Below are positions 1 through 64,000 of a DNA stretch of 64,000 nucleotides, one piece after another. Each line of letters starts with the position of its first letter. Positions within the stretch are counted from its first letter, which is position 1. The position numbers and the translations under genes are program-made. The notes under the pieces are model-generated. The model did not search any database. It saw only the letters and a list, made by a program, of their open reading frames with translations, and had not been told where the DNA came from. Origin of the DNA: an uncultured Alphaproteobacteria bacterium (GTDB lineage: Bacteria; Pseudomonadota; Alphaproteobacteria; Paracaedibacterales; CAITNM01); contig CAIQTY010000028.1 in the NCBI GenBank assembly GCA_903874955.1, positions 4,540 through 68,539 of the forward strand. Reading direction: 5' to 3'.

Positions 1-440
1 ACTGTTAAAATTAATTCAACGCGGCCAGCAAAGGCAATTTGCAATAAATTAATTAAAGTAAAGATTGCAATAATAGAAACTTCAATAATCATCATCATCG
101 GCTTAGAGATAGGCCCACATATACTTGTAAGGCAGCCCATTGCTGCAGAAACCAGCGCAGCATAACCTATCCAGGCTAAAATCCAGTAAACCCAGGCAAT
201 ATAAAACCCTGCACTTTTACCGAATGCTTCTTCTACATATACATGTGGCCCTCCTGTTCTTGAATGCTTACTGCATAAATGACAAAAAACCAGAGACAAA
301 AGCACAGCACCTAGCGATGCAATAACCCAACCAAGAAAAGAAATTGAACCATATGGAGCAAGAATCGCAGGCAGCATCAAGACGCCACTTCCAACCAAAT
401 TACCCACAACTAAAGCAACAAGTTGCCAAAAACCAAGCAT
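1..440 (-). CDS. APC-superfamily amino acid/polyamine permease, N-terminal part (gene runs off the left edge)
   Basis: Not in the ORF track because the window edge truncates it. ATG at 440 on the minus strand, and the frame stays open to position 1. The translation MLGFWQLVALVVGNLVGSGVLMLPAILAPYG...GGPHVYVEEAFGKSAGFYIAWVYWILAW is multi-TM and resembles the N-terminal signature region of APC permeases. Confidence 0.6.
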   Translation of the reverse strand, partial: MLGFWQLVALVVGNLVGSGVLMLPAILAPYGSISFLGWVIASLGAVLLSLVFCHLCSKHSRTGGPHVYVEEAFGKSAGFYIAWVYWILAWIGYAALVSAAMGCLTSICGPISKPMMMIIEVSIIAIFTLINLLQIAFAGRVELILT

Positions 441-548
441 AAACTTATTTATTGTTTTTATAATGACATATATTGTACATAAATATCATAGTTTTGGGAA
501 TTGCATAAATAAAATGAAACTTAAAATTTTCCAGAATTCATCAATAGG

Positions 549-653
549 GTGAAACCTAATCAACATATTAATATTTTTATCGGTGCTGGCTCTTGCGGCG
601 CTGTCACCGCTAGAATAAAAGGGTATGGATCTCTTGAACATGATATCCAATAA
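549..653 (+). pseudogene. possible relic of the N-terminus of an FAD/NAD-binding oxidoreductase (34 codons)
   Basis: GTG-initiated mini-ORF MKPNQHINIFIGAGSCGAVTARIKGYGSLEHDIQ*. It has a beta-strand plus GxGxxG plus helix, as at the start of GMC-type and other flavoenzymes. It is locally G+C-richer than the AT-rich flanks and stops after 34 aa. Confidence 0.2.
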
Positions 654-849
654 GAACTCCCACTTTAAAAGTCAACTGAAATGCAACACTAGGCGATTCT
701 GAAATTCAATCTAATTTGAGAAAATAATGAATGTCCAGATATCAGAGAAAACGACCATGTCCTTTTTAGTGATGTTTAAGTTTCGTTGATATTTTTGTAT
801 TATTTTGCTTTAATTAAAAGTATAGACTTATTTTAAGAGAATTAATTAA

Positions 850-2480
<1,631 letters not shown>

Positions 2481-3641
2481 ATGAATATTCATGAATACCA
2501 GGCAAAAAAACTCCTAGATGCCTTTGATATAGCTGTAGGCAATGGTATGGCAGCAGAAACTGTCCAAGAAGCTGTTGATGCAACAAATGAATTGGGGGGC
2601 TCTGTTTGGGTGGTTAAAGCGCAAATTCACGCAGGAGGCCGTGGTAAGGCTGGTGGCGTTAAAGTCTGTAAATCTCCTGATGAAGTAAAAACTTATGCAA
2701 GTAACTTGTTGGGATCAAACCTGGTTACCCATCAAACAGGACCCAAAGGCCAAAAAGTTCGAAAAATATATATCGAAGCTGCGGCTAATATTGAAAAGGA
2801 ATTTTATTTAAGCTTAGTCCTTAATCGTAATACCTCTGAAATTTGCGTTATTGCATCTGCAGAAGGCGGTGTAGACATCGAAGGGGTTGCTGAAAAACAC
2901 CCTGATAAAATCATAAATCTCAATATTTGTTGTGCTTCAGGTATTCATGCTTATCATGCTAGGCAAGTAGCAGCGATCTATGGAATTCTTGATAAAGCAA
3001 AAGAGGTACTTAGGCTTTTACACGGGCTGTATGATTTTTATACAAGTTGTGACTGCAGCCTAATAGAAATAAACCCTTTGGTATTAACCAGTGAGGGGAC
3101 TCTTTTAGCATTAGATGCAAAGGTAAGTTTCGATGATAATGCCCTGTTTCGCCACGAATCAATCAGGGAACTTAGTGATCCTTTCGAAGAAGATGCATCG
3201 GAAACTGAAGCTAAAAGTTATGATCTTAATTACATAAAGCTAGATGGTAAAATAGGCTGCTTGGTTAACGGCGCGGGTCTTGCAATGGCGACTATGGATA
3301 TCATCAAACACTATGGTGGCGAACCCGCAAACTTCTTGGATGTAGGCGGAGGAGCCACAAAAGAGAATGTGAGCAAAGCCTTTCAAATAATCTTAAAAGA
3401 TCCAGAAGTCAAAGCCATACTTGTCAACATTTTTGGGGGGATTATGAGATGCGATATCATTGCCCTAGGGATTATTGCGGCAGCCACAGAAATGAAACTA
3501 GATGTGCCACTTATTGTCCGGCTACAGGGAACGAATAAAGACCTTGGAAAGCAACTGCTGGAAAGTTCAGGATTAAATATTATTGCTGCTGATGGCCTAG
3601 ATGAAGCCGCACAAAAAGCAGTTGCTTCTTTGAAAGGTTAG
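2481..3641 (+). CDS. sucC: succinyl-CoA synthetase beta subunit
   Basis: 386 aa. Canonical start [15 protein letters not shown]-grasp region [19 protein letters not shown]-terminal ligase-CoA domain. The ATG directly follows the mdh stop. Confidence 0.95.
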
Positions 3642-3644
3642 GCC

Positions 3645-4532
3645 ATGGCTATTTTAGTTAACAAAAATACAAAGGTCATTTGCCAGGGATTTACCGGTAA
3701 GCAAGGTACTTTTCATAGTGAACAGGCAATTGCCTACGGGACCCAGTTTGTAGGTGGCGTAACGCCTGGAAAAGGTGGAACTACCCATCTTGATCGACCC
3801 GTATTCGATACTGTCAAAGATGCGGTCAAAAAAACAGACGCAAATGCCACCATGATTTATGTTCCCGCTGCATATGCGGCTGATGCTATTTTAGAAGCAG
3901 CAGATGCAGGCATTGATGTTATTGTTTGTATAACCGAGGGTATTCCTGTTCAGGATATGGTGCAGGTTAAAAAAACTCTTAGTTCTAGGAAGTGCCGTTT
4001 GATCGGACCTAACTGCCCAGGAATTATTACCCCTGATGCGTGTAAAATCGGCATTATGCCAGGATTTATTCATAAAAGTGGTAAAATCGGTATTGTATCA
4101 AGGTCTGGCACCCTAACCTACGAAGCTGTATACCAAACAACTCAAAATGGTCTTGGACAAAGCACCTGCGTTGGCATTGGTGGAGATCCGGTTAAAGGCC
4201 TTAATTTTATTGAGATACTTGAAATGTTTTACGAAGATAACGATACACACGGAATACTGCTAATCGGAGAAATTGGCGGGCAAGACGAGCAAATAGGTGC
4301 TGAATACATATCTCATCAAGCAAAAAAAGGTATTAGAAAACCAGCAGCAGCTTTCATCGCTGGTGTTACGGCGCCAGCCGGTCGACGCATGGGCCATGCC
4401 GGTGCTATTGCATCTGGCAAAGGGGACAATGCTCAAGATAAAATTACATTTTTAAAAGCGCATGGAATTGAAATAGCCCCTACCCCTGCCCATATGGGAG
4501 AAGCAATGAAAAAAGCAATGGGAGCCTTATAA
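3645..4532 (+). CDS. sucD: succinyl-CoA synthetase alpha subunit
   Basis: 295 aa. CoA-binding N-terminus [23 protein letters not shown] motif and phosphohistidine loop MGHAGAI. Confidence 0.95.
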
Positions 4533-7249
4533 TGGATGATTTGCTTCATGGCGATAATGCGGCATTTTTAAGCGATCTTTATAATCAATACACTCGCGAT
4601 CCAGAGACCGTAGATCCTAAATGGCAAAGGGTGTTCAGAGACATGGAGCCATTGTCATCTGGTGGAGCAACTGATGAGAAATCCATTACTGATTCAATTC
4701 GGGCCTTAATGTTAATTAGAGCTTACAGAGTCCGAGGCCACTTATCAGCGAATCTTGATCCACTTGGAATTGAAAAACGTGAAAAACATTCTGAATTGGA
4801 TCCCGTAGACTATGGATTTGGGCCAGAAGATTATAAAAGACCAATTTATATAGATAATGTTTTAGGATTCAAAAAGGTATCTCTTGAAACTATCCTAGAA
4901 AGACTTCGAAAAACATATTGCGGAAAAGTCGGCGTTGAGTTCATGCATATTCAAGATCCATCTCAAAAAAGTTGGATTCAAAAACATATAGAAAACAGCA
5001 TTAAACCAAAAATTGACCCCAGAAAGATTCTCAGCGAATTAACCCGTGCAGAATTTTTTGAAAAATTTTTAAACACAAAATTCCCCGGTGCAAAACGATT
5101 CGGCCTTGAAGGCGGAGAAAGCTTAATTCCAGGAATCGAGCAAGTTCTTGATGTTTATCAAAGCCAGGGTGTTCAAGAAGTTTGTTTTGGCCTTGCGCAC
5201 CGCGGGCGCCTTTGCGTGTTAGCTAATATTATGCATCAGCCAATTCGCCATATTTTAGCACTATTTCAAGGGCAAAGCTTAAATCCTGAAAATTATAAAG
5301 GTTCAGGTGATGTTAAATACCATTTAGGATATTCGTCAGATCGCACCTTTAATGGTAAACAACTTCATTTATCTTTAAATGCAAATCCATCTCACCTTGA
5401 AGCGGTGAATCCAGTTGTACTAGGCAAAATTCGTTCAAAGCAAGATCAGAAAAACGATTTAGAGAGGAAAAAAGTTGCAGGCATTTTATTACACGGAGAC
5501 GCTGCGTTCGCAGGCCAAGGGTTGGTTGCAGAAAGCCTCAGTTTATGCGGCCTTGATGGCTATGAAACCGGAGGTACTCTTCATATCATTATCAATAACC
5601 AGATAGGCTTTACAACTTCCCCACCTCATTCGCGCTCAAGCCCCTACTCTTCTGATGTAGCAAAAGGTATACAAGCACCGATTTTCCATGTGAATGCTGA
5701 TTCACCAGAGGATGTAGTTTGGGTAAGCCATTTAGCCGCAGAATTTGTACGCACATTCGGCGTAGATGCAGTCATTGATATGGTTTGCTATAGGCGTTAT
5801 GGACATAACGAAATGGATGAACCTGCATTTACGCAACCGATTATGTATAAAGCTATTTCAAAGCACCCAACCACTCGAACTCTTTATGCAGAATACGTTC
5901 AGCAATTAAATTATTTATCAGCCGATGACGTAACTGCTATTGAAAAAGAAGTTCAAAACCAGCTTAACAGTGAATTTGAAGCGGCATCCCGACTCGATGA
6001 AGATGAGAAAAAACTTGATTGGTTGGAAGGTGCTTGGAGTAAAATAAAAGGCAAGAAACCTAAAGCAGAGACGGGTGTACCTGAAGAGCTCCTTAAAAAA
6101 TTAGGTAGCGCCCTTTGTACAATTCCTGAAGGTTTTAATGTTAATACAAAATTAAAACGTCAACTGGACCAAAGATTACAGTTACTAATGAATGATGGCC
6201 CGCTTGATTGGGCTGCTGGTGAATCTTTGGCATTTGGTACTCTTTTGAGTGAAGGAAAAATGGTACGTCTCTCCGGTCAAGATTCCTGCCGTGGAACTTT
6301 TTCCCATCGTCATGCTGTTATTATCGATCAGGAAAATGAAAATCGCTACATTCCATTAAACAACCTTGGTGTTGAACAAGCAAAATTTGAAGTTCTTGAT
6401 AGCCCGCTTGCTGAAGCATCTGTTCTGGGATTCGATTATGGCTACAGTTCAGCGAATCCTGAAGCATTGGTATTATGGGAAGCACAATTTGGTGATTTTG
6501 CTAATGGAGCCCAGGTGATTATTGACCAGTTCATTAGTTCAGCAGAAAAAAAATGGCTGCGCCTATCGGGGCTTGTAATGCTATTACCCCATGGGATGGA
6601 AGGGCAAGGCCCTGAACATTCATCAGCAAGATTAGAACGCTACCTTCAACTTTGCGCAGAAGATAATATGCAGGTTATTAATTGCACTACCCCTGCTAAT
6701 TTTTTCCATGTGCTAAGACGCCAACTCCATAGTGAGTGGAGAAAACCCCTTATTGTCATGACACCTAAATCATTACTGCGCCATAAAGCTGCTGTATCAC
6801 CCTTGAAAGATATGGCAACAGGGACTTACTTTAAAACGGTCATTGGTGATTATGTCGTTCAAAAGCCATCTAGAATTGTTTTATGCAGTGGGAAAATTTA
6901 TTATGAATTACTAGAACAAAGAGAAAAAAAACAAGCAAACGATGTTGCGATTTTAAGGCTTGAACAGTATTATCCCTTTCCTGAAAAATCACTTATTGAT
7001 GAGCTAAAATCCTATACTGACGTTCCATTAGTGTGGTGCCAAGAGGAACCGCAAAATATGGGTGCATGGAACTTTGTTGATCGTCGTATTGAAAAAGTTT
7101 TAAAAAGTTTAGGGAATAAACATGCACGTCCTTACTATGCAGGTCGCGCAGAAGCTGCATCTCCTGCTACAGGTATTGCTGGAAGACATGAAAAAGAGCA
7201 AGCTACTATTGTTGAGGCGGCCCTGTTCGGTACATTGCAAGATGGTTAA
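4532..7249 (+). CDS. sucA: 2-oxoglutarate dehydrogenase E1 component
   Basis: 905 aa. Conserved E1o blocks: AYRVRGH, RFGLEGGES, LLHGDAAFAGQG, YRRYGHNE and QFGDFANGAQ. The start overlaps the sucD stop. Confidence 0.95.
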   Translation: MDDLLHGDNAAFLSDLYNQYTRDPETVDPKWQRVFRDMEPLSSGGATDEKSITDSIRALMLIRAYRVRGHLSANLDPLGIEKREKHSELDPVDYGFGPEDYKRPIYIDNVLGFKKVSLETILERLRKTYCGKVGVEFMHIQDPSQKSWIQKHIENSIKPKIDPRKILSELTRAEFFEKFLNTKFPGAKRFGLEGGESLIPGIEQVLDVYQSQGVQEVCFGLAHRGRLCVLANIMHQPIRHILALFQGQSLNPENYKGSGDVKYHLGYSSDRTFNGKQLHLSLNANPSHLEAVNPVVLGKIRSKQDQKNDLERKKVAGILLHGDAAFAGQGLVAESLSLCGLDGYETGGTLHIIINNQIGFTTSPPHSRSSPYSSDVAKGIQAPIFHVNADSPEDVVWVSHLAAEFVRTFGVDAVIDMVCYRRYGHNEMDEPAFTQPIMYKAISKHPTTRTLYAEYVQQLNYLSADDVTAIEKEVQNQLNSEFEAASRLDEDEKKLDWLEGAWSKIKGKKPKAETGVPEELLKKLGSALCTIPEGFNVNTKLKRQLDQRLQLLMNDGPLDWAAGESLAFGTLLSEGKMVRLSGQDSCRGTFSHRHAVIIDQENENRYIPLNNLGVEQAKFEVLDSPLAEASVLGFDYGYSSANPEALVLWEAQFGDFANGAQVIIDQFISSAEKKWLRLSGLVMLLPHGMEGQGPEHSSARLERYLQLCAEDNMQVINCTTPANFFHVLRRQLHSEWRKPLIVMTPKSLLRHKAAVSPLKDMATGTYFKTVIGDYVVQKPSRIVLCSGKIYYELLEQREKKQANDVAILRLEQYYPFPEKSLIDELKSYTDVPLVWCQEEPQNMGAWNFVDRRIEKVLKSLGNKHARPYYAGRAEAASPATGIAGRHEKEQATIVEAALFGTLQDG

Positions 7250-7391
7250 ATGTTTCAGGATACTACGAGCAAATCAGTCGATATTACCCACTAGACCCTC
7301 AAATCAAGCCGGAGGAAAACTATGGTGGGAGAGAGACTGGATGTCACGATCAGCTCTGAGGAAAACTATAGTTTCATTACAAGAGGTATAA

Positions 7392-8537
7392 ATGAGTATT
7401 ATCGAAATCAAAGTTCCGTCCCTTGGAGAATCTGTAACTGAAGCCACAGTCGGAAAATGGCTAAAAAAGCAAGGGGAAACAGCTCAAGCAGATGCCGTTT
7501 TAGTTGAACTCGAAACAGATAAGGTAACACTAGAAGTTTATGCGCCCGAAGATGGAACATTAACTGAGGCAGTAGCTACAACTGGCAGCACAATCAAAGT
7601 CGGTGACGTTCTTGCCAAGTTCACCCCTGGTAAGATTGAAAAAACGGCGAGTACTGCAAAAGAAACAATAATAGAAAAAACTGCTGCTCAAGCCCCAGCT
7701 GCTGTTACAACGCCTGAAAAGTCCTCTGCCGCTCAACCACCTGCTGCCCACTCAAATGAACCCCATGGGCAAAGCAATGTTGCTGAATTTATTAGCTCAG
7801 CTGCTCATAAAAAAACCTCCACCATAACCGGTCATACCCGCGATGAGCTTCGCGTACCAATGAGCCGATTGCGCCAACGCATCGCTGAACGCTTAAAAGG
7901 TGCACAAAACACAGCAGCAATCCTTACGACTTTTAATGAAATTGATATGAGTGCTATTTTACAATTGCGCGCCCTGTATAAAGATAGTTTTGAAAAAAAA
8001 CACGGTGTTAAACTTGGTTTTATGTCTTTTTTTGTAAAAGCATGCGTACAAGCCCTTAAAGAGCAACCCATTATTAACAGCTGTATTGACGGGCAAGACA
8101 TCATCACCAAAACCTACTTCGACATTGGTATTGCCGTGTCTACGCCCAATGGTTTAGTTGTACCTATTATTCGTGATGCCGACACATTAAGCCTTGCAGA
8201 TATTGAAAAAACCATCGGAAATCTTGGTAAAAAAGGCCGCGATGGAAAACTAACCATCGAAGAAATGACCGGAGGCACTTTTACCATTACTAACGGTGGT
8301 GTTTTTGGATCGCTTCTCAGCACGCCAATCATCAATCCCCCCCAATCAGCCATTTTGGGCATGCACAAAACCCAAGAACGCCCTGTGGCGGTAAATGGAC
8401 AAATCGTAATTCGCCCAATGATGTACTTGGCACTTTCTTACGATCATCGTTTAGTCGATGGTAAAGAAGCGGTAACTTTTCTAGTGACCGTTAAAGAATG
8501 CCTAGAAAACCCCGGTAGGTTTTTGTTGGAGATTTAG
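7392..8537 (+). CDS. sucB: 2-oxoglutarate dehydrogenase E2 (dihydrolipoamide succinyltransferase)
   Basis: 381 aa. N-terminal lipoyl domain with lipoyl-lysine context ELETDKV, an Ala/Pro-rich linker, and the C-terminal acyltransferase catalytic motif [10 protein letters not shown]. Confidence 0.95.
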
Positions 8538-8700
8538 GGTGGCTTCAATCCTAAGAACTATGTAAATATGTTGAGTTCTAATAAAACATTTAGAACCTGC
8601 ACTACAAATGTAATCTTTTTCAGTTAGCTTATCGATTTGCGAATTGACATAGAATCCTTAAAACGCTTATCTAAAGCAGGTAAAAGTAATTAAGTTTTTT

Positions 8701-11205
8701 ATGTCGTACCCGTTTAGAAGTGTTGAAAAAAAGTGGCAAGAATTTTGGATGCAAAATAATAGCTTTGAGGTTTCCGATACTGGTAAAAACCCAAAAGCCT
8801 ATATTCTTGAAATGCTGCCCTACCCTTCTGGGAGACTTCATATGGGGCATGTACGCAATTACACACTAGGCGATGCAATGGCCAGGTTTAAAACAGCTCA
8901 GGGTTACAGGGTTTTACACCCTATGGGGTGGGATGCATTCGGCCTGCCCGCTGAAAACGCAGCAATCCAAAATAAAACTCATCCAGCAATTTGGACGCGC
9001 CAAAATATAGCGGAAATGAAAAAGCAGCTATTAGCACTTGGCTTTTCCTATGATTGGGAAAGGGAAATCAGCACTTGTGAACCCAACTATTACGGCAAAG
9101 AGCAAGCAATCTTTTTAGACTTTTATGAAAAAGGATTGGTCTATAGAAAAGAATCTTGGGTAAATTGGGATCCCATTGAAAATTCAGTGCTTGCTAATGA
9201 ACAAGTAGTCGATGGAAAAGGTTGGCGTTCAGGCGCTGCGGTTGAGCGACGTTTATTAAACCAATGGTCTTTAAAAATTACCCACTATGCCCAGGAACTA
9301 ATTGATGATTTAGCCAAACTCTCTGGCTGGCCGGAAAAGGTTGTTAAAATGCAAGAAAATTGGATTGGGCGATCTGAAGGCGCCCAAGTTCAATTTCATG
9401 TTCCAAGCCAAAATATTGATTTAACAATTTATACAACCCGCCCCGAAACTCTTTATGGTTCCTCATTTATAGCGTTAGCGCCGCAACATCCAATGGTAGC
9501 GGAATTTGCAAAATCGAACGCTGATCTTGATGCGTTTATTAAAGAATGTCAGAAAACTGGCACTACTGAAGAAGCAATGGCAACAGCTGAAAAAAAAGGA
9601 TATCCCATCGGTATCGATGCAATTAATCCCATCACAAAACAGCCTGTACCAATCTATGCGGCAAATTTCGTGCTCATGGATTACGGCACTGGAGCTTTAT
9701 TTGGTTGCCCAGGCCACGATGCCAGAGATTTTGAATTTGCAACAAAATACAAGCTGCCCATCAAAAGGGTCATCAGTAGTGATCAGGACCTACCTCATTT
9801 AGAGACAACAGGTCAAATGGTCGATTCAGATTTTCTAACCGGATTAGATTGCATTGCCGCTAAAGTGCAGATGATTGATTTCATCGAAAAAAACGATCTT
9901 GGAAAACGCCAGGTGAATTATAGATTACGTGACTGGTTAGTCTCTCGGCAACGTTATTGGGGATGCCCTATTCCGATTATTTACTGCGATTCATGCGGAG
10001 CAGTGCCTGTGCCAAAAGATCAACTTCCAGTTGTTTTGCCTGAAGATGTAACCTTCGAAAAGCCTGGAAATCCCCTAGATCACCATCCCAGCTGGAAACA
10101 TACTAATTGTCCAGCATGTTCAAAACCAGCCGTTCGCGAAACTGATACTCTTGATACGTTTTTTGAGAGCTCGTGGTATTTTATGCGCTATACTTGCGCA
10201 AAATCCGAGACGCCCATCGATAAAAAAACCGTTGAGAATTGGCTGCCAGTCGATCAATACATTGGTGGGGTTGAACATGCTGTATTACACCTTCTTTATG
10301 CGCGCTTTTTCACAAAAGCCATGCGCGATTGCGGTTATGCAAATATAGATGAACCTTTTAAAAACCTAATGACTCAGGGCATGGTTTGCCATGCAACCTA
10401 TAAGGATGCAAATGGCACTTGGCTCTATCCTGAAGAAGTTGAAAAGACAACGTCGGGATTTATCAAAACGTCGGATGGCAGCCCTGTAAGTCAAGGTCGC
10501 CAGGAAAAAATGAGTAAATCTAAGAAGAATTTAGTTGATCCGCAAGCCATTATTGATGGCTATGGCGCAGATGTAGCGCGCCTATTCATAATGTCAGATA
10601 CCCCTCCTGAAAAAGATTTCGATTGGAACGATGACGGACTTGAGGGAAGTTGGCGTTATATTAACCGTTTATGGCGCCTGGGAGAGAAAATTGCTGAGCA
10701 TAAGGATGGAGTAACAGATAAAAATTTTGCTGTAAAAAAATCAGCGCATCAGTACTTAGACAAGATCACTCAAGCCTATGAAAGCTATGCTTTCAATAAA
10801 GTGCTCGCTTTTTGCCGGGAACTTACGCACGAAATCGACAGTGTTATAGAACAGTGTGACAAGCAAACGCTTACAGATGCATTCTCGATGTTAATCCAAG
10901 CTATAAACCCAATTACACCGCACTTAGCTCATGAATTATGGAAAAATTTACACAGAGAAATCTACGTTGATACGACCCCTTGGCCAACGATTGATAAAAC
11001 ACTTTTAATAGACGATAAAGTCACTATCGCTGTTCAAGTTAATGGAAAATTGCGTGGTAGCATCGAAGTTGATATAGATGCTACAGATGAAGTCGTTGTT
11101 CAAGCAGCTCATGCACTTTCAACAGTACAATCCGCTATAAAAGGGCTTACAATTAGAAAAACAATTGTCGTGCCGAAAAGAATTATAAATATGGTTTGTT
11201 CATGA
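8701..11205 (+). CDS. leuS: leucyl-tRNA synthetase
   Basis: 834 aa. Class I signature [11 protein letters not shown] (HIGH), the KMSKS motif (EKMSKSKKN), and a CP1 editing domain insertion. Confidence 0.97.
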
Positions 11206-11702
11206 GAAAAAGTTTTCTAACATGCATTACCGCTCTTTGCTTATCTGGGTGCGACTTTACACCGATGCTTGCAAAAAATGATAATGATTTAGCAGAGTCA
11301 GGATCCAGACTTGTTGTCGAGAGTGAAAATAAAGATGGGAGCAGTTACGTTATTCAAATGCTCCGCTTACGCCTGAAGAATTCTTTATCAAACATTGGTT
11401 TAAGTAAGTCATATAAAACGTTTGTCCGAATAAAAGAAGAAGCTGGAAGCCTTGCCTATGCAGCGGATGCCACGTCGACAAGATCGATGATGCGTATGTC
11501 TGCTCAAATTATTATTAGCTGCAATGGTAAAACTGTCTATGAAACAAAGCTTAATGGAGTCACCTCCTATGCACAAAATACAAACGATGAATTTGTAAAT
11601 CAAAGTGCAGTTAATGGCGCGCAAGAAAGGCTTATAGAATCATTAAGTATTGATATAAGCCGTGAAATACAAAAATTTGTTAAAACCAATGCAAACTCCT
11701 AA
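11202..11702 (+). CDS. lptE: LPS-assembly lipoprotein LptE (putative)
   Basis: I prefer the ATG at 11202 (ATGA overlap with the leuS stop) over the TTG at 11196 in the track. [17 protein letters not shown] is a lipoprotein signal with lipobox LSG|C. Its size and its position immediately after leuS match the conserved leuS-lptE synteny. The sequence itself is poorly conserved. Confidence 0.6.
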
Positions 11703-11719
11703 TAAAGAAAATATTCGCA

Positions 11720-12955
11720 ATGTTTAGTATTTTCGAAAGAACAGTTGCATTTCGGTATTTGCGCTCGCCTAAGCAGGAAGGGTTCGTATCAGTTATTGCA
11801 GGATTTTCGTTTCTCGGCATTGCCCTTGGTGTTGCCACTTTAATCATTGTAATGGCGGTTATGAATGGTTTTAGAGCTGAACTCTATAAAAAATTAGTAG
11901 GAATGCGCGGTCACGTAATGGTGATGTGCGGACCTGCTCAGGAAGATTGGCAAAATGCGCTTGATCTTACAAAAAACACCAAAGGAGTAAGCATTGCTTA
12001 TCCAGTTTTAGAAAAACAAGCGGTGATAACTTTTCATGGACAAGCAAGAGGTATCGGCGTGCTGGGCATGCGAGAGGAAGATCTCATTAACCGTCCAGCG
12101 TTGAATAACGAAAATTTAAAAGGAAGTTTCAAGGATTTTGAAAACCAAAAAATTGCAATAGGCTCCAGACTTGCTAATACACTTGGAATCCAACAAGGTC
12201 AGATGTTAACCTTAATGTTACCAGATGGTACAAAAACCCCTTTTGGAAGCATGCCAAAGCAAGGTAGCTTTGAAGTTACCGCCATATTTGAAATAGGCAT
12301 GCACGAATTTGATAAAAACATGATTTTCTTGCCTTTAGCCACAGCCCAACAGTTCTTCAATTGTAAAACCTCAATAAACCACATCGATATTTTGTTAAAT
12401 GATCTGAAAGAAAGTAAGCAGGTTATTGAAGCTCTTTATAAAGAACTTCCATCAAGCTTTCAAATCGTTGACTGGAAGCATAGTGACAGCCAAATATTTC
12501 AAGCCGTGCAAGTTGAAAAAAACGTCATGTTCATTATTTTAACGCTAATTATTGTGATTGCGGCATTTAATGTAATATCGAGTTTAATTATGTTGGTTAA
12601 AGATAAAACCCGAGATATTGCTATATTGCGCACGATGGGCGCGAGTAAAAGCAATATATTGAAGATATTTTTTCTAACTGGATCCTCAATCGGTATTGCG
12701 GGAACTAGTCTTGGTATTCTTTTAGGAACAGGATTTTCTCTCAATATTGAAAAAATCAGAAGAGGATTAGAGAAAATTCTAGGCACTGAATTGTTTAATG
12801 CAGAAATATATTTTCTAAGCCAATTGCCTGCCAAGATTATCTGGCAAGAAGTTATGCTAGTTGCCATAATGGCCTTAGTATTAACATTTTTAGCAACTTT
12901 TTACCCAGCTTACCGGGCATCACGCCTTGACCCTGTTGAGGCGCTGCGCTTATGA
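11720..12955 (+). CDS. lolC: lipoprotein-releasing system permease, LolC/LolE family (FtsX/MacB-type)
   Basis: 411 aa. Start motif FERTVAFRYLRS, TM1, a large periplasmic loop, three C-terminal TMs, and the terminal YPAYRASRLDPVEALR typical of LolC/E. Confidence 0.85.
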   Translation: MFSIFERTVAFRYLRSPKQEGFVSVIAGFSFLGIALGVATLIIVMAVMNGFRAELYKKLVGMRGHVMVMCGPAQEDWQNALDLTKNTKGVSIAYPVLEKQAVITFHGQARGIGVLGMREEDLINRPALNNENLKGSFKDFENQKIAIGSRLANTLGIQQGQMLTLMLPDGTKTPFGSMPKQGSFEVTAIFEIGMHEFDKNMIFLPLATAQQFFNCKTSINHIDILLNDLKESKQVIEALYKELPSSFQIVDWKHSDSQIFQAVQVEKNVMFIILTLIIVIAAFNVISSLIMLVKDKTRDIAILRTMGASKSNILKIFFLTGSSIGIAGTSLGILLGTGFSLNIEKIRRGLEKILGTELFNAEIYFLSQLPAKIIWQEVMLVAIMALVLTFLATFYPAYRASRLDPVEALRL

Positions 12956-12987
12956 TGGGAAAAATTTTAAAACTTGAGAATTTATGA
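12955..12987 (+). pseudogene. 10-codon stub resembling the N-terminus of the LolD ABC ATPase
   Basis: The ATG overlaps the lolC/E stop (TGATG), which is how lolD normally begins. It reads MGKILKLENL then TGA, and that TGA overlaps the ATG of the next gene. ILKLENL is the typical first beta-strand of ABC ATPases. No Walker A region follows. Confidence 0.3.
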
Positions 12988-13664
12988 AAATTTTTACAAA
13001 ATTACCTATAGCTTTTTTTATTTTAGGCACTCCCTTGGCAGCTGATCCTGTAAACGGCTTATTCGCATCTCTTAATTTAGGGGGCGTTGGCATTTTTCAA
13101 AATCACGAATACACAAGTCCATCTAACGCAGTCGACAATAAAAAGAAGTTGAAAATTGGTACAAGTTTTGGGCTTAGTTTTGGAATATTACATCAAGTAG
13201 AGCAAACAAAAGTTGTAGCTGGGGGTGAAGTAAGCGCAAGTTTGAACAAGACCACGCAAAAATATGATCTAAATACTGGTGGCGATATTGAGGGAAGCCT
13301 TAGTATAACCAACCCTTATTCATTCGGGACTTATGGAATTGCAGGCATGATGATGACGCCTAAACTTATGTTTTATGCAAAGGCTGGTTATGCATGGATG
13401 CGAGCAGAATTAAAATATACAAATTTAAATAAAGAGAATCCTAGTTATCACACTTATAAAAAAACAATGAGCGGTTTAAGTGGTGGTCCTGGTGTCAATT
13501 ACCTGTTGACGAATAAATTCATGATTGGCGGAGAATATCTTTATTATCGACCCAATCAAATCACACCAAGAAATAACGATACAGCAGTGGGCGGTCAAAA
13601 ACGTAAATTTGTTTATTCACCAACCGTACATACAGTATCGCTTAAATTGACAGTTCTATTCTGA
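12984..13664 (+). CDS. outer-membrane beta-barrel protein (OmpA-like/Opa-like barrel family)
   Basis: 226 aa. It has a signal peptide (FFILGTPLAADP), an alternating amphipathic beta-strand pattern with Gly/Tyr-rich turns, and a C-terminal LKLTVLF ending in Phe. Confidence 0.6.
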   Translation: MKIFTKLPIAFFILGTPLAADPVNGLFASLNLGGVGIFQNHEYTSPSNAVDNKKKLKIGTSFGLSFGILHQVEQTKVVAGGEVSASLNKTTQKYDLNTGGDIEGSLSITNPYSFGTYGIAGMMMTPKLMFYAKAGYAWMRAELKYTNLNKENPSYHTYKKTMSGLSGGPGVNYLLTNKFMIGGEYLYYRPNQITPRNNDTAVGGQKRKFVYSPTVHTVSLKLTVLF

Positions 13665-15586
13665 TGGAAAGACGCAGAAAGGATAAACGTATTGCCTTAA
13701 AACGTAGACCGCATATTCCTAAAAAGAAAGAATACGGCGGTACGGATAAATCTGAAAAACAATCTAGGCAACATGTTGGTCTTTTCGTTCCGAAGCGTCT
13801 TGGCGGTTTTCTAAGTCCTTGTCACAGAAAAGATCCTTTTTCTGGAATTTATATTGATGAAAATCAAGCTAAAGGATTTAACGAGAACGATGTAATCGTT
13901 TATTGTGTTACAAGAGAAGGTGAATTTCAGTTCGTTCGCAATTTAGGTTCAATTGAATCACCAAAAACCTATGCTCTTATGGGTATTCATGCCTATGATC
14001 TACCTCATGCTTTTTCTGAAGAATCGATAAATATAGCCAATAAGGGAACTATTCCGGAACTTGAGAAGCGGACTGATCTTAGAGACTTACCCCTTGTTAC
14101 GATTGATGGAGCAGATGCACGAGATTTTGACGATGCTGTTTTTGCTGAAAGAGACCAAGATCCAAGAAATCCAGACGGGTGGAGAGCAGTTGTTGCAATT
14201 GCTGATGTTAGCTATTATGTCCATCCAGCGAGTGCCCTTGACAAAGAAGCTCATCAACGAGGCAATTCTGTATATTTCGTTGATCGGGTTGTGCCAATGC
14301 TACCAGAACGGCTTAGCAATGATCTTTGCTCTTTGCGGCCAAATGAAGACAGAGCATGTCTTGCCGTTGATATGATCATAGACAAAAGTGGGAAAGTAAA
14401 GTCTTACCGGTTTAAAAGAGCCTTAATGCGTTCAAAAGCGCGCTTGACCTATGCTCAAGTTGAAAAAGCAATCAATGGGACAACTGATCCAATTACAGAA
14501 CCACTCTTAAACAATGTTATTTTGCCTCTGCATGGTTGTTATAAAAGCCTCAAGAAAGCCAGGAACCTCAGGGGCACTATTGAAATTGAAAAAACAGAAA
14601 ATACGTTTGAGCTTGCAGAAGATGGCAGTATTAAAGCTGTTAAAGTTAAGCATCGGCTTGAAAGTCACCAGTTAATTGAAGAATTGATGATTGCAGCAAA
14701 TGTGTGTGCGGCAAAAGCTCTTCAAGCAAAAGATTGGCCAAATGTTTACCGAGTCCATGAACGCCCTGATAAAACACGACTTCAAACCTTGTATTCTTTT
14801 GCAAAAAATCTCAGGTTACCTGTCAAAAAATTTAATGGAACGAATATTATTGGTAGTATTAACCAGTTGCTGCAACTAGTGAAGGACCTTCCCTACGGAA
14901 AACTTTTTAACGAACTTGTCCTAAGATCTCAGGCTCAGGCTCGTTATAGTCCTCATAACATGGGGCATTTTGGCTTAAATTTAAATGCATACTGCCACTT
15001 CACTTCGCCAATTCGCCGTTATGCTGATCTGGTTGTGCACCGTTCATTAATTGCCGCTTTGGATCTCGATACACAAAAACATAGTGTAATTGATTTAGAC
15101 CTATCCGATGTAAGCGACCATATATCAAAACGAGAACGCACAGCCATGGAGGCAGAACGAGAAGTTCAAGATAGATTTATGGCCCTTTATATGAAGGAGC
15201 ATTTGGGAAATATTTTCAGTGGCACGATCGTTGGCGTCGGAATTCCTGGTTTATTCGTTGAATTAGACGACATAGGAGCTCAAGGACTTATTCATAAAAA
15301 TGACTTAGACGGTGATTTTTTTATTCTAGACGAAGCAAATCATTGTTATGTAGGAAAGCGTACCAGAAAGACCTACCAACTTGGAAAACGCATAAAAATT
15401 ATGGTTACCAATGCTGACCCTATCATCTGCTCAATTGGTTTTTCGCTTGTTAAAGAAAAAACTGCACATGAAAAAAAGCCAGTCAAACCTAAAACAGCTC
15501 GACCAGAATTAAAGGAAAAACAGGGGAAGAAAAATAAATCAGATCTTGCAAAAACCAAGAGCAAGAGCTATAAAAAATCTCTATAA
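13664..15586 (+). CDS. rnr: ribonuclease R (RNB family 3'-5' exoribonuclease)
   Basis: 640 aa. RNB catalytic motif TIDGADARDFDDAV, a later HFGL...YCHFTSPIRRYADLVVHR block, a C-terminal S1-like domain and a Lys-rich tail. The N-terminal region is short compared with the RNase R proteins I know. Confidence 0.9.
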   Translation: MERRRKDKRIALKRRPHIPKKKEYGGTDKSEKQSRQHVGLFVPKRLGGFLSPCHRKDPFSGIYIDENQAKGFNENDVIVYCVTREGEFQFVRNLGSIESPKTYALMGIHAYDLPHAFSEESINIANKGTIPELEKRTDLRDLPLVTIDGADARDFDDAVFAERDQDPRNPDGWRAVVAIADVSYYVHPASALDKEAHQRGNSVYFVDRVVPMLPERLSNDLCSLRPNEDRACLAVDMIIDKSGKVKSYRFKRALMRSKARLTYAQVEKAINGTTDPITEPLLNNVILPLHGCYKSLKKARNLRGTIEIEKTENTFELAEDGSIKAVKVKHRLESHQLIEELMIAANVCAAKALQAKDWPNVYRVHERPDKTRLQTLYSFAKNLRLPVKKFNGTNIIGSINQLLQLVKDLPYGKLFNELVLRSQAQARYSPHNMGHFGLNLNAYCHFTSPIRRYADLVVHRSLIAALDLDTQKHSVIDLDLSDVSDHISKRERTAMEAEREVQDRFMALYMKEHLGNIFSGTIVGVGIPGLFVELDDIGAQGLIHKNDLDGDFFILDEANHCYVGKRTRKTYQLGKRIKIMVTNADPIICSIGFSLVKEKTAHEKKPVKPKTARPELKEKQGKKNKSDLAKTKSKSYKKSL

Positions 15587-15620
15587 TAAAATATGTTTTA
15601 ATGCTTTTAGGAGAATATAA

Positions 15621-15935
15621 ATGTTAGCAGTGACGGACACATCATTTGAACAAGAAGTTCTAAAGTCTGAGGTACCAGTTATTGTTGACTTCTGGGCTGA
15701 ATGGTGCGGGCCATGCAAGATGCTAACACCAATTTTAGAAGAACTTGCCCCAGAACTTAGTGATAAAGCACGCATCGTGAAAGTTAATATTGATCAAAAT
15801 CCTCAAGTAGCTAGTCAATTGGGCGTTAGGAGTATTCCAACAATGATACTATTCAAAGATGGCCAAGCTGTCAGTAACATGGTCGGTATAAATCCCAAAC
15901 CAAAAATTAAAACTTGGGTTGAATCTAACATTTAG
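15621..15935 (+). CDS. trxA: thioredoxin
   Basis: 104 aa. Active site WAEWCGPCK and the conserved cis-Pro context RSIPT. Confidence 0.95.
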   Translation: MLAVTDTSFEQEVLKSEVPVIVDFWAEWCGPCKMLTPILEELAPELSDKARIVKVNIDQNPQVASQLGVRSIPTMILFKDGQAVSNMVGINPKPKIKTWVESNI

Positions 15936-15957
15936 GAAATCATTATAGATCTGCGTC

Positions 15958-15984
15958 CGGGATGACTATATCCCGAACAGTTTT
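15958..15984 (+). terminator. candidate intrinsic terminator after trxA
   Basis: 6-bp stem cgggat/atcccg (15958-15963 and 15970-15975) with a 6-nt loop, followed 5 nt later by tttt. It lies 23 nt after the trxA stop. It is weak. Confidence 0.35.
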
Positions 15985-16009
15985 CCTAAAATTTAGTCTA
16001 GATCTACCC

Positions 16010-16070
16010 AAGCACCATATTCAATTTTTGCTTTTCGCTGGCGCACACTATCGGATCTCAGTTAGCAGCA
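16010..16070 (-). pseudogene. relic of the 3' end of rlmN (about 20 codons)
   Basis: 16019-16066 aligns with 53222-53273, the real rlmN 3' end. There are exact runs ttcaatttttgcttttc and ggcgcacactatc, with roughly 80% identity by eye over about 50 nt. The minus-strand reading LRSDSVRQRKAKIEYGAW compares with the rlmN C-terminus [17 protein letters not shown]. It is preceded by an in-frame stop. Confidence 0.55.
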
Positions 16071-16149
16071 AAAAACAAAAAACTTAACTATTTATTGATA
16101 TATTAGTTTCAATATAATAATTATAAGCTGTAAGATATTACAATAAAGC

Positions 16150-16322
16150 ATGAAAATATTAAGAACAACAATCATGCTTGCCTCGATTTGTTTTTCTCAT
16201 AAAGTCAATGCAATCATTAACGGCATTTATTTTAAAGGAGTAACTAGCCAGTTTAAGGAAGAATGCATTCAATATAGTCCCCTTGTTGGTAGATTGGCAT
16301 TAGATACCGGACTTACTCTATA
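16150..16322 (+). CDS. 57-aa signal-peptide ORF, probably the detached 5' end of the next gene
   Basis: MKILRTTIMLASICFSHKVNA|IINGIYF... is a typical Sec signal. It is below the track size cut-off. Its stop (16320-16322) lies inside the start-less open stretch of the downstream frame, which opens at 16306. Confidence 0.4.
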
Positions 16323-16513
16323 ATCTCAGATTTTTTGGCAATCTGACTGAGGGCCCAAAAGACAGCGAAGGTAGAAGGCAGTACCCCATAGACAATGGTA
16401 GGGATGATTTAACTAAGTTATTAATTCTTCTGTTCCCTTGTTCTGCCGGTGAAGGACAATTAGCATCTGAATCTGCTCACCCAAATAACTTTGGCCGGGT
16501 TGCTACTATTGAA

Positions 16514-17512
16514 ATGGTGGCGGCTTTATTAAAATATGCCCATGAGTGGAGAGGGCTTTTCTTATCCTCACTTCGAGAGTTTTCAAGGATTTCAGCGTTA
16601 GAAGCAGAAATACAAGAAATCAAAGAGGATAAGGCAAAACTATTTTTAAAAGATTCAATTCTTTCTGATAAAGATAAAAACCTACTCGCCACGCTAGCCC
16701 AAGCTCAAATAAGTGAAAGAGAAGGAGAAAAAGAACTTTTAGAATCAAAAGTAAATATTGGATTAGAGCCTTTGGCTGCTAAAATAGACGAGCAATTCAA
16801 AAAAGAAGGAACTACCCAGTCAGTTCCAAATTTCAAAAAAATCCTCGGTCTAATTGCTAAAGCAATTGAAGATGAAATAAGAAATTCAGAATCACCCTAC
16901 CCCCGTTACACAACCGAACAAATAATTTTGGCGTTCTTTTGTCACAAGTTTAACACCAAGGACGATATTCAAAAATTGCTAAGTTGTTTACCTAACTTTG
17001 TTAGAGACAGACTCACTCTAGATTCAAGCGTATGGACAATTAAAAATATTGATTCTGCGTCTAATAATCCAAGTGATTTAGATTTTATTTATGCTATCCA
17101 GTTTATGATAGGCAAAATAATCAAGTGGATTTCAGTAAATCTTTTTGCTGATTGTGCAGAAATCACGATCCGCCATTTTACCAACATCATGCTTTATAAT
17201 CCAATTGAGCAAAAGTTCAATGTGCAGCATCTCGCCCAGATTGCATCTCCTGATTATGGTAGAAACCTCAGTGAATTTTACAAACAACAAACTCCTGACA
17301 AGGCAAATGACGGATCACCTCAATTCCTGAATGTTCCTCCAAGCCTTGAAATTTTATATATTTCCAGCAAAATTCAAAATCTTGATCTTACTCCGGCAAA
17401 TAATCGAATTGATATTAAGCTGTTCGGTGAAGTTAGTAATTTCATCATCCGAAGTAGACAAGTTTTTGATAAAATTGAATTGCCAAGGGATAAAATAACT
17501 TATGTTAATTGA
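16514..17512 (+). CDS. hypothetical protein (coiled-coil N-terminal region); the frame is open from 16306
   Basis: 332-aa ORF in the track. A further 69 in-frame codons upstream contain no ATG, GTG or TTG. I recognise no family. See the frameshift finding. Confidence 0.5.
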   Translation: MVAALLKYAHEWRGLFLSSLREFSRISALEAEIQEIKEDKAKLFLKDSILSDKDKNLLATLAQAQISEREGEKELLESKVNIGLEPLAAKIDEQFKKEGTTQSVPNFKKILGLIAKAIEDEIRNSESPYPRYTTEQIILAFFCHKFNTKDDIQKLLSCLPNFVRDRLTLDSSVWTIKNIDSASNNPSDLDFIYAIQFMIGKIIKWISVNLFADCAEITIRHFTNIMLYNPIEQKFNVQHLAQIASPDYGRNLSEFYKQQTPDKANDGSPQFLNVPPSLEILYISSKIQNLDLTPANNRIDIKLFGEVSNFIIRSRQVFDKIELPRDKITYVN

Positions 17513-17775
17513 GAAAAATTTTACAAAACCACTCAAAATGATTATGCTTCTGCTAGCTATGTTTTGTAAAGGGAAGCATTATCTTTGAGTCAGCAAAACT
17601 AGCTCGTGCTCTTTTTCCAAACTTAGCCTTTACGAGTTTTTGCAACATTTGGCAAATTCACAGAGAAATTGATAACTTCAATATCAAAGCAGATGTCATT
17701 AGGATACTAGCACAGCAAGGCGATACTGGCCTTGCAAAAGTTATTAAAAATTTTCGCAACCTAGACAGATCCTTT

Positions 17776-19365
17776 TTGCACCCAGCGAAACCAATTGAAT
17801 TAAAGTCCCAACAATTTTCATCAAGATTTTCTCTTATTAAACAGGCTAAAGATTTGGTCAATAAAGGGTTCGTAATTATCTGTGATGACCTAAGCCTTTG
17901 GGATGAACTTCAACAATCGGTTGCAACAAAAAAAATCAACCTTGCAGCAGACTGGATTTTAACATTATATACCTTTGCATCGGATAGGAATCTCATAAAC
18001 GCTATCGAATTATTGCGTCACCCGTTACTTCGCGATATCGATGAGACTTATCCAAAAGCAGTTCTAGATTGGGAATATGCCCTGAGGCAATCACAAACAA
18101 AATCTTTCAATACCAGTTTGCCTCAGCATTCCCTCGCGCTGAAAATGGTTGATATAACAACAAAAAATTTCCAGCAAGTTTTCCAAGAAATTATTCAATA
18201 TCTTCCTGCTGAGACTCAAAATAATTTATCATCAATCACTAAATATATGGAATTCCTTGATGGCTCTCCACTATGCCTGGAATGGTTCAAAGGGGTATTG
18301 AAACTAGAAAATCAATTTCCACAAATTCGCCTCGGTATCCATGAAGCGCTCAGTTTTAAACCAAACTATGTAGTTTTTTGTCTAAAGCATGACCAAATCC
18401 GCTCTCTACAAACCCAGCTATTAGTAAAAAAAACAACTTGGGAAAATTTAAAAATTGATGATAAGAGCTTTCTTCATCTGATCAATCATTGGAAAAAAGA
18501 CTCACCCATCAACATTTTAGCCTACCCCCAAGAGGAAACTTTTACCCATCCACTTCTTGGAGATGACTCAATAGAAACAATTGAAATTAAAGCGCTCAAC
18601 GCAGCGTATCAAAAGCCGATTGCGAATCCTCCCCTAAGCAGCAGGCCAAGATCTATTAGTGCAACAGGCTTTGAGTTGCTCATGCAAGACCCTTATGGTT
18701 TTTACGCAAGGTATATTTTAAAACTAAGACCACTTGAGAGAACCGCATCTGAATATTTTGCAAAAGAATTCGGCATTAGTGTTCATAAAGCTATTGAAAT
18801 ATTTTTAAAACAAGGAATGGATGTGGCTTTAAAATACATTCAGGGTCTAGAATTAAGTGCTCATAGAATCTTGTGGTATCCTAGATTGGAGCGAATCCTC
18901 ATTTGGATATCTAGTCAAATCAAGGAACTTAAGGGAAATAAAGTTGAGAGCGAAGAAAGTTTCAAATCTGTATTGGCCCCATCTAATCCTATTACCTTAA
19001 ATGCAAGAATTGATTTGTGCGCTAATATCCCCAAGGGTAACTTAGTTGTTAACTTTAAGACTGGTACACCGCCTAGTAGAGCTGATGTTATAAATGGTTT
19101 TGCCCCACAATTAGCTATAGAGCTGTTTTTAAAAGCATTAACCTGCCCTAGTATTTCCACCCAAGCGGAATTTTGGCAACTAAAAGGTACAAAACCCGCA
19201 GGGGTTGTGGGGGTAAGCACCGCAATCAATCTGCTTGATCTGCAAGGTGAAATTGAAAAAATTATTCTCTACTACCTGAATAAACAAACCCCATTTTTAA
19301 CTTGCCCATGGCCTTCAAAAACGCCAAGATGCAGTGATTATAAAATTTTGGAACGTTCCGAATAA
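17776..19365 (+). CDS. addB: double-strand break repair protein AddB, N-terminally truncated and probably nuclease-degenerate
   Basis: 529 aa. AddB middle region (LLRHPLL) and a C-terminal PD-(D/E)XK-like block ARIDLCANIPKGNLVVNFKTGTPPSRADVINGFAPQLAIE, ending ...CSDYKILERSE. The frame is open but start-less from 17557. It is about half the length I expect for AddB. Confidence 0.8.
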   Translation: MHPAKPIELKSQQFSSRFSLIKQAKDLVNKGFVIICDDLSLWDELQQSVATKKINLAADWILTLYTFASDRNLINAIELLRHPLLRDIDETYPKAVLDWEYALRQSQTKSFNTSLPQHSLALKMVDITTKNFQQVFQEIIQYLPAETQNNLSSITKYMEFLDGSPLCLEWFKGVLKLENQFPQIRLGIHEALSFKPNYVVFCLKHDQIRSLQTQLLVKKTTWENLKIDDKSFLHLINHWKKDSPINILAYPQEETFTHPLLGDDSIETIEIKALNAAYQKPIANPPLSSRPRSISATGFELLMQDPYGFYARYILKLRPLERTASEYFAKEFGISVHKAIEIFLKQGMDVALKYIQGLELSAHRILWYPRLERILIWISSQIKELKGNKVESEESFKSVLAPSNPITLNARIDLCANIPKGNLVVNFKTGTPPSRADVINGFAPQLAIELFLKALTCPSISTQAEFWQLKGTKPAGVVGVSTAINLLDLQGEIEKIILYYLNKQTPFLTCPWPSKTPRCSDYKILERSE

Positions 19366-20624
19366 TGAATAAAACAAAGTCCAGTGCTCATGCTTATCTC
19401 GCTTGGGGTGGGGTAGCATTATTTTTTCTGTATCAGTACATTTTACGTATTGCACCAGGCATTGTAGAACAAGAGCTACGCAGCGCTTTTTATATGACTG
19501 CTAATGATTTTTCTACGCTTGGTTCATTTTTCATGTTTATCTATGCGATTGTCCAAATTCCTTGTGGGATACTCATCGACAGACTTGGTGTAAAACGGGT
19601 GGTTTTATCGAGTATAATGTTATGCTTGTGCGGTAATTGCCTACTTTTTATGGGAAATACATTATGGGAAGCTCAGATTAGCAGATTATTTATGGGACTT
19701 GGTTCAGCATGCGCATATATTGGCTGCATGAAAGTCGCTGCAGATAGTTTTCCCAGTTCTACCAGGGGATTTTTCATGGGAGCAGGATTAACACTTGGGC
19801 TATTCGGCCCACTCTTAGCAGCCAAGCCCTTGGTTATACTTATCGAAAACACAAACTGGAGATACGCTTTCACTGTATTGACAGTAATGGGCGTAATATT
19901 ATGGTTTTGTCTTTTACTAGTAATGCCAAAAGAATCAGTTGATCGGAAAGCTACGCTCAAATGGGATGAAATTAAAGCAAGTATAGTCCATGTTTTTAAA
20001 ACACACACCTTGATTTGCTATGCAATTATGACAACGTGTTTTTACGCTCCATTAGCTGTAATTGCTGATCTTTGGGGGGTATCATTTTTAATGAATCATT
20101 TTCACTTAGATAGATCTAACGCAGCTAACGTGACAATGCAAATTTACGTGGGTGCCGCCGTGAGCAGTTTGCTTATTCCATGGCTTTGCGAACGATATAA
20201 TGCAAACAATAGTGGTATTTTGCTAAGCTGGATAGGAATGGTTTTTTCTATTATGCTTCTTTTGTATACTGATAATCTTTCGACAACAGGTCTTATATTA
20301 TTACTAGTTGCTATTGGTGTTTTTAGCAGTTCTGAAATTTTATGTTTTGGAGCATCCTCACATTTTACAGTTCCAGAAACTTCTGGGACAATCCTTGGAG
20401 TGATCAACACGTTTAATATTTTGGGCAGTGCGAGTATTATGCAAATTGTTGGTTTCTTGCTGGATTATAAATGGAATGGTGCATTAGATGAACAAGGGAT
20501 TAGAATTTATTCAAGCATTGAATATATCTTTGCGCTCAGCTCAATTTTAATTTTTGTATTTGTCCTCGGCATAGTTGCGTTTTTATTTTATAAAAGTGGA
20601 AAAAAACAAGATCAAGCTACATGA
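19365..20624 (+). CDS. MFS transporter
   Basis: 419 aa with about 12 predicted TMs. MFS loop motif GILIDRLGVKR between TM2 and TM3. The start overlaps the addB stop. Confidence 0.8.
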   Translation: MNKTKSSAHAYLAWGGVALFFLYQYILRIAPGIVEQELRSAFYMTANDFSTLGSFFMFIYAIVQIPCGILIDRLGVKRVVLSSIMLCLCGNCLLFMGNTLWEAQISRLFMGLGSACAYIGCMKVAADSFPSSTRGFFMGAGLTLGLFGPLLAAKPLVILIENTNWRYAFTVLTVMGVILWFCLLLVMPKESVDRKATLKWDEIKASIVHVFKTHTLICYAIMTTCFYAPLAVIADLWGVSFLMNHFHLDRSNAANVTMQIYVGAAVSSLLIPWLCERYNANNSGILLSWIGMVFSIMLLLYTDNLSTTGLILLLVAIGVFSSSEILCFGASSHFTVPETSGTILGVINTFNILGSASIMQIVGFLLDYKWNGALDEQGIRIYSSIEYIFALSSILIFVFVLGIVAFLFYKSGKKQDQAT

Positions 20625-22426
20625 TTCGTAACATTACTTTTCTTATTTCAAGCAATATACACGCAATCATATTTAGCATAAGTGGTACATATGTAACCGG
20701 CTGGCCATTAGCAAGTGCCCGATGGTACATGACTTACCTAATCGGACTTGTTCTGGTTTGGACACTGCCAAAGGCAAGCAAGAGGAACATTTTAATAGGG
20801 TATGGTGCCCTTATTTTTGGAGTTTTCGCAAAGTCATATTTTTTGCACCTAACACCAACAATTGAGATGCAAACAATCCCTATTGCTATGTACAAAGAAA
20901 AGTTGATTCAAAAGCACCCATACGTTTCAGAAAAACTTGAGATCTTGTTAAAGACAGAATTTAAAAAAGATATCGATATAGTTGAGAAAAATCCAAAAGC
21001 TTTGAACCCAGGTCATTTCACTATTGATAAGTCTTTTGAGCCAATCTTGTATGATTTTAAAATTTTACATAATTGGATGGATAAATCTAAAACTTGGCTG
21101 ATTCCTTCATATGTAAAAGCTACTCTCGGTGAAATGCCTTTTATGATGGTTTTGGATATAAAATCGGCTAAAAATGGAATATTATGGCCTAATGCAACAG
21201 TTTTTGAAGAAACACCTGATAAAACAATTAAAACATATTCAAAAATGTCCCATCAAGGTTTTGTACTCAAGGATCATATCGGCAGTAAATTTTTTATACC
21301 TTATGTTAAAAACGTAAAAAATAGTGACAACATTTACGTTAATCAGAACTGGATTTATATCGAACTAAATAGTTTATCAGTTTATATTCCACTTATTTTG
21401 CTTATAGCTGCTTTATTTTTAAGCAATGTAAGCTTATTTCCAGATCGCGCTTTTAAAACGATTGAGCAAATTATCTGCATCAGTATTGCTTTTATAACAA
21501 TTTGCATAGGTGATATTGACCCTTACTGGGATTTTTGTGTTGCACCAGTTGAAAAACTCGCCAGTTTAGCTAATTGGATTCACAATGGAATTTGGAGTGA
21601 TTTGGCAAGCGAATCGCCGCTTTGGTATGGCCTGCAGAAAATCATTTACCCATTAGGTTATTTTGGTTATCTCATGCCAATTCTATATTTTTGGGTTGCG
21701 GCATGGGCATTCCTACAATTGATTAGATTATTTTTTACCCCACGCCAATCCTATATTATTTGGGCGATTCTCTTGGCAACGCCCTGGCTTGCAAGACACG
21801 GTATGGGGCTCCATATTTACAAGCCTTTTTACATTTCATACAACTCGTTAATGCTTGGGGTTCCCTTATTTCTGATTGGCCTACTAGGATATTTGAAAAA
21901 GTTCAGTCCACATCACTCAATCGCTTGGATCATGGCTTTTTTTTGTTCGCCCGTATTAGCACCTGGCATATTTGGTTTATTTTTACATAAGCAAATTGGC
22001 AAATATCGCTATGCTTATATCGCAATATGTGCAGGTTTATACCTGTTTTTTAATCACAGTAGTTTTTTAAACGTAGATAAATTGATTGAGAATCCTGTTA
22101 CGGCATGGATTTTATCTGTTGCTAAAAATGATATTAGTCATGATTATTTCCAATTAATGGTCACATATCTAATCCAGAGCCATACGCCTTTTTTCATAAT
22201 TTGTTCGTTTATTCCAACTGTTTTTATGGCATTTTCTCAAAATCTAGAATGGAAAAAGTTGGCAAGGGTAAGTTTAATTATGCATGGTGCCTTTTTATTC
22301 GATGGAACAAGCGTTCAAGATGCTTACCTCGCCTGCACCCTGAGCACTTTGTGCGCTACAATCATTCTTTTTCCTTATTATGAACGGCTTCTTTTTGGAT
22401 ACCAAAAACTTGCAGCAAAGAGCTAG
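20621..22426 (+). CDS. polytopic membrane protein of unknown function
   Basis: 601 aa. N-terminal TMs, then a soluble segment of about 200 aa, then many aromatic-rich TMs. There is a 4-nt overlap with the upstream MFS gene and a 47-nt overlap with addA. I recognise no family. Confidence 0.55.
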   Translation: MIRNITFLISSNIHAIIFSISGTYVTGWPLASARWYMTYLIGLVLVWTLPKASKRNILIGYGALIFGVFAKSYFLHLTPTIEMQTIPIAMYKEKLIQKHPYVSEKLEILLKTEFKKDIDIVEKNPKALNPGHFTIDKSFEPILYDFKILHNWMDKSKTWLIPSYVKATLGEMPFMMVLDIKSAKNGILWPNATVFEETPDKTIKTYSKMSHQGFVLKDHIGSKFFIPYVKNVKNSDNIYVNQNWIYIELNSLSVYIPLILLIAALFLSNVSLFPDRAFKTIEQIICISIAFITICIGDIDPYWDFCVAPVEKLASLANWIHNGIWSDLASESPLWYGLQKIIYPLGYFGYLMPILYFWVAAWAFLQLIRLFFTPRQSYIIWAILLATPWLARHGMGLHIYKPFYISYNSLMLGVPLFLIGLLGYLKKFSPHHSIAWIMAFFCSPVLAPGIFGLFLHKQIGKYRYAYIAICAGLYLFFNHSSFLNVDKLIENPVTAWILSVAKNDISHDYFQLMVTYLIQSHTPFFIICSFIPTVFMAFSQNLEWKKLARVSLIMHGAFLFDGTSVQDAYLACTLSTLCATIILFPYYERLLFGYQKLAAKS

Positions 22427-24827
22427 TAACCCAAAGACTAGCTGCTGGGTTAATGCATCGGCGGGATCTGGTAAAACAAAAGTTCTTATCGACAGAATCA
22501 TTCGTTTGTTGCTGCATGGAGCTAATCCTGAACGAATCCTTTGCTTAACTTTTTCAAGAGCAGCTGCTGGGGAAATGAAACAGCGGCTTTTAAAGCGTTT
22601 GGAATCAATCAGTGAGCTACCTGAGGACAAGATCGGCGATGCGCTGCATGAACTAGGCGAAGAAAACCTGCTAGAAAACATTTTGCGAGCTAAAAACTTG
22701 TATGAAGCTGCACAAATAAAGCCTGTGACTATTCAAACCGTTCACAGCTTTTGCCAAAATTTACTCCAGTTACAACGTGGGAAAAATATATTAACTCCCC
22801 CACCTAGGGTAATGGAAAATTTTGAAGAGAAAACATATTTGAGAAAAGCTTTTCAAGAAGTAGTGAACGACGCTATTGCGGTTCCTTACTTAGAAGATTT
22901 TTTTGCTTTCCATACTGATAAAGTCTTATTCGATTACCTCTCTAAAACAACTAGATATACACAACACAAAAATACAGGAAGTATCAAACAGCGTTTATAT
23001 GAGTTGTTTGATATTACCAGTGCACCTGAATTCCCCTACCCCGCTGATGAAATTCATCATTACTTAAAAGGCCTTTTAAACATTGAAATCCCTCTAGAAC
23101 CAGTGGATAAGGATCACCTTTTTGCACAGTGCTTTATTACCCAAAAAGGAACTACTAGGCAAAAAATTCTCCCAGCTTCAATTCAAAAACAATATCCAGA
23201 TGCTGAAGGTCTTTTAAAAAATTATGCTGAAATGATTGCCCATTATTTCTCAAGAAAAACTCGTTTTGATCAGTTGCAAAAATCTCTGCAATTTTGGCAA
23301 CTCCAACTACTTTTTCAAAAGCATTATAAACAAATCAAAGAAACCCATAATCTTTGGGATTTTAACGATCTTATTGATAAGACGCTACAAATTTTAAAAC
23401 TCGATGACTTTGACCAAATTCTTTTTGAACTCAATTATCGCATTGACCATATTTTAGTTGATGAAGCCCAAGATACAAGTATTTCCCAGTGGCACGTTAT
23501 TGAACACCTGGTTCAAGGATTATTCTATGAGAGCAGTAGAGATAGAAGTATTTTTGTGGTTGGTGATGAAAAGCAATCCATCTATAGCTTTCAAGGAGCT
23601 GACGTGCGTATGTACAAAAACATGCAAGAGCATTTTTCAACGCATTGCGCCCCGTGGGAAAACGTTAACCTCGTTACTAGTTTTCGCAGCGGTCGCACTA
23701 TTTTAAAGCAGATTGATACTATTTTTGCAGAAAATTCAATTGGGCTTGGTGAAAAATTCACAGGACACAATGCTTATCGAAATTTTGCTGGACGAATTGA
23801 AACCCTTGAGCTTAAAAAATCAGAACAACCTACCATTGAGCCATGGCCAATTTTTGAAAACTATCCTGAGGTAATTGAACCCGAACAAATTCTTGCGGAA
23901 CAAGTTTTAAATCACCTTGAAAAAATACTTTCCGATGAACTATTCCTTGAGTCTGAGCAACGTCTTGCTAGTTGGTCAGATATCATGATTCTAATGCGAA
24001 AGCGCGGGAAAATTATGCAAGTCCTAACTAATGCATGCCAAACTCGCCGTATTGCCCACTCAGCTTTTGATCCTAAGAATCTTCTGGAAACCCTTGTGGT
24101 AAGAGACATTTTAACTATCGTTGAATTCATGTTGATGCCGTTAAATGATTTAAATTTAGCAGCACTGCTAAAAAGCCCCTGGATGCAAAGCTTTGGTGTA
24201 ATTAATGAAAATGACCTTTTTACTTTGTGTAATGATCGAAAAGGCTTTTTGTGGGAACAGGTAAAACTCCATTTTCCAAACCATGCTAGGCAGTTGCAGC
24301 AACTATTAGACTGTACTCCTGCAAATGCTTATGGTTATTTTCAAATTGCCTATACAGCTATGAACACGGAATGTGCACTGCTGCATGCTTTTATGGAAGA
24401 CGCTTTTAAACGGTTTAATCTCATGAACCTTAGTATTAGGGAACTTGTTGAGCACCTATATACATATCCACCTATTTATACTCAAGTATCGCAACAAGAG
24501 GGACTAAAAATATCAACAGTTCATGGATCGAAAGGGCTTGAAGCCCCTATCGTGGTCATTCTCGACACTGGAGATGAAACTTCAGCAAAACAAGATATTA
24601 TTTTATATGATCCTGTCGAGCAGTTTTGGTTTTTAAAACCCCCTGCAGCGGCTGATACAGTTTTAACTGCTGCTTTAAAAGAGCATCATCAAAAGGCCTT
24701 AGAAGACGAGAACAATCGACTTTTCTACGTAGCCTTAACCCGTGCCAAAGAGCATATCATTATGGCAGGAATTGACCATGAGGAAACATCTGCCTCTTGG
24801 TACTGGCGTGTGAAAAATCATTCTTGA
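22380..24827 (+). CDS. addA: double-strand break repair helicase AddA (UvrD/Rep SF1 core) lacking the C-terminal nuclease domain
   Basis: 815 aa. Walker A NASAGSGKTKVL, motif II VDEAQDTS, motif III VGDEKQSIYSFQGA, motif VI FYVALTRAKEHI. Only about 30 residues follow motif VI. Confidence 0.85.
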   Translation: MNGFFLDTKNLQQRASNPKTSCWVNASAGSGKTKVLIDRIIRLLLHGANPERILCLTFSRAAAGEMKQRLLKRLESISELPEDKIGDALHELGEENLLENILRAKNLYEAAQIKPVTIQTVHSFCQNLLQLQRGKNILTPPPRVMENFEEKTYLRKAFQEVVNDAIAVPYLEDFFAFHTDKVLFDYLSKTTRYTQHKNTGSIKQRLYELFDITSAPEFPYPADEIHHYLKGLLNIEIPLEPVDKDHLFAQCFITQKGTTRQKILPASIQKQYPDAEGLLKNYAEMIAHYFSRKTRFDQLQKSLQFWQLQLLFQKHYKQIKETHNLWDFNDLIDKTLQILKLDDFDQILFELNYRIDHILVDEAQDTSISQWHVIEHLVQGLFYESSRDRSIFVVGDEKQSIYSFQGADVRMYKNMQEHFSTHCAPWENVNLVTSFRSGRTILKQIDTIFAENSIGLGEKFTGHNAYRNFAGRIETLELKKSEQPTIEPWPIFENYPEVIEPEQILAEQVLNHLEKILSDELFLESEQRLASWSDIMILMRKRGKIMQVLTNACQTRRIAHSAFDPKNLLETLVVRDILTIVEFMLMPLNDLNLAALLKSPWMQSFGVINENDLFTLCNDRKGFLWEQVKLHFPNHARQLQQLLDCTPANAYGYFQIAYTAMNTECALLHAFMEDAFKRFNLMNLSIRELVEHLYTYPPIYTQVSQQEGLKISTVHGSKGLEAPIVVILDTGDETSAKQDIILYDPVEQFWFLKPPAAADTVLTAALKEHHQKALEDENNRLFYVALTRAKEHIIMAGIDHEETSASWYWRVKNHS

Positions 24828-24866
24828 GAACTTTCATTCCCTAATCTTAAATAGACATTTTCCAGA

Positions 24867-25907
24867 TTACTTTGGACTTACTGAAGAAGAGCCTGAGCAG
24901 CAGCATATTATACTGGCTGAAGACTTTTTCGATTCTTTTTTCTGTTGGAAAAATAGCTGAGAAGGTTGATGTATAGTCATGGTCTCTTTATGTGGAGCAT
25001 ATTTCTGTAACACTGAACTTTGAGGCAAATCAGGTGAATTAGAGCCAATTTTTTCTTGCTGGGTAACTTGATTTATAGCCTCATTTGTTGGATTACATTC
25101 CTTGATTTTTAAATCTTTTGAGAGGTTTTGGTTCGGCACGTCTGCATGTTCTTCGTCAGAAGAATAATCCTCCTCATCATCAAAAGGACGTAAAGCTATT
25201 TTGCGAATAATCATAGAATCAGTTCTCGGCTGACAAAAACGTCCTCTATTTTGAGCTAACCATTCCTGGGTTGTAAGTCTATCAGTCATAGACCATGGAT
25301 CTTTAATAAATTCAAAACAATAATTAATTATTATTACAAAATCTTCAGGTTTCGATAATATTTTATAACCACCTTTGAAATGTGCATCATTTTGAAAAGG
25401 GCGATAGTGATTGATGAACTTCGTAGGATCTTTTTCGCCAACACACCAATATTTTTGGTTTTCGGTTATAGCAATAAAAGGAGGTAAAATAAACTCTCCG
25501 CGAGATGGCACGCCTTGCTTTGCGGCTTTGATTAGTTTTTCAAAAGGTTCACCTTTAATGCTTTCTTGTGAAGAGCATCCCCATAAGACTAAGTTAATAC
25601 CTTCAAATTTCTTTAAAATACGCTCCTTTTGCGTATCCCAAGGATCTTCCTCTACAGTTTTGAACCTCGAGCTTTTACCAATCCAGACCGTATCTCTCCA
25701 AGCCCTATCCCAGGTTGTGAGACGTATTTTCTGAAGTTTTTCATTGGTACTTTTTTTAAATTGTATATTATATCTGCTAACGAGTATCGGTAGTTGTCTG
25801 CGGCTTTCTTTATCTTCTTCAACGTATAAAATCTTAAATTCTGTATCACGTGCATCGCTTGCATAAATGCTGAAGCAAATAGAGAAAAACAGTAAAAATA
25901 TTAACAT
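24867..25907 (-). CDS. secreted pseudo-receiver (REC-like) domain protein, paralog of 27564..28298
   Basis: 346 aa. N-terminal hydrophobic segment MLIFLLFFSICFSIYAS|D. The REC-like core (ILYVEEDK, LVLWGCSS, FILPPFIAITEN, HFKGGYKIL) has Gly at the acceptor-Asp position and an insertion. The tail is acidic, then Gln/Ser-rich, ending IICCCSGSSSVSPK. Confidence 0.6.
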   Translation of the reverse strand: MLIFLLFFSICFSIYASDARDTEFKILYVEEDKESRRQLPILVSRYNIQFKKSTNEKLQKIRLTTWDRAWRDTVWIGKSSRFKTVEEDPWDTQKERILKKFEGINLVLWGCSSQESIKGEPFEKLIKAAKQGVPSRGEFILPPFIAITENQKYWCVGEKDPTKFINHYRPFQNDAHFKGGYKILSKPEDFVIIINYCFEFIKDPWSMTDRLTTQEWLAQNRGRFCQPRTDSMIIRKIALRPFDDEEDYSSDEEHADVPNQNLSKDLKIKECNPTNEAINQVTQQEKIGSNSPDLPQSSVLQKYAPHKETMTIHQPSQLFFQQKKESKKSSASIICCCSGSSSVSPK

Positions 25908-26017
25908 TTACATAAAACACAAAAAATTAACATATTGTATATCTAAAGTTATTCTTTTTCATTATAGAATTATTTGCTAAAAAAATTACTAAAACACTAA
26001 TTGCCTAGTTGGGATAA

Positions 26018-26353
26018 TTAAATTGCCTGAATTTTTGCAGCCAGAATAAAATCACTTTCGGTTAGACCGTCGATTTTATGGGTCCAGATTTCAACTGCGC
26101 ATTTTCCCCAGGATATTGTAATATCTGGATGGTGTGCTTCTTGTTCTGCAACAACAGCAATTTTGTTAGCAAAGGCCAACGGACTTAGGAAATCATCAAA
26201 AGTATACGTTTTATATAAGTGGCCAACGTGGTTAATTTGCCAACCGTTTTGTAATTCATTTAAGAAAGTATCAGCTTCGTGCTGATCAAGTGCTGGCACC
26301 CCACCTTGGCAGGGCACGCAGTTTTTATCGGTCAGGGAACATGCAGTGATCAT
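26018..26353 (-). CDS. phhB: pterin-4-alpha-carbinolamine dehydratase
   Basis: 111 aa. Signature [39 protein letters not shown]. It lies immediately downstream of phhA. Confidence 0.9.
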
Positions 26354-26370
26354 ATTAATTTCCTTTTATT

Positions 26371-27174
26371 TTAAATTTTTTCTTGGCTATTGATTATTAT
26401 ACCCTGTTCGATATCAGGAAAAAATAAGCAGGTGTCTTTAATTTCTTCCCAGTCTAGGGTATCTATTGCTTTGAATAGTTGCTCGTAGGTATCAATTACA
26501 AAGTAACTCCTTTGAAATGAATCTATATGGTACTGGGTTTTCATGATTCTTCTGATATCAAATTTAATCCGCACTGGTATATCTGATTCTAAGGAATAAA
26601 TCGATTCCCCCTTGGAAGAGGTTATCCCTGCGCCGTAAATACGCAAGCCTTCTTGCGTACTCATTAGGCCAAATTCTACGGTATACCAGTACAACGCAGC
26701 GGCAAATTTTAGAAAACCATGGTCGATTGCTTCAAGGCCTTTTTTTCCAAATGCCTCCATAAAATCTGCGAAAATGGGGTTAACCAAAAGGGGCACATGG
26801 CCAAAGACATCATGAAAAATATCTGGTTCTTCTAAGTAATCAAGTTGATCAGGGTTTCTTATAAAACAAGTCGCGGGAAATTTTCGCTCAGATAAAAATC
26901 TGAAAAAGAGTTCTTCAGGGATGAATCCCTTAACGGCTACTAGAGAAAAACCTGTCTCTTTTTGCAGTATTTTATTCAATTCTGAGAACTTGGGGATATG
27001 GGTATTACAAATTGAAAGAGTTTTCATACCCCTTAAAATTTCATCAACGGCTCGGCTTTTTAATACAAATTCTTGTCTTTTGAATAAAAAATTCCAAGTC
27101 TCGTGATCCGTTTCGGTAAAATTTTCCCATTTTTCTTGGGTTACCATGGGGTGGTCGTATAAATGTGATGACAT
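26371..27174 (-). CDS. phhA: phenylalanine-4-hydroxylase
   Basis: 267 aa. Aromatic amino acid hydroxylase core with iron-ligand region PDIFHDVFGHVPLL and the later YWYTVEFGL and YGAGITSS blocks. Confidence 0.9.
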   Translation of the reverse strand: MSSHLYDHPMVTQEKWENFTETDHETWNFLFKRQEFVLKSRAVDEILRGMKTLSICNTHIPKFSELNKILQKETGFSLVAVKGFIPEELFFRFLSERKFPATCFIRNPDQLDYLEEPDIFHDVFGHVPLLVNPIFADFMEAFGKKGLEAIDHGFLKFAAALYWYTVEFGLMSTQEGLRIYGAGITSSKGESIYSLESDIPVRIKFDIRRIMKTQYHIDSFQRSYFVIDTYEQLFKAIDTLDWEEIKDTCLFFPDIEQGIIINSQEKI

Positions 27175-27563
27175 CGTTTCTGCTCCAAATAATATTACTT
27201 AAATTAAAATAATCGTTACAAATCGATAATTAATATCGATAAGCGTATAAAATTAGAGAAATTATTAGAGTCAGAAGAATAGAGATATATGGATTATAAG
27301 CTAGGTTGGCTAGCTTTTGCTTAGAAAAAGTAGGAAAAGCTATAGCGTGCAGAAATTCAATAGGTTTGGTTGACATAATTTTCGCCTTTGGAATTGCATT
27401 ATCTTAAAGACCTTACTTTCATTAAAATTATAATAATAAATCATAAATTTTTTCCTTAATAATGTAGTTTAATAATATTTTTTATAGTCAATGTAATAGT
27501 AGATTTTTTGGTAAATAACATCAATCACTTTAAAAATTTAAATCCAGTGTTAACAAAAACCTG

Positions 27564-28298
27564 TTAACAAACGGGAATTTCAGGCTGAATTCTGGTTTCT
27601 GCTGCCCACTCCCCAGGATAGCAAGGAACACTTTCAGCCATTCTAATACAAATGTTACTGCATATTGATAACCAGGAAGTTTCATTTTGAACTTGATGAG
27701 AAACTTTTGAGGTTTGAACTGGATCAGAAGCTTCTGGCAATTGAATTTGAACTGTAATAGGTCCTTCAATAGCATTAGTTTCTTGAATTATATTGGGGTT
27801 ATCAGCAGTAAAATAGCCACCAACATGCGCAGTAAGCCAATTCTCTCCATATAGGTCTTTGCAGTAGTCTAAAATAATCTCTATTTCTCCTCTCTTAACT
27901 TTATTCCATCCGCCAATAAAGTGTTTTTCTTTTGCAAGATCTGACACTTTTCCATCTACATTGTGATATCGTGCATCATCGGTAACAGCAACAAATGGTG
28001 GAAGTATAAAATCATCAACAAGAGCTTTTTGTTTGAGATTTCCGAGAGCCTCATCGCCATTAAGCCTGGCCATATTAATATCGCAAAGAACCAGATGGAC
28101 CCCAACAAGACTGTCTAGAGTAAGCTCATCCCCATCCTCAAAAGTTTTATATTTAAATTTTTCACCATACGATTGGACTAAATTTTTGGTTGCTTGGCGT
28201 ATTACTTTACTGTCTTCAACATACACAAGATTAATTTGTTTTTCACTACTAGCCAAAAGAGGCTTAATTATAAACGCTAAAGATAAAATTAAAACCAT
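27564..28298 (-). CDS. secreted receiver (REC/CheY-like) domain protein
   Basis: 244 aa. N-terminal MVLILSLAFIIKPLLAS|S. The REC landmarks are all present: VYVEDS, LVLCDINMARLNGDEAL, FVAVTDD and GGWNKV. The C-terminal tail has a Cys cluster. There is no output domain. Confidence 0.6.
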   Translation of the reverse strand: MVLILSLAFIIKPLLASSEKQINLVYVEDSKVIRQATKNLVQSYGEKFKYKTFEDGDELTLDSLVGVHLVLCDINMARLNGDEALGNLKQKALVDDFILPPFVAVTDDARYHNVDGKVSDLAKEKHFIGGWNKVKRGEIEIILDYCKDLYGENWLTAHVGGYFTADNPNIIQETNAIEGPITVQIQLPEASDPVQTSKVSHQVQNETSWLSICSNICIRMAESVPCYPGEWAAETRIQPEIPVC

Positions 28299-28453
28299 AC
28301 ATGTATTTTATTTTTTAAATAATAATACATTATTACATTATTTTAAACCTTACTCAAGGTTTTATAAACAAATGTATAAAACTTTTATTCATGATTTCCG
28401 GAAATTTTGGTGTAGTTTTTCAGCAGCACAAATGACGTTAAGGTGTTGCAGGC

Positions 28454-29311
28454 CTATGAAATAAAAGAAAAACTGGAAATATAATAGTTAGGCAAACCGT
28501 TTGACAGGGTGAGATTTAAATTTTTTGGAGGATACTTTTCGCACCAAACTTTACAACCTAATGCATTTCCTGAATGCCCTATAACAAGAGCAGAATCGAG
28601 GCCCATGCTGACTGCCCCTTGTATATCCGTGGATAATGTATCTCCTATACATAAAATCTTTTTTGGGTTTACAGAAGGCAATAATTTTAAGGCTGATCGA
28701 TAAATTTCAGAATTAGGTTTTCCGTAAAAATATACTTTTCCTCCTTTTTGATGATATATTTTTGCCAAAAAACCAGGCCTTATAACTTTTTTGCCATTCA
28801 TGGTAACCGATTCATCCGGATTTACACAAATCATCGGAATATTATACTTGAGCGCATCTTCAAGATTATCATTGTATTTTGCGCATTCTCCTTCTGTATA
28901 AGGAATGGTAAAAACCACCAAGAAGTCTGCCTTCGATAAGCTATCAACTTTTTCAACATTTAAGCCCTGGAAAATATAATCATCCGGAAATTCATCAATA
29001 CAAAATAGTTTAGGTCTTTCTCCACTAAAATTGGGAAAAAGATTATTTTTAGCTTGATGATAAAAAAATTCACCAGATGAGAGAATAGAATAGTACAAAT
29101 CGCTCTTTAAGCCTTTGGTACCCAAAAGTTTTACTAAGGCTGCTGATCTGCGGGGAGAATTTGTTAAAAAAATAAGTGGCTTTTGCTGTCTCTTAATATA
29201 TTGAAGGCATTCAACAGTGCCTGAAAATACATCTCCTCCATCATGAACAACACCCCATATGTCTACGATAAACGCTTCATATTGATCAAATAATTTAGAA
29301 ATAATTTTCAT
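28454..29311 (-). CDS. HAD-superfamily hydrolase, subfamily IIA
   Basis: 285 aa. Motif I FIVDIWGVVHDGG, motif II LTNSPR, and a C-terminal GDTLSTDIQGA motif. Confidence 0.8.
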   Translation of the reverse strand: MKIISKLFDQYEAFIVDIWGVVHDGGDVFSGTVECLQYIKRQQKPLIFLTNSPRRSAALVKLLGTKGLKSDLYYSILSSGEFFYHQAKNNLFPNFSGERPKLFCIDEFPDDYIFQGLNVEKVDSLSKADFLVVFTIPYTEGECAKYNDNLEDALKYNIPMICVNPDESVTMNGKKVIRPGFLAKIYHQKGGKVYFYGKPNSEIYRSALKLLPSVNPKKILCIGDTLSTDIQGAVSMGLDSALVIGHSGNALGCKVWCEKYPPKNLNLTLSNGLPNYYISSFSFIS

Positions 29312-29489
29312 GAAATATATATACTTATCTATTCAATCGAACAATATTTCAGATTGTAATTCAAAAAAATTAACAATTAATAAATTATAATTAAATAACA
29401 ATATTAAACAAATCTCTAAATATTTAGAGATTTGTTAACTATTATCTGATGTAATTAAGACATTACCAAACTGTTTAATTTGATGGTAT

Positions 29490-30962
29490 ATGAAAAATAA
29501 TAATGAAAACCTAGATTCTTACATAGGCGTTGAATTGCCGAAAAACAAATCAACTGCGAGAGAAATTGTTGAGACAGTGGGCTGGGCTCTGGTTGTTATT
29601 GTACCAATCTTGATCTACTTCTTCGCACCTGCCATTACAGTTCAGGGATCAGAAAATCAGCCAAGGCTATTTCTTTGTATTTTATCGTCTACCACAATCA
29701 TGTGGGCTCTTTCATTGTTACCTTCTTTTGTACCAGGGATTTTTGCACTTTTAGCTACGGCTCTTTTATCTCTGACAGATAGTAATACAATTTTAGCAGG
29801 ATTTTCTTCAGCGAACTTTATTATTGTTTTAAGCATCTGCACAATGATTGTTTGTCTTGGGCAATCGGGAATATTAAATAGAATATTATTACATTTTTTA
29901 AGAAACTCATCCTCGGCAAATTCTGCTGGATGGAAAATATTTGGATTTAGCCTTTTAATTACCCCAATAATTCCCTCAGTTATCAGTCGCTGTCAGTTAC
30001 TTGGCCCGCTGATTAATAGACTCAGTGATTATAGTGATGGGCAGAAAAATCACAATAATGATACCCTATTCTACACGAGCGCCTATATTGGGGGGTCACT
30101 TTTAACTAGCTCTTTTTTAAGCGCGTCTTTACTAAATTTTGTTATTATTTCGCTGCTACCATTACAGGAACAGCAGGAGTTTCACATGATTGGGTGGTTC
30201 CAAGCAACCATAGTGCTTACCGCAGTCCTTTTGATAAGCTATTTTTTGTTGATAAGTATATGTTTTTACAATAAAAGCGGATCCTCTTCCCTATTTCATA
30301 AATTTAATATTGAAAATGAGAAAAAAAACAAAATAAGTTATAAGGAAATGGCTTCTTTAGGCATTATAATTTTCTTCTTTGTTGGAATTTTAACAACTCG
30401 TTATCACCACGTTGCAGGAAGCTGGTTAGGTCTCTCCTTACTATTTTTACTCCTAGCCCTAAGACTTGTTAGCATTGATGATTTTAGAAAAAAAGTTGAT
30501 TGGACATTTTTACTTTTTCTAAGCTCGATTATTGGTATAGCGACGACTTTCAAAAGTTTGGGGCTAGATGTATGGACGTATAAACAATTATTAACCCACT
30601 ACCCTCACATTGTGCAAGATAAAGAGTTAATTTTTATTTCCCTAACGATTTTCGTGCTTATTTTAAGATTAGCACTTCCTGTTGGAGCTGTTGTTGCGCT
30701 ATTGGCTTCAATTGCATTAGCAATTGCAGACAAAATCGGTATAAGCGGTTGGGTTTTATGTTTTGTGATATTATTCGTTGGAGACATGTGGTTTTTCCCC
30801 TATCAAAATGAGTTTTATCAGATCTATAAAAATAGCTTTGATATGGAATCACACTCTATCAATGAAAAAAAATTCTTAATAATCAACGCTATATTTAACG
30901 TTATTAAGATATTTGGATTGTATTTAAGTTTTTATCACTGGAAATATTTGAGTTTAATATGA
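29490..30962 (+). CDS. anion permease, DASS/SLC13-like (putative)
   Basis: 490 aa and polytopic. The N-terminal pattern ...IMWALSLLP..VPGIFALLATALLSL...ILAGFSSANFIIVL...GILNRILLHFL resembles divalent anion:Na+ symporter family members. The call comes from motif resemblance only. Confidence 0.45.
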   Translation: MKNNNENLDSYIGVELPKNKSTAREIVETVGWALVVIVPILIYFFAPAITVQGSENQPRLFLCILSSTTIMWALSLLPSFVPGIFALLATALLSLTDSNTILAGFSSANFIIVLSICTMIVCLGQSGILNRILLHFLRNSSSANSAGWKIFGFSLLITPIIPSVISRCQLLGPLINRLSDYSDGQKNHNNDTLFYTSAYIGGSLLTSSFLSASLLNFVIISLLPLQEQQEFHMIGWFQATIVLTAVLLISYFLLISICFYNKSGSSSLFHKFNIENEKKNKISYKEMASLGIIIFFFVGILTTRYHHVAGSWLGLSLLFLLLALRLVSIDDFRKKVDWTFLLFLSSIIGIATTFKSLGLDVWTYKQLLTHYPHIVQDKELIFISLTIFVLILRLALPVGAVVALLASIALAIADKIGISGWVLCFVILFVGDMWFFPYQNEFYQIYKNSFDMESHSINEKKFLIINAIFNVIKIFGLYLSFYHWKYLSLI

Positions 30963-32212
30963 TGAATGTACAAAATTCCGTAGTAAGTATCGTCAAAAAA
31001 ATCATTATGGCACTATGCCTTTGTGTAACTGTAGGATACTTTTTTGTAACAAGCGTACACCGGAAAACCCTCCTGGTTTTGCATAGTTATGGTCAAGATT
31101 ACGCCTGGGTAAGAGATGTAAACATTGGGATAAAACGTGCTATTGGAAAGAGCAATTATAATATTCTATGGCACTACATGGATACGAAAAATCATCCGGA
31201 AGAAGATTTCAAAAAAAAGTCTGGTATTATTGCAAGACGCGTTGTTGATTACGTAAAACCTGATGTGGTCTTAGCAATTGATGATGATGCACAAAATTAT
31301 GTAGCGAAGCATTACGTTAATAATGAGAAAATTAAAATTGTTTTTGCCGGAGTCAACGCAAAAGCAAGTCAGTATGGTTATGATAAAGCTAAAAATGTAA
31401 CAGGAATTCTCGAGAGGGTTCCCTATGAAGGAATAAAAGCAGCTATTCAAACGCAGGCAGATTTGCTTGGTTTAAAACCGCCTTATAAAGTCATTCATAT
31501 TTCAGATCAATCTATCATTGTGAAATATGACGACATTAACTTGCATGAATACAAAAATTGGCACCCTATAAATCTTGTTCCATCTCAACTCGCTGGTACC
31601 TTTGATGAATGGAAGAAAGCTATATTAGAAAGCAAAAAACATGCAGACTTTATTTTAGTATCCAACTACAGGAAAGTATACAAAGATGCTAAAAGCAAAG
31701 AAATCGTTCCTTTTAAGGAAGTTATTCAATGGACATTTAAAAATGCTCCCATACCTCTTATTGGTATTAATGGTTTTGTATGCGAAGAAGGTGCATCTGT
31801 ATCAATTGCCACATCACCTTTTGAGCAAGGGGAAACAGGAGCAAAAATGGCTCTTGCAATTTTAGAAGAAAAAGTAGAGCCATCAGATATTCCTATACAA
31901 ACTAGCACGTATCCAATGGTATTTATGAGCGAAGAACGCCTACCTTTGTCAGGTTTGAAATTTCCTCAAATTTATGAAGCATTTGCCCGTGCTACAGATA
32001 AATTTTTTGGAAAAGTTCAAGAACTTAGTAAACCTAAATCTGATAATAAAGAACAGCCAATCCAACAACCAGTTAATAATTCGCAAGCGGTTAAACAACC
32101 TATCACACCTACTCAAGTTGCTAATCCCCAACAAATTGCTAATACAGCAACAGTCTCTAAACCTTATCCGCCAGTAAACAATATACAACCAGACAGGCCA
32201 GCCAAGCTTTGA
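30959..32212 (+). CDS. membrane-anchored periplasmic substrate-binding/sensor-like domain protein (ABC_sub_bind-like) with a Gln/Pro-rich tail
   Basis: 417 aa. It has one N-terminal TM. The segments LLVLHSYGQDYAWVRD...DVVLAIDDDAQNYV...IVFAGVNA...KNVTGILE resemble the periplasmic domain found at the N-terminus of many sensor kinases. The tail is QQPVNNSQAVKQPITPTQVANPQQ. There is an ATGA overlap with the upstream permease. Confidence 0.45.
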   Translation: MMNVQNSVVSIVKKIIMALCLCVTVGYFFVTSVHRKTLLVLHSYGQDYAWVRDVNIGIKRAIGKSNYNILWHYMDTKNHPEEDFKKKSGIIARRVVDYVKPDVVLAIDDDAQNYVAKHYVNNEKIKIVFAGVNAKASQYGYDKAKNVTGILERVPYEGIKAAIQTQADLLGLKPPYKVIHISDQSIIVKYDDINLHEYKNWHPINLVPSQLAGTFDEWKKAILESKKHADFILVSNYRKVYKDAKSKEIVPFKEVIQWTFKNAPIPLIGINGFVCEEGASVSIATSPFEQGETGAKMALAILEEKVEPSDIPIQTSTYPMVFMSEERLPLSGLKFPQIYEAFARATDKFFGKVQELSKPKSDNKEQPIQQPVNNSQAVKQPITPTQVANPQQIANTATVSKPYPPVNNIQPDRPAKL

Positions 32213-32340
32213 AGCCTCACAATTAAGCAATAAATTGAGCCTCAACTTTTAAGTATGATGAATACAACCTGTAAACTGCCGATATAGCCCCCAACCTCTA
32301 TATTTGCTAGAATAGCATCGTCAATGCTTGTTCGGTAGAT

Positions 32341-34197
32341 ATGCGCTATTTTAAATTTTTTCTTTTCATAGCGTTTAGCACCACTTGCTTAAGGGCAGAA
32401 GTATTAGTTGCCGATTCTTCATCACATTCTCAAAGCGGAATAGAATACCAGGTAGAATGGCCAGAAGTACTTAGCGATGAAATAAGAAAACGCATTGAAA
32501 GTATTTCTATGCTGCTAGAGCATAAGACCCGCCTGCCCGGATCATTTGGTGGTCTTGCAAAGCGTATTGAAAAAGATAAAGAATTGCTTATAAAAACCCT
32601 TCATTCTTTTGGATATTACGGATGCACTGTCAGTGTTGATGTTGAGCAAATTGAATCGCCTGTATTGATTAAATTTAGGGTCGAACTCGGACCAATTTAT
32701 ATAATAGAGGATATAAGGTTAGAAAGTTCTGGTAGCGTTCTCATTGCTTCTCTTCCAGGAGAAATTAGTGAGCTTATTGGGTTGAATAAGGGAGAACCTC
32801 TCATTGCTGAAAAAGCCCAGCAATGCCTTGTTGTATTGAAAAAATTTTTCCTACAGACAGGATATCCGTTCGTTGAAATTAATGAACCTGAAGGGGTGAT
32901 TAATCATCTAAAACACACAGTGGTTTTATATTTTCCTGTTAACCTTGGAGGTAAAGCGATTATTAGTAAATCTGAGGTTGTACCCACGGAAAATTTGAAT
33001 CCAGATTTTATAAGAAATCGTCTTTTTTGGAAAAATGGAGACGTATTCGATAGCCGGATTGTTGAGAGAACCAGAAGACTATTAACTCAGTCTGGCTTAT
33101 TTGAGAACGTTGTTGTCACCCCAAAACCTATTACTGAAACAGAAACTGAAAATAACAAAGAACAACCTATTGTTATGCAAGTAAAAACAACTGAGGCGCC
33201 TCCGCGATCAGTTTCAGCTGGTTTGCACTACGCAACCTCGCAAGGAGGTGAAGCCCGCTTCGCTTGGAATCATTACAATTTGTTGGGTAATGGTGAACAT
33301 TTAGGAGCATCTTTGAGAGTTTCACAAGTCAGAAGTAAAGCACGAATATTTTATGATATTCCTGATCTTGGTGCTCCTAAGCAAACGCTGAAAAATGATT
33401 TGTATGTCATGAGAGAAAACACTCGTGCTTATGCAGGTAAAACTTTTGCAGCTACAACAAAAATTGAACGTCAACTAGATGAAATGCTAAAAGCATCAAT
33501 CGGACTGAGCGCAGAGGAAGGCCATATCAGGCAAAAGACAACGAATAAAAGAAAACCTATCAGTCTTATTGGTGTACCTATTGAATTAGCGCTTGATGGA
33601 TCAAATGATTTATTAAACCCGACAAGAGGCTTTCGCATCGGGGGTCACATCACCCCTTACATGGGGTATTTAGCATCCAGCAAAGGGATGATTATTGGGC
33701 AAGGTACTGCTAGCTTGTATCTGCCTTTTCAAACCAATACGCTTGATGAAGATATGGGGACCCTAGCGTCATTCATTAAATTTGGCACCATAAGGATACG
33801 TAATTTTAGCGATCTGCCTCCTAACAAACGTTTTTATGGAGGCGGTAATGGTTCAATTCGTGCCTACGGATACCAACTTATCAGCCCCGTTGACGAAAAT
33901 CGAACCCCCTTAGGAGGGGAGTCACTCCTTGAATTTGGCACCGAACTTCGTTATCGTTTCACCGAAAAAATGGGGGGCGTTATATTTGTAGAAGCTGGCA
34001 CAGTTACGCAGCGAAAACTTCCCACGTTTAAAACGAAATTACTGTGGGGAACAGGATTCGGCATAAGGTATTACACAGATTACGCGCCTGTGAGACTAGA
34101 TATTGCTTTTCCGCTTCAACGTCGTAAAATTCCAGGAGCAAAAAGACCTTATGATGCCCCCTATCAATTTTACGTAAGCGTAGGGCAAGCATTTTGA
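32341..34197 (+). CDS. tamA: Omp85-family outer membrane protein, TamA-like (translocation and assembly module)
   Basis: 618 aa. Signal peptide, POTRA-like N-terminal repeats, and a C-terminal surface-antigen barrel (RFYGGGNGSIRAYGY) ending in Phe. It is followed by, and overlaps, a TamB-like gene. Confidence 0.8.
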   Translation: MRYFKFFLFIAFSTTCLRAEVLVADSSSHSQSGIEYQVEWPEVLSDEIRKRIESISMLLEHKTRLPGSFGGLAKRIEKDKELLIKTLHSFGYYGCTVSVDVEQIESPVLIKFRVELGPIYIIEDIRLESSGSVLIASLPGEISELIGLNKGEPLIAEKAQQCLVVLKKFFLQTGYPFVEINEPEGVINHLKHTVVLYFPVNLGGKAIISKSEVVPTENLNPDFIRNRLFWKNGDVFDSRIVERTRRLLTQSGLFENVVVTPKPITETETENNKEQPIVMQVKTTEAPPRSVSAGLHYATSQGGEARFAWNHYNLLGNGEHLGASLRVSQVRSKARIFYDIPDLGAPKQTLKNDLYVMRENTRAYAGKTFAATTKIERQLDEMLKASIGLSAEEGHIRQKTTNKRKPISLIGVPIELALDGSNDLLNPTRGFRIGGHITPYMGYLASSKGMIIGQGTASLYLPFQTNTLDEDMGTLASFIKFGTIRIRNFSDLPPNKRFYGGGNGSIRAYGYQLISPVDENRTPLGGESLLEFGTELRYRFTEKMGGVIFVEAGTVTQRKLPTFKTKLLWGTGFGIRYYTDYAPVRLDIAFPLQRRKIPGAKRPYDAPYQFYVSVGQAF

Positions 34198-37100
34198 TGA
34201 AGATTTTATTCTTTAAAAAATTGTTTATAAGCCTCACCTTACTTTTTATTGGATACCAGGTGCTGCATCTCGAGGTTTCAGAAAAATTCATCATTAAAAC
34301 ACTTATTAAGGCATTTACACCCTATAAAGCAGAGTTTATCGAAATTAATGGATCTATAGGGTCTTATTTTAAGGGGAATGTTACCTGTATTCATCTGGTT
34401 AAAAATGGTGAACAAATAGCAAACATTGAAAATGTGTCGTGGGATATTCCAAGTTTATCATTCAGGGATATCACACTTAAAATTCATCGCTGCGCTGTTG
34501 CGACTTCTAAAACACCCATTAATTTTGATTTCTCTAATCTGACACCAAGCGTCATTGGTTATGTTGTCCAAAAAATCCCCAAAAGTTTGAAACGATTCAA
34601 CGCTATAGAAATAGAAGCTTTTGAAATTCAAGAGAAGAAATTAAAAGTGGAGCTGAGACGAGAAACAAAGAATTGGGTTGGAATAATCGGTAATAATAAA
34701 GATACACTCAATTTTAGCCTCAGCTCACTCGATGACCATTCAAAAATCACTGTTGATGCTTTATGGGAAGGAAAAAAAATATCGCTTAACACTGAAATTC
34801 ATGAGACATCTGTTCATTTTAATGGCAATTTAATCACAAGCTCTTTTATCAGCGAATCGGCTGCTGAATTTTTAGGGCAAAAACTCAACTTTTCAGGATA
34901 CTTGGAAAATTCTGGCCAGTGGCAGCTTTCAGAATTTAAGGCCACAACACCAAATGGCCACAAACTACAAGGCACATGTGAGCAGGATGGAGAGGATCTA
35001 AAAGGATCATTTATTTATGATATTCCTTTGCCTGGCATTCATAAAGTCGCCAAATGCGCCATTACTCTTGGTGGTTCTATTTCAGCACCTGCAATCAAAT
35101 GGCATTTCCAAGAAGGTATAGAACCTCTTGAGACTGCTTTTGGTGAATGCAACGTTATAGATTTCAACCACCTTAAAGTCACAGGACAGTTGCATCATGA
35201 TCCTAAAAACACAGCAAATCTTAACCTTGATATTTATTTAAATCCCTTTTCTATAAGCGGTAGTAGTTTTGTAGCAGTTCAAGACTTACAAAAGTTTCTC
35301 CATGCTTTTTGGCCAACGGCACAAGGAAATTTAGATTTCAAAGCAACGCTCAAAAATGTTACAGGCTTTGAAAATGGTACTATTTCTGTAAAAGGTGATG
35401 GGCAAGTAAATGATGCCGATTTTCATCTCCCAATCAATATTGATCTGGATATAAAGGATGGCAATGGAAAAGGATTCCTTAAACTCACTAAAGGATTTTA
35501 CAAAGAGCATCCTCTTGATGCTGATATCACTTTTAATACCACTTCGAAGGAACTTCATATACAAAAGCTTAAGCTTCAGCTGCAAGATCTGCGCCTTGCG
35601 ATATTAAAATCGACCACATACAATTTTGAAAAAGGGCTAACGCCAACCACAATAGAATTTTGTGGAGGTACGCTCGAAATTAGAAAATTAAAACTAGCTA
35701 ATAAGCCTGCAGAAACAACCTGGGCCATTGACCTTCATAATATAAAACTAAAAGGACTAAAAATTATTTTTGGCGAGGAAGACGTCACAGGTATTTTAAG
35801 CGGTAAAATCGTAAAGGTTGAACAAAAACCAATCTCCCTTAGTTTAAATTTAAAGAATGCGTTATGGCAACGCCGCCACAACAAACAGTTTCAAAAAATT
35901 CTGGAAAATTTAAATGCATCTTTAAATGCAGAGCTTGAAAATTCAGTTTGGAAATGGGATTTTAAAATTAAAGATCAAAGAAAAATCAATCTTGAAAGCA
36001 AGGGACAAGCGAATTTAGGAGATTCAACCATTGATACGCACTTAAAAGGCAGTGTCCAACTAAAATTTCTGAATGATTGGCTAGCGACAGACGATCGGAT
36101 TTTTGGAACGATTTCTATTAATCTTCGAGCAAAAGGATCCATTTCCAGTCCTGTCCTTGAAGGTGCTGTTGACGCAGATAATGGCATTTACGAAAATAGC
36201 GAGGTCGGAACATTTTATCAAAACATCACGATAAGAACTAAAACCCAAGGAAAAAGGCTGATCGTAACGAAATTTGACGCCCAAGATGTAACTGAAAGTA
36301 GTAATCCAGAAACAGGCCAACTTAGTGGTGGAGGTTGGATTGATTTCACCGACCCCCTGTCACCAGTATTTAATGTTCCAATGCACCTTTTTCACTTACG
36401 CATTGCCCAGCATGATGGCTTTATCAGCGATGCTAGCGGCACCCTTACGATCACAGGCAAAGGTTCAAATGTAGGATGTAAGGGAGAAGTAACCCTTGAA
36501 AAGGTCAGTTATTTTTTAGACGCATCACCAGATACAAAAGTTCCAAAAGTAATCGATAGGTCACAAAAAAAAGATCAAGACAAGCAAACCAAAACTTATG
36601 CGACAGCTTTCCCTCTGGATATTTTAGTCCACACGCCGCCTGGCTCATTTAAAGTATTAGGACTTGGGACAGACAGCTCATGGCATGGAGATTTTTATGT
36701 CAAAAAATCTATAGTTAATCCTTTTTTGGTAGGGACGGTAACATTACATGAAGGAACATTAGATGTTTTGGGTAAAGTCCTTAATATTACCCGCGGCACA
36801 ATAACTTTTGTCGATGATGACCGCAACAACCCAAGACTAGATATCAGAGCCATTAAAAATTTAGGAGATGGTGTTACGGTTGCAATTGAAATTAAAGGCA
36901 CCGGAGAAAAAACAATTGTTGATTTCACCTCAACGCCGTCAATGCCTAAAGAGGAAGTTTTAGCTCTGCTTTTGTTTGGTAAAAAACTTGGAGAAGTTTC
37001 AGTTTTGCAAAGTGTGCAACTGGCTGAAATTGCAAAGTCAGATGATAGCGGCAGTGGATTTTTTGAAAAATTCCGCAGTAATTTTGGCTTTGACCAATTC

Positions 37101-37364
37101 GAATTTAAAACAACAACACGAGGCGGCGTATCAGCAACTGATGAAGACGCAACACCCCAAGAAAGAGCTGCAGCAAAAACAAGCCAAGCAGTGCGTATCG
37201 GCAAAGAATTTGGCAAAGTAAGAGTAGCCATTGAACAAGGGGCTGGAAGCGAAACAAGTAAAGTAGTTGTTTCGACCCCACTCGGAAATAATTTTGCCCT
37301 TGAAGGCGATGTAACCGGAGACCAAAACTCTGGTGTTGGTGTTAATTGGGTTAAACGTTACTAA
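34194..37364 (+). CDS. tamB: translocation and assembly module protein TamB (DUF490 family)
   Basis: 1056 aa. N-terminal TM anchor, a long beta-rich body, and a conserved C-terminal region (PRLDIRA...EEVLALLLFGK...GVGVNWVKRY). There is a 4-nt overlap with tamA. Confidence 0.8.
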   Translation: MMKILFFKKLFISLTLLFIGYQVLHLEVSEKFIIKTLIKAFTPYKAEFIEINGSIGSYFKGNVTCIHLVKNGEQIANIENVSWDIPSLSFRDITLKIHRCAVATSKTPINFDFSNLTPSVIGYVVQKIPKSLKRFNAIEIEAFEIQEKKLKVELRRETKNWVGIIGNNKDTLNFSLSSLDDHSKITVDALWEGKKISLNTEIHETSVHFNGNLITSSFISESAAEFLGQKLNFSGYLENSGQWQLSEFKATTPNGHKLQGTCEQDGEDLKGSFIYDIPLPGIHKVAKCAITLGGSISAPAIKWHFQEGIEPLETAFGECNVIDFNHLKVTGQLHHDPKNTANLNLDIYLNPFSISGSSFVAVQDLQKFLHAFWPTAQGNLDFKATLKNVTGFENGTISVKGDGQVNDADFHLPINIDLDIKDGNGKGFLKLTKGFYKEHPLDADITFNTTSKELHIQKLKLQLQDLRLAILKSTTYNFEKGLTPTTIEFCGGTLEIRKLKLANKPAETTWAIDLHNIKLKGLKIIFGEEDVTGILSGKIVKVEQKPISLSLNLKNALWQRRHNKQFQKILENLNASLNAELENSVWKWDFKIKDQRKINLESKGQANLGDSTIDTHLKGSVQLKFLNDWLATDDRIFGTISINLRAKGSISSPVLEGAVDADNGIYENSEVGTFYQNITIRTKTQGKRLIVTKFDAQDVTESSNPETGQLSGGGWIDFTDPLSPVFNVPMHLFHLRIAQHDGFISDASGTLTITGKGSNVGCKGEVTLEKVSYFLDASPDTKVPKVIDRSQKKDQDKQTKTYATAFPLDILVHTPPGSFKVLGLGTDSSWHGDFYVKKSIVNPFLVGTVTLHEGTLDVLGKVLNITRGTITFVDDDRNNPRLDIRAIKNLGDGVTVAIEIKGTGEKTIVDFTSTPSMPKEEVLALLLFGKKLGEVSVLQSVQLAEIAKSDDSGSGFFEKFRSNFGFDQFEFKTTTRGGVSATDEDATPQERAAAKTSQAVRIGKEFGKVRVAIEQGAGSETSKVVVSTPLGNNFALEGDVTGDQNSGVGVNWVKRY

Positions 37365-37395
37365 GTCTTAAAAGTATCAGATATACAATATTTAG

Positions 37396-38799
37396 TTAGC
37401 CAATAGACTCACCAACTAGATGTGCCATGTTCTTAGACATTTCATATGAATTTTTTAAAGTAGCTGATGCGGCTTCTTGTAAAATCATTAAACGTTGGGA
37501 TTCTGAAGCACTTTCAGCAAAATCTGAATCTTGAAAAGTTGATAAGCTCTCCAACAGATTTATAGATTCAGTATCCATAGCTTCTGCAATGCTTTCAAAT
37601 TTTATGCTATATGAGGATACTCTAACTGTTTCATTTATAATTTTATTTAACGCTATTTCTACAGCACCTATAGCTAATCTAGCACTTGCCTGAGTTAATA
37701 AATTTGGCACAGCCCCCCCCAAAAGCGCACTAGATCGCATATCATTAAAAATAACTGTAGTGATTGTACTTTGGTCACTAGAAACTAATTGAGGAGAAAA
37801 ACCAGCATAAGATGCATTATTTCCACTGACATTTATGGAACCATAAGAACTTAGGGTTATATTACCATAGTAATTCTGGTCACCTATAGGTCCTGCAATA
37901 TTAGCAGAATGAAGATTAAAATATGAAATCCCAAGCATGCCTCCATCACTTGCAACAATCTGAAGTGTATTGTTGATATTAGATGCAGTTAACAATGTGC
38001 CTTCAAAAGCTTGATTAATAGCTTTAACAGCTATATTTACTGCTTGATCAACAGTTTCAGTTCCATGGAAAGGGCCAAGGTTCACATTAGTTGTGCTGCC
38101 TTGGTATGTAATAGCAATTGATCCTGTCAACGTTGCGTAGGGTTGAATAAATGTTTGGCTAGAAGGCGCACTAGCAGTTGTTAATGCGGTTGCTGTAACA
38201 CCACCTGTTTCAGCTGAAATTGTATTAATTGCCGAAACGATATCGGTAATACTTCCCGATGCAACACCAGGAACAGAAAATCCATTAATAGTCAGATCAC
38301 CCAAGGCAAGCGGTGTAGGATTTGATACTGCCGTTCCAACGACCTCAGCGGCCGAAAAAGTTTCTGAGGTGCTTTGGCAATTGGCGAAAAAAGTTCCATC
38401 GAATAAGGTCTTAGATCCCCATTTTGTGCGGGCATTAGCATCTGCTTGACTTATATATTGTTGAAATTGTTGATTCATAATTTGACGATCATTACTATTA
38501 GCAGTGTCGTTACTGGCCATAACTGCCATGTCTTTCATTTTTTTATAGATTTCTCCATTTGCCCGCAAAACACCCCAAGCAAGCTCAACAGTATCACTTA
38601 CTTGTTTAGCGATGTTCCCCAAACTTTTTGCCGTTGAAATACTGATGTCCATATCCCTTGAAATAGTTGATATAGTTGGATCACTAGCAGGATTAGGATT
38701 TTTAAGTCCAGTCAAAAGTTGATTTTGAGCAGTATTAAATGCATTTGCCGAACGTGCCATTAACCTGGTAATTGTATCCGCGTTGGAATTTATTTTCAT
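37396..38799 (-). CDS. flagellin (divergent, with a large central variable domain)
   Basis: 467 aa. The N-terminal D0/D1-like helices (INSNADTITRLMA...NDRQIMNQQFQQYISQ...LFDG) and C-terminal helices (RLAIGAVEIALNKIINETVRVSSY...ESQRLMILQEAASATL) are as in alphaproteobacterial flagellins. The central region of about 250 aa is Thr/Ser/Gly-rich. SD aggga lies upstream. Confidence 0.75.
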   Translation of the reverse strand: MKINSNADTITRLMARSANAFNTAQNQLLTGLKNPNPASDPTISTISRDMDISISTAKSLGNIAKQVSDTVELAWGVLRANGEIYKKMKDMAVMASNDTANSNDRQIMNQQFQQYISQADANARTKWGSKTLFDGTFFANCQSTSETFSAAEVVGTAVSNPTPLALGDLTINGFSVPGVASGSITDIVSAINTISAETGGVTATALTTASAPSSQTFIQPYATLTGSIAITYQGSTTNVNLGPFHGTETVDQAVNIAVKAINQAFEGTLLTASNINNTLQIVASDGGMLGISYFNLHSANIAGPIGDQNYYGNITLSSYGSINVSGNNASYAGFSPQLVSSDQSTITTVIFNDMRSSALLGGAVPNLLTQASARLAIGAVEIALNKIINETVRVSSYSIKFESIAEAMDTESINLLESLSTFQDSDFAESASESQRLMILQEAASATLKNSYEMSKNMAHLVGESIG

Positions 38800-38848
38800 A
38801 TTTAATCCCTAAATAAAGAACGAACATATTCTTCCATACCTCAACCTA

Positions 38849-38864
38849 TGCAAATTTTGTGCCG
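38849..38864 (-). promoter_or_regulatory. sigma-54 (-24/-12) promoter candidate for the flagellin gene
   Basis: The minus strand reads cGGCAC-aaaat-TTGCA against the consensus TGGCAC-N5-TTGCA. The -12 element ends 50 nt upstream of the flagellin ATG. Confidence 0.5.
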
Positions 38865-39007
38865 ATTGAATAACCATTTCCATCTATTGAATAATTATTA
38901 AAATTATTTGTATTTCCCCATAATAAACCTTAAAATTATAAATAATCATTATTAATAGTCAGATTGCTACAACTTAAAATATTTTCAGTCATTTTAAGGA
39001 GACAAAC

Positions 39008-40183
39008 ATGCTACGCACTATTTTATGCTTATTAACACTTAATATCTTTATAAATACTGGATTTTCATCATCTTCATCAAATATTTCAAAAGATTCTGAC
39101 GACATGTGCGCTGAATCTAGCTCATCTCAAACAAAAGCCTACGATGATTATTATGTCATAAAAGAACCTGAAGAATTTAAAAAAATGGCTTTGCACGGAG
39201 ATATAAATAATTCAAGCATCCAGCAGCACAATTATAACATTACCTTGGTACAATTTCGTGCAATTGAGAAAAAAGTTATCGGTACAAGAACAGCAAATGG
39301 CCAAGCAATGCTTACTGTCGCATTAGCGCATCGCTATGGCATACCCTCCATTGGCATCGATAAAAATGTGACCGCAGCATGTCGACTTTTCAAAAAAATT
39401 TTAGATGAAAAAAAGCAAAACACAAGCGTTTACTACCACATTGTGGCCCTAATTGCAGACAACGAAGTCAATAAAGATTATGAATGGATGGAGACACCAC
39501 TTAGACTAGCCTACATGGCAGCACAAGCAGGCAGTGCGCCTTTTTTAACGCTGATGCTTAAAATAGACCGGCAAAAACAAAATGCGATATTAAGTGAGTA
39601 TGAATATAGAACAGCATTAAAAAGAATTATTGATAGTGCATATCCAAACGCACGTGCATATATTGAACTTGCAAAACTAACTCGAGGGTTTGCACAAGAG
39701 ACCATTAGAGATTATTATTTAAATGCCCTGCAGCTTGAACCTGATAATTTTGAAGCAAATTATAATCTGGGCATCCTACTTAACAACGCGAGTCAAAATA
39801 ATGTTAGCTTTACGCAACAAACAAATTTTAGCGCTCAAGAGTGTTTTGAAAATACGTATGCTCTAGATAAACACCGCGCAGGAAATTACTACGGCAGAGC
39901 GCTTTATCTGAATGCAGCAACATCAGCACAATTTGAGATTGCCCTAAGAATCCTTGAGCAAAGCACATTATACGACCCGAACGCATATTTAAGTATTGCT
40001 GATTATTATGCCTATCACCACGCTGAAAAACCCGCAGATTTTGAAAAATCTTTTCACGCCATCATAAGCTACATGCAGGTTCAAAGGATTAATTCCCAAA
40101 ATATTAATCAAGTTATCAACGTCGTAATACAATCTATGAAAAGTTTAGCAAACGCCTCAGCTCAAATGAATGTAGAGAAATAA
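39008..40183 (+). CDS. secreted Sel1/TPR-like repeat protein (putative)
   Basis: 391 aa. It has a signal peptide and a Ser-rich start. It carries repeated alpha-helical modules of about 36 aa with Ala/Tyr/Leu/Asn periodicity (NFEANYNLGILL..., AGNYYGRALYL..., AYLSIADYYAYH...). The repeat call is by eye only. Confidence 0.45.
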   Translation: MLRTILCLLTLNIFINTGFSSSSSNISKDSDDMCAESSSSQTKAYDDYYVIKEPEEFKKMALHGDINNSSIQQHNYNITLVQFRAIEKKVIGTRTANGQAMLTVALAHRYGIPSIGIDKNVTAACRLFKKILDEKKQNTSVYYHIVALIADNEVNKDYEWMETPLRLAYMAAQAGSAPFLTLMLKIDRQKQNAILSEYEYRTALKRIIDSAYPNARAYIELAKLTRGFAQETIRDYYLNALQLEPDNFEANYNLGILLNNASQNNVSFTQQTNFSAQECFENTYALDKHRAGNYYGRALYLNAATSAQFEIALRILEQSTLYDPNAYLSIADYYAYHHAEKPADFEKSFHAIISYMQVQRINSQNINQVINVVIQSMKSLANASAQMNVEK

Positions 40184-40209
40184 GTGGTCTGAAAAACCAG
40201 TTTAACCCC

Positions 40210-40674
40210 TCAAGCACTCATTTCGCTGATGTGCTCATGAATATGGGTAGGTTTAACCTTGGTTGGCCAGGGATCATGCAAATCACTAAGATAAACCTCA
40301 AGTTTATCGACCTTTAGGCGAATTTCATGGCCATTTGAAAAAACCAAATGAATCCAAGTATCCGGGGCTTCTTCTTGAACATGAATATTAAGTAAATTTA
40401 AAATTCGCTCAGGACCATGTTGTTCAAATCCTTTTCGCTGAACGCTTTGCACATGACGAAAAAGCAGCCCCACATGTGAGCGATAATAAATATTCTTATC
40501 AGCAATTTTATCTTCATGGTTCCAGCAAAAACGATTAATTAATAAAGTAAAAGTCATGTGCTCATGCACCATACCAATCAAGGGACAAAGCCCATCGCGC
40601 AATTGCTCTGCCATATGGTTTAAGTCATGGGCATCGAGTGCACGCATTTTAATCATTTTATGAGTGGGAATCAT
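40210..40674 (-). CDS. DUF2948-family protein (conserved alphaproteobacterial protein)
   Basis: 154 aa. The pattern RALDAHDL..., LLINRFCWN, ILNLLNIHV, LVFSNGHEIRLKVDKLEVYLSDLHDPWPTKVKPTH matches my recollection of the DUF2948 consensus. Confidence 0.65.
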   Translation of the reverse strand: MIPTHKMIKMRALDAHDLNHMAEQLRDGLCPLIGMVHEHMTFTLLINRFCWNHEDKIADKNIYYRSHVGLLFRHVQSVQRKGFEQHGPERILNLLNIHVQEEAPDTWIHLVFSNGHEIRLKVDKLEVYLSDLHDPWPTKVKPTHIHEHISEMSA

Positions 40675-40747
40675 GAGTGCTTTTTCCTTGGATTTTTAGG
40701 CAACCTCTTTTATTATAACAACGAAATTAATTTAAAATATACAATCT

Positions 40748-41677
40748 ATGCAAAATGTTGCCCGCCTAAACCCCCAACAAATACAAGAACTTGATGAGCA
40801 AGTTCAAGAAATCTTTCAAACAAAGCGTGCAACAGTCCCTGCTCTGGAAGAAATTTTATATACGCCCCTGCCTGTGCTTGATCATGGGTTCGTGCGCGTA
40901 GTTGATTACATGGGCGATGATTCGGCAATCGTCCAAGCAGCAAGAGTTTCTTATGGTAAGGGAACAAAAAAAGTTAGTGAAGATCGTGGTTTAATTAACT
41001 ATTTAATGCGCCACTGGCATACAACCCCCTTTGAAATGTGCGAAATCAAATTTCATATTAAAGTTCCTATTTTTATTGCCCGCCAATGGATCCGTCATCG
41101 CACGGCAAATGTGAATGAATATTCAGCACGCTATTCAATTCTTGATCGGGAATTTTACATGCCAGCACCCGAGCACCTGGCAGCCCAATCGACAATTAAT
41201 AATCAGGGACGTGGAGAAGTATTAGAAGGGGAATATGCTCAAAAAGTTCTCGACCTTTTAAAGCGCGATTCCATGCAAGCTTACGATACATACGAATACC
41301 TGCTGAATGAAAAAGGCGATGAAGACCGCCCAGGCCTTGCCCGTGAGTTGGCACGCATGAACTTGCCTGTGAATTATTATACTCAGTGGTATTGGAAAAT
41401 TGACTTGCACAATTTAATGCATTTCTTGCGACTTCGCGCTGATGCTCACGCCCAATATGAAATTCAAGCCTACGCTGATGTAATGATCGACGTGCTTAAA
41501 CGCTGGGTACCAGCTGCATATGATGCCTTCGTTGATTACCGCCTCGGGGCTGCGACATTTTCTTCAAAAATGTTAACTGTGTTGCGTCGCCGTCTAAATG
41601 GTGAAGTTGTCACCAAAGAAAATAGTGGGCTTACCGCGCGCGAATGGGGCGAAATGGAAAAAATCCTGGCGGGTTAA
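40748..41677 (+). CDS. thyX: FAD-dependent thymidylate synthase
   Basis: 309 aa. ThyX signature [14 protein letters not shown] (RHR-X7-S) and the flanking conserved blocks TPFEM and QWIRHR. Confidence 0.95.
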
Positions 41678-42103
41678 ACCACGAAGTGAGACCCTCACCC
41701 CTGTTGCGCAGGCTCAGGTGATGGAGACTCTGGACAAATACCACCTCCGTCATTCTGAGACCCCTAGGGCCTTGAGAATCTAAACAATAGTGTCCAACAA
41801 ATCAATCGAGTCCGTATTTACGAGAGCTATAAGAATTAATTTCTTTATAAGAATCTCTTCCATTTATTAAATAATTCACTATATAAAAAATTAAATCTTA
41901 AATAAAAAATAATATTTTAAAAACACAATTTATATTTAACTAATAGTTAACGATATTTGCGTAAAGTTAGAGGTGGGCATTTCTCCGATAGCACATCCCT
42001 GTCGAGTACTGCTTTTGCCGCAAGACCACTCGACGGCCGATATGAAGTGGCTTGGAAGCCTTGCTGAGCATGATGAAAACTTTATTTTACGGAGATTATC
42101 ATT

Positions 42104-43111
42104 ATGATTAAACAGTTCACCTATCTAGTAGCAGTTATTTGCATGACCGCTTCAACTTTTGCTGCGGGAGGGCCTACTACAACATATATACCAGGACCAG
42201 ACGAGGCCGATTCAACTATTCCTTTCAGATTTGATAGGATCTCTACTGGTCCAGCTGGAAGTTTCGCTGGGTACACAGCACCTTTTGCTTCTCCAAACGC
42301 ACCAACAGCAGGAACTCTCGTTATCAGCATTGATTCCGTTGGCGGCTCCAATTTTGCAGCAAACACTGCAGCAACAGGTACTCCTGCTGCCACAACTCTT
42401 CCTACCTGCGTTACAACCTTATGGATAACGGGTGATGCAACGAATATGGCGACAGTGTGCGGCACAACCGCTGGTGGTGCATGGCAGTTACCAACCCCTT
42501 CAAATACAACAGGTGGCATCGTTCGTTTTGCTCTTAAAAATAGTCCAAACGCAACTTGTCAATGGTTCCAAGGTTCTTTACCAACCACTTGGACCGTATC
42601 AGTTGAGCCAGGTTCAGCAGACCCTAAGCTGGGCACAGGTATTTTAGATGTAGCCTTAGGCGCTGCTCCAACCGCTGGTGTTTCACTAACAACTGCTCCC
42701 ACAACACTTGGTATTAGTGTGGGAAATACAGTTGGTATAACAATACCTCAATCATCAACATTACTCGCAAGTAATGCGAACAACAGTGTAATGGCTGTAA
42801 TCGGCAGAAAATCAACACTTACTACTTACCCACCGGTAATTCTAAGTGGAAACAGCACTTTCGCAAAAGCATTATACAACGTTTGCTTAAAGAACTCATC
42901 TTACACCGCAACAATTGCAGCAAGCAGTGTAATTGCGGGTGCTGGTTCCGACAATAGTGCTATTGGAACTGGCGCTATCAGTGTTGGTGGTTCTAGTGCT
43001 GGTGCACTTGGCCTTACTAGCGCACTTGCAATCAGGGCATTAGGTGCTGGTAGTACCCCTGCAATCACCCTTGTAAACTCAGGTAACAGCGCAACCATCT
43101 CAGGTTCATAA
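42104..43111 (+). CDS. secreted Thr/Ala/Gly/Ser-rich low-complexity protein (putative surface protein)
   Basis: 335 aa. Signal peptide MIKQFTYLVAVICMTASTFA|AGG, with SD ggag 9 nt upstream. It is visibly G+C-richer than its neighbours, and several other frames are open across it, which is a composition effect. Confidence 0.6.
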   Translation: MIKQFTYLVAVICMTASTFAAGGPTTTYIPGPDEADSTIPFRFDRISTGPAGSFAGYTAPFASPNAPTAGTLVISIDSVGGSNFAANTAATGTPAATTLPTCVTTLWITGDATNMATVCGTTAGGAWQLPTPSNTTGGIVRFALKNSPNATCQWFQGSLPTTWTVSVEPGSADPKLGTGILDVALGAAPTAGVSLTTAPTTLGISVGNTVGITIPQSSTLLASNANNSVMAVIGRKSTLTTYPPVILSGNSTFAKALYNVCLKNSSYTATIAASSVIAGAGSDNSAIGTGAISVGGSSAGALGLTSALAIRALGAGSTPAITLVNSGNSATISGS

Positions 43112-43130
43112 ATTTTACAATCTTTTAATT

Positions 43131-43155
43131 CCACCCGATCTAAAAAATCGGGCGG
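43131..43155. terminator. hairpin between convergent genes (candidate terminator)
   Basis: ccacccgat / atcgggcgg is a 9-bp stem with one mismatch and a 7-nt A-rich loop. It lies 20 nt after the 43111 stop. A second imperfect hairpin is at about 43174-43195. Neither has a clear T-tail. Confidence 0.3.
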
Positions 43156-43287
43156 ATTAACTCAAGAGTTTGGCCTTGGGAAAACACCCAGGGCTGAATT
43201 TCTCCTTAAACCACCATCGTTTATTATAAAAACTTCTGGAGGCTTTCGGTGCGAGTTACGTTCCAGAGCCTGCTCAGGCGTGGGCAT

Positions 43288-44499
43288 CTAAATTTTTTTC
43301 GCAGTGTCTGATGAAATTAGTCCTAATTTAATAAAAATTTTCTCAACAACCAATGCAAAAGCACCATTTCCCATAACATTATGGAATGTGCCGAAAGGGT
43401 CCTGCAAAACATAAAGAGTTGTAATGAGACTAACCATTTCCGATGAAAAACCAAGATGCTCTTTAAGTACGGGGAGCACCACCAAAAGACTAGCACCAGC
43501 AATACCAACGCAAGCTATTTTAGCAAGACAAAATCCCGCAATGTATGGCAAAAATTCCACCAACGTTGGAAATGACGAACCACTTACTGCAAGCAATGTT
43601 AAAGCAGTCAATGTAATCGTAATATCATCACCAAGCATATGCATGTTAGAACCTGTGGGGATAACCATTCGTGCCAAGGTTGGATACCTCACATTTTTTT
43701 CCGTACAGTCCAGTGTAACTGGCATGGTGACAGCTCCTGACATAGTCGAAAAACCTGTAAAACCTGCGGGAAGCATATTAAAAATAAGGGTTTTAAGCGG
43801 CCTATAGCCAATACTCACAAGTTTATACAAGGTTAGCACATAACAAAAACTCGCTGTTACGTTAAGGGCAAAAATTGGCAAATATTTAGTGTATAAAAAT
43901 GTTAAGGTCCCCTCAGCATTCATTTTAAGCATAAAGCCCAGCACATAGAGGGGCAATATCGGCAAAAACGCTTTTTTTAAGAATACGCTAATTAACGATT
44001 GAAGTTTTTGAACAACAGTAACCAGCTGCTCAGCAATGCTAAACTGGCGACGCGTCTTAACACAAGAGTACGCTAAAATAAACGCAACAAGGGCAACAAC
44101 ATCTGAACGCAAGCTATGCTTTAAGGGCAAACGAAAATAAGGCAAAATTGGGGATGTCACATCGCTCATTGAGACATGAACTGCTAAATGCGGGATGACT
44201 AAAGATCCTATGCCGTAGGCTACACAAAGGGCCAATGCGTTTGATGCACATATAATCGCCAACAATGAAAATACAAGAATTGGTCCTTTTTCATCAACCG
44301 CAATAAGCGCATTAAACATATATGAAAAAATCATAAGCGGGAGAATAAAAAGAATCGAATCAATAAAACACAAACTGAGTGTATAAGCACCTCGCACCCA
44401 GCCCAGTGGCAGTGTTTCACCAAAGAATGATGCAAAAACTAGGCACAATAATAACTGAAAAGGCGTTGAACGGAGCGTTTTGCCAAAACGTGATGTCAT
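43288..44499 (-). CDS. dicarboxylate/amino acid:cation symporter (DAACS family)
   Basis: 403 aa and polytopic. The conserved blocks FSTMSGAVTMPVTLDCTEKN and VIPTGSNMHMLGDDITI correspond to the SSxxTLP and NMDG regions of GltP/DctA-type carriers. Confidence 0.8.
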   Translation of the reverse strand: MTSRFGKTLRSTPFQLLLCLVFASFFGETLPLGWVRGAYTLSLCFIDSILFILPLMIFSYMFNALIAVDEKGPILVFSLLAIICASNALALCVAYGIGSLVIPHLAVHVSMSDVTSPILPYFRLPLKHSLRSDVVALVAFILAYSCVKTRRQFSIAEQLVTVVQKLQSLISVFLKKAFLPILPLYVLGFMLKMNAEGTLTFLYTKYLPIFALNVTASFCYVLTLYKLVSIGYRPLKTLIFNMLPAGFTGFSTMSGAVTMPVTLDCTEKNVRYPTLARMVIPTGSNMHMLGDDITITLTALTLLAVSGSSFPTLVEFLPYIAGFCLAKIACVGIAGASLLVVLPVLKEHLGFSSEMVSLITTLYVLQDPFGTFHNVMGNGAFALVVEKIFIKLGLISSDTAKKI

Positions 44500-44578
44500 A
44501 GTATCTACTTAATTTTTAGAATCTGCTATTTTACCACGGATCTTTAGTAAGGGCGACCGGAAAGAATTTCATCATAAA

Positions 44579-45118
44579 TTAGCCTTCCTCTTTATCAAAT
44601 GATGGATTCGGCATAAATTGCATGACATGTAGTCTTGATTTTTCAGCCATTTGAGTTTTGTAATACCCATTAATCTTTTTCAAAAGACGTTTTTCTAAAA
44701 CTTCAGGAATAGGAATATCAGGTCCTATCCATAAGCGTGACATACTAACGTATATGTCACAGTACATTTCGTCTCTTATGAGGGTCATATCGGCCTGAAG
44801 TTTTCGGTAGCATTCAACACTTTTTGCTTTTATTTCTAACATCAATAAAAGATAACCAAAAATTTGTCCTTTTTTAATAATTGGCACGATGATGCTGGGG
44901 ATCATCAAGTACGGCAAACGAGATACATAACGCCTTTGTAATTTTTGTATGTAGCCACCTTCTTCTGTCTTTTCAGATTTTTCATCGTTTTCAGATTCAG
45001 CACCGCTTTTTTCATGGTCTTTAGATTCTTCCTTAGCCCCTTCTTCTTCAGCGTTGAGAAAACTCAGGCTACATAATAAAAATAGGCCAATCAGGATCAA
45101 ACGGTATACTACAGCCAT
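44579..45118 (-). CDS. FliL-like single-pass membrane protein (tentative)
   Basis: 179 aa. It has an N-terminal TM, an acidic/Lys-rich linker, then a domain of about 100 aa (YLMIPSIIVPIIKKGQIFGYLLLMLEIKAK...LIRDEMY...) whose architecture resembles FliL. The call rests on architecture only. Confidence 0.3.
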   Translation of the reverse strand: MAVVYRLILIGLFLLCSLSFLNAEEEGAKEESKDHEKSGAESENDEKSEKTEEGGYIQKLQRRYVSRLPYLMIPSIIVPIIKKGQIFGYLLLMLEIKAKSVECYRKLQADMTLIRDEMYCDIYVSMSRLWIGPDIPIPEVLEKRLLKKINGYYKTQMAEKSRLHVMQFMPNPSFDKEEG

Positions 45119-45185
45119 AGAAAAATTGGTTTTTTACGGTCCAATGTGGTACTTTCAAGTGTATACAGCAAAGTGTTAATAAATT

Positions 45186-46223
45186 ATGTCTATAGTGGAT
45201 CTGAGCCAAAGATCTTTAGAAATTTTTAGGGAGCTTGTTGATACCTACGTTGAAACCGGTGAACCAGTGGGCTCAAGAACCCTATCGCGCCGAATAAAAA
45301 CGCCATTATCACCAGCGACTATTCGCAATGTTATGGCAGATTTAGAAGAAGCTGGATTGTTATATGCCCCTCACACATCTTCAGGGCGCCTTCCAACAGC
45401 AGACGGGCTTAAACTCTTTGTTCACGGGCTTTTAGAAATTGGTAATATTAATGAATCGGATCGTTTAGAAATTGAAAAACACTGCAAAGCTGGTGGTAAA
45501 AGTGTTGAAGACATTCTAAAACAAGCAACGGGCATGTTATCGGGACTTTCTAAGTGCGCTGGTCTCGTGATGGCACCAAAATCGCAAGCAGCAATTCGGC
45601 ATATAGAATTTGTTCATTTAGGAAATCATCGCGCCCTTGCAGTACTCATCAGTCAAGATGGCATGGTTGAAAACCGCCTCATTGAACTGCCTGAAGGCAT
45701 AACAGTTTCTATGCTCAATCAGGCTTCAAATTATATTAATAGCCATTTCGATGGAGCAACATTACAAGAAGTCCTGCAACGAATTCACACACAATTAGAC
45801 CAAAATAAAAATGAACTTGATCAACTCACCCAAAAGGTGGTCAAGGCAGGACTCGCAGTATGGACTGGTGATAAAGATAACGGATCCCTTATCATTAAAG
45901 GTCAAAATAATCTTTTACAAAACGTCCAAGAAATTGAAGATCTAGAAAAAATCCGTGGATTATTTGATATTATGGATACCCAAGAAAGCTTACATAAATT
46001 ACTGAATGCCTCAATTCAGGCGGATGGTGTGCAAATTTTTATAGGAGCAGAGAACAATTTATTTTCTCTATCGGGTTGCTCCATGGTAGTATCTCCGTAT
46101 ACAAATGCGCAGTGCCAAGTGGTAGGCGCAATTGGTGTGGTTGGACCTGCTCGGATGAACTATGGAAAAATTATTCCGTTGGTTGATTACACCGCCAAAT
46201 TAGTTAGTCGACTATTAAGTTAA
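45186..46223 (+). CDS. hrcA: heat-inducible transcription repressor HrcA
   Basis: 345 aa. N-terminal winged-helix region LVDTYVETGEPVGSRTLS...SPATIRNVMADLEEAGLL and a conserved C-terminal ..GAIGVVGPARMNY. Confidence 0.95.
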   Translation: MSIVDLSQRSLEIFRELVDTYVETGEPVGSRTLSRRIKTPLSPATIRNVMADLEEAGLLYAPHTSSGRLPTADGLKLFVHGLLEIGNINESDRLEIEKHCKAGGKSVEDILKQATGMLSGLSKCAGLVMAPKSQAAIRHIEFVHLGNHRALAVLISQDGMVENRLIELPEGITVSMLNQASNYINSHFDGATLQEVLQRIHTQLDQNKNELDQLTQKVVKAGLAVWTGDKDNGSLIIKGQNNLLQNVQEIEDLEKIRGLFDIMDTQESLHKLLNASIQADGVQIFIGAENNLFSLSGCSMVVSPYTNAQCQVVGAIGVVGPARMNYGKIIPLVDYTAKLVSRLLS

Positions 46224-46224
46224 G

Positions 46225-46809
46225 GTGAATGTTATGCAAACACAGGATGTGAAAACGCCCGAACAAGAAGAAACTTTTGAACCAACACCAGAATCTGGCA
46301 CCACTGATTCAACTGAAGAAATTAACACTGCGAAAATAATTGCAGAGAATGAACACCTGATTCAAGAGCTGAAAGACCAGTTACTTCGCTCGCTTGCTGA
46401 AAATGAAAATACTCGAAAACGAGCGCAACGCGAAAAAGAGGATGCCCAAAAATTTGGAGTTTCTAATTTAGCGCGCGATATTGTTGGTGTAGCCGATAAT
46501 TTACACAGAGCACTTGAGAATAAATCTGAAAATGCTGCTGAGCTAGCAGAGGCATTATTTTCTGGTGTAGACCTTATTCTTAAAGATCTTGAGGGTATAC
46601 TTGGTCGTCATGGAATTGAGCGTATTAGCCCATTAGGCTTGGCTTTTGACCCGCATTATCACCAAGCTGTATTTGAATTAGAAACTAATGAACACGTCCC
46701 TGGAACGGTAGTACAAGTCGTTCAAGATGGATATAAAATTCATGATCGTCTTTTAAGACCGGCCATGGTTGCAGTTGCAAAAGCAGCTACCCAACAAGGG
46801 GTTGCGTAA
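46225..46809 (+). CDS. grpE: nucleotide exchange factor GrpE
   Basis: 194 aa from the GTG at 46225. The ATG at 46234 is equally likely, with taagg 8 nt upstream. It has a coiled-coil N-terminus (LRSLAENENTRKRAQREKEDA) and a C-terminal beta domain (GYKIHDRLLRPAMV). Confidence 0.93.
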   Translation: MNVMQTQDVKTPEQEETFEPTPESGTTDSTEEINTAKIIAENEHLIQELKDQLLRSLAENENTRKRAQREKEDAQKFGVSNLARDIVGVADNLHRALENKSENAAELAEALFSGVDLILKDLEGILGRHGIERISPLGLAFDPHYHQAVFELETNEHVPGTVVQVVQDGYKIHDRLLRPAMVAVAKAATQQGVA

Positions 46810-46857
46810 GAGCATCTCTTTATTTAATCCAAGCCGAATCAGAAATCACAAAAAAAC

Positions 46858-46894
46858 TTTTAGAGATTAAGGTCGTGGACTTTAATCTCTAAAA
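46858..46894. terminator. strong hairpin downstream of grpE
   Basis: 13-bp perfect stem (46858-46870 and 46882-46894) with an 11-nt loop. An A6 tract lies 5' on the plus strand, so the canonical stem plus T-run reads on the minus strand. Only a weak U-tail is available for grpE itself. Confidence 0.35.
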
Positions 46895-46979
46895 ATACGT
46901 TTATCAGAAAATATTATCTAAATATTAATAAATTTTTATTTTAATTGTATTAATGGTGACCCTTTAGGTTTTTCTGAAA

Positions 46980-47624
46980 ATGAAGATGAAAAAATTCCCT
47001 TTTTTCAAAAATATGATCATATTCATTACAATGGTGCTTGTATTTCCATCAGAAGTCTATTCAAAGAACGCCCTTAAAAAAGACTTTAAAAAAGTTGGTA
47101 AAGGATTCAACAAAATGGGAAAAGGCTTAGGGAAACTAGGTAAAAGTTTTAATCCCAAAATGTTAAAAAAAGCTTTCACATGCGCTATAAACCTAGAAAA
47201 ATCCTTGGTTGCACTAATAAAAAACCCCAGAGATCCAGTCGCTTTGCAAAAAGTTAAGTCTAATCCATGCATAAAAACGCTAAAAACGATGAATAAAACC
47301 TGTAGCAGCCCGGCAATGATGGCTGCCGCAGAAATCCCAAACGTTGGGCAAATAGTTGGTTTTGGATGCGGGAAAGTCGGCCTTGCAGATTTGAAAGCAG
47401 AAATGGTCATCGAAAAAGCTGAAACCTTGCAAGGTATTGCCTCGAACCCTTCTCAAATGATGGATGATGAAGATATGCCAGCTCGTCCCATGATGCCAAG
47501 GAAACCAAATAATCCCAAATCTGTTGGGTTCAAAAGGGCCCGACCTGCTAATTTTTCCCAAGGAGGTAACGCAGGTCAAGTTTCCGAAGATGATGCAGAT
47601 GTTGATGAAAGTGGTGAGCAATAA
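46980..47624 (+). CDS. secreted Lys-rich hypothetical protein
   Basis: 214 aa. Signal peptide (...VLVFPSEVYS|K), a KxGKG-type basic repeat (KKVGKGFNKMGKGLGKLGKSF), four Cys residues and an acidic C-terminus. I recognise no family. Confidence 0.5.
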   Translation: MKMKKFPFFKNMIIFITMVLVFPSEVYSKNALKKDFKKVGKGFNKMGKGLGKLGKSFNPKMLKKAFTCAINLEKSLVALIKNPRDPVALQKVKSNPCIKTLKTMNKTCSSPAMMAAAEIPNVGQIVGFGCGKVGLADLKAEMVIEKAETLQGIASNPSQMMDDEDMPARPMMPRKPNNPKSVGFKRARPANFSQGGNAGQVSEDDADVDESGEQ

Positions 47625-47725
47625 ATCTTCTATAGTGTATGAAGAAGTAAAAATTGCTTTTCTTTCTTGGAATTTAAAGCCATTTCTGAAATGATTAAAC
47701 TACTTATTTTTAAAAATAAAAAATC

Positions 47726-49060
47726 ATGCAAGAAGGTAGTTTACAAGCTCCAACGCGCCATATCATTGATTGGCAAAGTGATAGCTTTTACGATGAAGCG
47801 GAACTTGATAAGGAACTACGCAGAGTCTTTGACATTTGTCATGGCTGCCGCAGGTGTTTTAACTTATGTGATAGTTTTCCAACCTTGTTTGACCTGATTG
47901 ATGAGAGCCCTTCAGGTGAATGTCATGACCTTAAAAGTGAAGATTTTCCAAAGGTAGTGGATGCATGTACACTTTGTGACCTATGCTTCATTAATAAATG
48001 CCCCTATGTCCCCCCCCATGAGTTTGATGTTGATTTTCCGCACCTGATGCTGCGCCACCGTGCCGTTAAAGCAAAAACCGATGGCATTGAGTTCATTCAA
48101 AAACAGCTTAGTAAAGCCGATCAACTTGGTGAAATCTCAACCAAAATTGCCCCTGTTGTGAACTGGGCTTCTGATGTTTCGAACAAACCTGTTCGCAAAG
48201 CTATTGAGGTCTTAACAGGGATTGATGCAAATGCAGCTCTGCCAAGCTATACAAACAAGACATTGTGCCAGCAAGTTGCTCAAGCACCCCACCCGATTAA
48301 TACAAAAGGCCCAGCTTTTGGGCGAAAGGCTGTTTTGTTTGCGACTTGTTTTGGAAACTACAACAATCCCTCCATCGGGCTTGCAGCGATGAAAGTACTT
48401 GCACACCAGGGAATTGAGGTAAAGCTAGCTTATCCTGGCTGCTGTGGCATGCCCATGCTTGAAAAGGGCGATTTAAAATCAGTAGCTGAGCAGGCAAAAA
48501 AAATCAGCAGGGCCTTAGCAGCATATGTTGAGCAAGGTATTCCGATCATTTCGATTATTCCCTCATGCAGCTTAATGCTTAAAAGCGAGTGGCCACTGCT
48601 ACTGCCTGAAAATCAGGCAGTTATTAATTTAAGCAAAACGGTGATGGATATCAGTGAATATATGATTTTCCTGAACAAGCAGTACACCTTGGAAAATGGA
48701 TTAAAACCTTTAGATAACAAGGCCGTTACCCTGCATCTAGCCTGTCACAGCCGGGCGCAAAACATAGGCACTAAAGCAGCTGAGATGCTGCGTTTAATTC
48801 CAGACTTAACCGTTCAAATCATTGAACGTTGTTCTGGCCACGGCGGCACTTGGGGCATGATGAAAGCCAATTTTCAAACCGCTTTAAAAGTTGGAAAACC
48901 AGCGGCAAAGCAAGCTTTAACTTTTGATAATCCATTAGTTTTATCTGAATGTCCACTGGCTGCAAAGCATATTTTGCAAGGTATGCAAGCCCAATCTGGC
49001 TCAGGAGAGTATTCGACAATGCACCCCATAGAACTGGTAGCCAATAGTTATGGGATTTAG
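47726..49060 (+). CDS. (Fe-S)-binding CCG-domain oxidoreductase subunit (GlpC/HdrD-like)
   Basis: 444 aa. Two ferredoxin-type cluster motifs (CHGCRRCFNLCDSFP and CTLCDLCFINKCPYVPP) and two Cys-rich CCG-type repeats (ATCF...PGCCGMP and LACH...CSGHGG). Confidence 0.8.
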   Translation: MQEGSLQAPTRHIIDWQSDSFYDEAELDKELRRVFDICHGCRRCFNLCDSFPTLFDLIDESPSGECHDLKSEDFPKVVDACTLCDLCFINKCPYVPPHEFDVDFPHLMLRHRAVKAKTDGIEFIQKQLSKADQLGEISTKIAPVVNWASDVSNKPVRKAIEVLTGIDANAALPSYTNKTLCQQVAQAPHPINTKGPAFGRKAVLFATCFGNYNNPSIGLAAMKVLAHQGIEVKLAYPGCCGMPMLEKGDLKSVAEQAKKISRALAAYVEQGIPIISIIPSCSLMLKSEWPLLLPENQAVINLSKTVMDISEYMIFLNKQYTLENGLKPLDNKAVTLHLACHSRAQNIGTKAAEMLRLIPDLTVQIIERCSGHGGTWGMMKANFQTALKVGKPAAKQALTFDNPLVLSECPLAAKHILQGMQAQSGSGEYSTMHPIELVANSYGI

Positions 49061-49125
49061 ATGAAATCACTCTTCACGGCTCCCCCACACATCCTTAAAA
49101 GGTAATTGCGGGGGGCGTTATGAAT

Positions 49126-50130
49126 TTATTGCGACCTTTGTTGATACGCCCCTACGAACTTTCGTTTTAAGGCTTCAGTTGTTATGACAATGAAAGTATG
49201 GCTGCATTGGTCTGCATGCACGTTTTTATCTTTATTAGGGAATTTAGCCAAAATTCGTTTTGCGTGTTCATCCCCCTTTAAAGCAGCTTTTTCTGCTCTA
49301 GGTAGAAAATGACCAGGGCTCATTTCACTTTCGTCAAAAGCATTCAAAAGCAAATCGGTCATATAGATATTTAAATCTGGGTTTACCGTCATATAGGTAT
49401 ATCCTCTCTTTTGCGAAACAGCCCCAGCAAAGGCGTGCAGTAATAAGCCAACACCTTGATAATCTTTTCGAAGCATGCTCATCGGATTACGTGAAATGCC
49501 ACGATGCTCATAATATTTATCGGTTTTATTAATGCACAGTCTATCACCAAAAGCGGATACTGACATGACGATATGATCGTATGCTTTTATATATTGATCT
49601 AGCCGTTGATCGGGAATTTCGTCTTTCGGGAATGGATACAAACCTAAGATAGTTTTTTTTGAAATATAAACGATGTAATCACCGATACCTGTGTGCATAA
49701 AAGATACATTGCCACATTGGCCTAACGCATTCTCCATCGCTTGTTTTTTACTATCTGGTATATTTTTCACTAATGTTGAAAATTCATCTGCAAGACTAAC
49801 ATCTGTAAAGAAAGTTTTAGTAATCTGTTGAAAGAGTTCTGCAGAGTGACATGCTAGAGGAAAGCATCCTCTAGTTGGTCGGGTATGATGTGTTGTACTG
49901 TTGCAGTAATCCCTCCAACCTTTGCTCCTTTCTGTATTATAAATAGGCTCGAACCCAAAATATGCTATTTCTCCTGATCTCAGCTTTAGGAATGACGTAT
50001 AAATTTTTTGACCATCAACTGAGATTTCCGCTATTGGTGATGAAGATGACGAAGAAGAAGATGGTGATAAAGACTCGGCCATCAAAACAATTACAACAGC
50101 TAGCGCTTTAATTTTACTAAAAATACTCAT
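49126..50130 (-). CDS. secreted hypothetical protein with a poly-Ser tract
   Basis: 334 aa. It has an N-terminal hydrophobic signal followed by SPSSSSSSSSSP. The rest is globular-looking with several Cys and His residues. I recognise no family. Confidence 0.5.
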   Translation of the reverse strand: MSIFSKIKALAVVIVLMAESLSPSSSSSSSSPIAEISVDGQKIYTSFLKLRSGEIAYFGFEPIYNTERSKGWRDYCNSTTHHTRPTRGCFPLACHSAELFQQITKTFFTDVSLADEFSTLVKNIPDSKKQAMENALGQCGNVSFMHTGIGDYIVYISKKTILGLYPFPKDEIPDQRLDQYIKAYDHIVMSVSAFGDRLCINKTDKYYEHRGISRNPMSMLRKDYQGVGLLLHAFAGAVSQKRGYTYMTVNPDLNIYMTDLLLNAFDESEMSPGHFLPRAEKAALKGDEHAKRILAKFPNKDKNVHADQCSHTFIVITTEALKRKFVGAYQQRSQ

Positions 50131-50382
50131 TTTTTAAATTTTTCCTATTAATAATGTTTTGAAAACGAGTAGTAGCATTTAATTTATTAGCTTTCAAGCT
50201 TCAAAAAATATTTCAAAACAAAAAATTAAACTTAAAGTTCAAAATAATCTAAGGTATGAATTTATTATAATTTATGACACGCAAACCAACTTTGCCAAAG
50301 ATTTTTAAATGCCTTATGATTCACAGTACATTGAACTTTTCTTTTGTTCGCTGAATATCGATCTAAAAATTGAGGTCCATCA

Positions 50383-51552
50383 TTGAAATTTATACCAAGT
50401 GATTACCAGGAAAACAGAGTGTTATGGGCAATTTGTTGGGTTACGTTTTTATGGAGTATGGCTTCATTAATGGTATTTTCCCTACTGCCAACGTTTCTAA
50501 CAGAAGAACTTCATGTTTCGAAAACTACCCTTGGCTTTATTGAAGGCACGGCTATTTTCATGGCCTTCATGGCAAAAGTATTCTCAGGAGTACTAAGCGA
50601 CGTTTTTAAAACACGCCGCTCCCTAATCATTACAGGAACAATCGGCACCCTTATGGTGAAACCAATGTTCGCTCTTTCCTGCGGAGTTTGGTCAGTTTTT
50701 TGGGCACGAACCTTAGACCGAATTAGTAAAGGGATCAGGTCTGCTCCGTCTGATGCCCTGATTGCTGATATTACGCCAAAATCAAACCAGGGTTCTTCCT
50801 ATGGAATGCGCTATACCCTTGAAACGTCAGGTTTTGTAATGGGGGGGGCATTAGCTTCTGTACTATATGGTTTAACGCATAGTTATAGAGTTGTGTTTTG
50901 GTGCTCGCTGCTTCCAGGAATATGCGCCATTTTAGTGCTTTTTAAATTCGTTCAGGACAACACGGCTATCCGTGCTCAGGCTGCTTGGCATTGGTCAGAA
51001 ATACGCCATTTACCCAAAAAATATTGGCAGATTTTAGGCGGTATATTTATCCTTATGCAAGCAAGGTTTAGCGAAGCTTTTTTGAACTTACGGGCTAAAG
51101 AATTTGGTTGGTCCGTAGCGCTGATACCATTGCTTTTTGTTGGCTACAACATTGTTTGCGCAAACACGGCATGGCCTATCGGCAAATTATCAGATCGCAC
51201 AAACCGGTTAAGAGTATTCTTATTTGGCTTGTTGGTTTTGGTGGTTGCAAACATTATAATGATCGTCGCCCCTAACAAATGGTTTATCCTTGGTGGTTTT
51301 CTTTTATGCGGCCTTCACATGGGCATGACCCACGGAATGCTATCAACCTTGGTAGCAGAAAACACCCTTCCCCACTTGCGCGGTACTGCCTTTGCCATGT
51401 ACTACTTTATAACTGGTGTCGCCATATTACTTGGGAACACGACCGCGGGATTTTTGGCTGACCAAATTAAAGGCGGTGCTTTTTACGGGGGTTTAGTATT
51501 TACAAGTTTAGCAGGATTATATTTTTACAAGTTAGCCAAGGAACATGAATAA
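50383..51552 (+). CDS. MFS transporter
   Basis: 389 aa with about 12 TMs. MFS loop motifs GVLSDVFKTRR and LDRISKGIRSAPSDAL. The TTG start is uncertain. Confidence 0.8.
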   Translation: MKFIPSDYQENRVLWAICWVTFLWSMASLMVFSLLPTFLTEELHVSKTTLGFIEGTAIFMAFMAKVFSGVLSDVFKTRRSLIITGTIGTLMVKPMFALSCGVWSVFWARTLDRISKGIRSAPSDALIADITPKSNQGSSYGMRYTLETSGFVMGGALASVLYGLTHSYRVVFWCSLLPGICAILVLFKFVQDNTAIRAQAAWHWSEIRHLPKKYWQILGGIFILMQARFSEAFLNLRAKEFGWSVALIPLLFVGYNIVCANTAWPIGKLSDRTNRLRVFLFGLLVLVVANIIMIVAPNKWFILGGFLLCGLHMGMTHGMLSTLVAENTLPHLRGTAFAMYYFITGVAILLGNTTAGFLADQIKGGAFYGGLVFTSLAGLYFYKLAKEHE

Positions 51553-52450
51553 TCGTTTCCACGAATTTTGCCAAAAATTCTTTTCCGATAATATATACGG
51601 CGGATTATTAATTGTTTTATCGACTGTTGCATCAGCAACGACAAACGGTACTACGCACAGTATTTCCAAAGGCATTCCCCCTATGGAAATTTTATTTTTC
51701 AAATGCTTGAGCGGCTTATGTGTTCTTCTACTTGTTTATAGGCAGCAATTTTTCCATCTTTTAAAAACAACTATTCTCCCTATTCATGCGCTTAAAGGTC
51801 TAAGTGGAGCGGTTGGAAATTGGGCTTGGATTAGTGCAGTAATTTATCTACCCTTAGCTGAATCCTCTGCTTTATCAATAACCAGTGCTTTTTTTACAAG
51901 CCTTGGTGGCATGCTATTTTTCAAAGAACGATTTCATCTCAAGGCCTGGATAGCGATTGTTGTGGGTTTTTCGGGGGTGATGTTGATTTTGCACCCAAGC
52001 CAAAAAATCTTTAGCTTCTACGCTTTTTTACCGCTTGTATCGGCTGTATTTTTTTCAGCCTCTTCACTTTTTGTAAAGCGTTTAAGTCAGAATGATTCAT
52101 CGCAAACAACGCTGATCTACCTGCTTGGGTTCATGGCAGTCTTTGCCCTGCTGAGCCAAACTCACACCCCTTGGGTGTTGCCCACAAGCGGTGATATACC
52201 AAAACTAGCAATTATCGGCGTTAGCTATTTATTAACCCAGGTTTGCTTAATCGAAGCATATACCTATGCACACACAAGCTTTTTAGCACCTTTTAAATAT
52301 GCGCGTTTTCCTGCAAGCATTTTCACAGGGGTACTATTTTTTGCAGAAATCCCCCCCATCACAACTTTAGTTGGAGGTGCGGTAATCTTAATCAGCTACG
52401 GTTGGTTGATTCGAGTTGAATACAACAATAAAAAAAACCGATCTAAATAA
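51545..52450 (+). CDS. DMT-superfamily (EamA-like) transporter
   Basis: 301 aa with about 10 TMs arranged as two EamA-type halves. There is an 8-nt overlap with the preceding MFS gene. Confidence 0.75.
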   Translation: MNNRFHEFCQKFFSDNIYGGLLIVLSTVASATTNGTTHSISKGIPPMEILFFKCLSGLCVLLLVYRQQFFHLLKTTILPIHALKGLSGAVGNWAWISAVIYLPLAESSALSITSAFFTSLGGMLFFKERFHLKAWIAIVVGFSGVMLILHPSQKIFSFYAFLPLVSAVFFSASSLFVKRLSQNDSSQTTLIYLLGFMAVFALLSQTHTPWVLPTSGDIPKLAIIGVSYLLTQVCLIEAYTYAHTSFLAPFKYARFPASIFTGVLFFAEIPPITTLVGGAVILISYGWLIRVEYNNKKNRSK

Positions 52451-52540
52451 TATATAGCCAACTATTTTTTCTAAAAAATCTGCTGGATTTTTCTTTTTTT
52501 TAGAGTAAGAATCATGAATTAACTGAAAATTAATTTTTTT

Positions 52541-53194
52541 ATGCTTATAAAAACGATAAATTCAAATAATATAATTTTAATGTTTGGTTTTTTGATGGTT
52601 TTTACTATAGAGGCCTCAGAAGCTAAACCTGAAATACAGTCAGCTCCACTGCCAGCGCTAACAGCTCATTCGCCATATTATGGTATAAAACAAAGAGCTC
52701 AATCCTTTGATATTTCACAAAATGATGAACAAAGAAAATACTTAGAAGAAAGGTGGGATAGAGACAAAAAGATGATTTCCAGTTACAGCGAAGCGATAGG
52801 TATATTTAACAATGAAATGATAAATGCAATTTTATTAAGAAATAATAGAAAAATAGAGATAGATCAGCGTAATGAAGGACTAATGTTTGAGATGGAAGAA
52901 GACTTTGAAGAGCTTAATAGGCTATTTGACCCATCAAAATATTATAGAAAATTCAAAAAACTTATAGAGGATAAACAAAAAGAAATAAATAAAAATGGCA
53001 TTAAATATTGTTTTTTATCTTTATGGAAGATAGAAACAATCGTCGATGAATTATTCAAGACCTGCAACATTAATGAAGCACAAGCTGAGGCTAAAACACA
53101 AACTGCTAAGGCATCAAAGCAACTCATGAAAGAATGGTTAAGAAAATTGCAAGAAAAATCCTTCAGAAAAAATTACCGAAAGAAATACGATTAA
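52541..53194 (+). CDS. secreted hypothetical protein (charged, helical)
   Basis: 217 aa. It has a hydrophobic N-terminus (ILMFGFLMVFTIEASEA) followed by highly charged Lys/Glu-rich sequence. I recognise no family. Confidence 0.45.
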   Translation: MLIKTINSNNIILMFGFLMVFTIEASEAKPEIQSAPLPALTAHSPYYGIKQRAQSFDISQNDEQRKYLEERWDRDKKMISSYSEAIGIFNNEMINAILLRNNRKIEIDQRNEGLMFEMEEDFEELNRLFDPSKYYRKFKKLIEDKQKEINKNGIKYCFLSLWKIETIVDELFKTCNINEAQAEAKTQTAKASKQLMKEWLRKLQEKSFRKNYRKKYD

Positions 53195-53210
53195 GATCTT
53201 GAATTAGATA

Positions 53211-54293
53211 TTAAGCAGCTTCTTCAATTTTTGCTTTTCTCAGGCGCACACTATCAGATTTCAACTGACCGCAAGCTGCTAGAATATCGCGGCCTCTGGG
53301 GGTGCGCACTGGTGAAGCATACCCTGCCCTGTAGACAACCTCGGCAAAGGCAGAAATCGCTTGAGGTGTAGAGCATTCATAAGGGCTACCAGGCCATGGG
53401 TTAAACGGAATCAGGTTAATTTTGGCGGGAATGCCCCTAATTAATTGCACCAGCCTTCGGGCTTCAGCCACAGAATCATTTACGCCTTTTAGCATCACAT
53501 ACTCAAAGGTTATGCGCCTTGCGTTACTCACATTGGGGTAATCCCGGCACGCCTGCAGTAGCTCTTTTAAGGGGTACTTTCGGTTTATCGGCACAATTTC
53601 ATTGCGCAATTCATCGGTTACCGCGTGCAAAGATATCGCCAAACTTATACCAAGTTCTTGCCCACACCGTTCAATCATCGGCACAATACCCGAAGTAGAT
53701 AGGGTAATTTTGCGCTTTGATAGGCTTAGACCTTTTTCATCAGTCAGAATCTTAACGGCGGTTGCCACATTATCATAGTTATATAAAGGCTCCCCCATCC
53801 CCATCAGCACCACGTTACTGATATGGCGATTACCTACCGGGGTTGGCCATTCGTGAAAAACGTCCCGTGCAACCATGACCTGCCCGACAATTTCAGCAGC
53901 GGTTAGGTTGCGAACGAGCACCTGAGTGCCTGTATGGCAAAACGTACAGGTAAGGGTACAGCCAACCTGAGATGAAATACACAAGGTTCCCCGGTCAACT
54001 TCCGGAATATGAACGGTCTCGGCCTCTTGCCCATCGGCAAATTTTAATAGCCATTTTTGAGTGCCATCCACCGATGCTTGCGCATTAGAAACAAACGGAC
54101 GCTCAATACAATACACATCACTAAGGATGCTGCGTACAGGTGCCGATAAATTATTCATGCCTTCAAAGCTGCGAAGGCCATGATGATAGAGCCAATTCCA
54201 AACCTGCTGCACGCGAAATGCAGGCAAGCCCAATTCAGCAAATTGAGCAGTTAGCGCCTCTCGGCTTTGGCCAATAATATTCATTTTTGTCAT
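53211..54293 (-). CDS. rlmN: 23S rRNA/tRNA adenine-C2 methyltransferase (radical SAM)
   Basis: 360 aa. Radical-SAM motif [11 protein letters not shown], the MGMGEPL block, and the C-terminal catalytic Cys context ILAACGQL. Confidence 0.95.
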
Positions 54294-54414
54294 GGATTAG
54301 ATATAGGGATTCTCAGCATAATTAACAAGAGTGATTTGGTAAATTTCTAATAAGTTTCAACCTCATCACACAAAGCAGAGGCACTTGAAGTGCCATCTGC
54401 ACGGGTTTGAATTT

Positions 54415-54804
54415 TTATTCATCTATATGATAAATATCTCTAATGGTTCTTGCATTATTTTTTTTATTTTCAGCAGAGATTAAATAGAACGGCCATTTCT
54501 TAAAGTAACTTTTAACCGAGCTATAGCAAAATTGAATAACACCTCTCGTACCCCCAATAATTTGTTCTCCAAAGGGTAAATAAGATTGAAACAGCTTTAC
54601 ATAGTGCATTCCAGAATTAGAGGATGATTCTAATTGTATATTCGCAGGGTCATAATTTTTCATAGCTCTTTTTATATACCCAGCTCTATCATCAGGATCA
54701 GAAGGAAGAAATACTATAACTGCTGATAAAGAAGAAAACGTGAAGCACACGATGCCCGCCATAATTTTATAAAATTGTAATTTTTTTTGCGATAATTTTT
54801 TCAT
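54415..54804 (-). CDS. small secreted protein, tandem family member 1
   Basis: 129 aa. MKKLSQKKLQFYKIM plus a hydrophobic segment (SSLSA). It shares the C-terminal module LFQSYLPFGEQIIGGTRGVIQFCYSSVK and ends HIDE. Confidence 0.6.
   Translation of the reverse strand: MKKLSQKKLQFYKIMAGIVCFTFSSLSAVIVFLPSDPDDRAGYIKRAMKNYDPANIQLESSSNSGMHYVKLFQSYLPFGEQIIGGTRGVIQFCYSSVKSYFKKWPFYLISAENKKNNARTIRDIYHIDE
54760..54804 (-). repeat. 45-nt 5'-end repeat, copy 1 (44/45 identical to 55183..55227)
   Basis: cataattttataaaattgtaattttttttgcgataattttttcat compared with ...aaaactg... in copy 2. The single difference is a synonymous CAA/CAG change. Confidence 0.9.
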
Positions 54805-54828
54805 AAATATATTTCCTTAAATTTCTTT

Positions 54829-55227
54829 TTATTCATCATAAGCTACGAACGGACTCCTTCGATGGGGCCGGTTTTTCTTAGAGTATTTTTCAAGAAACTT
54901 AGGAAAAAAGAAATCTTTAACGGAACTATAGTAATAGTGGAAAAAACTTCTCGTTCCCCCTATAACTTGTTTTCCGTAAGGTAAATAAGCTTGAAACTGA
55001 TCTAAAAGTTGAGTAAACCTTCCGGGAGTAGAAGGTAATTCCGCAAGGCCCGCATCTGCTCGCTCGATTTCTAGGTACCTAGTTTTAATTCTTTTCAAGT
55101 ACTTAGCTTCCGCATCAGGACCAGGAGGTATATACACAATACCTGCTGATAAAGAAGAGAATGTGAAGAACAGTACACTCACCATAATTTTATAAAACTG
55201 TAATTTTTTTTGCGATAATTTTTTCAT
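54829..55227 (-). CDS. small secreted protein, tandem family member 2
   Basis: 132 aa. Its first 15 residues are identical to member 1. It carries the module QFQAYLPYGKQVIGGTRSFFHYYYSSVK and ends AYDE. Confidence 0.6.
   Translation of the reverse strand: MKKLSQKKLQFYKIMVSVLFFTFSSLSAGIVYIPPGPDAEAKYLKRIKTRYLEIERADAGLAELPSTPGRFTQLLDQFQAYLPYGKQVIGGTRSFFHYYYSSVKDFFFPKFLEKYSKKNRPHRRSPFVAYDE
55183..55227 (-). repeat. 45-nt 5'-end repeat, copy 2
   Basis: See copy 1. The identity stops abruptly at codon 16. Confidence 0.9.
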
Positions 55228-55247
55228 AAGTCTTTCCTAAAATTTTA

Positions 55248-55730
55248 TTATTCATCTCTAACGACAGAAAAATTTCGATATTGTAGCTGCTGAGAGGAAT
55301 GGCATGATGACAATCTCTTAAAGCAGTTTTCAACAGAATTATAGCAATAGTGGAAAAAGCTTTTCGCACCCTCTATAATTTGTTCTCCAGAGAGCTGATA
55401 AGATTGAAACAGATCGACTAATGTTCTGGGCAGCAACGGAGGTGAAGAGTAAGTAAGATTATCCGTTTCACGATCACCTGTAGTTTTATTCTCATCGCCC
55501 GTAGTGTCTGAAAATCTCTCAAATTCGGTGGATTTATTTTTTGAAGAATCAGAATTTGTATCTATTTCTAGGGCGAGTTTATTGTGCGCTTGAGCACTAC
55601 GAGCAACATCAATATAGCCGTCACTATTTTCATCAGATGCAAAAATACTAGCCAATGGAGATACTATAAATATGAATGGAGCAGCTATTATTTTGTAAAA
55701 ATATAATTTTTTTTTCGAAAACAGTTCCAT
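55248..55730 (-). CDS. small secreted protein, tandem family member 3
   Basis: 160 aa. MELFSKKKLYFYKII plus a hydrophobic segment, with an extra acidic/Thr-rich insert. It carries the module LFQSYQLSGEQIIEGAKSFFHYCYNSVE and ends VRDE. Confidence 0.6.
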   Translation of the reverse strand: MELFSKKKLYFYKIIAAPFIFIVSPLASIFASDENSDGYIDVARSAQAHNKLALEIDTNSDSSKNKSTEFERFSDTTGDENKTTGDRETDNLTYSSPPLLPRTLVDLFQSYQLSGEQIIEGAKSFFHYCYNSVENCFKRLSSCHSSQQLQYRNFSVVRDE

Positions 55731-55933
55731 ATGTACATCCCCTTAAATGTTAATATCATAGAATCAATAAATTTTTAATTTCTTTTAAAAAAATTATAAT
55801 ATAATTTTATTATTTAAAATAGGAATCAATCAATAATATTTTTATTGGGGAAGTAACAGCAGCAAAACTAATTTGCACAAAATCCCGCTAAGAATGTTTA
55901 TCTAACGGAATATTTATCTAAAGAAATGTCTGA

Positions 55934-56617
55934 TCAACACACTGATGTTTTAAGCATGTAATCATTTCCATGGTAAACAAGTAAAGCATGCTCAACAATT
56001 TCTTCTGCTTTTCTGCAAACAGTTTCAATATCATAAAACGTTGTATCTAAAAGAATCGCCTCCACTGCCATTTGAAGAGGATCTGCTTGACGATTTTGGT
56101 CTCGTGCATCGCGGGTTTTTATATCTTCTAAGATATTTTTCAGTTCAATTACGTCTGCGGAGATACTCATTTCTTTTGTACGCCTGTGTGCACGCACTTT
56201 TTCATCTGCAGTTACAAAAATTTTCACGTCAGCACCTGGCAGAATGACGGTACCAACATCGCGACCATCTAGAATAACTCCCTGGAAATCGGAAGTCACG
56301 TTATCCGTGAAATCCCGCATTTTTTGGGTTAAAACACGCCTTACCGATGGAATAATAGCAACTTGAGAAGCAATTGCTGCAATGTGTTCGTTACGAAGAA
56401 CTTTTTCGTCAAGATGCCCCGGATCTATTGTTTGCGCGACTGTTTCTAGGCGAACAACATCTAAAGTATCAATACTTTCTTCTATAACTAGTCTGCCTAC
56501 TTCTCGGTATAATAATCCGGTATCCAGGTGAGCAAAACTAAACTTTTGACTAATGTACTTGGCAATAGTACCTTTTCCCGCCCCAGCTGGGCCGTCGATA
56601 GCAACTGAAAAAACCAT
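55934..56617 (-). CDS. cmk: cytidylate kinase
   Basis: 227 aa. P-loop VAIDGPAGAGKGT and the HLDTGLLYR and GRDVGTV blocks. Confidence 0.9.
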   Translation of the reverse strand: MVFSVAIDGPAGAGKGTIAKYISQKFSFAHLDTGLLYREVGRLVIEESIDTLDVVRLETVAQTIDPGHLDEKVLRNEHIAAIASQVAIIPSVRRVLTQKMRDFTDNVTSDFQGVILDGRDVGTVILPGADVKIFVTADEKVRAHRRTKEMSISADVIELKNILEDIKTRDARDQNRQADPLQMAVEAILLDTTFYDIETVCRKAEEIVEHALLVYHGNDYMLKTSVC

Positions 56618-56703
56618 ACAAATAAAACGTTTATTTTACATACCTAAAGAACACCTTTTGAAAATAACTTGCAAGTTATTTTTTTATTCAGCAAAATCCA
56701 TTC

Positions 56704-57696
56704 ATGGAAAATTCAAGAATCATTATTATTGGAGCTGGTTCATGGGGCACAGCGCTTGCTGTAAGCCTTCATCAGTCAGGCAAAAAAGTGACCCTTTGGG
56801 GACGTCGCCCTGAAATGGTCGTCGAATTATGCACTTCTAGATACTCCGCCTATCTTCCGGGTGTTTTTCTACCGGTAGATATGGCAATTTCGAGTGCATA
56901 TGGTGATATATCAATCGCTGATATTATTTTGTGGGCCGTACCGGTCCAGCAAAGTCAAATCCTATTAGAACAACTAAAAGAATATATTCCATCAAGTGCA
57001 CCCATTATTGTTTGCTCCAAAGGCTTGGTACTTGAAACCCAGCAACCCTTATCTGGGTTATTTAAAAAATCTTTGTTAAACCCTATTGGGGTCCTATCTG
57101 GTCCTAACTTTGCCGATGAAGTCGCCAAAAATTTACCCGCTGCTTCTACCCTAGCGTTTGAAAATTTAGACCTAGCCAAAAATTTAGCGTGCCATTTACG
57201 CCATAAAGCTTTCAGGGTATATGCTCACCACGATGTAATCGGGGTTGAAATGGCAGGAGCCCTTAAAAATGTTGCCGCGATTGCAGCTGGAATCGTGATG
57301 GGAAGAGAACTTGGTCACAATTGCCTTGCGATGCTTATAACCCGCGCTAATGCAGAAATCTGCAGGTTAGCCTCAGCGCTTGGAGCATTCCCAGATACAG
57401 GTAAAACCTTAGCGGGAATTGGTGATTTAATGCTAACATGCTCGAGCGTGAAATCGCGTAATACAAGTCTGGGTTTTGCTCTTGCAAAGGGACAAAGCCT
57501 AGAGGATATTTTAAAAGCTAGAAGCAACGTCACAGAAGGTGTTGCTACAGCAAAAGTCGCTTTCGATTTGGCAAAATCACATAAAATTCACGCACCCATC
57601 ATAAGCGCTATGTACAGTATACTCTATGAAGGTCAATCGATTGATGATACGGTGCACTCTATTCTTAGTAGCCAACAACAACAGGAGCTTGAATAA
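56704..57696 (+). CDS. gpsA: NAD(P)H-dependent glycerol-3-phosphate dehydrogenase
   Basis: 330 aa. N-terminal IIIGAGSWGTALA, plus the SKGL, GPNFADEV, GALKNV and GDLMLTC blocks. Confidence 0.95.
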   Translation: MENSRIIIIGAGSWGTALAVSLHQSGKKVTLWGRRPEMVVELCTSRYSAYLPGVFLPVDMAISSAYGDISIADIILWAVPVQQSQILLEQLKEYIPSSAPIIVCSKGLVLETQQPLSGLFKKSLLNPIGVLSGPNFADEVAKNLPAASTLAFENLDLAKNLACHLRHKAFRVYAHHDVIGVEMAGALKNVAAIAAGIVMGRELGHNCLAMLITRANAEICRLASALGAFPDTGKTLAGIGDLMLTCSSVKSRNTSLGFALAKGQSLEDILKARSNVTEGVATAKVAFDLAKSHKIHAPIISAMYSILYEGQSIDDTVHSILSSQQQQELE

Positions 57697-58109
57697 TGGC
57701 CTATTGGTTAGTGAAATCTGAGCCTAGCTCTTGGTCATGGAATGACCAAACAAAAAAGAAAATCACCCACTGGGATGGGGTTCGCAATTTTCAAGCAAGA
57801 AACTTCCTAAAACAAATGAAAATTGGCGATCTTGTTTTTTTCTATCATTCTATCGTAGGCAAAAAAATCATGGGAATTGTGAAAGTATGCAGCTCTTACA
57901 AAGATGACCCAACTGATAGCACTGGGAAATTTGGCATGGTCGATATGGAATACGTGGAACCATTGCAAAATCCTGTAACTTTAGAAAAGATTAAAAATAC
58001 ACCTGCCTTAATTGAATTACCGCTAATCAAACAATCGAGGCTTTCGGTCATGCCTATAACCGCTAGTCAATGGGAGACCATTATAAATATATCAAAAAAT
58101 AATCATTAA
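57696..58109 (+). CDS. EVE (PUA-like) domain protein
   Basis: 137 aa. Characteristic start MAYWLVKSEPSSWSW, then WDGVRNFQARNFLKQMKIGDLVFFYHS. The start overlaps the gpsA stop. Confidence 0.85.
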   Translation: MAYWLVKSEPSSWSWNDQTKKKITHWDGVRNFQARNFLKQMKIGDLVFFYHSIVGKKIMGIVKVCSSYKDDPTDSTGKFGMVDMEYVEPLQNPVTLEKIKNTPALIELPLIKQSRLSVMPITASQWETIINISKNNH

Positions 58110-58152
58110 ATAATTACTTTTTAAATTATTAATCAGCCTGACCATAAACCAC

Positions 58153-59538
58153 TCAAGTTTTGCAAAAAATAAATTCTTCCCCATCAAAACGTTGATGCGC
58201 TTTAATTGTTAGAGTATTGCCTTTGAACACAGCAGTTCCCCAGTGACCTTCTGCTATATCTGCGCCAGAGTCGGCAGTGAAGAAAAGACGAAATCGATCA
58301 GGCGCGATTGGCTGCAGCAATGCAACTGCAGGCTTGGGGCCTAAATACAATTTAAGCTGGCCGTCGTCACAAGCTATTCTAGCTGTTCCTAAAATCGCGT
58401 TTGTATAATTACCTGTATAGGTTGATGGCTCAAAAGAAATATCCAAAATTTGCGGAGGAAGATCCGCTTTGAGACTATTCAGGTATTTTTCTCTAGCATC
58501 TGATGCATACTCCCGAGGTTTAATCCCTATAAGAAGATCTGCTGCAAATTCGCAAATCATCAGGGGAACTTCACTATGGGTTAGGTTGGTGAGCACGAAA
58601 ATCCCAAAGTCACTCTGGGGCACAATATAAAGCAGGTGACGCACTCCCTTGATTAAGCCACCATGGCTTATGATGCGCTGGGGTTTATGGGTTAAAATAC
58701 GCCATCCAAGGCCATAAAACTCATCAGAACTGATCACCGTCTGAGGCCTCCACATAAATCCAATACTTGATTTACGCAAAAACGGAATATGCCCTAGCTG
58801 CGCTTGCATCCATTTGCACAAATCAGCACCAGATGTCACAACCCCGCCCGCTGCCATGTGCACATGGGGGTAGCAGCTAAAAGAAACGGTGCGAATTTTT
58901 GTAAATGTCTCTTCGTCTAGCACTTGGCCTTGAACTAATTGCGAAGCCCGCTCCTTACAAAATCCAATACGTGCATGCATACCAAGGGGTTTAAAAAGCC
59001 GCTGCTCCATAAAATCAGAAAAAGATATCCCACTAAATTTTTCAATAATGTCTTGCACAAAAAGATACAAGATATTGATGTACTGATAAGTGGTGCGAAA
59101 GCTTGTAGAAGGTTTAACGTGGCAAAGAAAATTTTTAAGGGTTTGAGCTGAGTAACCCCATAAAGGTAATTGTTGCATAGGATCAAAACCTAAGCCTGAT
59201 CGATGACAAAACAAATCGATTACAGTATATTCTTTGGTCACCCAAGGGTCGTACATTTTAAAATCTGGCAATATCTCGACAACTTTTTGATGCCAGTTGA
59301 AATGCCCATCCTCTACCAAAAGTGCGATCGCCGCAGCACTCATTGCTTTGGTGATAGAGGCAACAGGAAACAAACATTCTGGCGTGACCGGATCAGGATT
59401 ATCGATGCCTTTTTGCCCATAACCTTTCAGGTGAATAATTTCACCGCCTTGGACAATACCAATAGCTGCGCCTGGAACCTGCCAGTTGGTAAATGCACTA
59501 GTGGCAAAATTATCAATTTTATTGATTAGCTTCTTCAT
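58153..59538 (-). CDS. serine hydrolase, beta-lactamase/transpeptidase-like (class C/esterase family)
   Basis: 461 aa. SxxK motif in FPVASITKAM, a downstream YQYINILY (YxN-like) motif, and a C-terminal lipocalin-like extension. Confidence 0.75.
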   Translation of the reverse strand: MKKLINKIDNFATSAFTNWQVPGAAIGIVQGGEIIHLKGYGQKGIDNPDPVTPECLFPVASITKAMSAAAIALLVEDGHFNWHQKVVEILPDFKMYDPWVTKEYTVIDLFCHRSGLGFDPMQQLPLWGYSAQTLKNFLCHVKPSTSFRTTYQYINILYLFVQDIIEKFSGISFSDFMEQRLFKPLGMHARIGFCKERASQLVQGQVLDEETFTKIRTVSFSCYPHVHMAAGGVVTSGADLCKWMQAQLGHIPFLRKSSIGFMWRPQTVISSDEFYGLGWRILTHKPQRIISHGGLIKGVRHLLYIVPQSDFGIFVLTNLTHSEVPLMICEFAADLLIGIKPREYASDAREKYLNSLKADLPPQILDISFEPSTYTGNYTNAILGTARIACDDGQLKLYLGPKPAVALLQPIAPDRFRLFFTADSGADIAEGHWGTAVFKGNTLTIKAHQRFDGEEFIFCKT

Positions 59539-60625
59539 GACGCTCAGTTTTAATCGGTTGAAAATCAGCCAAAAAGTCTTGGCATTTTTCTACGCTGTTT
59601 GGAACTAACATATAGTCGGCATAGAATTTACTATTTATTCGGCGATTTAAACCAACTTTAAGATGGGGGCCATGCTTTGCAGCAATTCTTTTTAAATCTA
59701 AATAATTCATCTCTTCAGAGCAACAAGAAGATGTAAGATTATATTTTCCGACGTAAAGTTTTCCTGCAGGATCAATAAGAAAGTAAAGCGGAAGCAGCAT
59801 GTCAGTAAATTCTGAAGTAAATGGCCAAGTATCTTGTTCTGCGTGTTGGTCAAAGTAAATCTCGTAGGAAAGAGGATAATACTGGACAGAAACTCCATAT
59901 TCTGTGCCATCGTCTAACACTACTTGAACTGGCCTTTTTTTTATGGGAAATAGACCAGTAATGCTCATGTTGGAATCACTAATACCTATTTTTTTAAGAA
60001 AATTATAGACCAGAAGCAAATGCGGTGTATTACGCGAGGCAATAAAATTTACCCTGACCTCATTAAGATCACCGTTTGCAAGAAATTCCCCAATTGCGTT
60101 GGTAAGATTGCTAAATAATCTACCATTACGATTAGTAGTTTTATCACAAATATCATCAGTTACATGAGTTGCAAAAGTTTTTAGAATTTTACTGCCCTTA
60201 AATTGCCGCAAAACTAAGCCAGCGCAATCGCAAATATTGTCGGAAAACACTTGTTTAAAATGATGATCTGGGGAGCTAGGAGAGACAATAGCTATTGTTT
60301 GTTCTGCTAACCAGTGGGTATCACTAAAATCAACAAAGTGTGGATATTCATTAATTTTCATTTCTGTCAGGTTATTTATGGACCGATACTGAGCACTTTT
60401 TTCTTCATAAATCTGATCGTTAAATACGATAAAACATTTATATTCATCTTGATAATGCTTAATACCTTTAAGTGATTCTTTGAAATCATGTCGTATTTTT
60501 ATGCGGTCATTAATGGTTGAGCAAACAATGGCACCTTTTGTTTCTTCATTTACTGCAGAAACAGAGCAAAATAAATTTATAAAAAATAAATTTAGTAAAA
60601 ATATTTTAAAAATACTTTTAATCAT
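59519..60625 (-). CDS. secreted hypothetical protein
   Basis: 368 aa. Signal peptide FFINLFCSVSA|VNE. It is Cys-containing and globular-looking, and I recognise no family. Its 3' end overlaps the start of the serine hydrolase gene by 20 nt. Confidence 0.5.
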   Translation of the reverse strand: MIKSIFKIFLLNLFFINLFCSVSAVNEETKGAIVCSTINDRIKIRHDFKESLKGIKHYQDEYKCFIVFNDQIYEEKSAQYRSINNLTEMKINEYPHFVDFSDTHWLAEQTIAIVSPSSPDHHFKQVFSDNICDCAGLVLRQFKGSKILKTFATHVTDDICDKTTNRNGRLFSNLTNAIGEFLANGDLNEVRVNFIASRNTPHLLLVYNFLKKIGISDSNMSITGLFPIKKRPVQVVLDDGTEYGVSVQYYPLSYEIYFDQHAEQDTWPFTSEFTDMLLPLYFLIDPAGKLYVGKYNLTSSCCSEEMNYLDLKRIAAKHGPHLKVGLNRRINSKFYADYMLVPNSVEKCQDFLADFQPIKTERHEEANQ

Positions 60626-60644
60626 TCAAAGTACTGCCCCAAAT

Positions 60645-61913
60645 TTATGATGCATCTACCTTAATGCGCTCAACAATGGCACCACACCCTTGAAGTTTCG
60701 TCTCTAGGCTATCATATCCTCGGTCCAGGTGATAAAGACGGCTGATCGTAGTATCACCTTTTGCAGCTAGCCCTGCAGCAACAAGGCCGATTGAGGCACG
60801 AATATCAGTTGCCATGACCGGTGCGCCACTTAATTTTTTAACCCCACGTACCATTGCAGATGCCCCGTGCACCTGAATATTTGCTCCCATGCGGACAAGT
60901 TCAGGCACATGCATGAAGCGATTTTCAAAAATTGTCTCGGTAATCATGCTAGCTCCTTCACAAATGCCCATCAAGGCCATCATAGGTGCCTGAAGATCCG
61001 TTGCAAACCCAGGGTAAGGCTCAGTCATAACATCAACCCCTTGGATAGGACCGTTCTGGTAGATACGAAACCCGTCAACCTCCTCTTCAAAAACTGCCCC
61101 AGCTTTTTCAAGCGTTTCTCGAACCATCGGCAAATAGTCAAGGGATGTGTTTTTTAAAACCACATCGCCACCTGTAATGAGAGCAGCAATAGCATAAGAA
61201 CCAGTTTCAAGGCGATCTGGCATAACCTTATAGGTTGCCCCATGCAGCGCTGAAACACCTTCAATAGTAATTGTATCAGTACCTGCACCTTCAACCTTAG
61301 CACCCATTGCATTGAGGCAATTTGCCAGATCCACAATTTCAGGCTCTCTTGCCACATTACGCAAAATTGTTTGGCCTTTTGCAATAGAAGCTGCCAGCAT
61401 GAGATTTTCCGTAGCCCCCACAGACACAACCCGCATAGTAAAATTAGCCCCGTGAAGTCCATTCGGGGCTTTTGCAATAATGTATCCCTCATCAAGGTCA
61501 CAGGTTGCACCCATTGCACGCAGACCTTCTAGGTGAACATCTACAGCACGAGCACCCAAAGCGCAACCGCCTGGAAGAGATACACGGGCTATGCCATAGC
61601 GAGCAACTAAAGGTCCCAATACCAACACCGATGCACGCATCGTTTTGACCAAATCGTATGGCGCTGTGGTCGAAGTAATGTGCGATGCACAAAGAGTCCG
61701 TGTATCTTCCCCTTGAGTTGCTACAACGCCCAAAATTTCTAAAAGCTGCGTCGTTGTCCGAATATCAGCCAAATTAGGTACATTTGTAAGGGTAAGCGGC
61801 TGGTCTGTTAATAGGCACGCAACCATAAGCGGTAAAGCTGAATTTTTAGCACCGCTAATTTGAATGGTTCCGTTTAGGGGAAAGCCCCCTTGAATTTTTA
61901 AAACTGTTGCCAT
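60645..61913 (-). CDS. murA: UDP-N-acetylglucosamine 1-carboxyvinyltransferase
   Basis: I prefer the ATG at 61913 ([30 protein letters not shown]...), which gives 422 aa. The 27-aa extension in the track is not MurA-like. The active-site region is [13 protein letters not shown]. Confidence 0.95.
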
Positions 61914-62267
61914 GGCTATATTTTCATAAATGCTAGTTGATTTTGGGGGGTATTTAAGAAATAGTGAAGGGAAATAAAATAGGTGTTGAAACAATTAACG
62001 GCGTCACTGTCATTATTTATTAAATTAACAAGCGTACCTATTAAGAAATTTTTAACTTTTTTATGTTTAGGTTGCTCCTTCCCCCACCCCCACCCTTCAG
62101 AAGGGAGGGCACCAATTCCTTCAACAAACGTTGTTTTGGCAACGTCTCTGCTGGTGAGTGTCGTTATCACACTCATTATGGACCGGTTAATTATAAACAT
62201 AATACTCAAATACTTAATATTCACTTAATTTTTTGTTTTTTATTTACATAGCCTACTAGGCCCCAGT

Positions 62268-62819
62268 TTATAGTTTAGCCAAAGTCACACCTGTTTGATT
62301 CATGTATTTACCAGCGCGATCGCGGTAAGAAACCTCGCAAGCCTGATCTCCTTTAAAAAACAAAAATTGGCAAACACCTTCATTTGCGTAAATTTTAGCG
62401 GGAAGCGGCGTTGTATTTGAAAATTCCAGGGTCACATGGCCCTCCCATTCAGGCTCGAGTGGCGTGACATTTACAATAATACCACATCTTGCATAGGTTG
62501 ACTTACCGAGGCATATAACCAACACATCCCTTGGAATACGAAAATATTCAACGGTTCTAGCAAGAGCAAAACTATTGGGCGGAATAATACAAACATCAGT
62601 TTCCCGATCGACAAAGCTGCTGGGTGAAAAATCTTTTGGATCCACAATGGCATTATTGACATTTGTAAAAATCTTGAATTCAGGAGAACACCGTGCATCA
62701 TAACCGTAGGATGATAAACCATAGGAAATCATCCCTTCGCGTTTTTGACTCTCCACAAATGGATCTATCATGCTATTTTTTTTTGCCTGTTCACGAATCC
62801 ATATATCTGAAAGAATCAT
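62268..62819 (-). CDS. dcd: dCTP deaminase
   Basis: 183 aa. The MILSD start, [10 protein letters not shown], and the catalytic-region block [27 protein letters not shown]. Confidence 0.93.
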
Positions 62820-62822
62820 TGG

Positions 62823-63626
62823 TTAGTCCTTTACAACGGTAATATCTGGTGCATCAACAGCTTTCATGCCAACCACATGGTAACCAGAATCGACATGAAC
62901 AACTTCACCGGTCACACCTGATGCCAAATCACTTAGCAAATATAAAGCTGATCCACCAACATCTTCTAAGGTCGTGTTACGGCGCAAAGGTGAATTGTAT
63001 TGATTCCATTTCAAAATATAGCGAAAATCTCCGATTCCACTGGCGGCTAGGGTTTTAACAGGTCCAGCCGATAGTCCGTTAACACGGATGTTGCGCGGAC
63101 CAAGGTCAACAGCTAAATACTGAACACTCGATTCCAAAGCCGCCTTAGCAACGCCCATAACATTATAATTAGGCATGACTTTTTCAGCGCCATAATAAGT
63201 AAGTGTTAAGAGTGATCCCCCTTTGTGCATAAGGCGATCAGCCTCTTTGCATACCTTTGTGAATGAGTAACATGAAATATGCATGGTGTTTAAAAAATTA
63301 CCTAGAGATGTATCACAATATCGTCCCTGAAGTTCATTTTTATCAGAAAAACCGATTGCATGAACGACAAAATCTAATTCACCCCAATTTTTTTCGATTA
63401 AGTTAAAAGTATTTTCGATACTGCTATCTTGCGCTACATCACATTCCACTAAAAAAGTTGAACCTAGAGTTTCTGCCAAGGGCCGAACCCTCTTTTCTAA
63501 TGCTTCGCCTTGGTAGCTAAAAGCAAGCTCAGCCCCATGCTCTGCTAACATTTTAGAAACGCCCCAGGCAAGCGAATTACTATTTGCTAGGCCCATTATT
63601 AGGCCTTTTTTACCTTTCATTAACAT
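62823..63626 (-). CDS. fabI: enoyl-[acyl-carrier-protein] reductase (NADH), FabI
   Basis: I prefer the Met at 63626 (MLMKGKKGLIMGLANSNSLAWG...). It has the SDR fold, the Tyr/Lys catalytic context YNVMGVAKAALE, and a C-terminal VHVDSGYH. Confidence 0.9.
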   Translation of the reverse strand: MLMKGKKGLIMGLANSNSLAWGVSKMLAEHGAELAFSYQGEALEKRVRPLAETLGSTFLVECDVAQDSSIENTFNLIEKNWGELDFVVHAIGFSDKNELQGRYCDTSLGNFLNTMHISCYSFTKVCKEADRLMHKGGSLLTLTYYGAEKVMPNYNVMGVAKAALESSVQYLAVDLGPRNIRVNGLSAGPVKTLAASGIGDFRYILKWNQYNSPLRRNTTLEDVGGSALYLLSDLASGVTGEVVHVDSGYHVVGMKAVDAPDITVVKD

Positions 63627-63814
63627 TGATGATCTCGCGTGATATATTGTGTTGAAGAATAGACAATACAAGCCTCGAGCGTCAATGGATCAAGATAAAA
63701 AATAAATACTTAGGAAAAGTTTTACGAGCAATTCGTTTCTTTCATAACCACATAAGAAAAACCCTACACTTGTTATTTGTGCAGGGCTCTTAGAAGTATT
63801 TGTAAAATTATCGT

Positions 63815-63985
63815 TTAATAACGACTACTTTTTCTGGCAAAACTTTGCATTGTTTGTTTTGCTTCTTCGAATCTATGGTTCATTTGTGAATACATTTCTT
63901 TTCTTGATTGAGAAAAAACACTACCGACGTTTTCTGCGTGTTCAACAGCGCGATGAAATGAATTTCTCATCAAATCAAGAGGCAT
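63815..63985 (-). CDS. small helical ORF (56 aa), uncertain
   Basis: MPLDLMRNSFHRAVEHAENVGSVFSQSRKEMYSQMNHRFEEAKQTMQSFARKSSRY*. It is below the track cut-off and lies near the window edge. I assign no family. Confidence 0.2.
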   Translation of the reverse strand: MPLDLMRNSFHRAVEHAENVGSVFSQSRKEMYSQMNHRFEEAKQTMQSFARKSSRY

Positions 63986-64000
63986 AAAAAAATCAACTGG

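Follow-up and report, generated by a model that had tools for sequence, protein, structure and literature searches.

Bacterial signalling relies on receiver (REC) domains as its textbook phosphorylation switch, one that works in the cytoplasm. In the window studied here, i.e., the whole stretch of 64,000 nucleotides that was analysed, an earlier note described two related genes, one on each side of phhA and phhB, whose products seemed to combine a receiver domain with a hydrophobic leader of the kind that directs export. The question is whether these proteins are genuine receivers, whether they leave the cytoplasm and what they could do there. No precedent for an exported, periplasmic or secreted receiver domain was found in the open-access text of the literature. 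Both open reading frames were present as described, and they are called P244 and P346 here (Table 1).

Table 1. Positions of P244, P346, their parts and the neighbouring genes in the window; a slash in a leader marks the predicted cleavage site
Feature	Position	Strand	Evidence
P244, 244 aa: leader, REC core, disordered tail and Trp/Cys C-terminal motif; export predicted	27564..28298	-	ORF; AF2/Foldseek; leave-out family profile 197 bits
P244 leader MVLILSLAFIIKPLLAS, residues 1-17: hydrophobic core, Pro at -5, L-L-A/S-S	28248..28298	-	sequence
P244 REC core and family-specific C-terminal helix, residues 22-165	27804..28235	-	pLDDT 94-98; Foldseek; hhalign
P244 D73 codon, predicted phospho-acceptor Asp (= CheY D57)	28080..28082	-	hhalign mapping
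P244 C-terminal Trp/Cys motif, residues 209-244, WLSICSNICIRMAESVPC...IPVC	27567..27674	-	sequence
P346, 346-aa paralog, predicted pseudo-receiver	24867..25907	-	ORF; BLASTP vs P244; leave-out profile 73 bits
P346 leader MLIFLLFFSICFSIYA/SD, residues 1-16	25860..25907	-	sequence
P346 REC-like core, residues 24-205, including 30-aa insert (52-81)	25293..25838	-	alignments
P346 G110 codon, replacing acceptor Asp (LVLWGCSS)	25578..25580	-	alignment column
P346 C-terminal Cys cluster IICCCSG, residues 333-339	24891..24911	-	sequence
phhA	26371..27174	-	Pfam Biopterin_H, 2.5e-44
phhB	26018..26353	-	Pfam Pterin_4a, 6e-29
addA-like UvrD helicase, one edge of conserved slot	22380..24827	+	Pfam
tamA and tamB, other edge of conserved slot	32341..37364	+	Pfam Omp85 and TamB

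A Response_reg profile search, an AlphaFold2 model and a Foldseek search all returned a receiver match for P244, in agreement with the fold proposed earlier. The match to Pfam Response_reg (E=3e-6, 27.8 bits) stays below the 30.2-bit gathering score and covers the N-terminal half only, profile positions 3-68 of 111, because the alpha4-beta5-alpha5 half of the family is highly divergent from that of CheY-type regulators. The AlphaFold2 model built on a 22-sequence alignment, from which the fold is read here (a single-sequence model gave a pLDDT of 32), had pLDDT >94 across residues 21-165, and its top 50 Foldseek matches in the PDB were all CheY or other REC domains, with a probability of 1.00 and TMt (TM-score normalised to target length) of 0.7-0.77. 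When the family profile was aligned with E. coli CheY by hhalign (probability 95.9%, E=6e-9, spanning CheY residues 3-128), E28/D29, D73, T106 and K133 of P244 fell on CheY D12/D13, D57, T87 and K109. The acidic pair, acceptor Asp, Thr and Lys that the earlier note had picked out in the sequence are all among these pairs, and the active-site quintet of P244 is complete, with 5/5 CheY residues kept. In its predicted structure, P244 has a CheY-type (beta-alpha)5 REC fold.

P244 shares with CheY-type single-domain response regulators (PF00072) this fold, the lack of an output domain, the acceptor Asp, which ends beta3 and lies in a D-x-x-M-P-x-x-G context, and the positions of the acidic pair after beta1, the Thr after beta4 and the Lys after beta5. 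However, CheY-type regulators are cytoplasmic, whereas members of this family carry a Sec-type leader, have Gly at the Y106 switch position and add a conserved helix (LGxxWLxxhVG), a disordered tail and a Trp/Cys motif, and no kinase is nearby. As the earlier note had stated, neither P244 nor P346 has an output domain, and Pfam searches of about 10 kb on each side of the window copies found no histidine kinase; none was present in any of the homolog contexts of 2-21 kb either.

The family to which the two proteins belong was recovered only by an exhaustive HMMER search of 1.84 billion proteins, which yielded about 20 further family clusters; a word-indexed search gave the query alone, or 3 proteins when a profile was used, and the peptide patterns HLV[LW]CDIN and EDGD..L found no relative in GTDB species representatives or JGI metagenome contigs. 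Response_reg was matched at E<0.01 by 10/22 family members, NCBIfam gave sub-threshold matches only, to response-regulator families, and no curated family covering P244 or P346 was found. Counted across 25 members, the quintet is well kept (first acidic residue 22/23, second acidic residue 19/23, acceptor Asp 22/24, Thr 25/25, Lys 22/25), and the core is followed by the family-specific helix with the consensus yCeekLGxdWLxthVGr. Core identity among members is 25-50%, as against 58-68% for the flanking AddA, TamA and TamB. As to copy number, three members lie in tandem in L085, and P0035 and P0018 are in addition on same-sample contigs at equal coverage. The family is small, fast-evolving, multi-copy and previously undescribed.

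LeuS of the window source is 82-83% identical to that of MAGs of Candidatus (Ca.) Finniella (Paracaedibacteraceae, Holosporales), and the window comes from a relative of this lineage, whose members live as symbionts in the cytoplasm of cercozoans and ciliates (PMC11909080). Because all family members derive from metagenomes, the host association is read from phylogenetic placement only.

The similarity of P346 to P244 is far above chance (BLASTP E=3e-9, 24% identity across some 200 aa), and the paralogy suspected in the earlier note is borne out. P346 gave no match to Pfam Response_reg, and its core is considered REC-like by homology to P244. The insertion that had been reported in it corresponds to 30 aa after helix 1 (residues 52-81) together with smaller inserts. 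In the family alignment the acceptor column holds G110 and the Lys is displaced; because Gly stands where the acceptor Asp should be, P346 is, as far as alignment can tell, a pseudo-receiver, as had been claimed. Among population variants of P346 even the beta4 Thr is changed to Ile. One paralog in L085 has Ser at the acceptor position. Pseudo-receivers are REC folds without the acceptor Asp, e.g., the plant pseudo-response regulators and the N-terminal domain of KaiA. P346 resembles them in keeping the family core while replacing the Asp, but differs in its leader, its Cys-cluster tail and its place in a tandem array beside apparently functional receivers.

Hydrophobic leaders begin both proteins, as noted before. 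When signal-peptide rules were applied by eye or script, both window copies fitted the n-h-c criteria (a hydrophobic core 7-15 residues long, then a helix breaker, with small residues at -3/-1). The leader of P244 is laid out as VLILSLAFII-KP-LLA/SS, which fits the (-3,-1) rule, and in the AlphaFold2 model it forms a predicted helix (residues 2-15) detached from the core; that of P346 reads LIFLLFFSICFSIYA/SD and ends IYA/SD. Known exported proteins of the window (TamA and an OmpA-like protein) have leaders similar in length and in aromatic-rich character. Every full-length family member has a hydrophobic segment of 16-30 residues directly before beta1, followed by acidic residues, with a best 9-residue Kyte-Doolittle mean of 1.9-3.5 and a small-x-small end. 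The leader is kept as a property and not as a sequence across the family; signal peptides are typically unconserved in sequence. A basic n-region is absent from both window copies and present in many homologs (MKTLL, MLKKFT, MLNKFK). A bacterial lipoprotein with an SPase II lipobox ([LVI][ASTVI][GAS]C) was rejected, since Cys is missing from the cleavage site of both window copies; an atypical L-Q-A-C, L-N-A-C or L-H-S-C ends the leader of a few homologs.

After the REC core, family members continue in a disordered Ser/Pro/Glu-rich tail of 80-190 aa that usually ends in a Trp/basic/hydrophobic motif with a Cys cluster (e.g., LLCCKWCCKK, WRLCCCF, RFCCLT, RRLCACA, IICCCSG). The Cys-containing tails reported earlier are present in P244 and P346. 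Across the family, Cys makes up 5.6% of the last 30 aa against a background of 1.4%, and at least 2 Cys occur there in 14/24 members compared with 4/50 window proteins (Fisher p=7e-6), the other 10/24 members having fewer than 2. In the family the last 30 aa carry a net charge of +2 on average; in P244 itself they are net acidic. Cys near basic or hydrophobic residues, the sequence context of S-acylation by host DHHC enzymes, is present and enriched. Effectors that become S-palmitoylated or prenylated in the host cell are known from other bacteria, e.g., SspH2 and SseI of Salmonella and the CaaX effectors of Legionella. The family is similar to these in its terminal Cys clusters beside basic and hydrophobic residues, in belonging to an intracellular bacterium and in being fast-evolving and multi-copy. 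However, type III or IV systems deliver those effectors, which lack Sec leaders, and none of them is a REC protein; for this family lipidation is a candidate feature only. A host-prenylated CaaX end was rejected for the window copies, P244 terminating in IPVC and P346 in VSPK; CaaX-like ends occur only in P0032 (CCLT) and P0035 (CACA). The termini of the window copies do not fit PEP-CTERM or GlyGly-CTERM readings.

The explanation that we favour, with modest confidence, is that P244 and P346 are Sec-exported REC-fold proteins, probably host-directed and membrane-tethered, of a four-part family in Finniella-like Paracaedibacteraceae. The four parts would be a Sec-type leader, a single REC domain with an extra helix, a disordered linker and the C-terminal Trp/basic/hydrophobic motif. 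The comparative evidence argues strongly that the leader directs export from the bacterial cytoplasm via Sec. The protein would then act in the envelope or, as is likelier with a life free in the host cytoplasm, outside the cell. More speculatively, the amphipathic C-terminal Cys motif could tether it to a membrane, possibly after S-acylation by the host. The REC core, with an intact Asp/Mg2+ pocket in most members including P244, is probably a phosphorylation- or metal-dependent binding switch, and P346, with the acceptor Asp lost, would, if working, be a phosphorylation-independent binder. The earlier suggestion of effectors or host mimics, offered as speculation, draws indirect support from the endosymbiont origin and the family-wide Cys-rich C-terminal motif. 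A possible parallel is RARP-1 of Rickettsia, reportedly a Sec-dependent secreted protein of a cytosolic obligate intracellular bacterium; proteins of this type likewise combine a Sec leader, lineage specificity and disordered regions in a bacterium free in host cytoplasm, but their domain content is unrelated. On the other side, the missing basic n-region of the window copies counts against export, and so, for secretion, does the lack of a linked system, no secretion system or partner gene adjoining any copy in the contexts examined. Moreover, to our knowledge there is no phosphodonor outside the bacterial cytoplasm. Type VI systems do not use Sec leaders. Since a type VI system is favoured for Holosporales in a review (PMC11909080), this also counts against the favoured explanation.

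That the proteins instead stay in the periplasm or envelope, binding metals or ligands or serving as scaffolds in the bacterium's own physiology with no host target, their Cys forming disulfides or holding metal, is possible but rather unlikely. The same leader evidence applies, the lack of linked secretion machinery fits, the gene adjoins tamA/tamB (envelope biogenesis) in three relatives, and the core Cys positions C72 (18/24) and C146 (21/25) are well conserved. However, C72 and C146 do not co-vary, and a structural disulfide between them was rejected on that ground; the adjacency to tamAB is shared synteny and is lost for other copies; and housekeeping proteins of the periplasm do not typically diverge so fast, expand into paralogs or carry long disordered tails that end in CC/CCC.

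Ordinary cytoplasmic orphan response regulators, in which the leader is untranslated or is an N-out anchor and an unlinked histidine kinase phosphorylates the REC domain, are very unlikely. The intact quintet would be expected of a working receiver, the absence of a basic n-region in the window copies counts in favour, and codon 15 of P244 is an in-frame TTG, which the earlier note had itself named as a possible start. But P346 offers no other in-frame start (ATG, GTG or TTG) from codon 1 to beta1 and has an in-frame TAA immediately 5' of its ATG, and the leader is kept in frame in all full-length homologs, contrary to orthologs uniformly lacking it. Two apparent exceptions were rejected: the leaderless homolog P0034 has a mis-called start, and the truncation of a P346 ortholog in L001 (P0013, 214 aa) is a scaffold gap of Ns. 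The hydrophobic cores span about 10-18 residues, fewer than a transmembrane helix usually has, and the basic n-region and acidic post-leader residues of many homologs favour an N-in, domain-out topology. Judged from these comparisons, the leader is a conserved and translated feature, not a start-codon artefact.

Functional coupling to phhA/phhB, e.g., in a regulatory or accessory role in phenylalanine hydroxylation, would explain the bracketing of these genes and has in its favour that the four genes lie on one strand within 3.4 kb, but it is extremely unlikely given that the family genes in the tamA-addA slot of relatives (one to three tandem copies) occur without phhAB, that further copies lie in unrelated contexts (rpsB-tsf, a transposase island, near hslUV-like genes), that gaps of 389 bp (P244-phhA) and 110 bp (phhB-P346) separate the genes, that scans for promoters and terminators at the locus did no better than on shuffled sequence, and that a protein sent out of the cell's cytoplasm would be in the wrong place to control an enzyme inside it. 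The slot itself is conserved: the addA-like helicase is 64-65% identical to its counterparts in L084 and L085, and tamA/tamB share 58-68% identity with their flanking counterparts in L003, L084 and L085. The paralogs occupy this conserved variable slot, into which other genes were inserted in this genome. The arrangement stressed in the earlier note is therefore positionally real but not conserved, and the flanking of phhAB is incidental and without functional meaning because relatives carry slot copies without phhAB. Downstream of P0016, the closest homolog, a partial gene was checked as a possible phhA and proved not to be one.

If the favoured explanation of exported, host-directed proteins were extended, these could be the first secreted receiver-domain effectors, phosphorylatable REC domains sent into the protist cytoplasm, fixed to host membranes by S-acylation of the C-terminal Cys motif and intercepting the His-Asp phosphorelay of the host, whether as phosphate sinks or as HPt decoys, with P346-type proteins as non-phosphorylatable competitors. 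This extension is decidedly unlikely as it stands. Amoebae and ciliates commonly have hybrid kinase/HPt systems, and protist hosts often run their own His-Asp phosphorelays. With symbionts as carriers and such hosts, cross-kingdom interference with two-component signalling becomes a testable idea.

A family that keeps the phospho-acceptor pocket and yet consistently has an export leader breaks the rule that receivers are cytoplasmic, and the combination raises the question of the phosphate source outside the cell. For Holosporales, which have no experimentally defined effector (PMC11909080), the family offers candidate host-interaction proteins. If, instead, a periplasmic re-use of the REC fold were true, it would be a new cellular location for a very abundant bacterial domain.

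The two open reading frames that the earlier note had described as CheY-like receiver paralogs, P244 (244 aa) and P346 (346 aa), were found where it had placed them, on the reverse strand, and their relatedness was upheld. A pairwise alignment of ~200 residues gave 24% identity at E=3e-9, and against a family profile built without either of them P244 scored 197 bits and P346 73 bits (E=4e-15 even at a search space of 1.8 billion). No third family copy was found in the 64-kb window by a six-frame HMM scan. A word-indexed homolog search recovered the query alone; when a two-paralog profile was run exhaustively with HMMER against 1.84 billion representative proteins, 22 clusters passed E<0.001. 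This is a rare family, for which no curated model was found in Pfam or NCBIfam. The analysed set comprised 25 proteins, i.e., the HMMER clusters, tandem copies on the contigs examined, and P0036 (from a profile search). Core identity between members was 25-50% (at most 31% for P346, the most divergent), whereas AddA, TamA and TamB flanking family copies on the same contigs were 58-68% identical to their window counterparts; the family genes are thus diverging more rapidly than the genes around them.

Coordinates of features discussed in the text
Feature	Coordinates	Strand	Remark
addB-like to addA-like genes	17776..24827	+	PD-(D/E)XK nuclease; UvrD helicase
addA	22380..24827	+	slot boundary
P346	24867..25907	-	ORF, 346 aa
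P346 G110 codon and active-site region	25578..25580		beta4 Thr variants, AIT vs AII
phhB	26018..26353	-	Pterin_4a, E=6e-29; between P244 and P346
phhA	26371..27174	-	Biopterin_H, E=2.5e-44; between P244 and P346
Low-GC segment	26000..32000		GC 0.33-0.35
P244	27564..28298	-	ORF, 244 aa
P244 C146	about 27861..27863		helix 5
P244 C72	about 28083..28085		before acceptor Asp
tamA/tamB	32341..37364	+	slot boundary
Flagellin gene	37396..38799	-	Flagellin_N
Signal-peptide-like ORF	39008..40183	+	Pfam-less
Signal-peptide-like ORF	42104..43111	+	Pfam-less
Signal-peptide-like ORF	44579..45118	-	Pfam-less
Signal-peptide-like ORF	46980..47624	+	Pfam-less
Signal-peptide-like ORF	49126..50130	-	Pfam-less
Signal-peptide-like ORF	52541..53194	+	Pfam-less
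Three tandem small paralogs	54415..55730	-	129, 132, 160 aa

From sequence alone, assignment to the receiver (REC) domain was borderline. A Pfam Response_reg match was obtained for P244 at E=3e-6, but it scored below the gathering score (27.8 against 30.2 bits) and spanned only profile positions 3-68 of 111, and P346 had no Pfam match. Response_reg was detected at E<0.01 in 10 of 22 members, and NCBIfam response-regulator families were matched below threshold only. Aligned by hhalign with E. coli CheY, the 22-sequence family alignment reached a probability of 95.9% (E=6e-9) over CheY residues 3-128, and P244 E28/D29, D73, T106 and K133 were paired with CheY D12/D13, D57, T87 and K109. AlphaFold gave a pLDDT of 32 for P244 as a single sequence, an informative model requiring the family alignment; with it, residues 21-165 reached 94-98, and the N-terminal helix (residues 2-15) was detached. 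The top Foldseek matches of this model in the PDB were all receiver domains (CheY, CpxR, PmrA, PhoP, and fungal Sln1 or hybrid-kinase receivers), with probability 1.00 and TM-scores of 0.70-0.77 normalised to target length. Profile comparison and the predicted structure settle the receiver-domain question.

Counted over the 25 members, with denominators varying by position, the first acidic residue was conserved in 22/23, the second in 19/23, the acceptor Asp in 22/24, the Thr after beta4 in 25/25 and the Lys after beta5 in 22/25. Two members lack the acceptor Asp; in P346, one of them, it is replaced by G110 (LVLWGCSS), the Lys is displaced, and a 30-residue insert follows helix 1, with smaller inserts elsewhere. 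On this evidence P244 resembles a functional receiver and P346 a pseudo-receiver, as had been proposed. Most members would still be phosphorylatable, P346 and L085_6382 being degenerate. In population variants of P346 (cluster members P0009, P0011 and P0012) the otherwise family-invariant beta4 Thr is changed to Ile, which fits relaxed constraint on the former active site of a pseudo-receiver.

Beyond the canonical receiver, the family is marked by YN at the end of helix 1, a Cys preceding the acceptor Asp (18/24; C72 in P244), LPPF ahead of beta4, an invariant Tyr (YHN), HFxGG, and an additional helix (consensus LGxxWLxxhVG). C146 is kept in 21/25; it and C72 show no co-variation, and a disulfide, metal binding or redox are candidate roles. 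The loop past YN is an insertion hotspot, occupied by residues 52-81 in P346 and by repetitive inserts of ~100 aa (TLxxLIxxxxLExRDQ-like repeats) in P0023, P0025 and P0036.

A hydrophobic stretch directly precedes beta1 in every full-length member (best 9-residue Kyte-Doolittle mean 1.9-3.5). These leaders end in small-x-small (VHA/AE, TYA/AE, IQA/TE, CFA/QE, AYA/KD, AYA/SG and others, the slash marking the end), acidic residues follow family-wide, and many members have a basic n-region. Their sequence is not conserved among members, as expected of signal peptides, and leaders of similar length, also aromatic-rich, are carried by two window proteins known to be exported, TamA (MRYFKFFLFIAFSTTCLRA/E) and an OmpA-like protein (MKIFTKLPIAFFILGTPLAA/D). 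Sec export of the family is thus strongly indicated by its sequences. The homolog P0034, the sole full-length member apparently lacking a leader, was rejected as an exception because an in-frame upstream extension, MLNKFKISILLCFFWYANVMA/AEP, had been overlooked by the gene caller; a 214-aa P346 variant in L001 reflects a scaffold gap and not a natural short form.

Behind the core runs a tail rich in Ser, Pro, Glu and Thr, 30 to about 190 residues long and modelled as disordered in P244. In most members it ends in an aromatic-led, basic and hydrophobic motif, often with a Cys string, e.g., SYWRLCCCFPLK, DWRKLLCCKWCCKK, SWWRSLLCGCR, SCWQLFLNCLR, EYWCFCLPK, GVWRKCCSIK, SRWEECLRRLCACA and KRFCCLT, with SWLSICSNICIR...IPVC in P244 and IICCCSG in P346; in some members the ending is a Cys-free amphipathic helix (LLNNVINSLLLRIK, VNRLARLA). 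Of the last 30 residues, 5.6% are Cys in the family against 1.4% in window proteins, and at least two Cys occur there in 14/24 members against 4/50 window proteins (Fisher p=7e-6, a value that overstates the evidence, members being non-independent); the mean net charge of this segment is +2. With their basic or hydrophobic neighbors, the Cys strings resemble eukaryotic S-acylation sites, and by this analogy host S-acylation may be considered a lead. CaaX-like C-termini were found in two homologs only.

The window LeuS is 82-83% identical to that of MAGs labelled Candidatus Finniella inopinata or Finniella sp. and 58-61% identical to that of Ca. Odyssella and Ca. Paracaedibacter, and the source is therefore a Finniella-like member of Paracaedibacteraceae (Holosporales, Alphaproteobacteria); identical sequence is present in several assemblies of freshwater metagenomes. 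The Finniella species described so far are cytoplasmic residents of cercozoan amoeboflagellates and of ciliates, Holosporales are regarded as obligately host-associated, and the type VI secretion system is their most conserved candidate delivery device (PMC11909080). We lean towards the account that the family consists of Sec-exported single-domain receivers, each with a flexible linker and a membrane-type C-terminal motif, which would act as host-interaction proteins; of the parts of this account, export stands on much firmer ground than either release into the host or lipidation. The main rival, a purely periplasmic role, shares the export and is possible but distinctly less probable: Cys strings are odd in a protein staying in the oxidising periplasm, and host interaction fits better than envelope housekeeping because the family comprises multiple fast-evolving, Cys-tailed copies, carried by bacteria that lie free in the cytoplasm of their hosts.

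It is unlikely that the proteins are cytoplasmic orphan regulators with a mis-read N-terminus. An in-frame TTG does occur at P244 codon 15, as the earlier note had pointed out, but a start there would run counter to the family pattern, in which homologs keep the leader. In P346 an in-frame TAA stands immediately 5' of the ATG and no ATG, GTG or TTG occurs from codon 1 to beta1; production of the domain thus necessarily entails translation of the leader. Short hydrophobic cores, with basic residues before and acidic ones after them, speak for an N-in, domain-out topology rather than for an anchor holding REC in the cytoplasm. The signal-peptide-like leader is thus a genuine feature, as claimed.

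The position of the two genes on either side of phhAB is real, but functional coupling to phhAB can effectively be excluded. The family slot is fixed in relatives, where it holds copies without phhAB: tamB-tamA, P0034, addA in L084; tamB-tamA, three tandem paralogs, addA-MFS-addB in L085; and tamB-tamA, P0017, MFS-EamA in L003. The window slot matches these in boundaries and orientation and additionally holds phhAB, a HAD hydrolase, a CitMHS-type transporter and an ABC_sub_bind-like gene. Other copies lie elsewhere, P0020 adjoining rpsB-tsf-pyrH, P0018 in a transposase-rich island, P0035 near thioredoxin and P0030 near hslUV-like genes; five copies in total occur on three contigs of one sample at equal coverage (about 10x). 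Given this arrangement, the bracketing results incidentally from a tandem array that occupies a variable slot and does not mark a functional unit. No kinase, HPt or secretion gene adjoins any copy, in agreement with the reported absence of a histidine kinase beside the window pair. The paralogs, phhAB, HAD and transporter genes lie in a slot whose GC content dips to 0.33-0.35, compared with 0.38-0.42 over most of the window, as would fit a variable region prone to insertions. The P0018 island (L091 / L092 1..4539) carries IS3-type (rve) and IS110-type transposases and large Pfam-less ORFs (including 576 and 1147 aa). Between addB and addA lie an MFS gene and a gene for a Pfam-less polytopic membrane protein of 601 aa, the ORF of which overlaps the addA start by 47 nt; the addB-MFS-addA order recurs in L085.

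The window is rich in predicted exported orphan proteins. Three tandem paralogs, each beginning MKKLSQKKLQFYKIM followed by a hydrophobic segment (pairwise E=1e-34 and 2e-14; no Pfam match), are apparently another lineage-specific, exported family, and several of six further ORFs with signal-peptide-like N-termini have poly-Ser or acidic low-complexity stretches. A flagellin gene directly follows tamB in this lineage described as intracellular, in agreement with the flagellar genes kept by many Holosporales (PMC11909080).

The REC fold itself is already known. On the boldest reading, which has a low probability, family members would serve as secreted decoys for host His-Asp phosphorelays. What appears new is that a leader, an intact receiver pocket, a disordered tail and a Trp/Cys C-terminal motif are joined in one lineage-specific family of protist endosymbionts; Pfam and NCBIfam do not cover this architecture, and literature searches on exported, periplasmic or secreted receiver domains gave no such combination.
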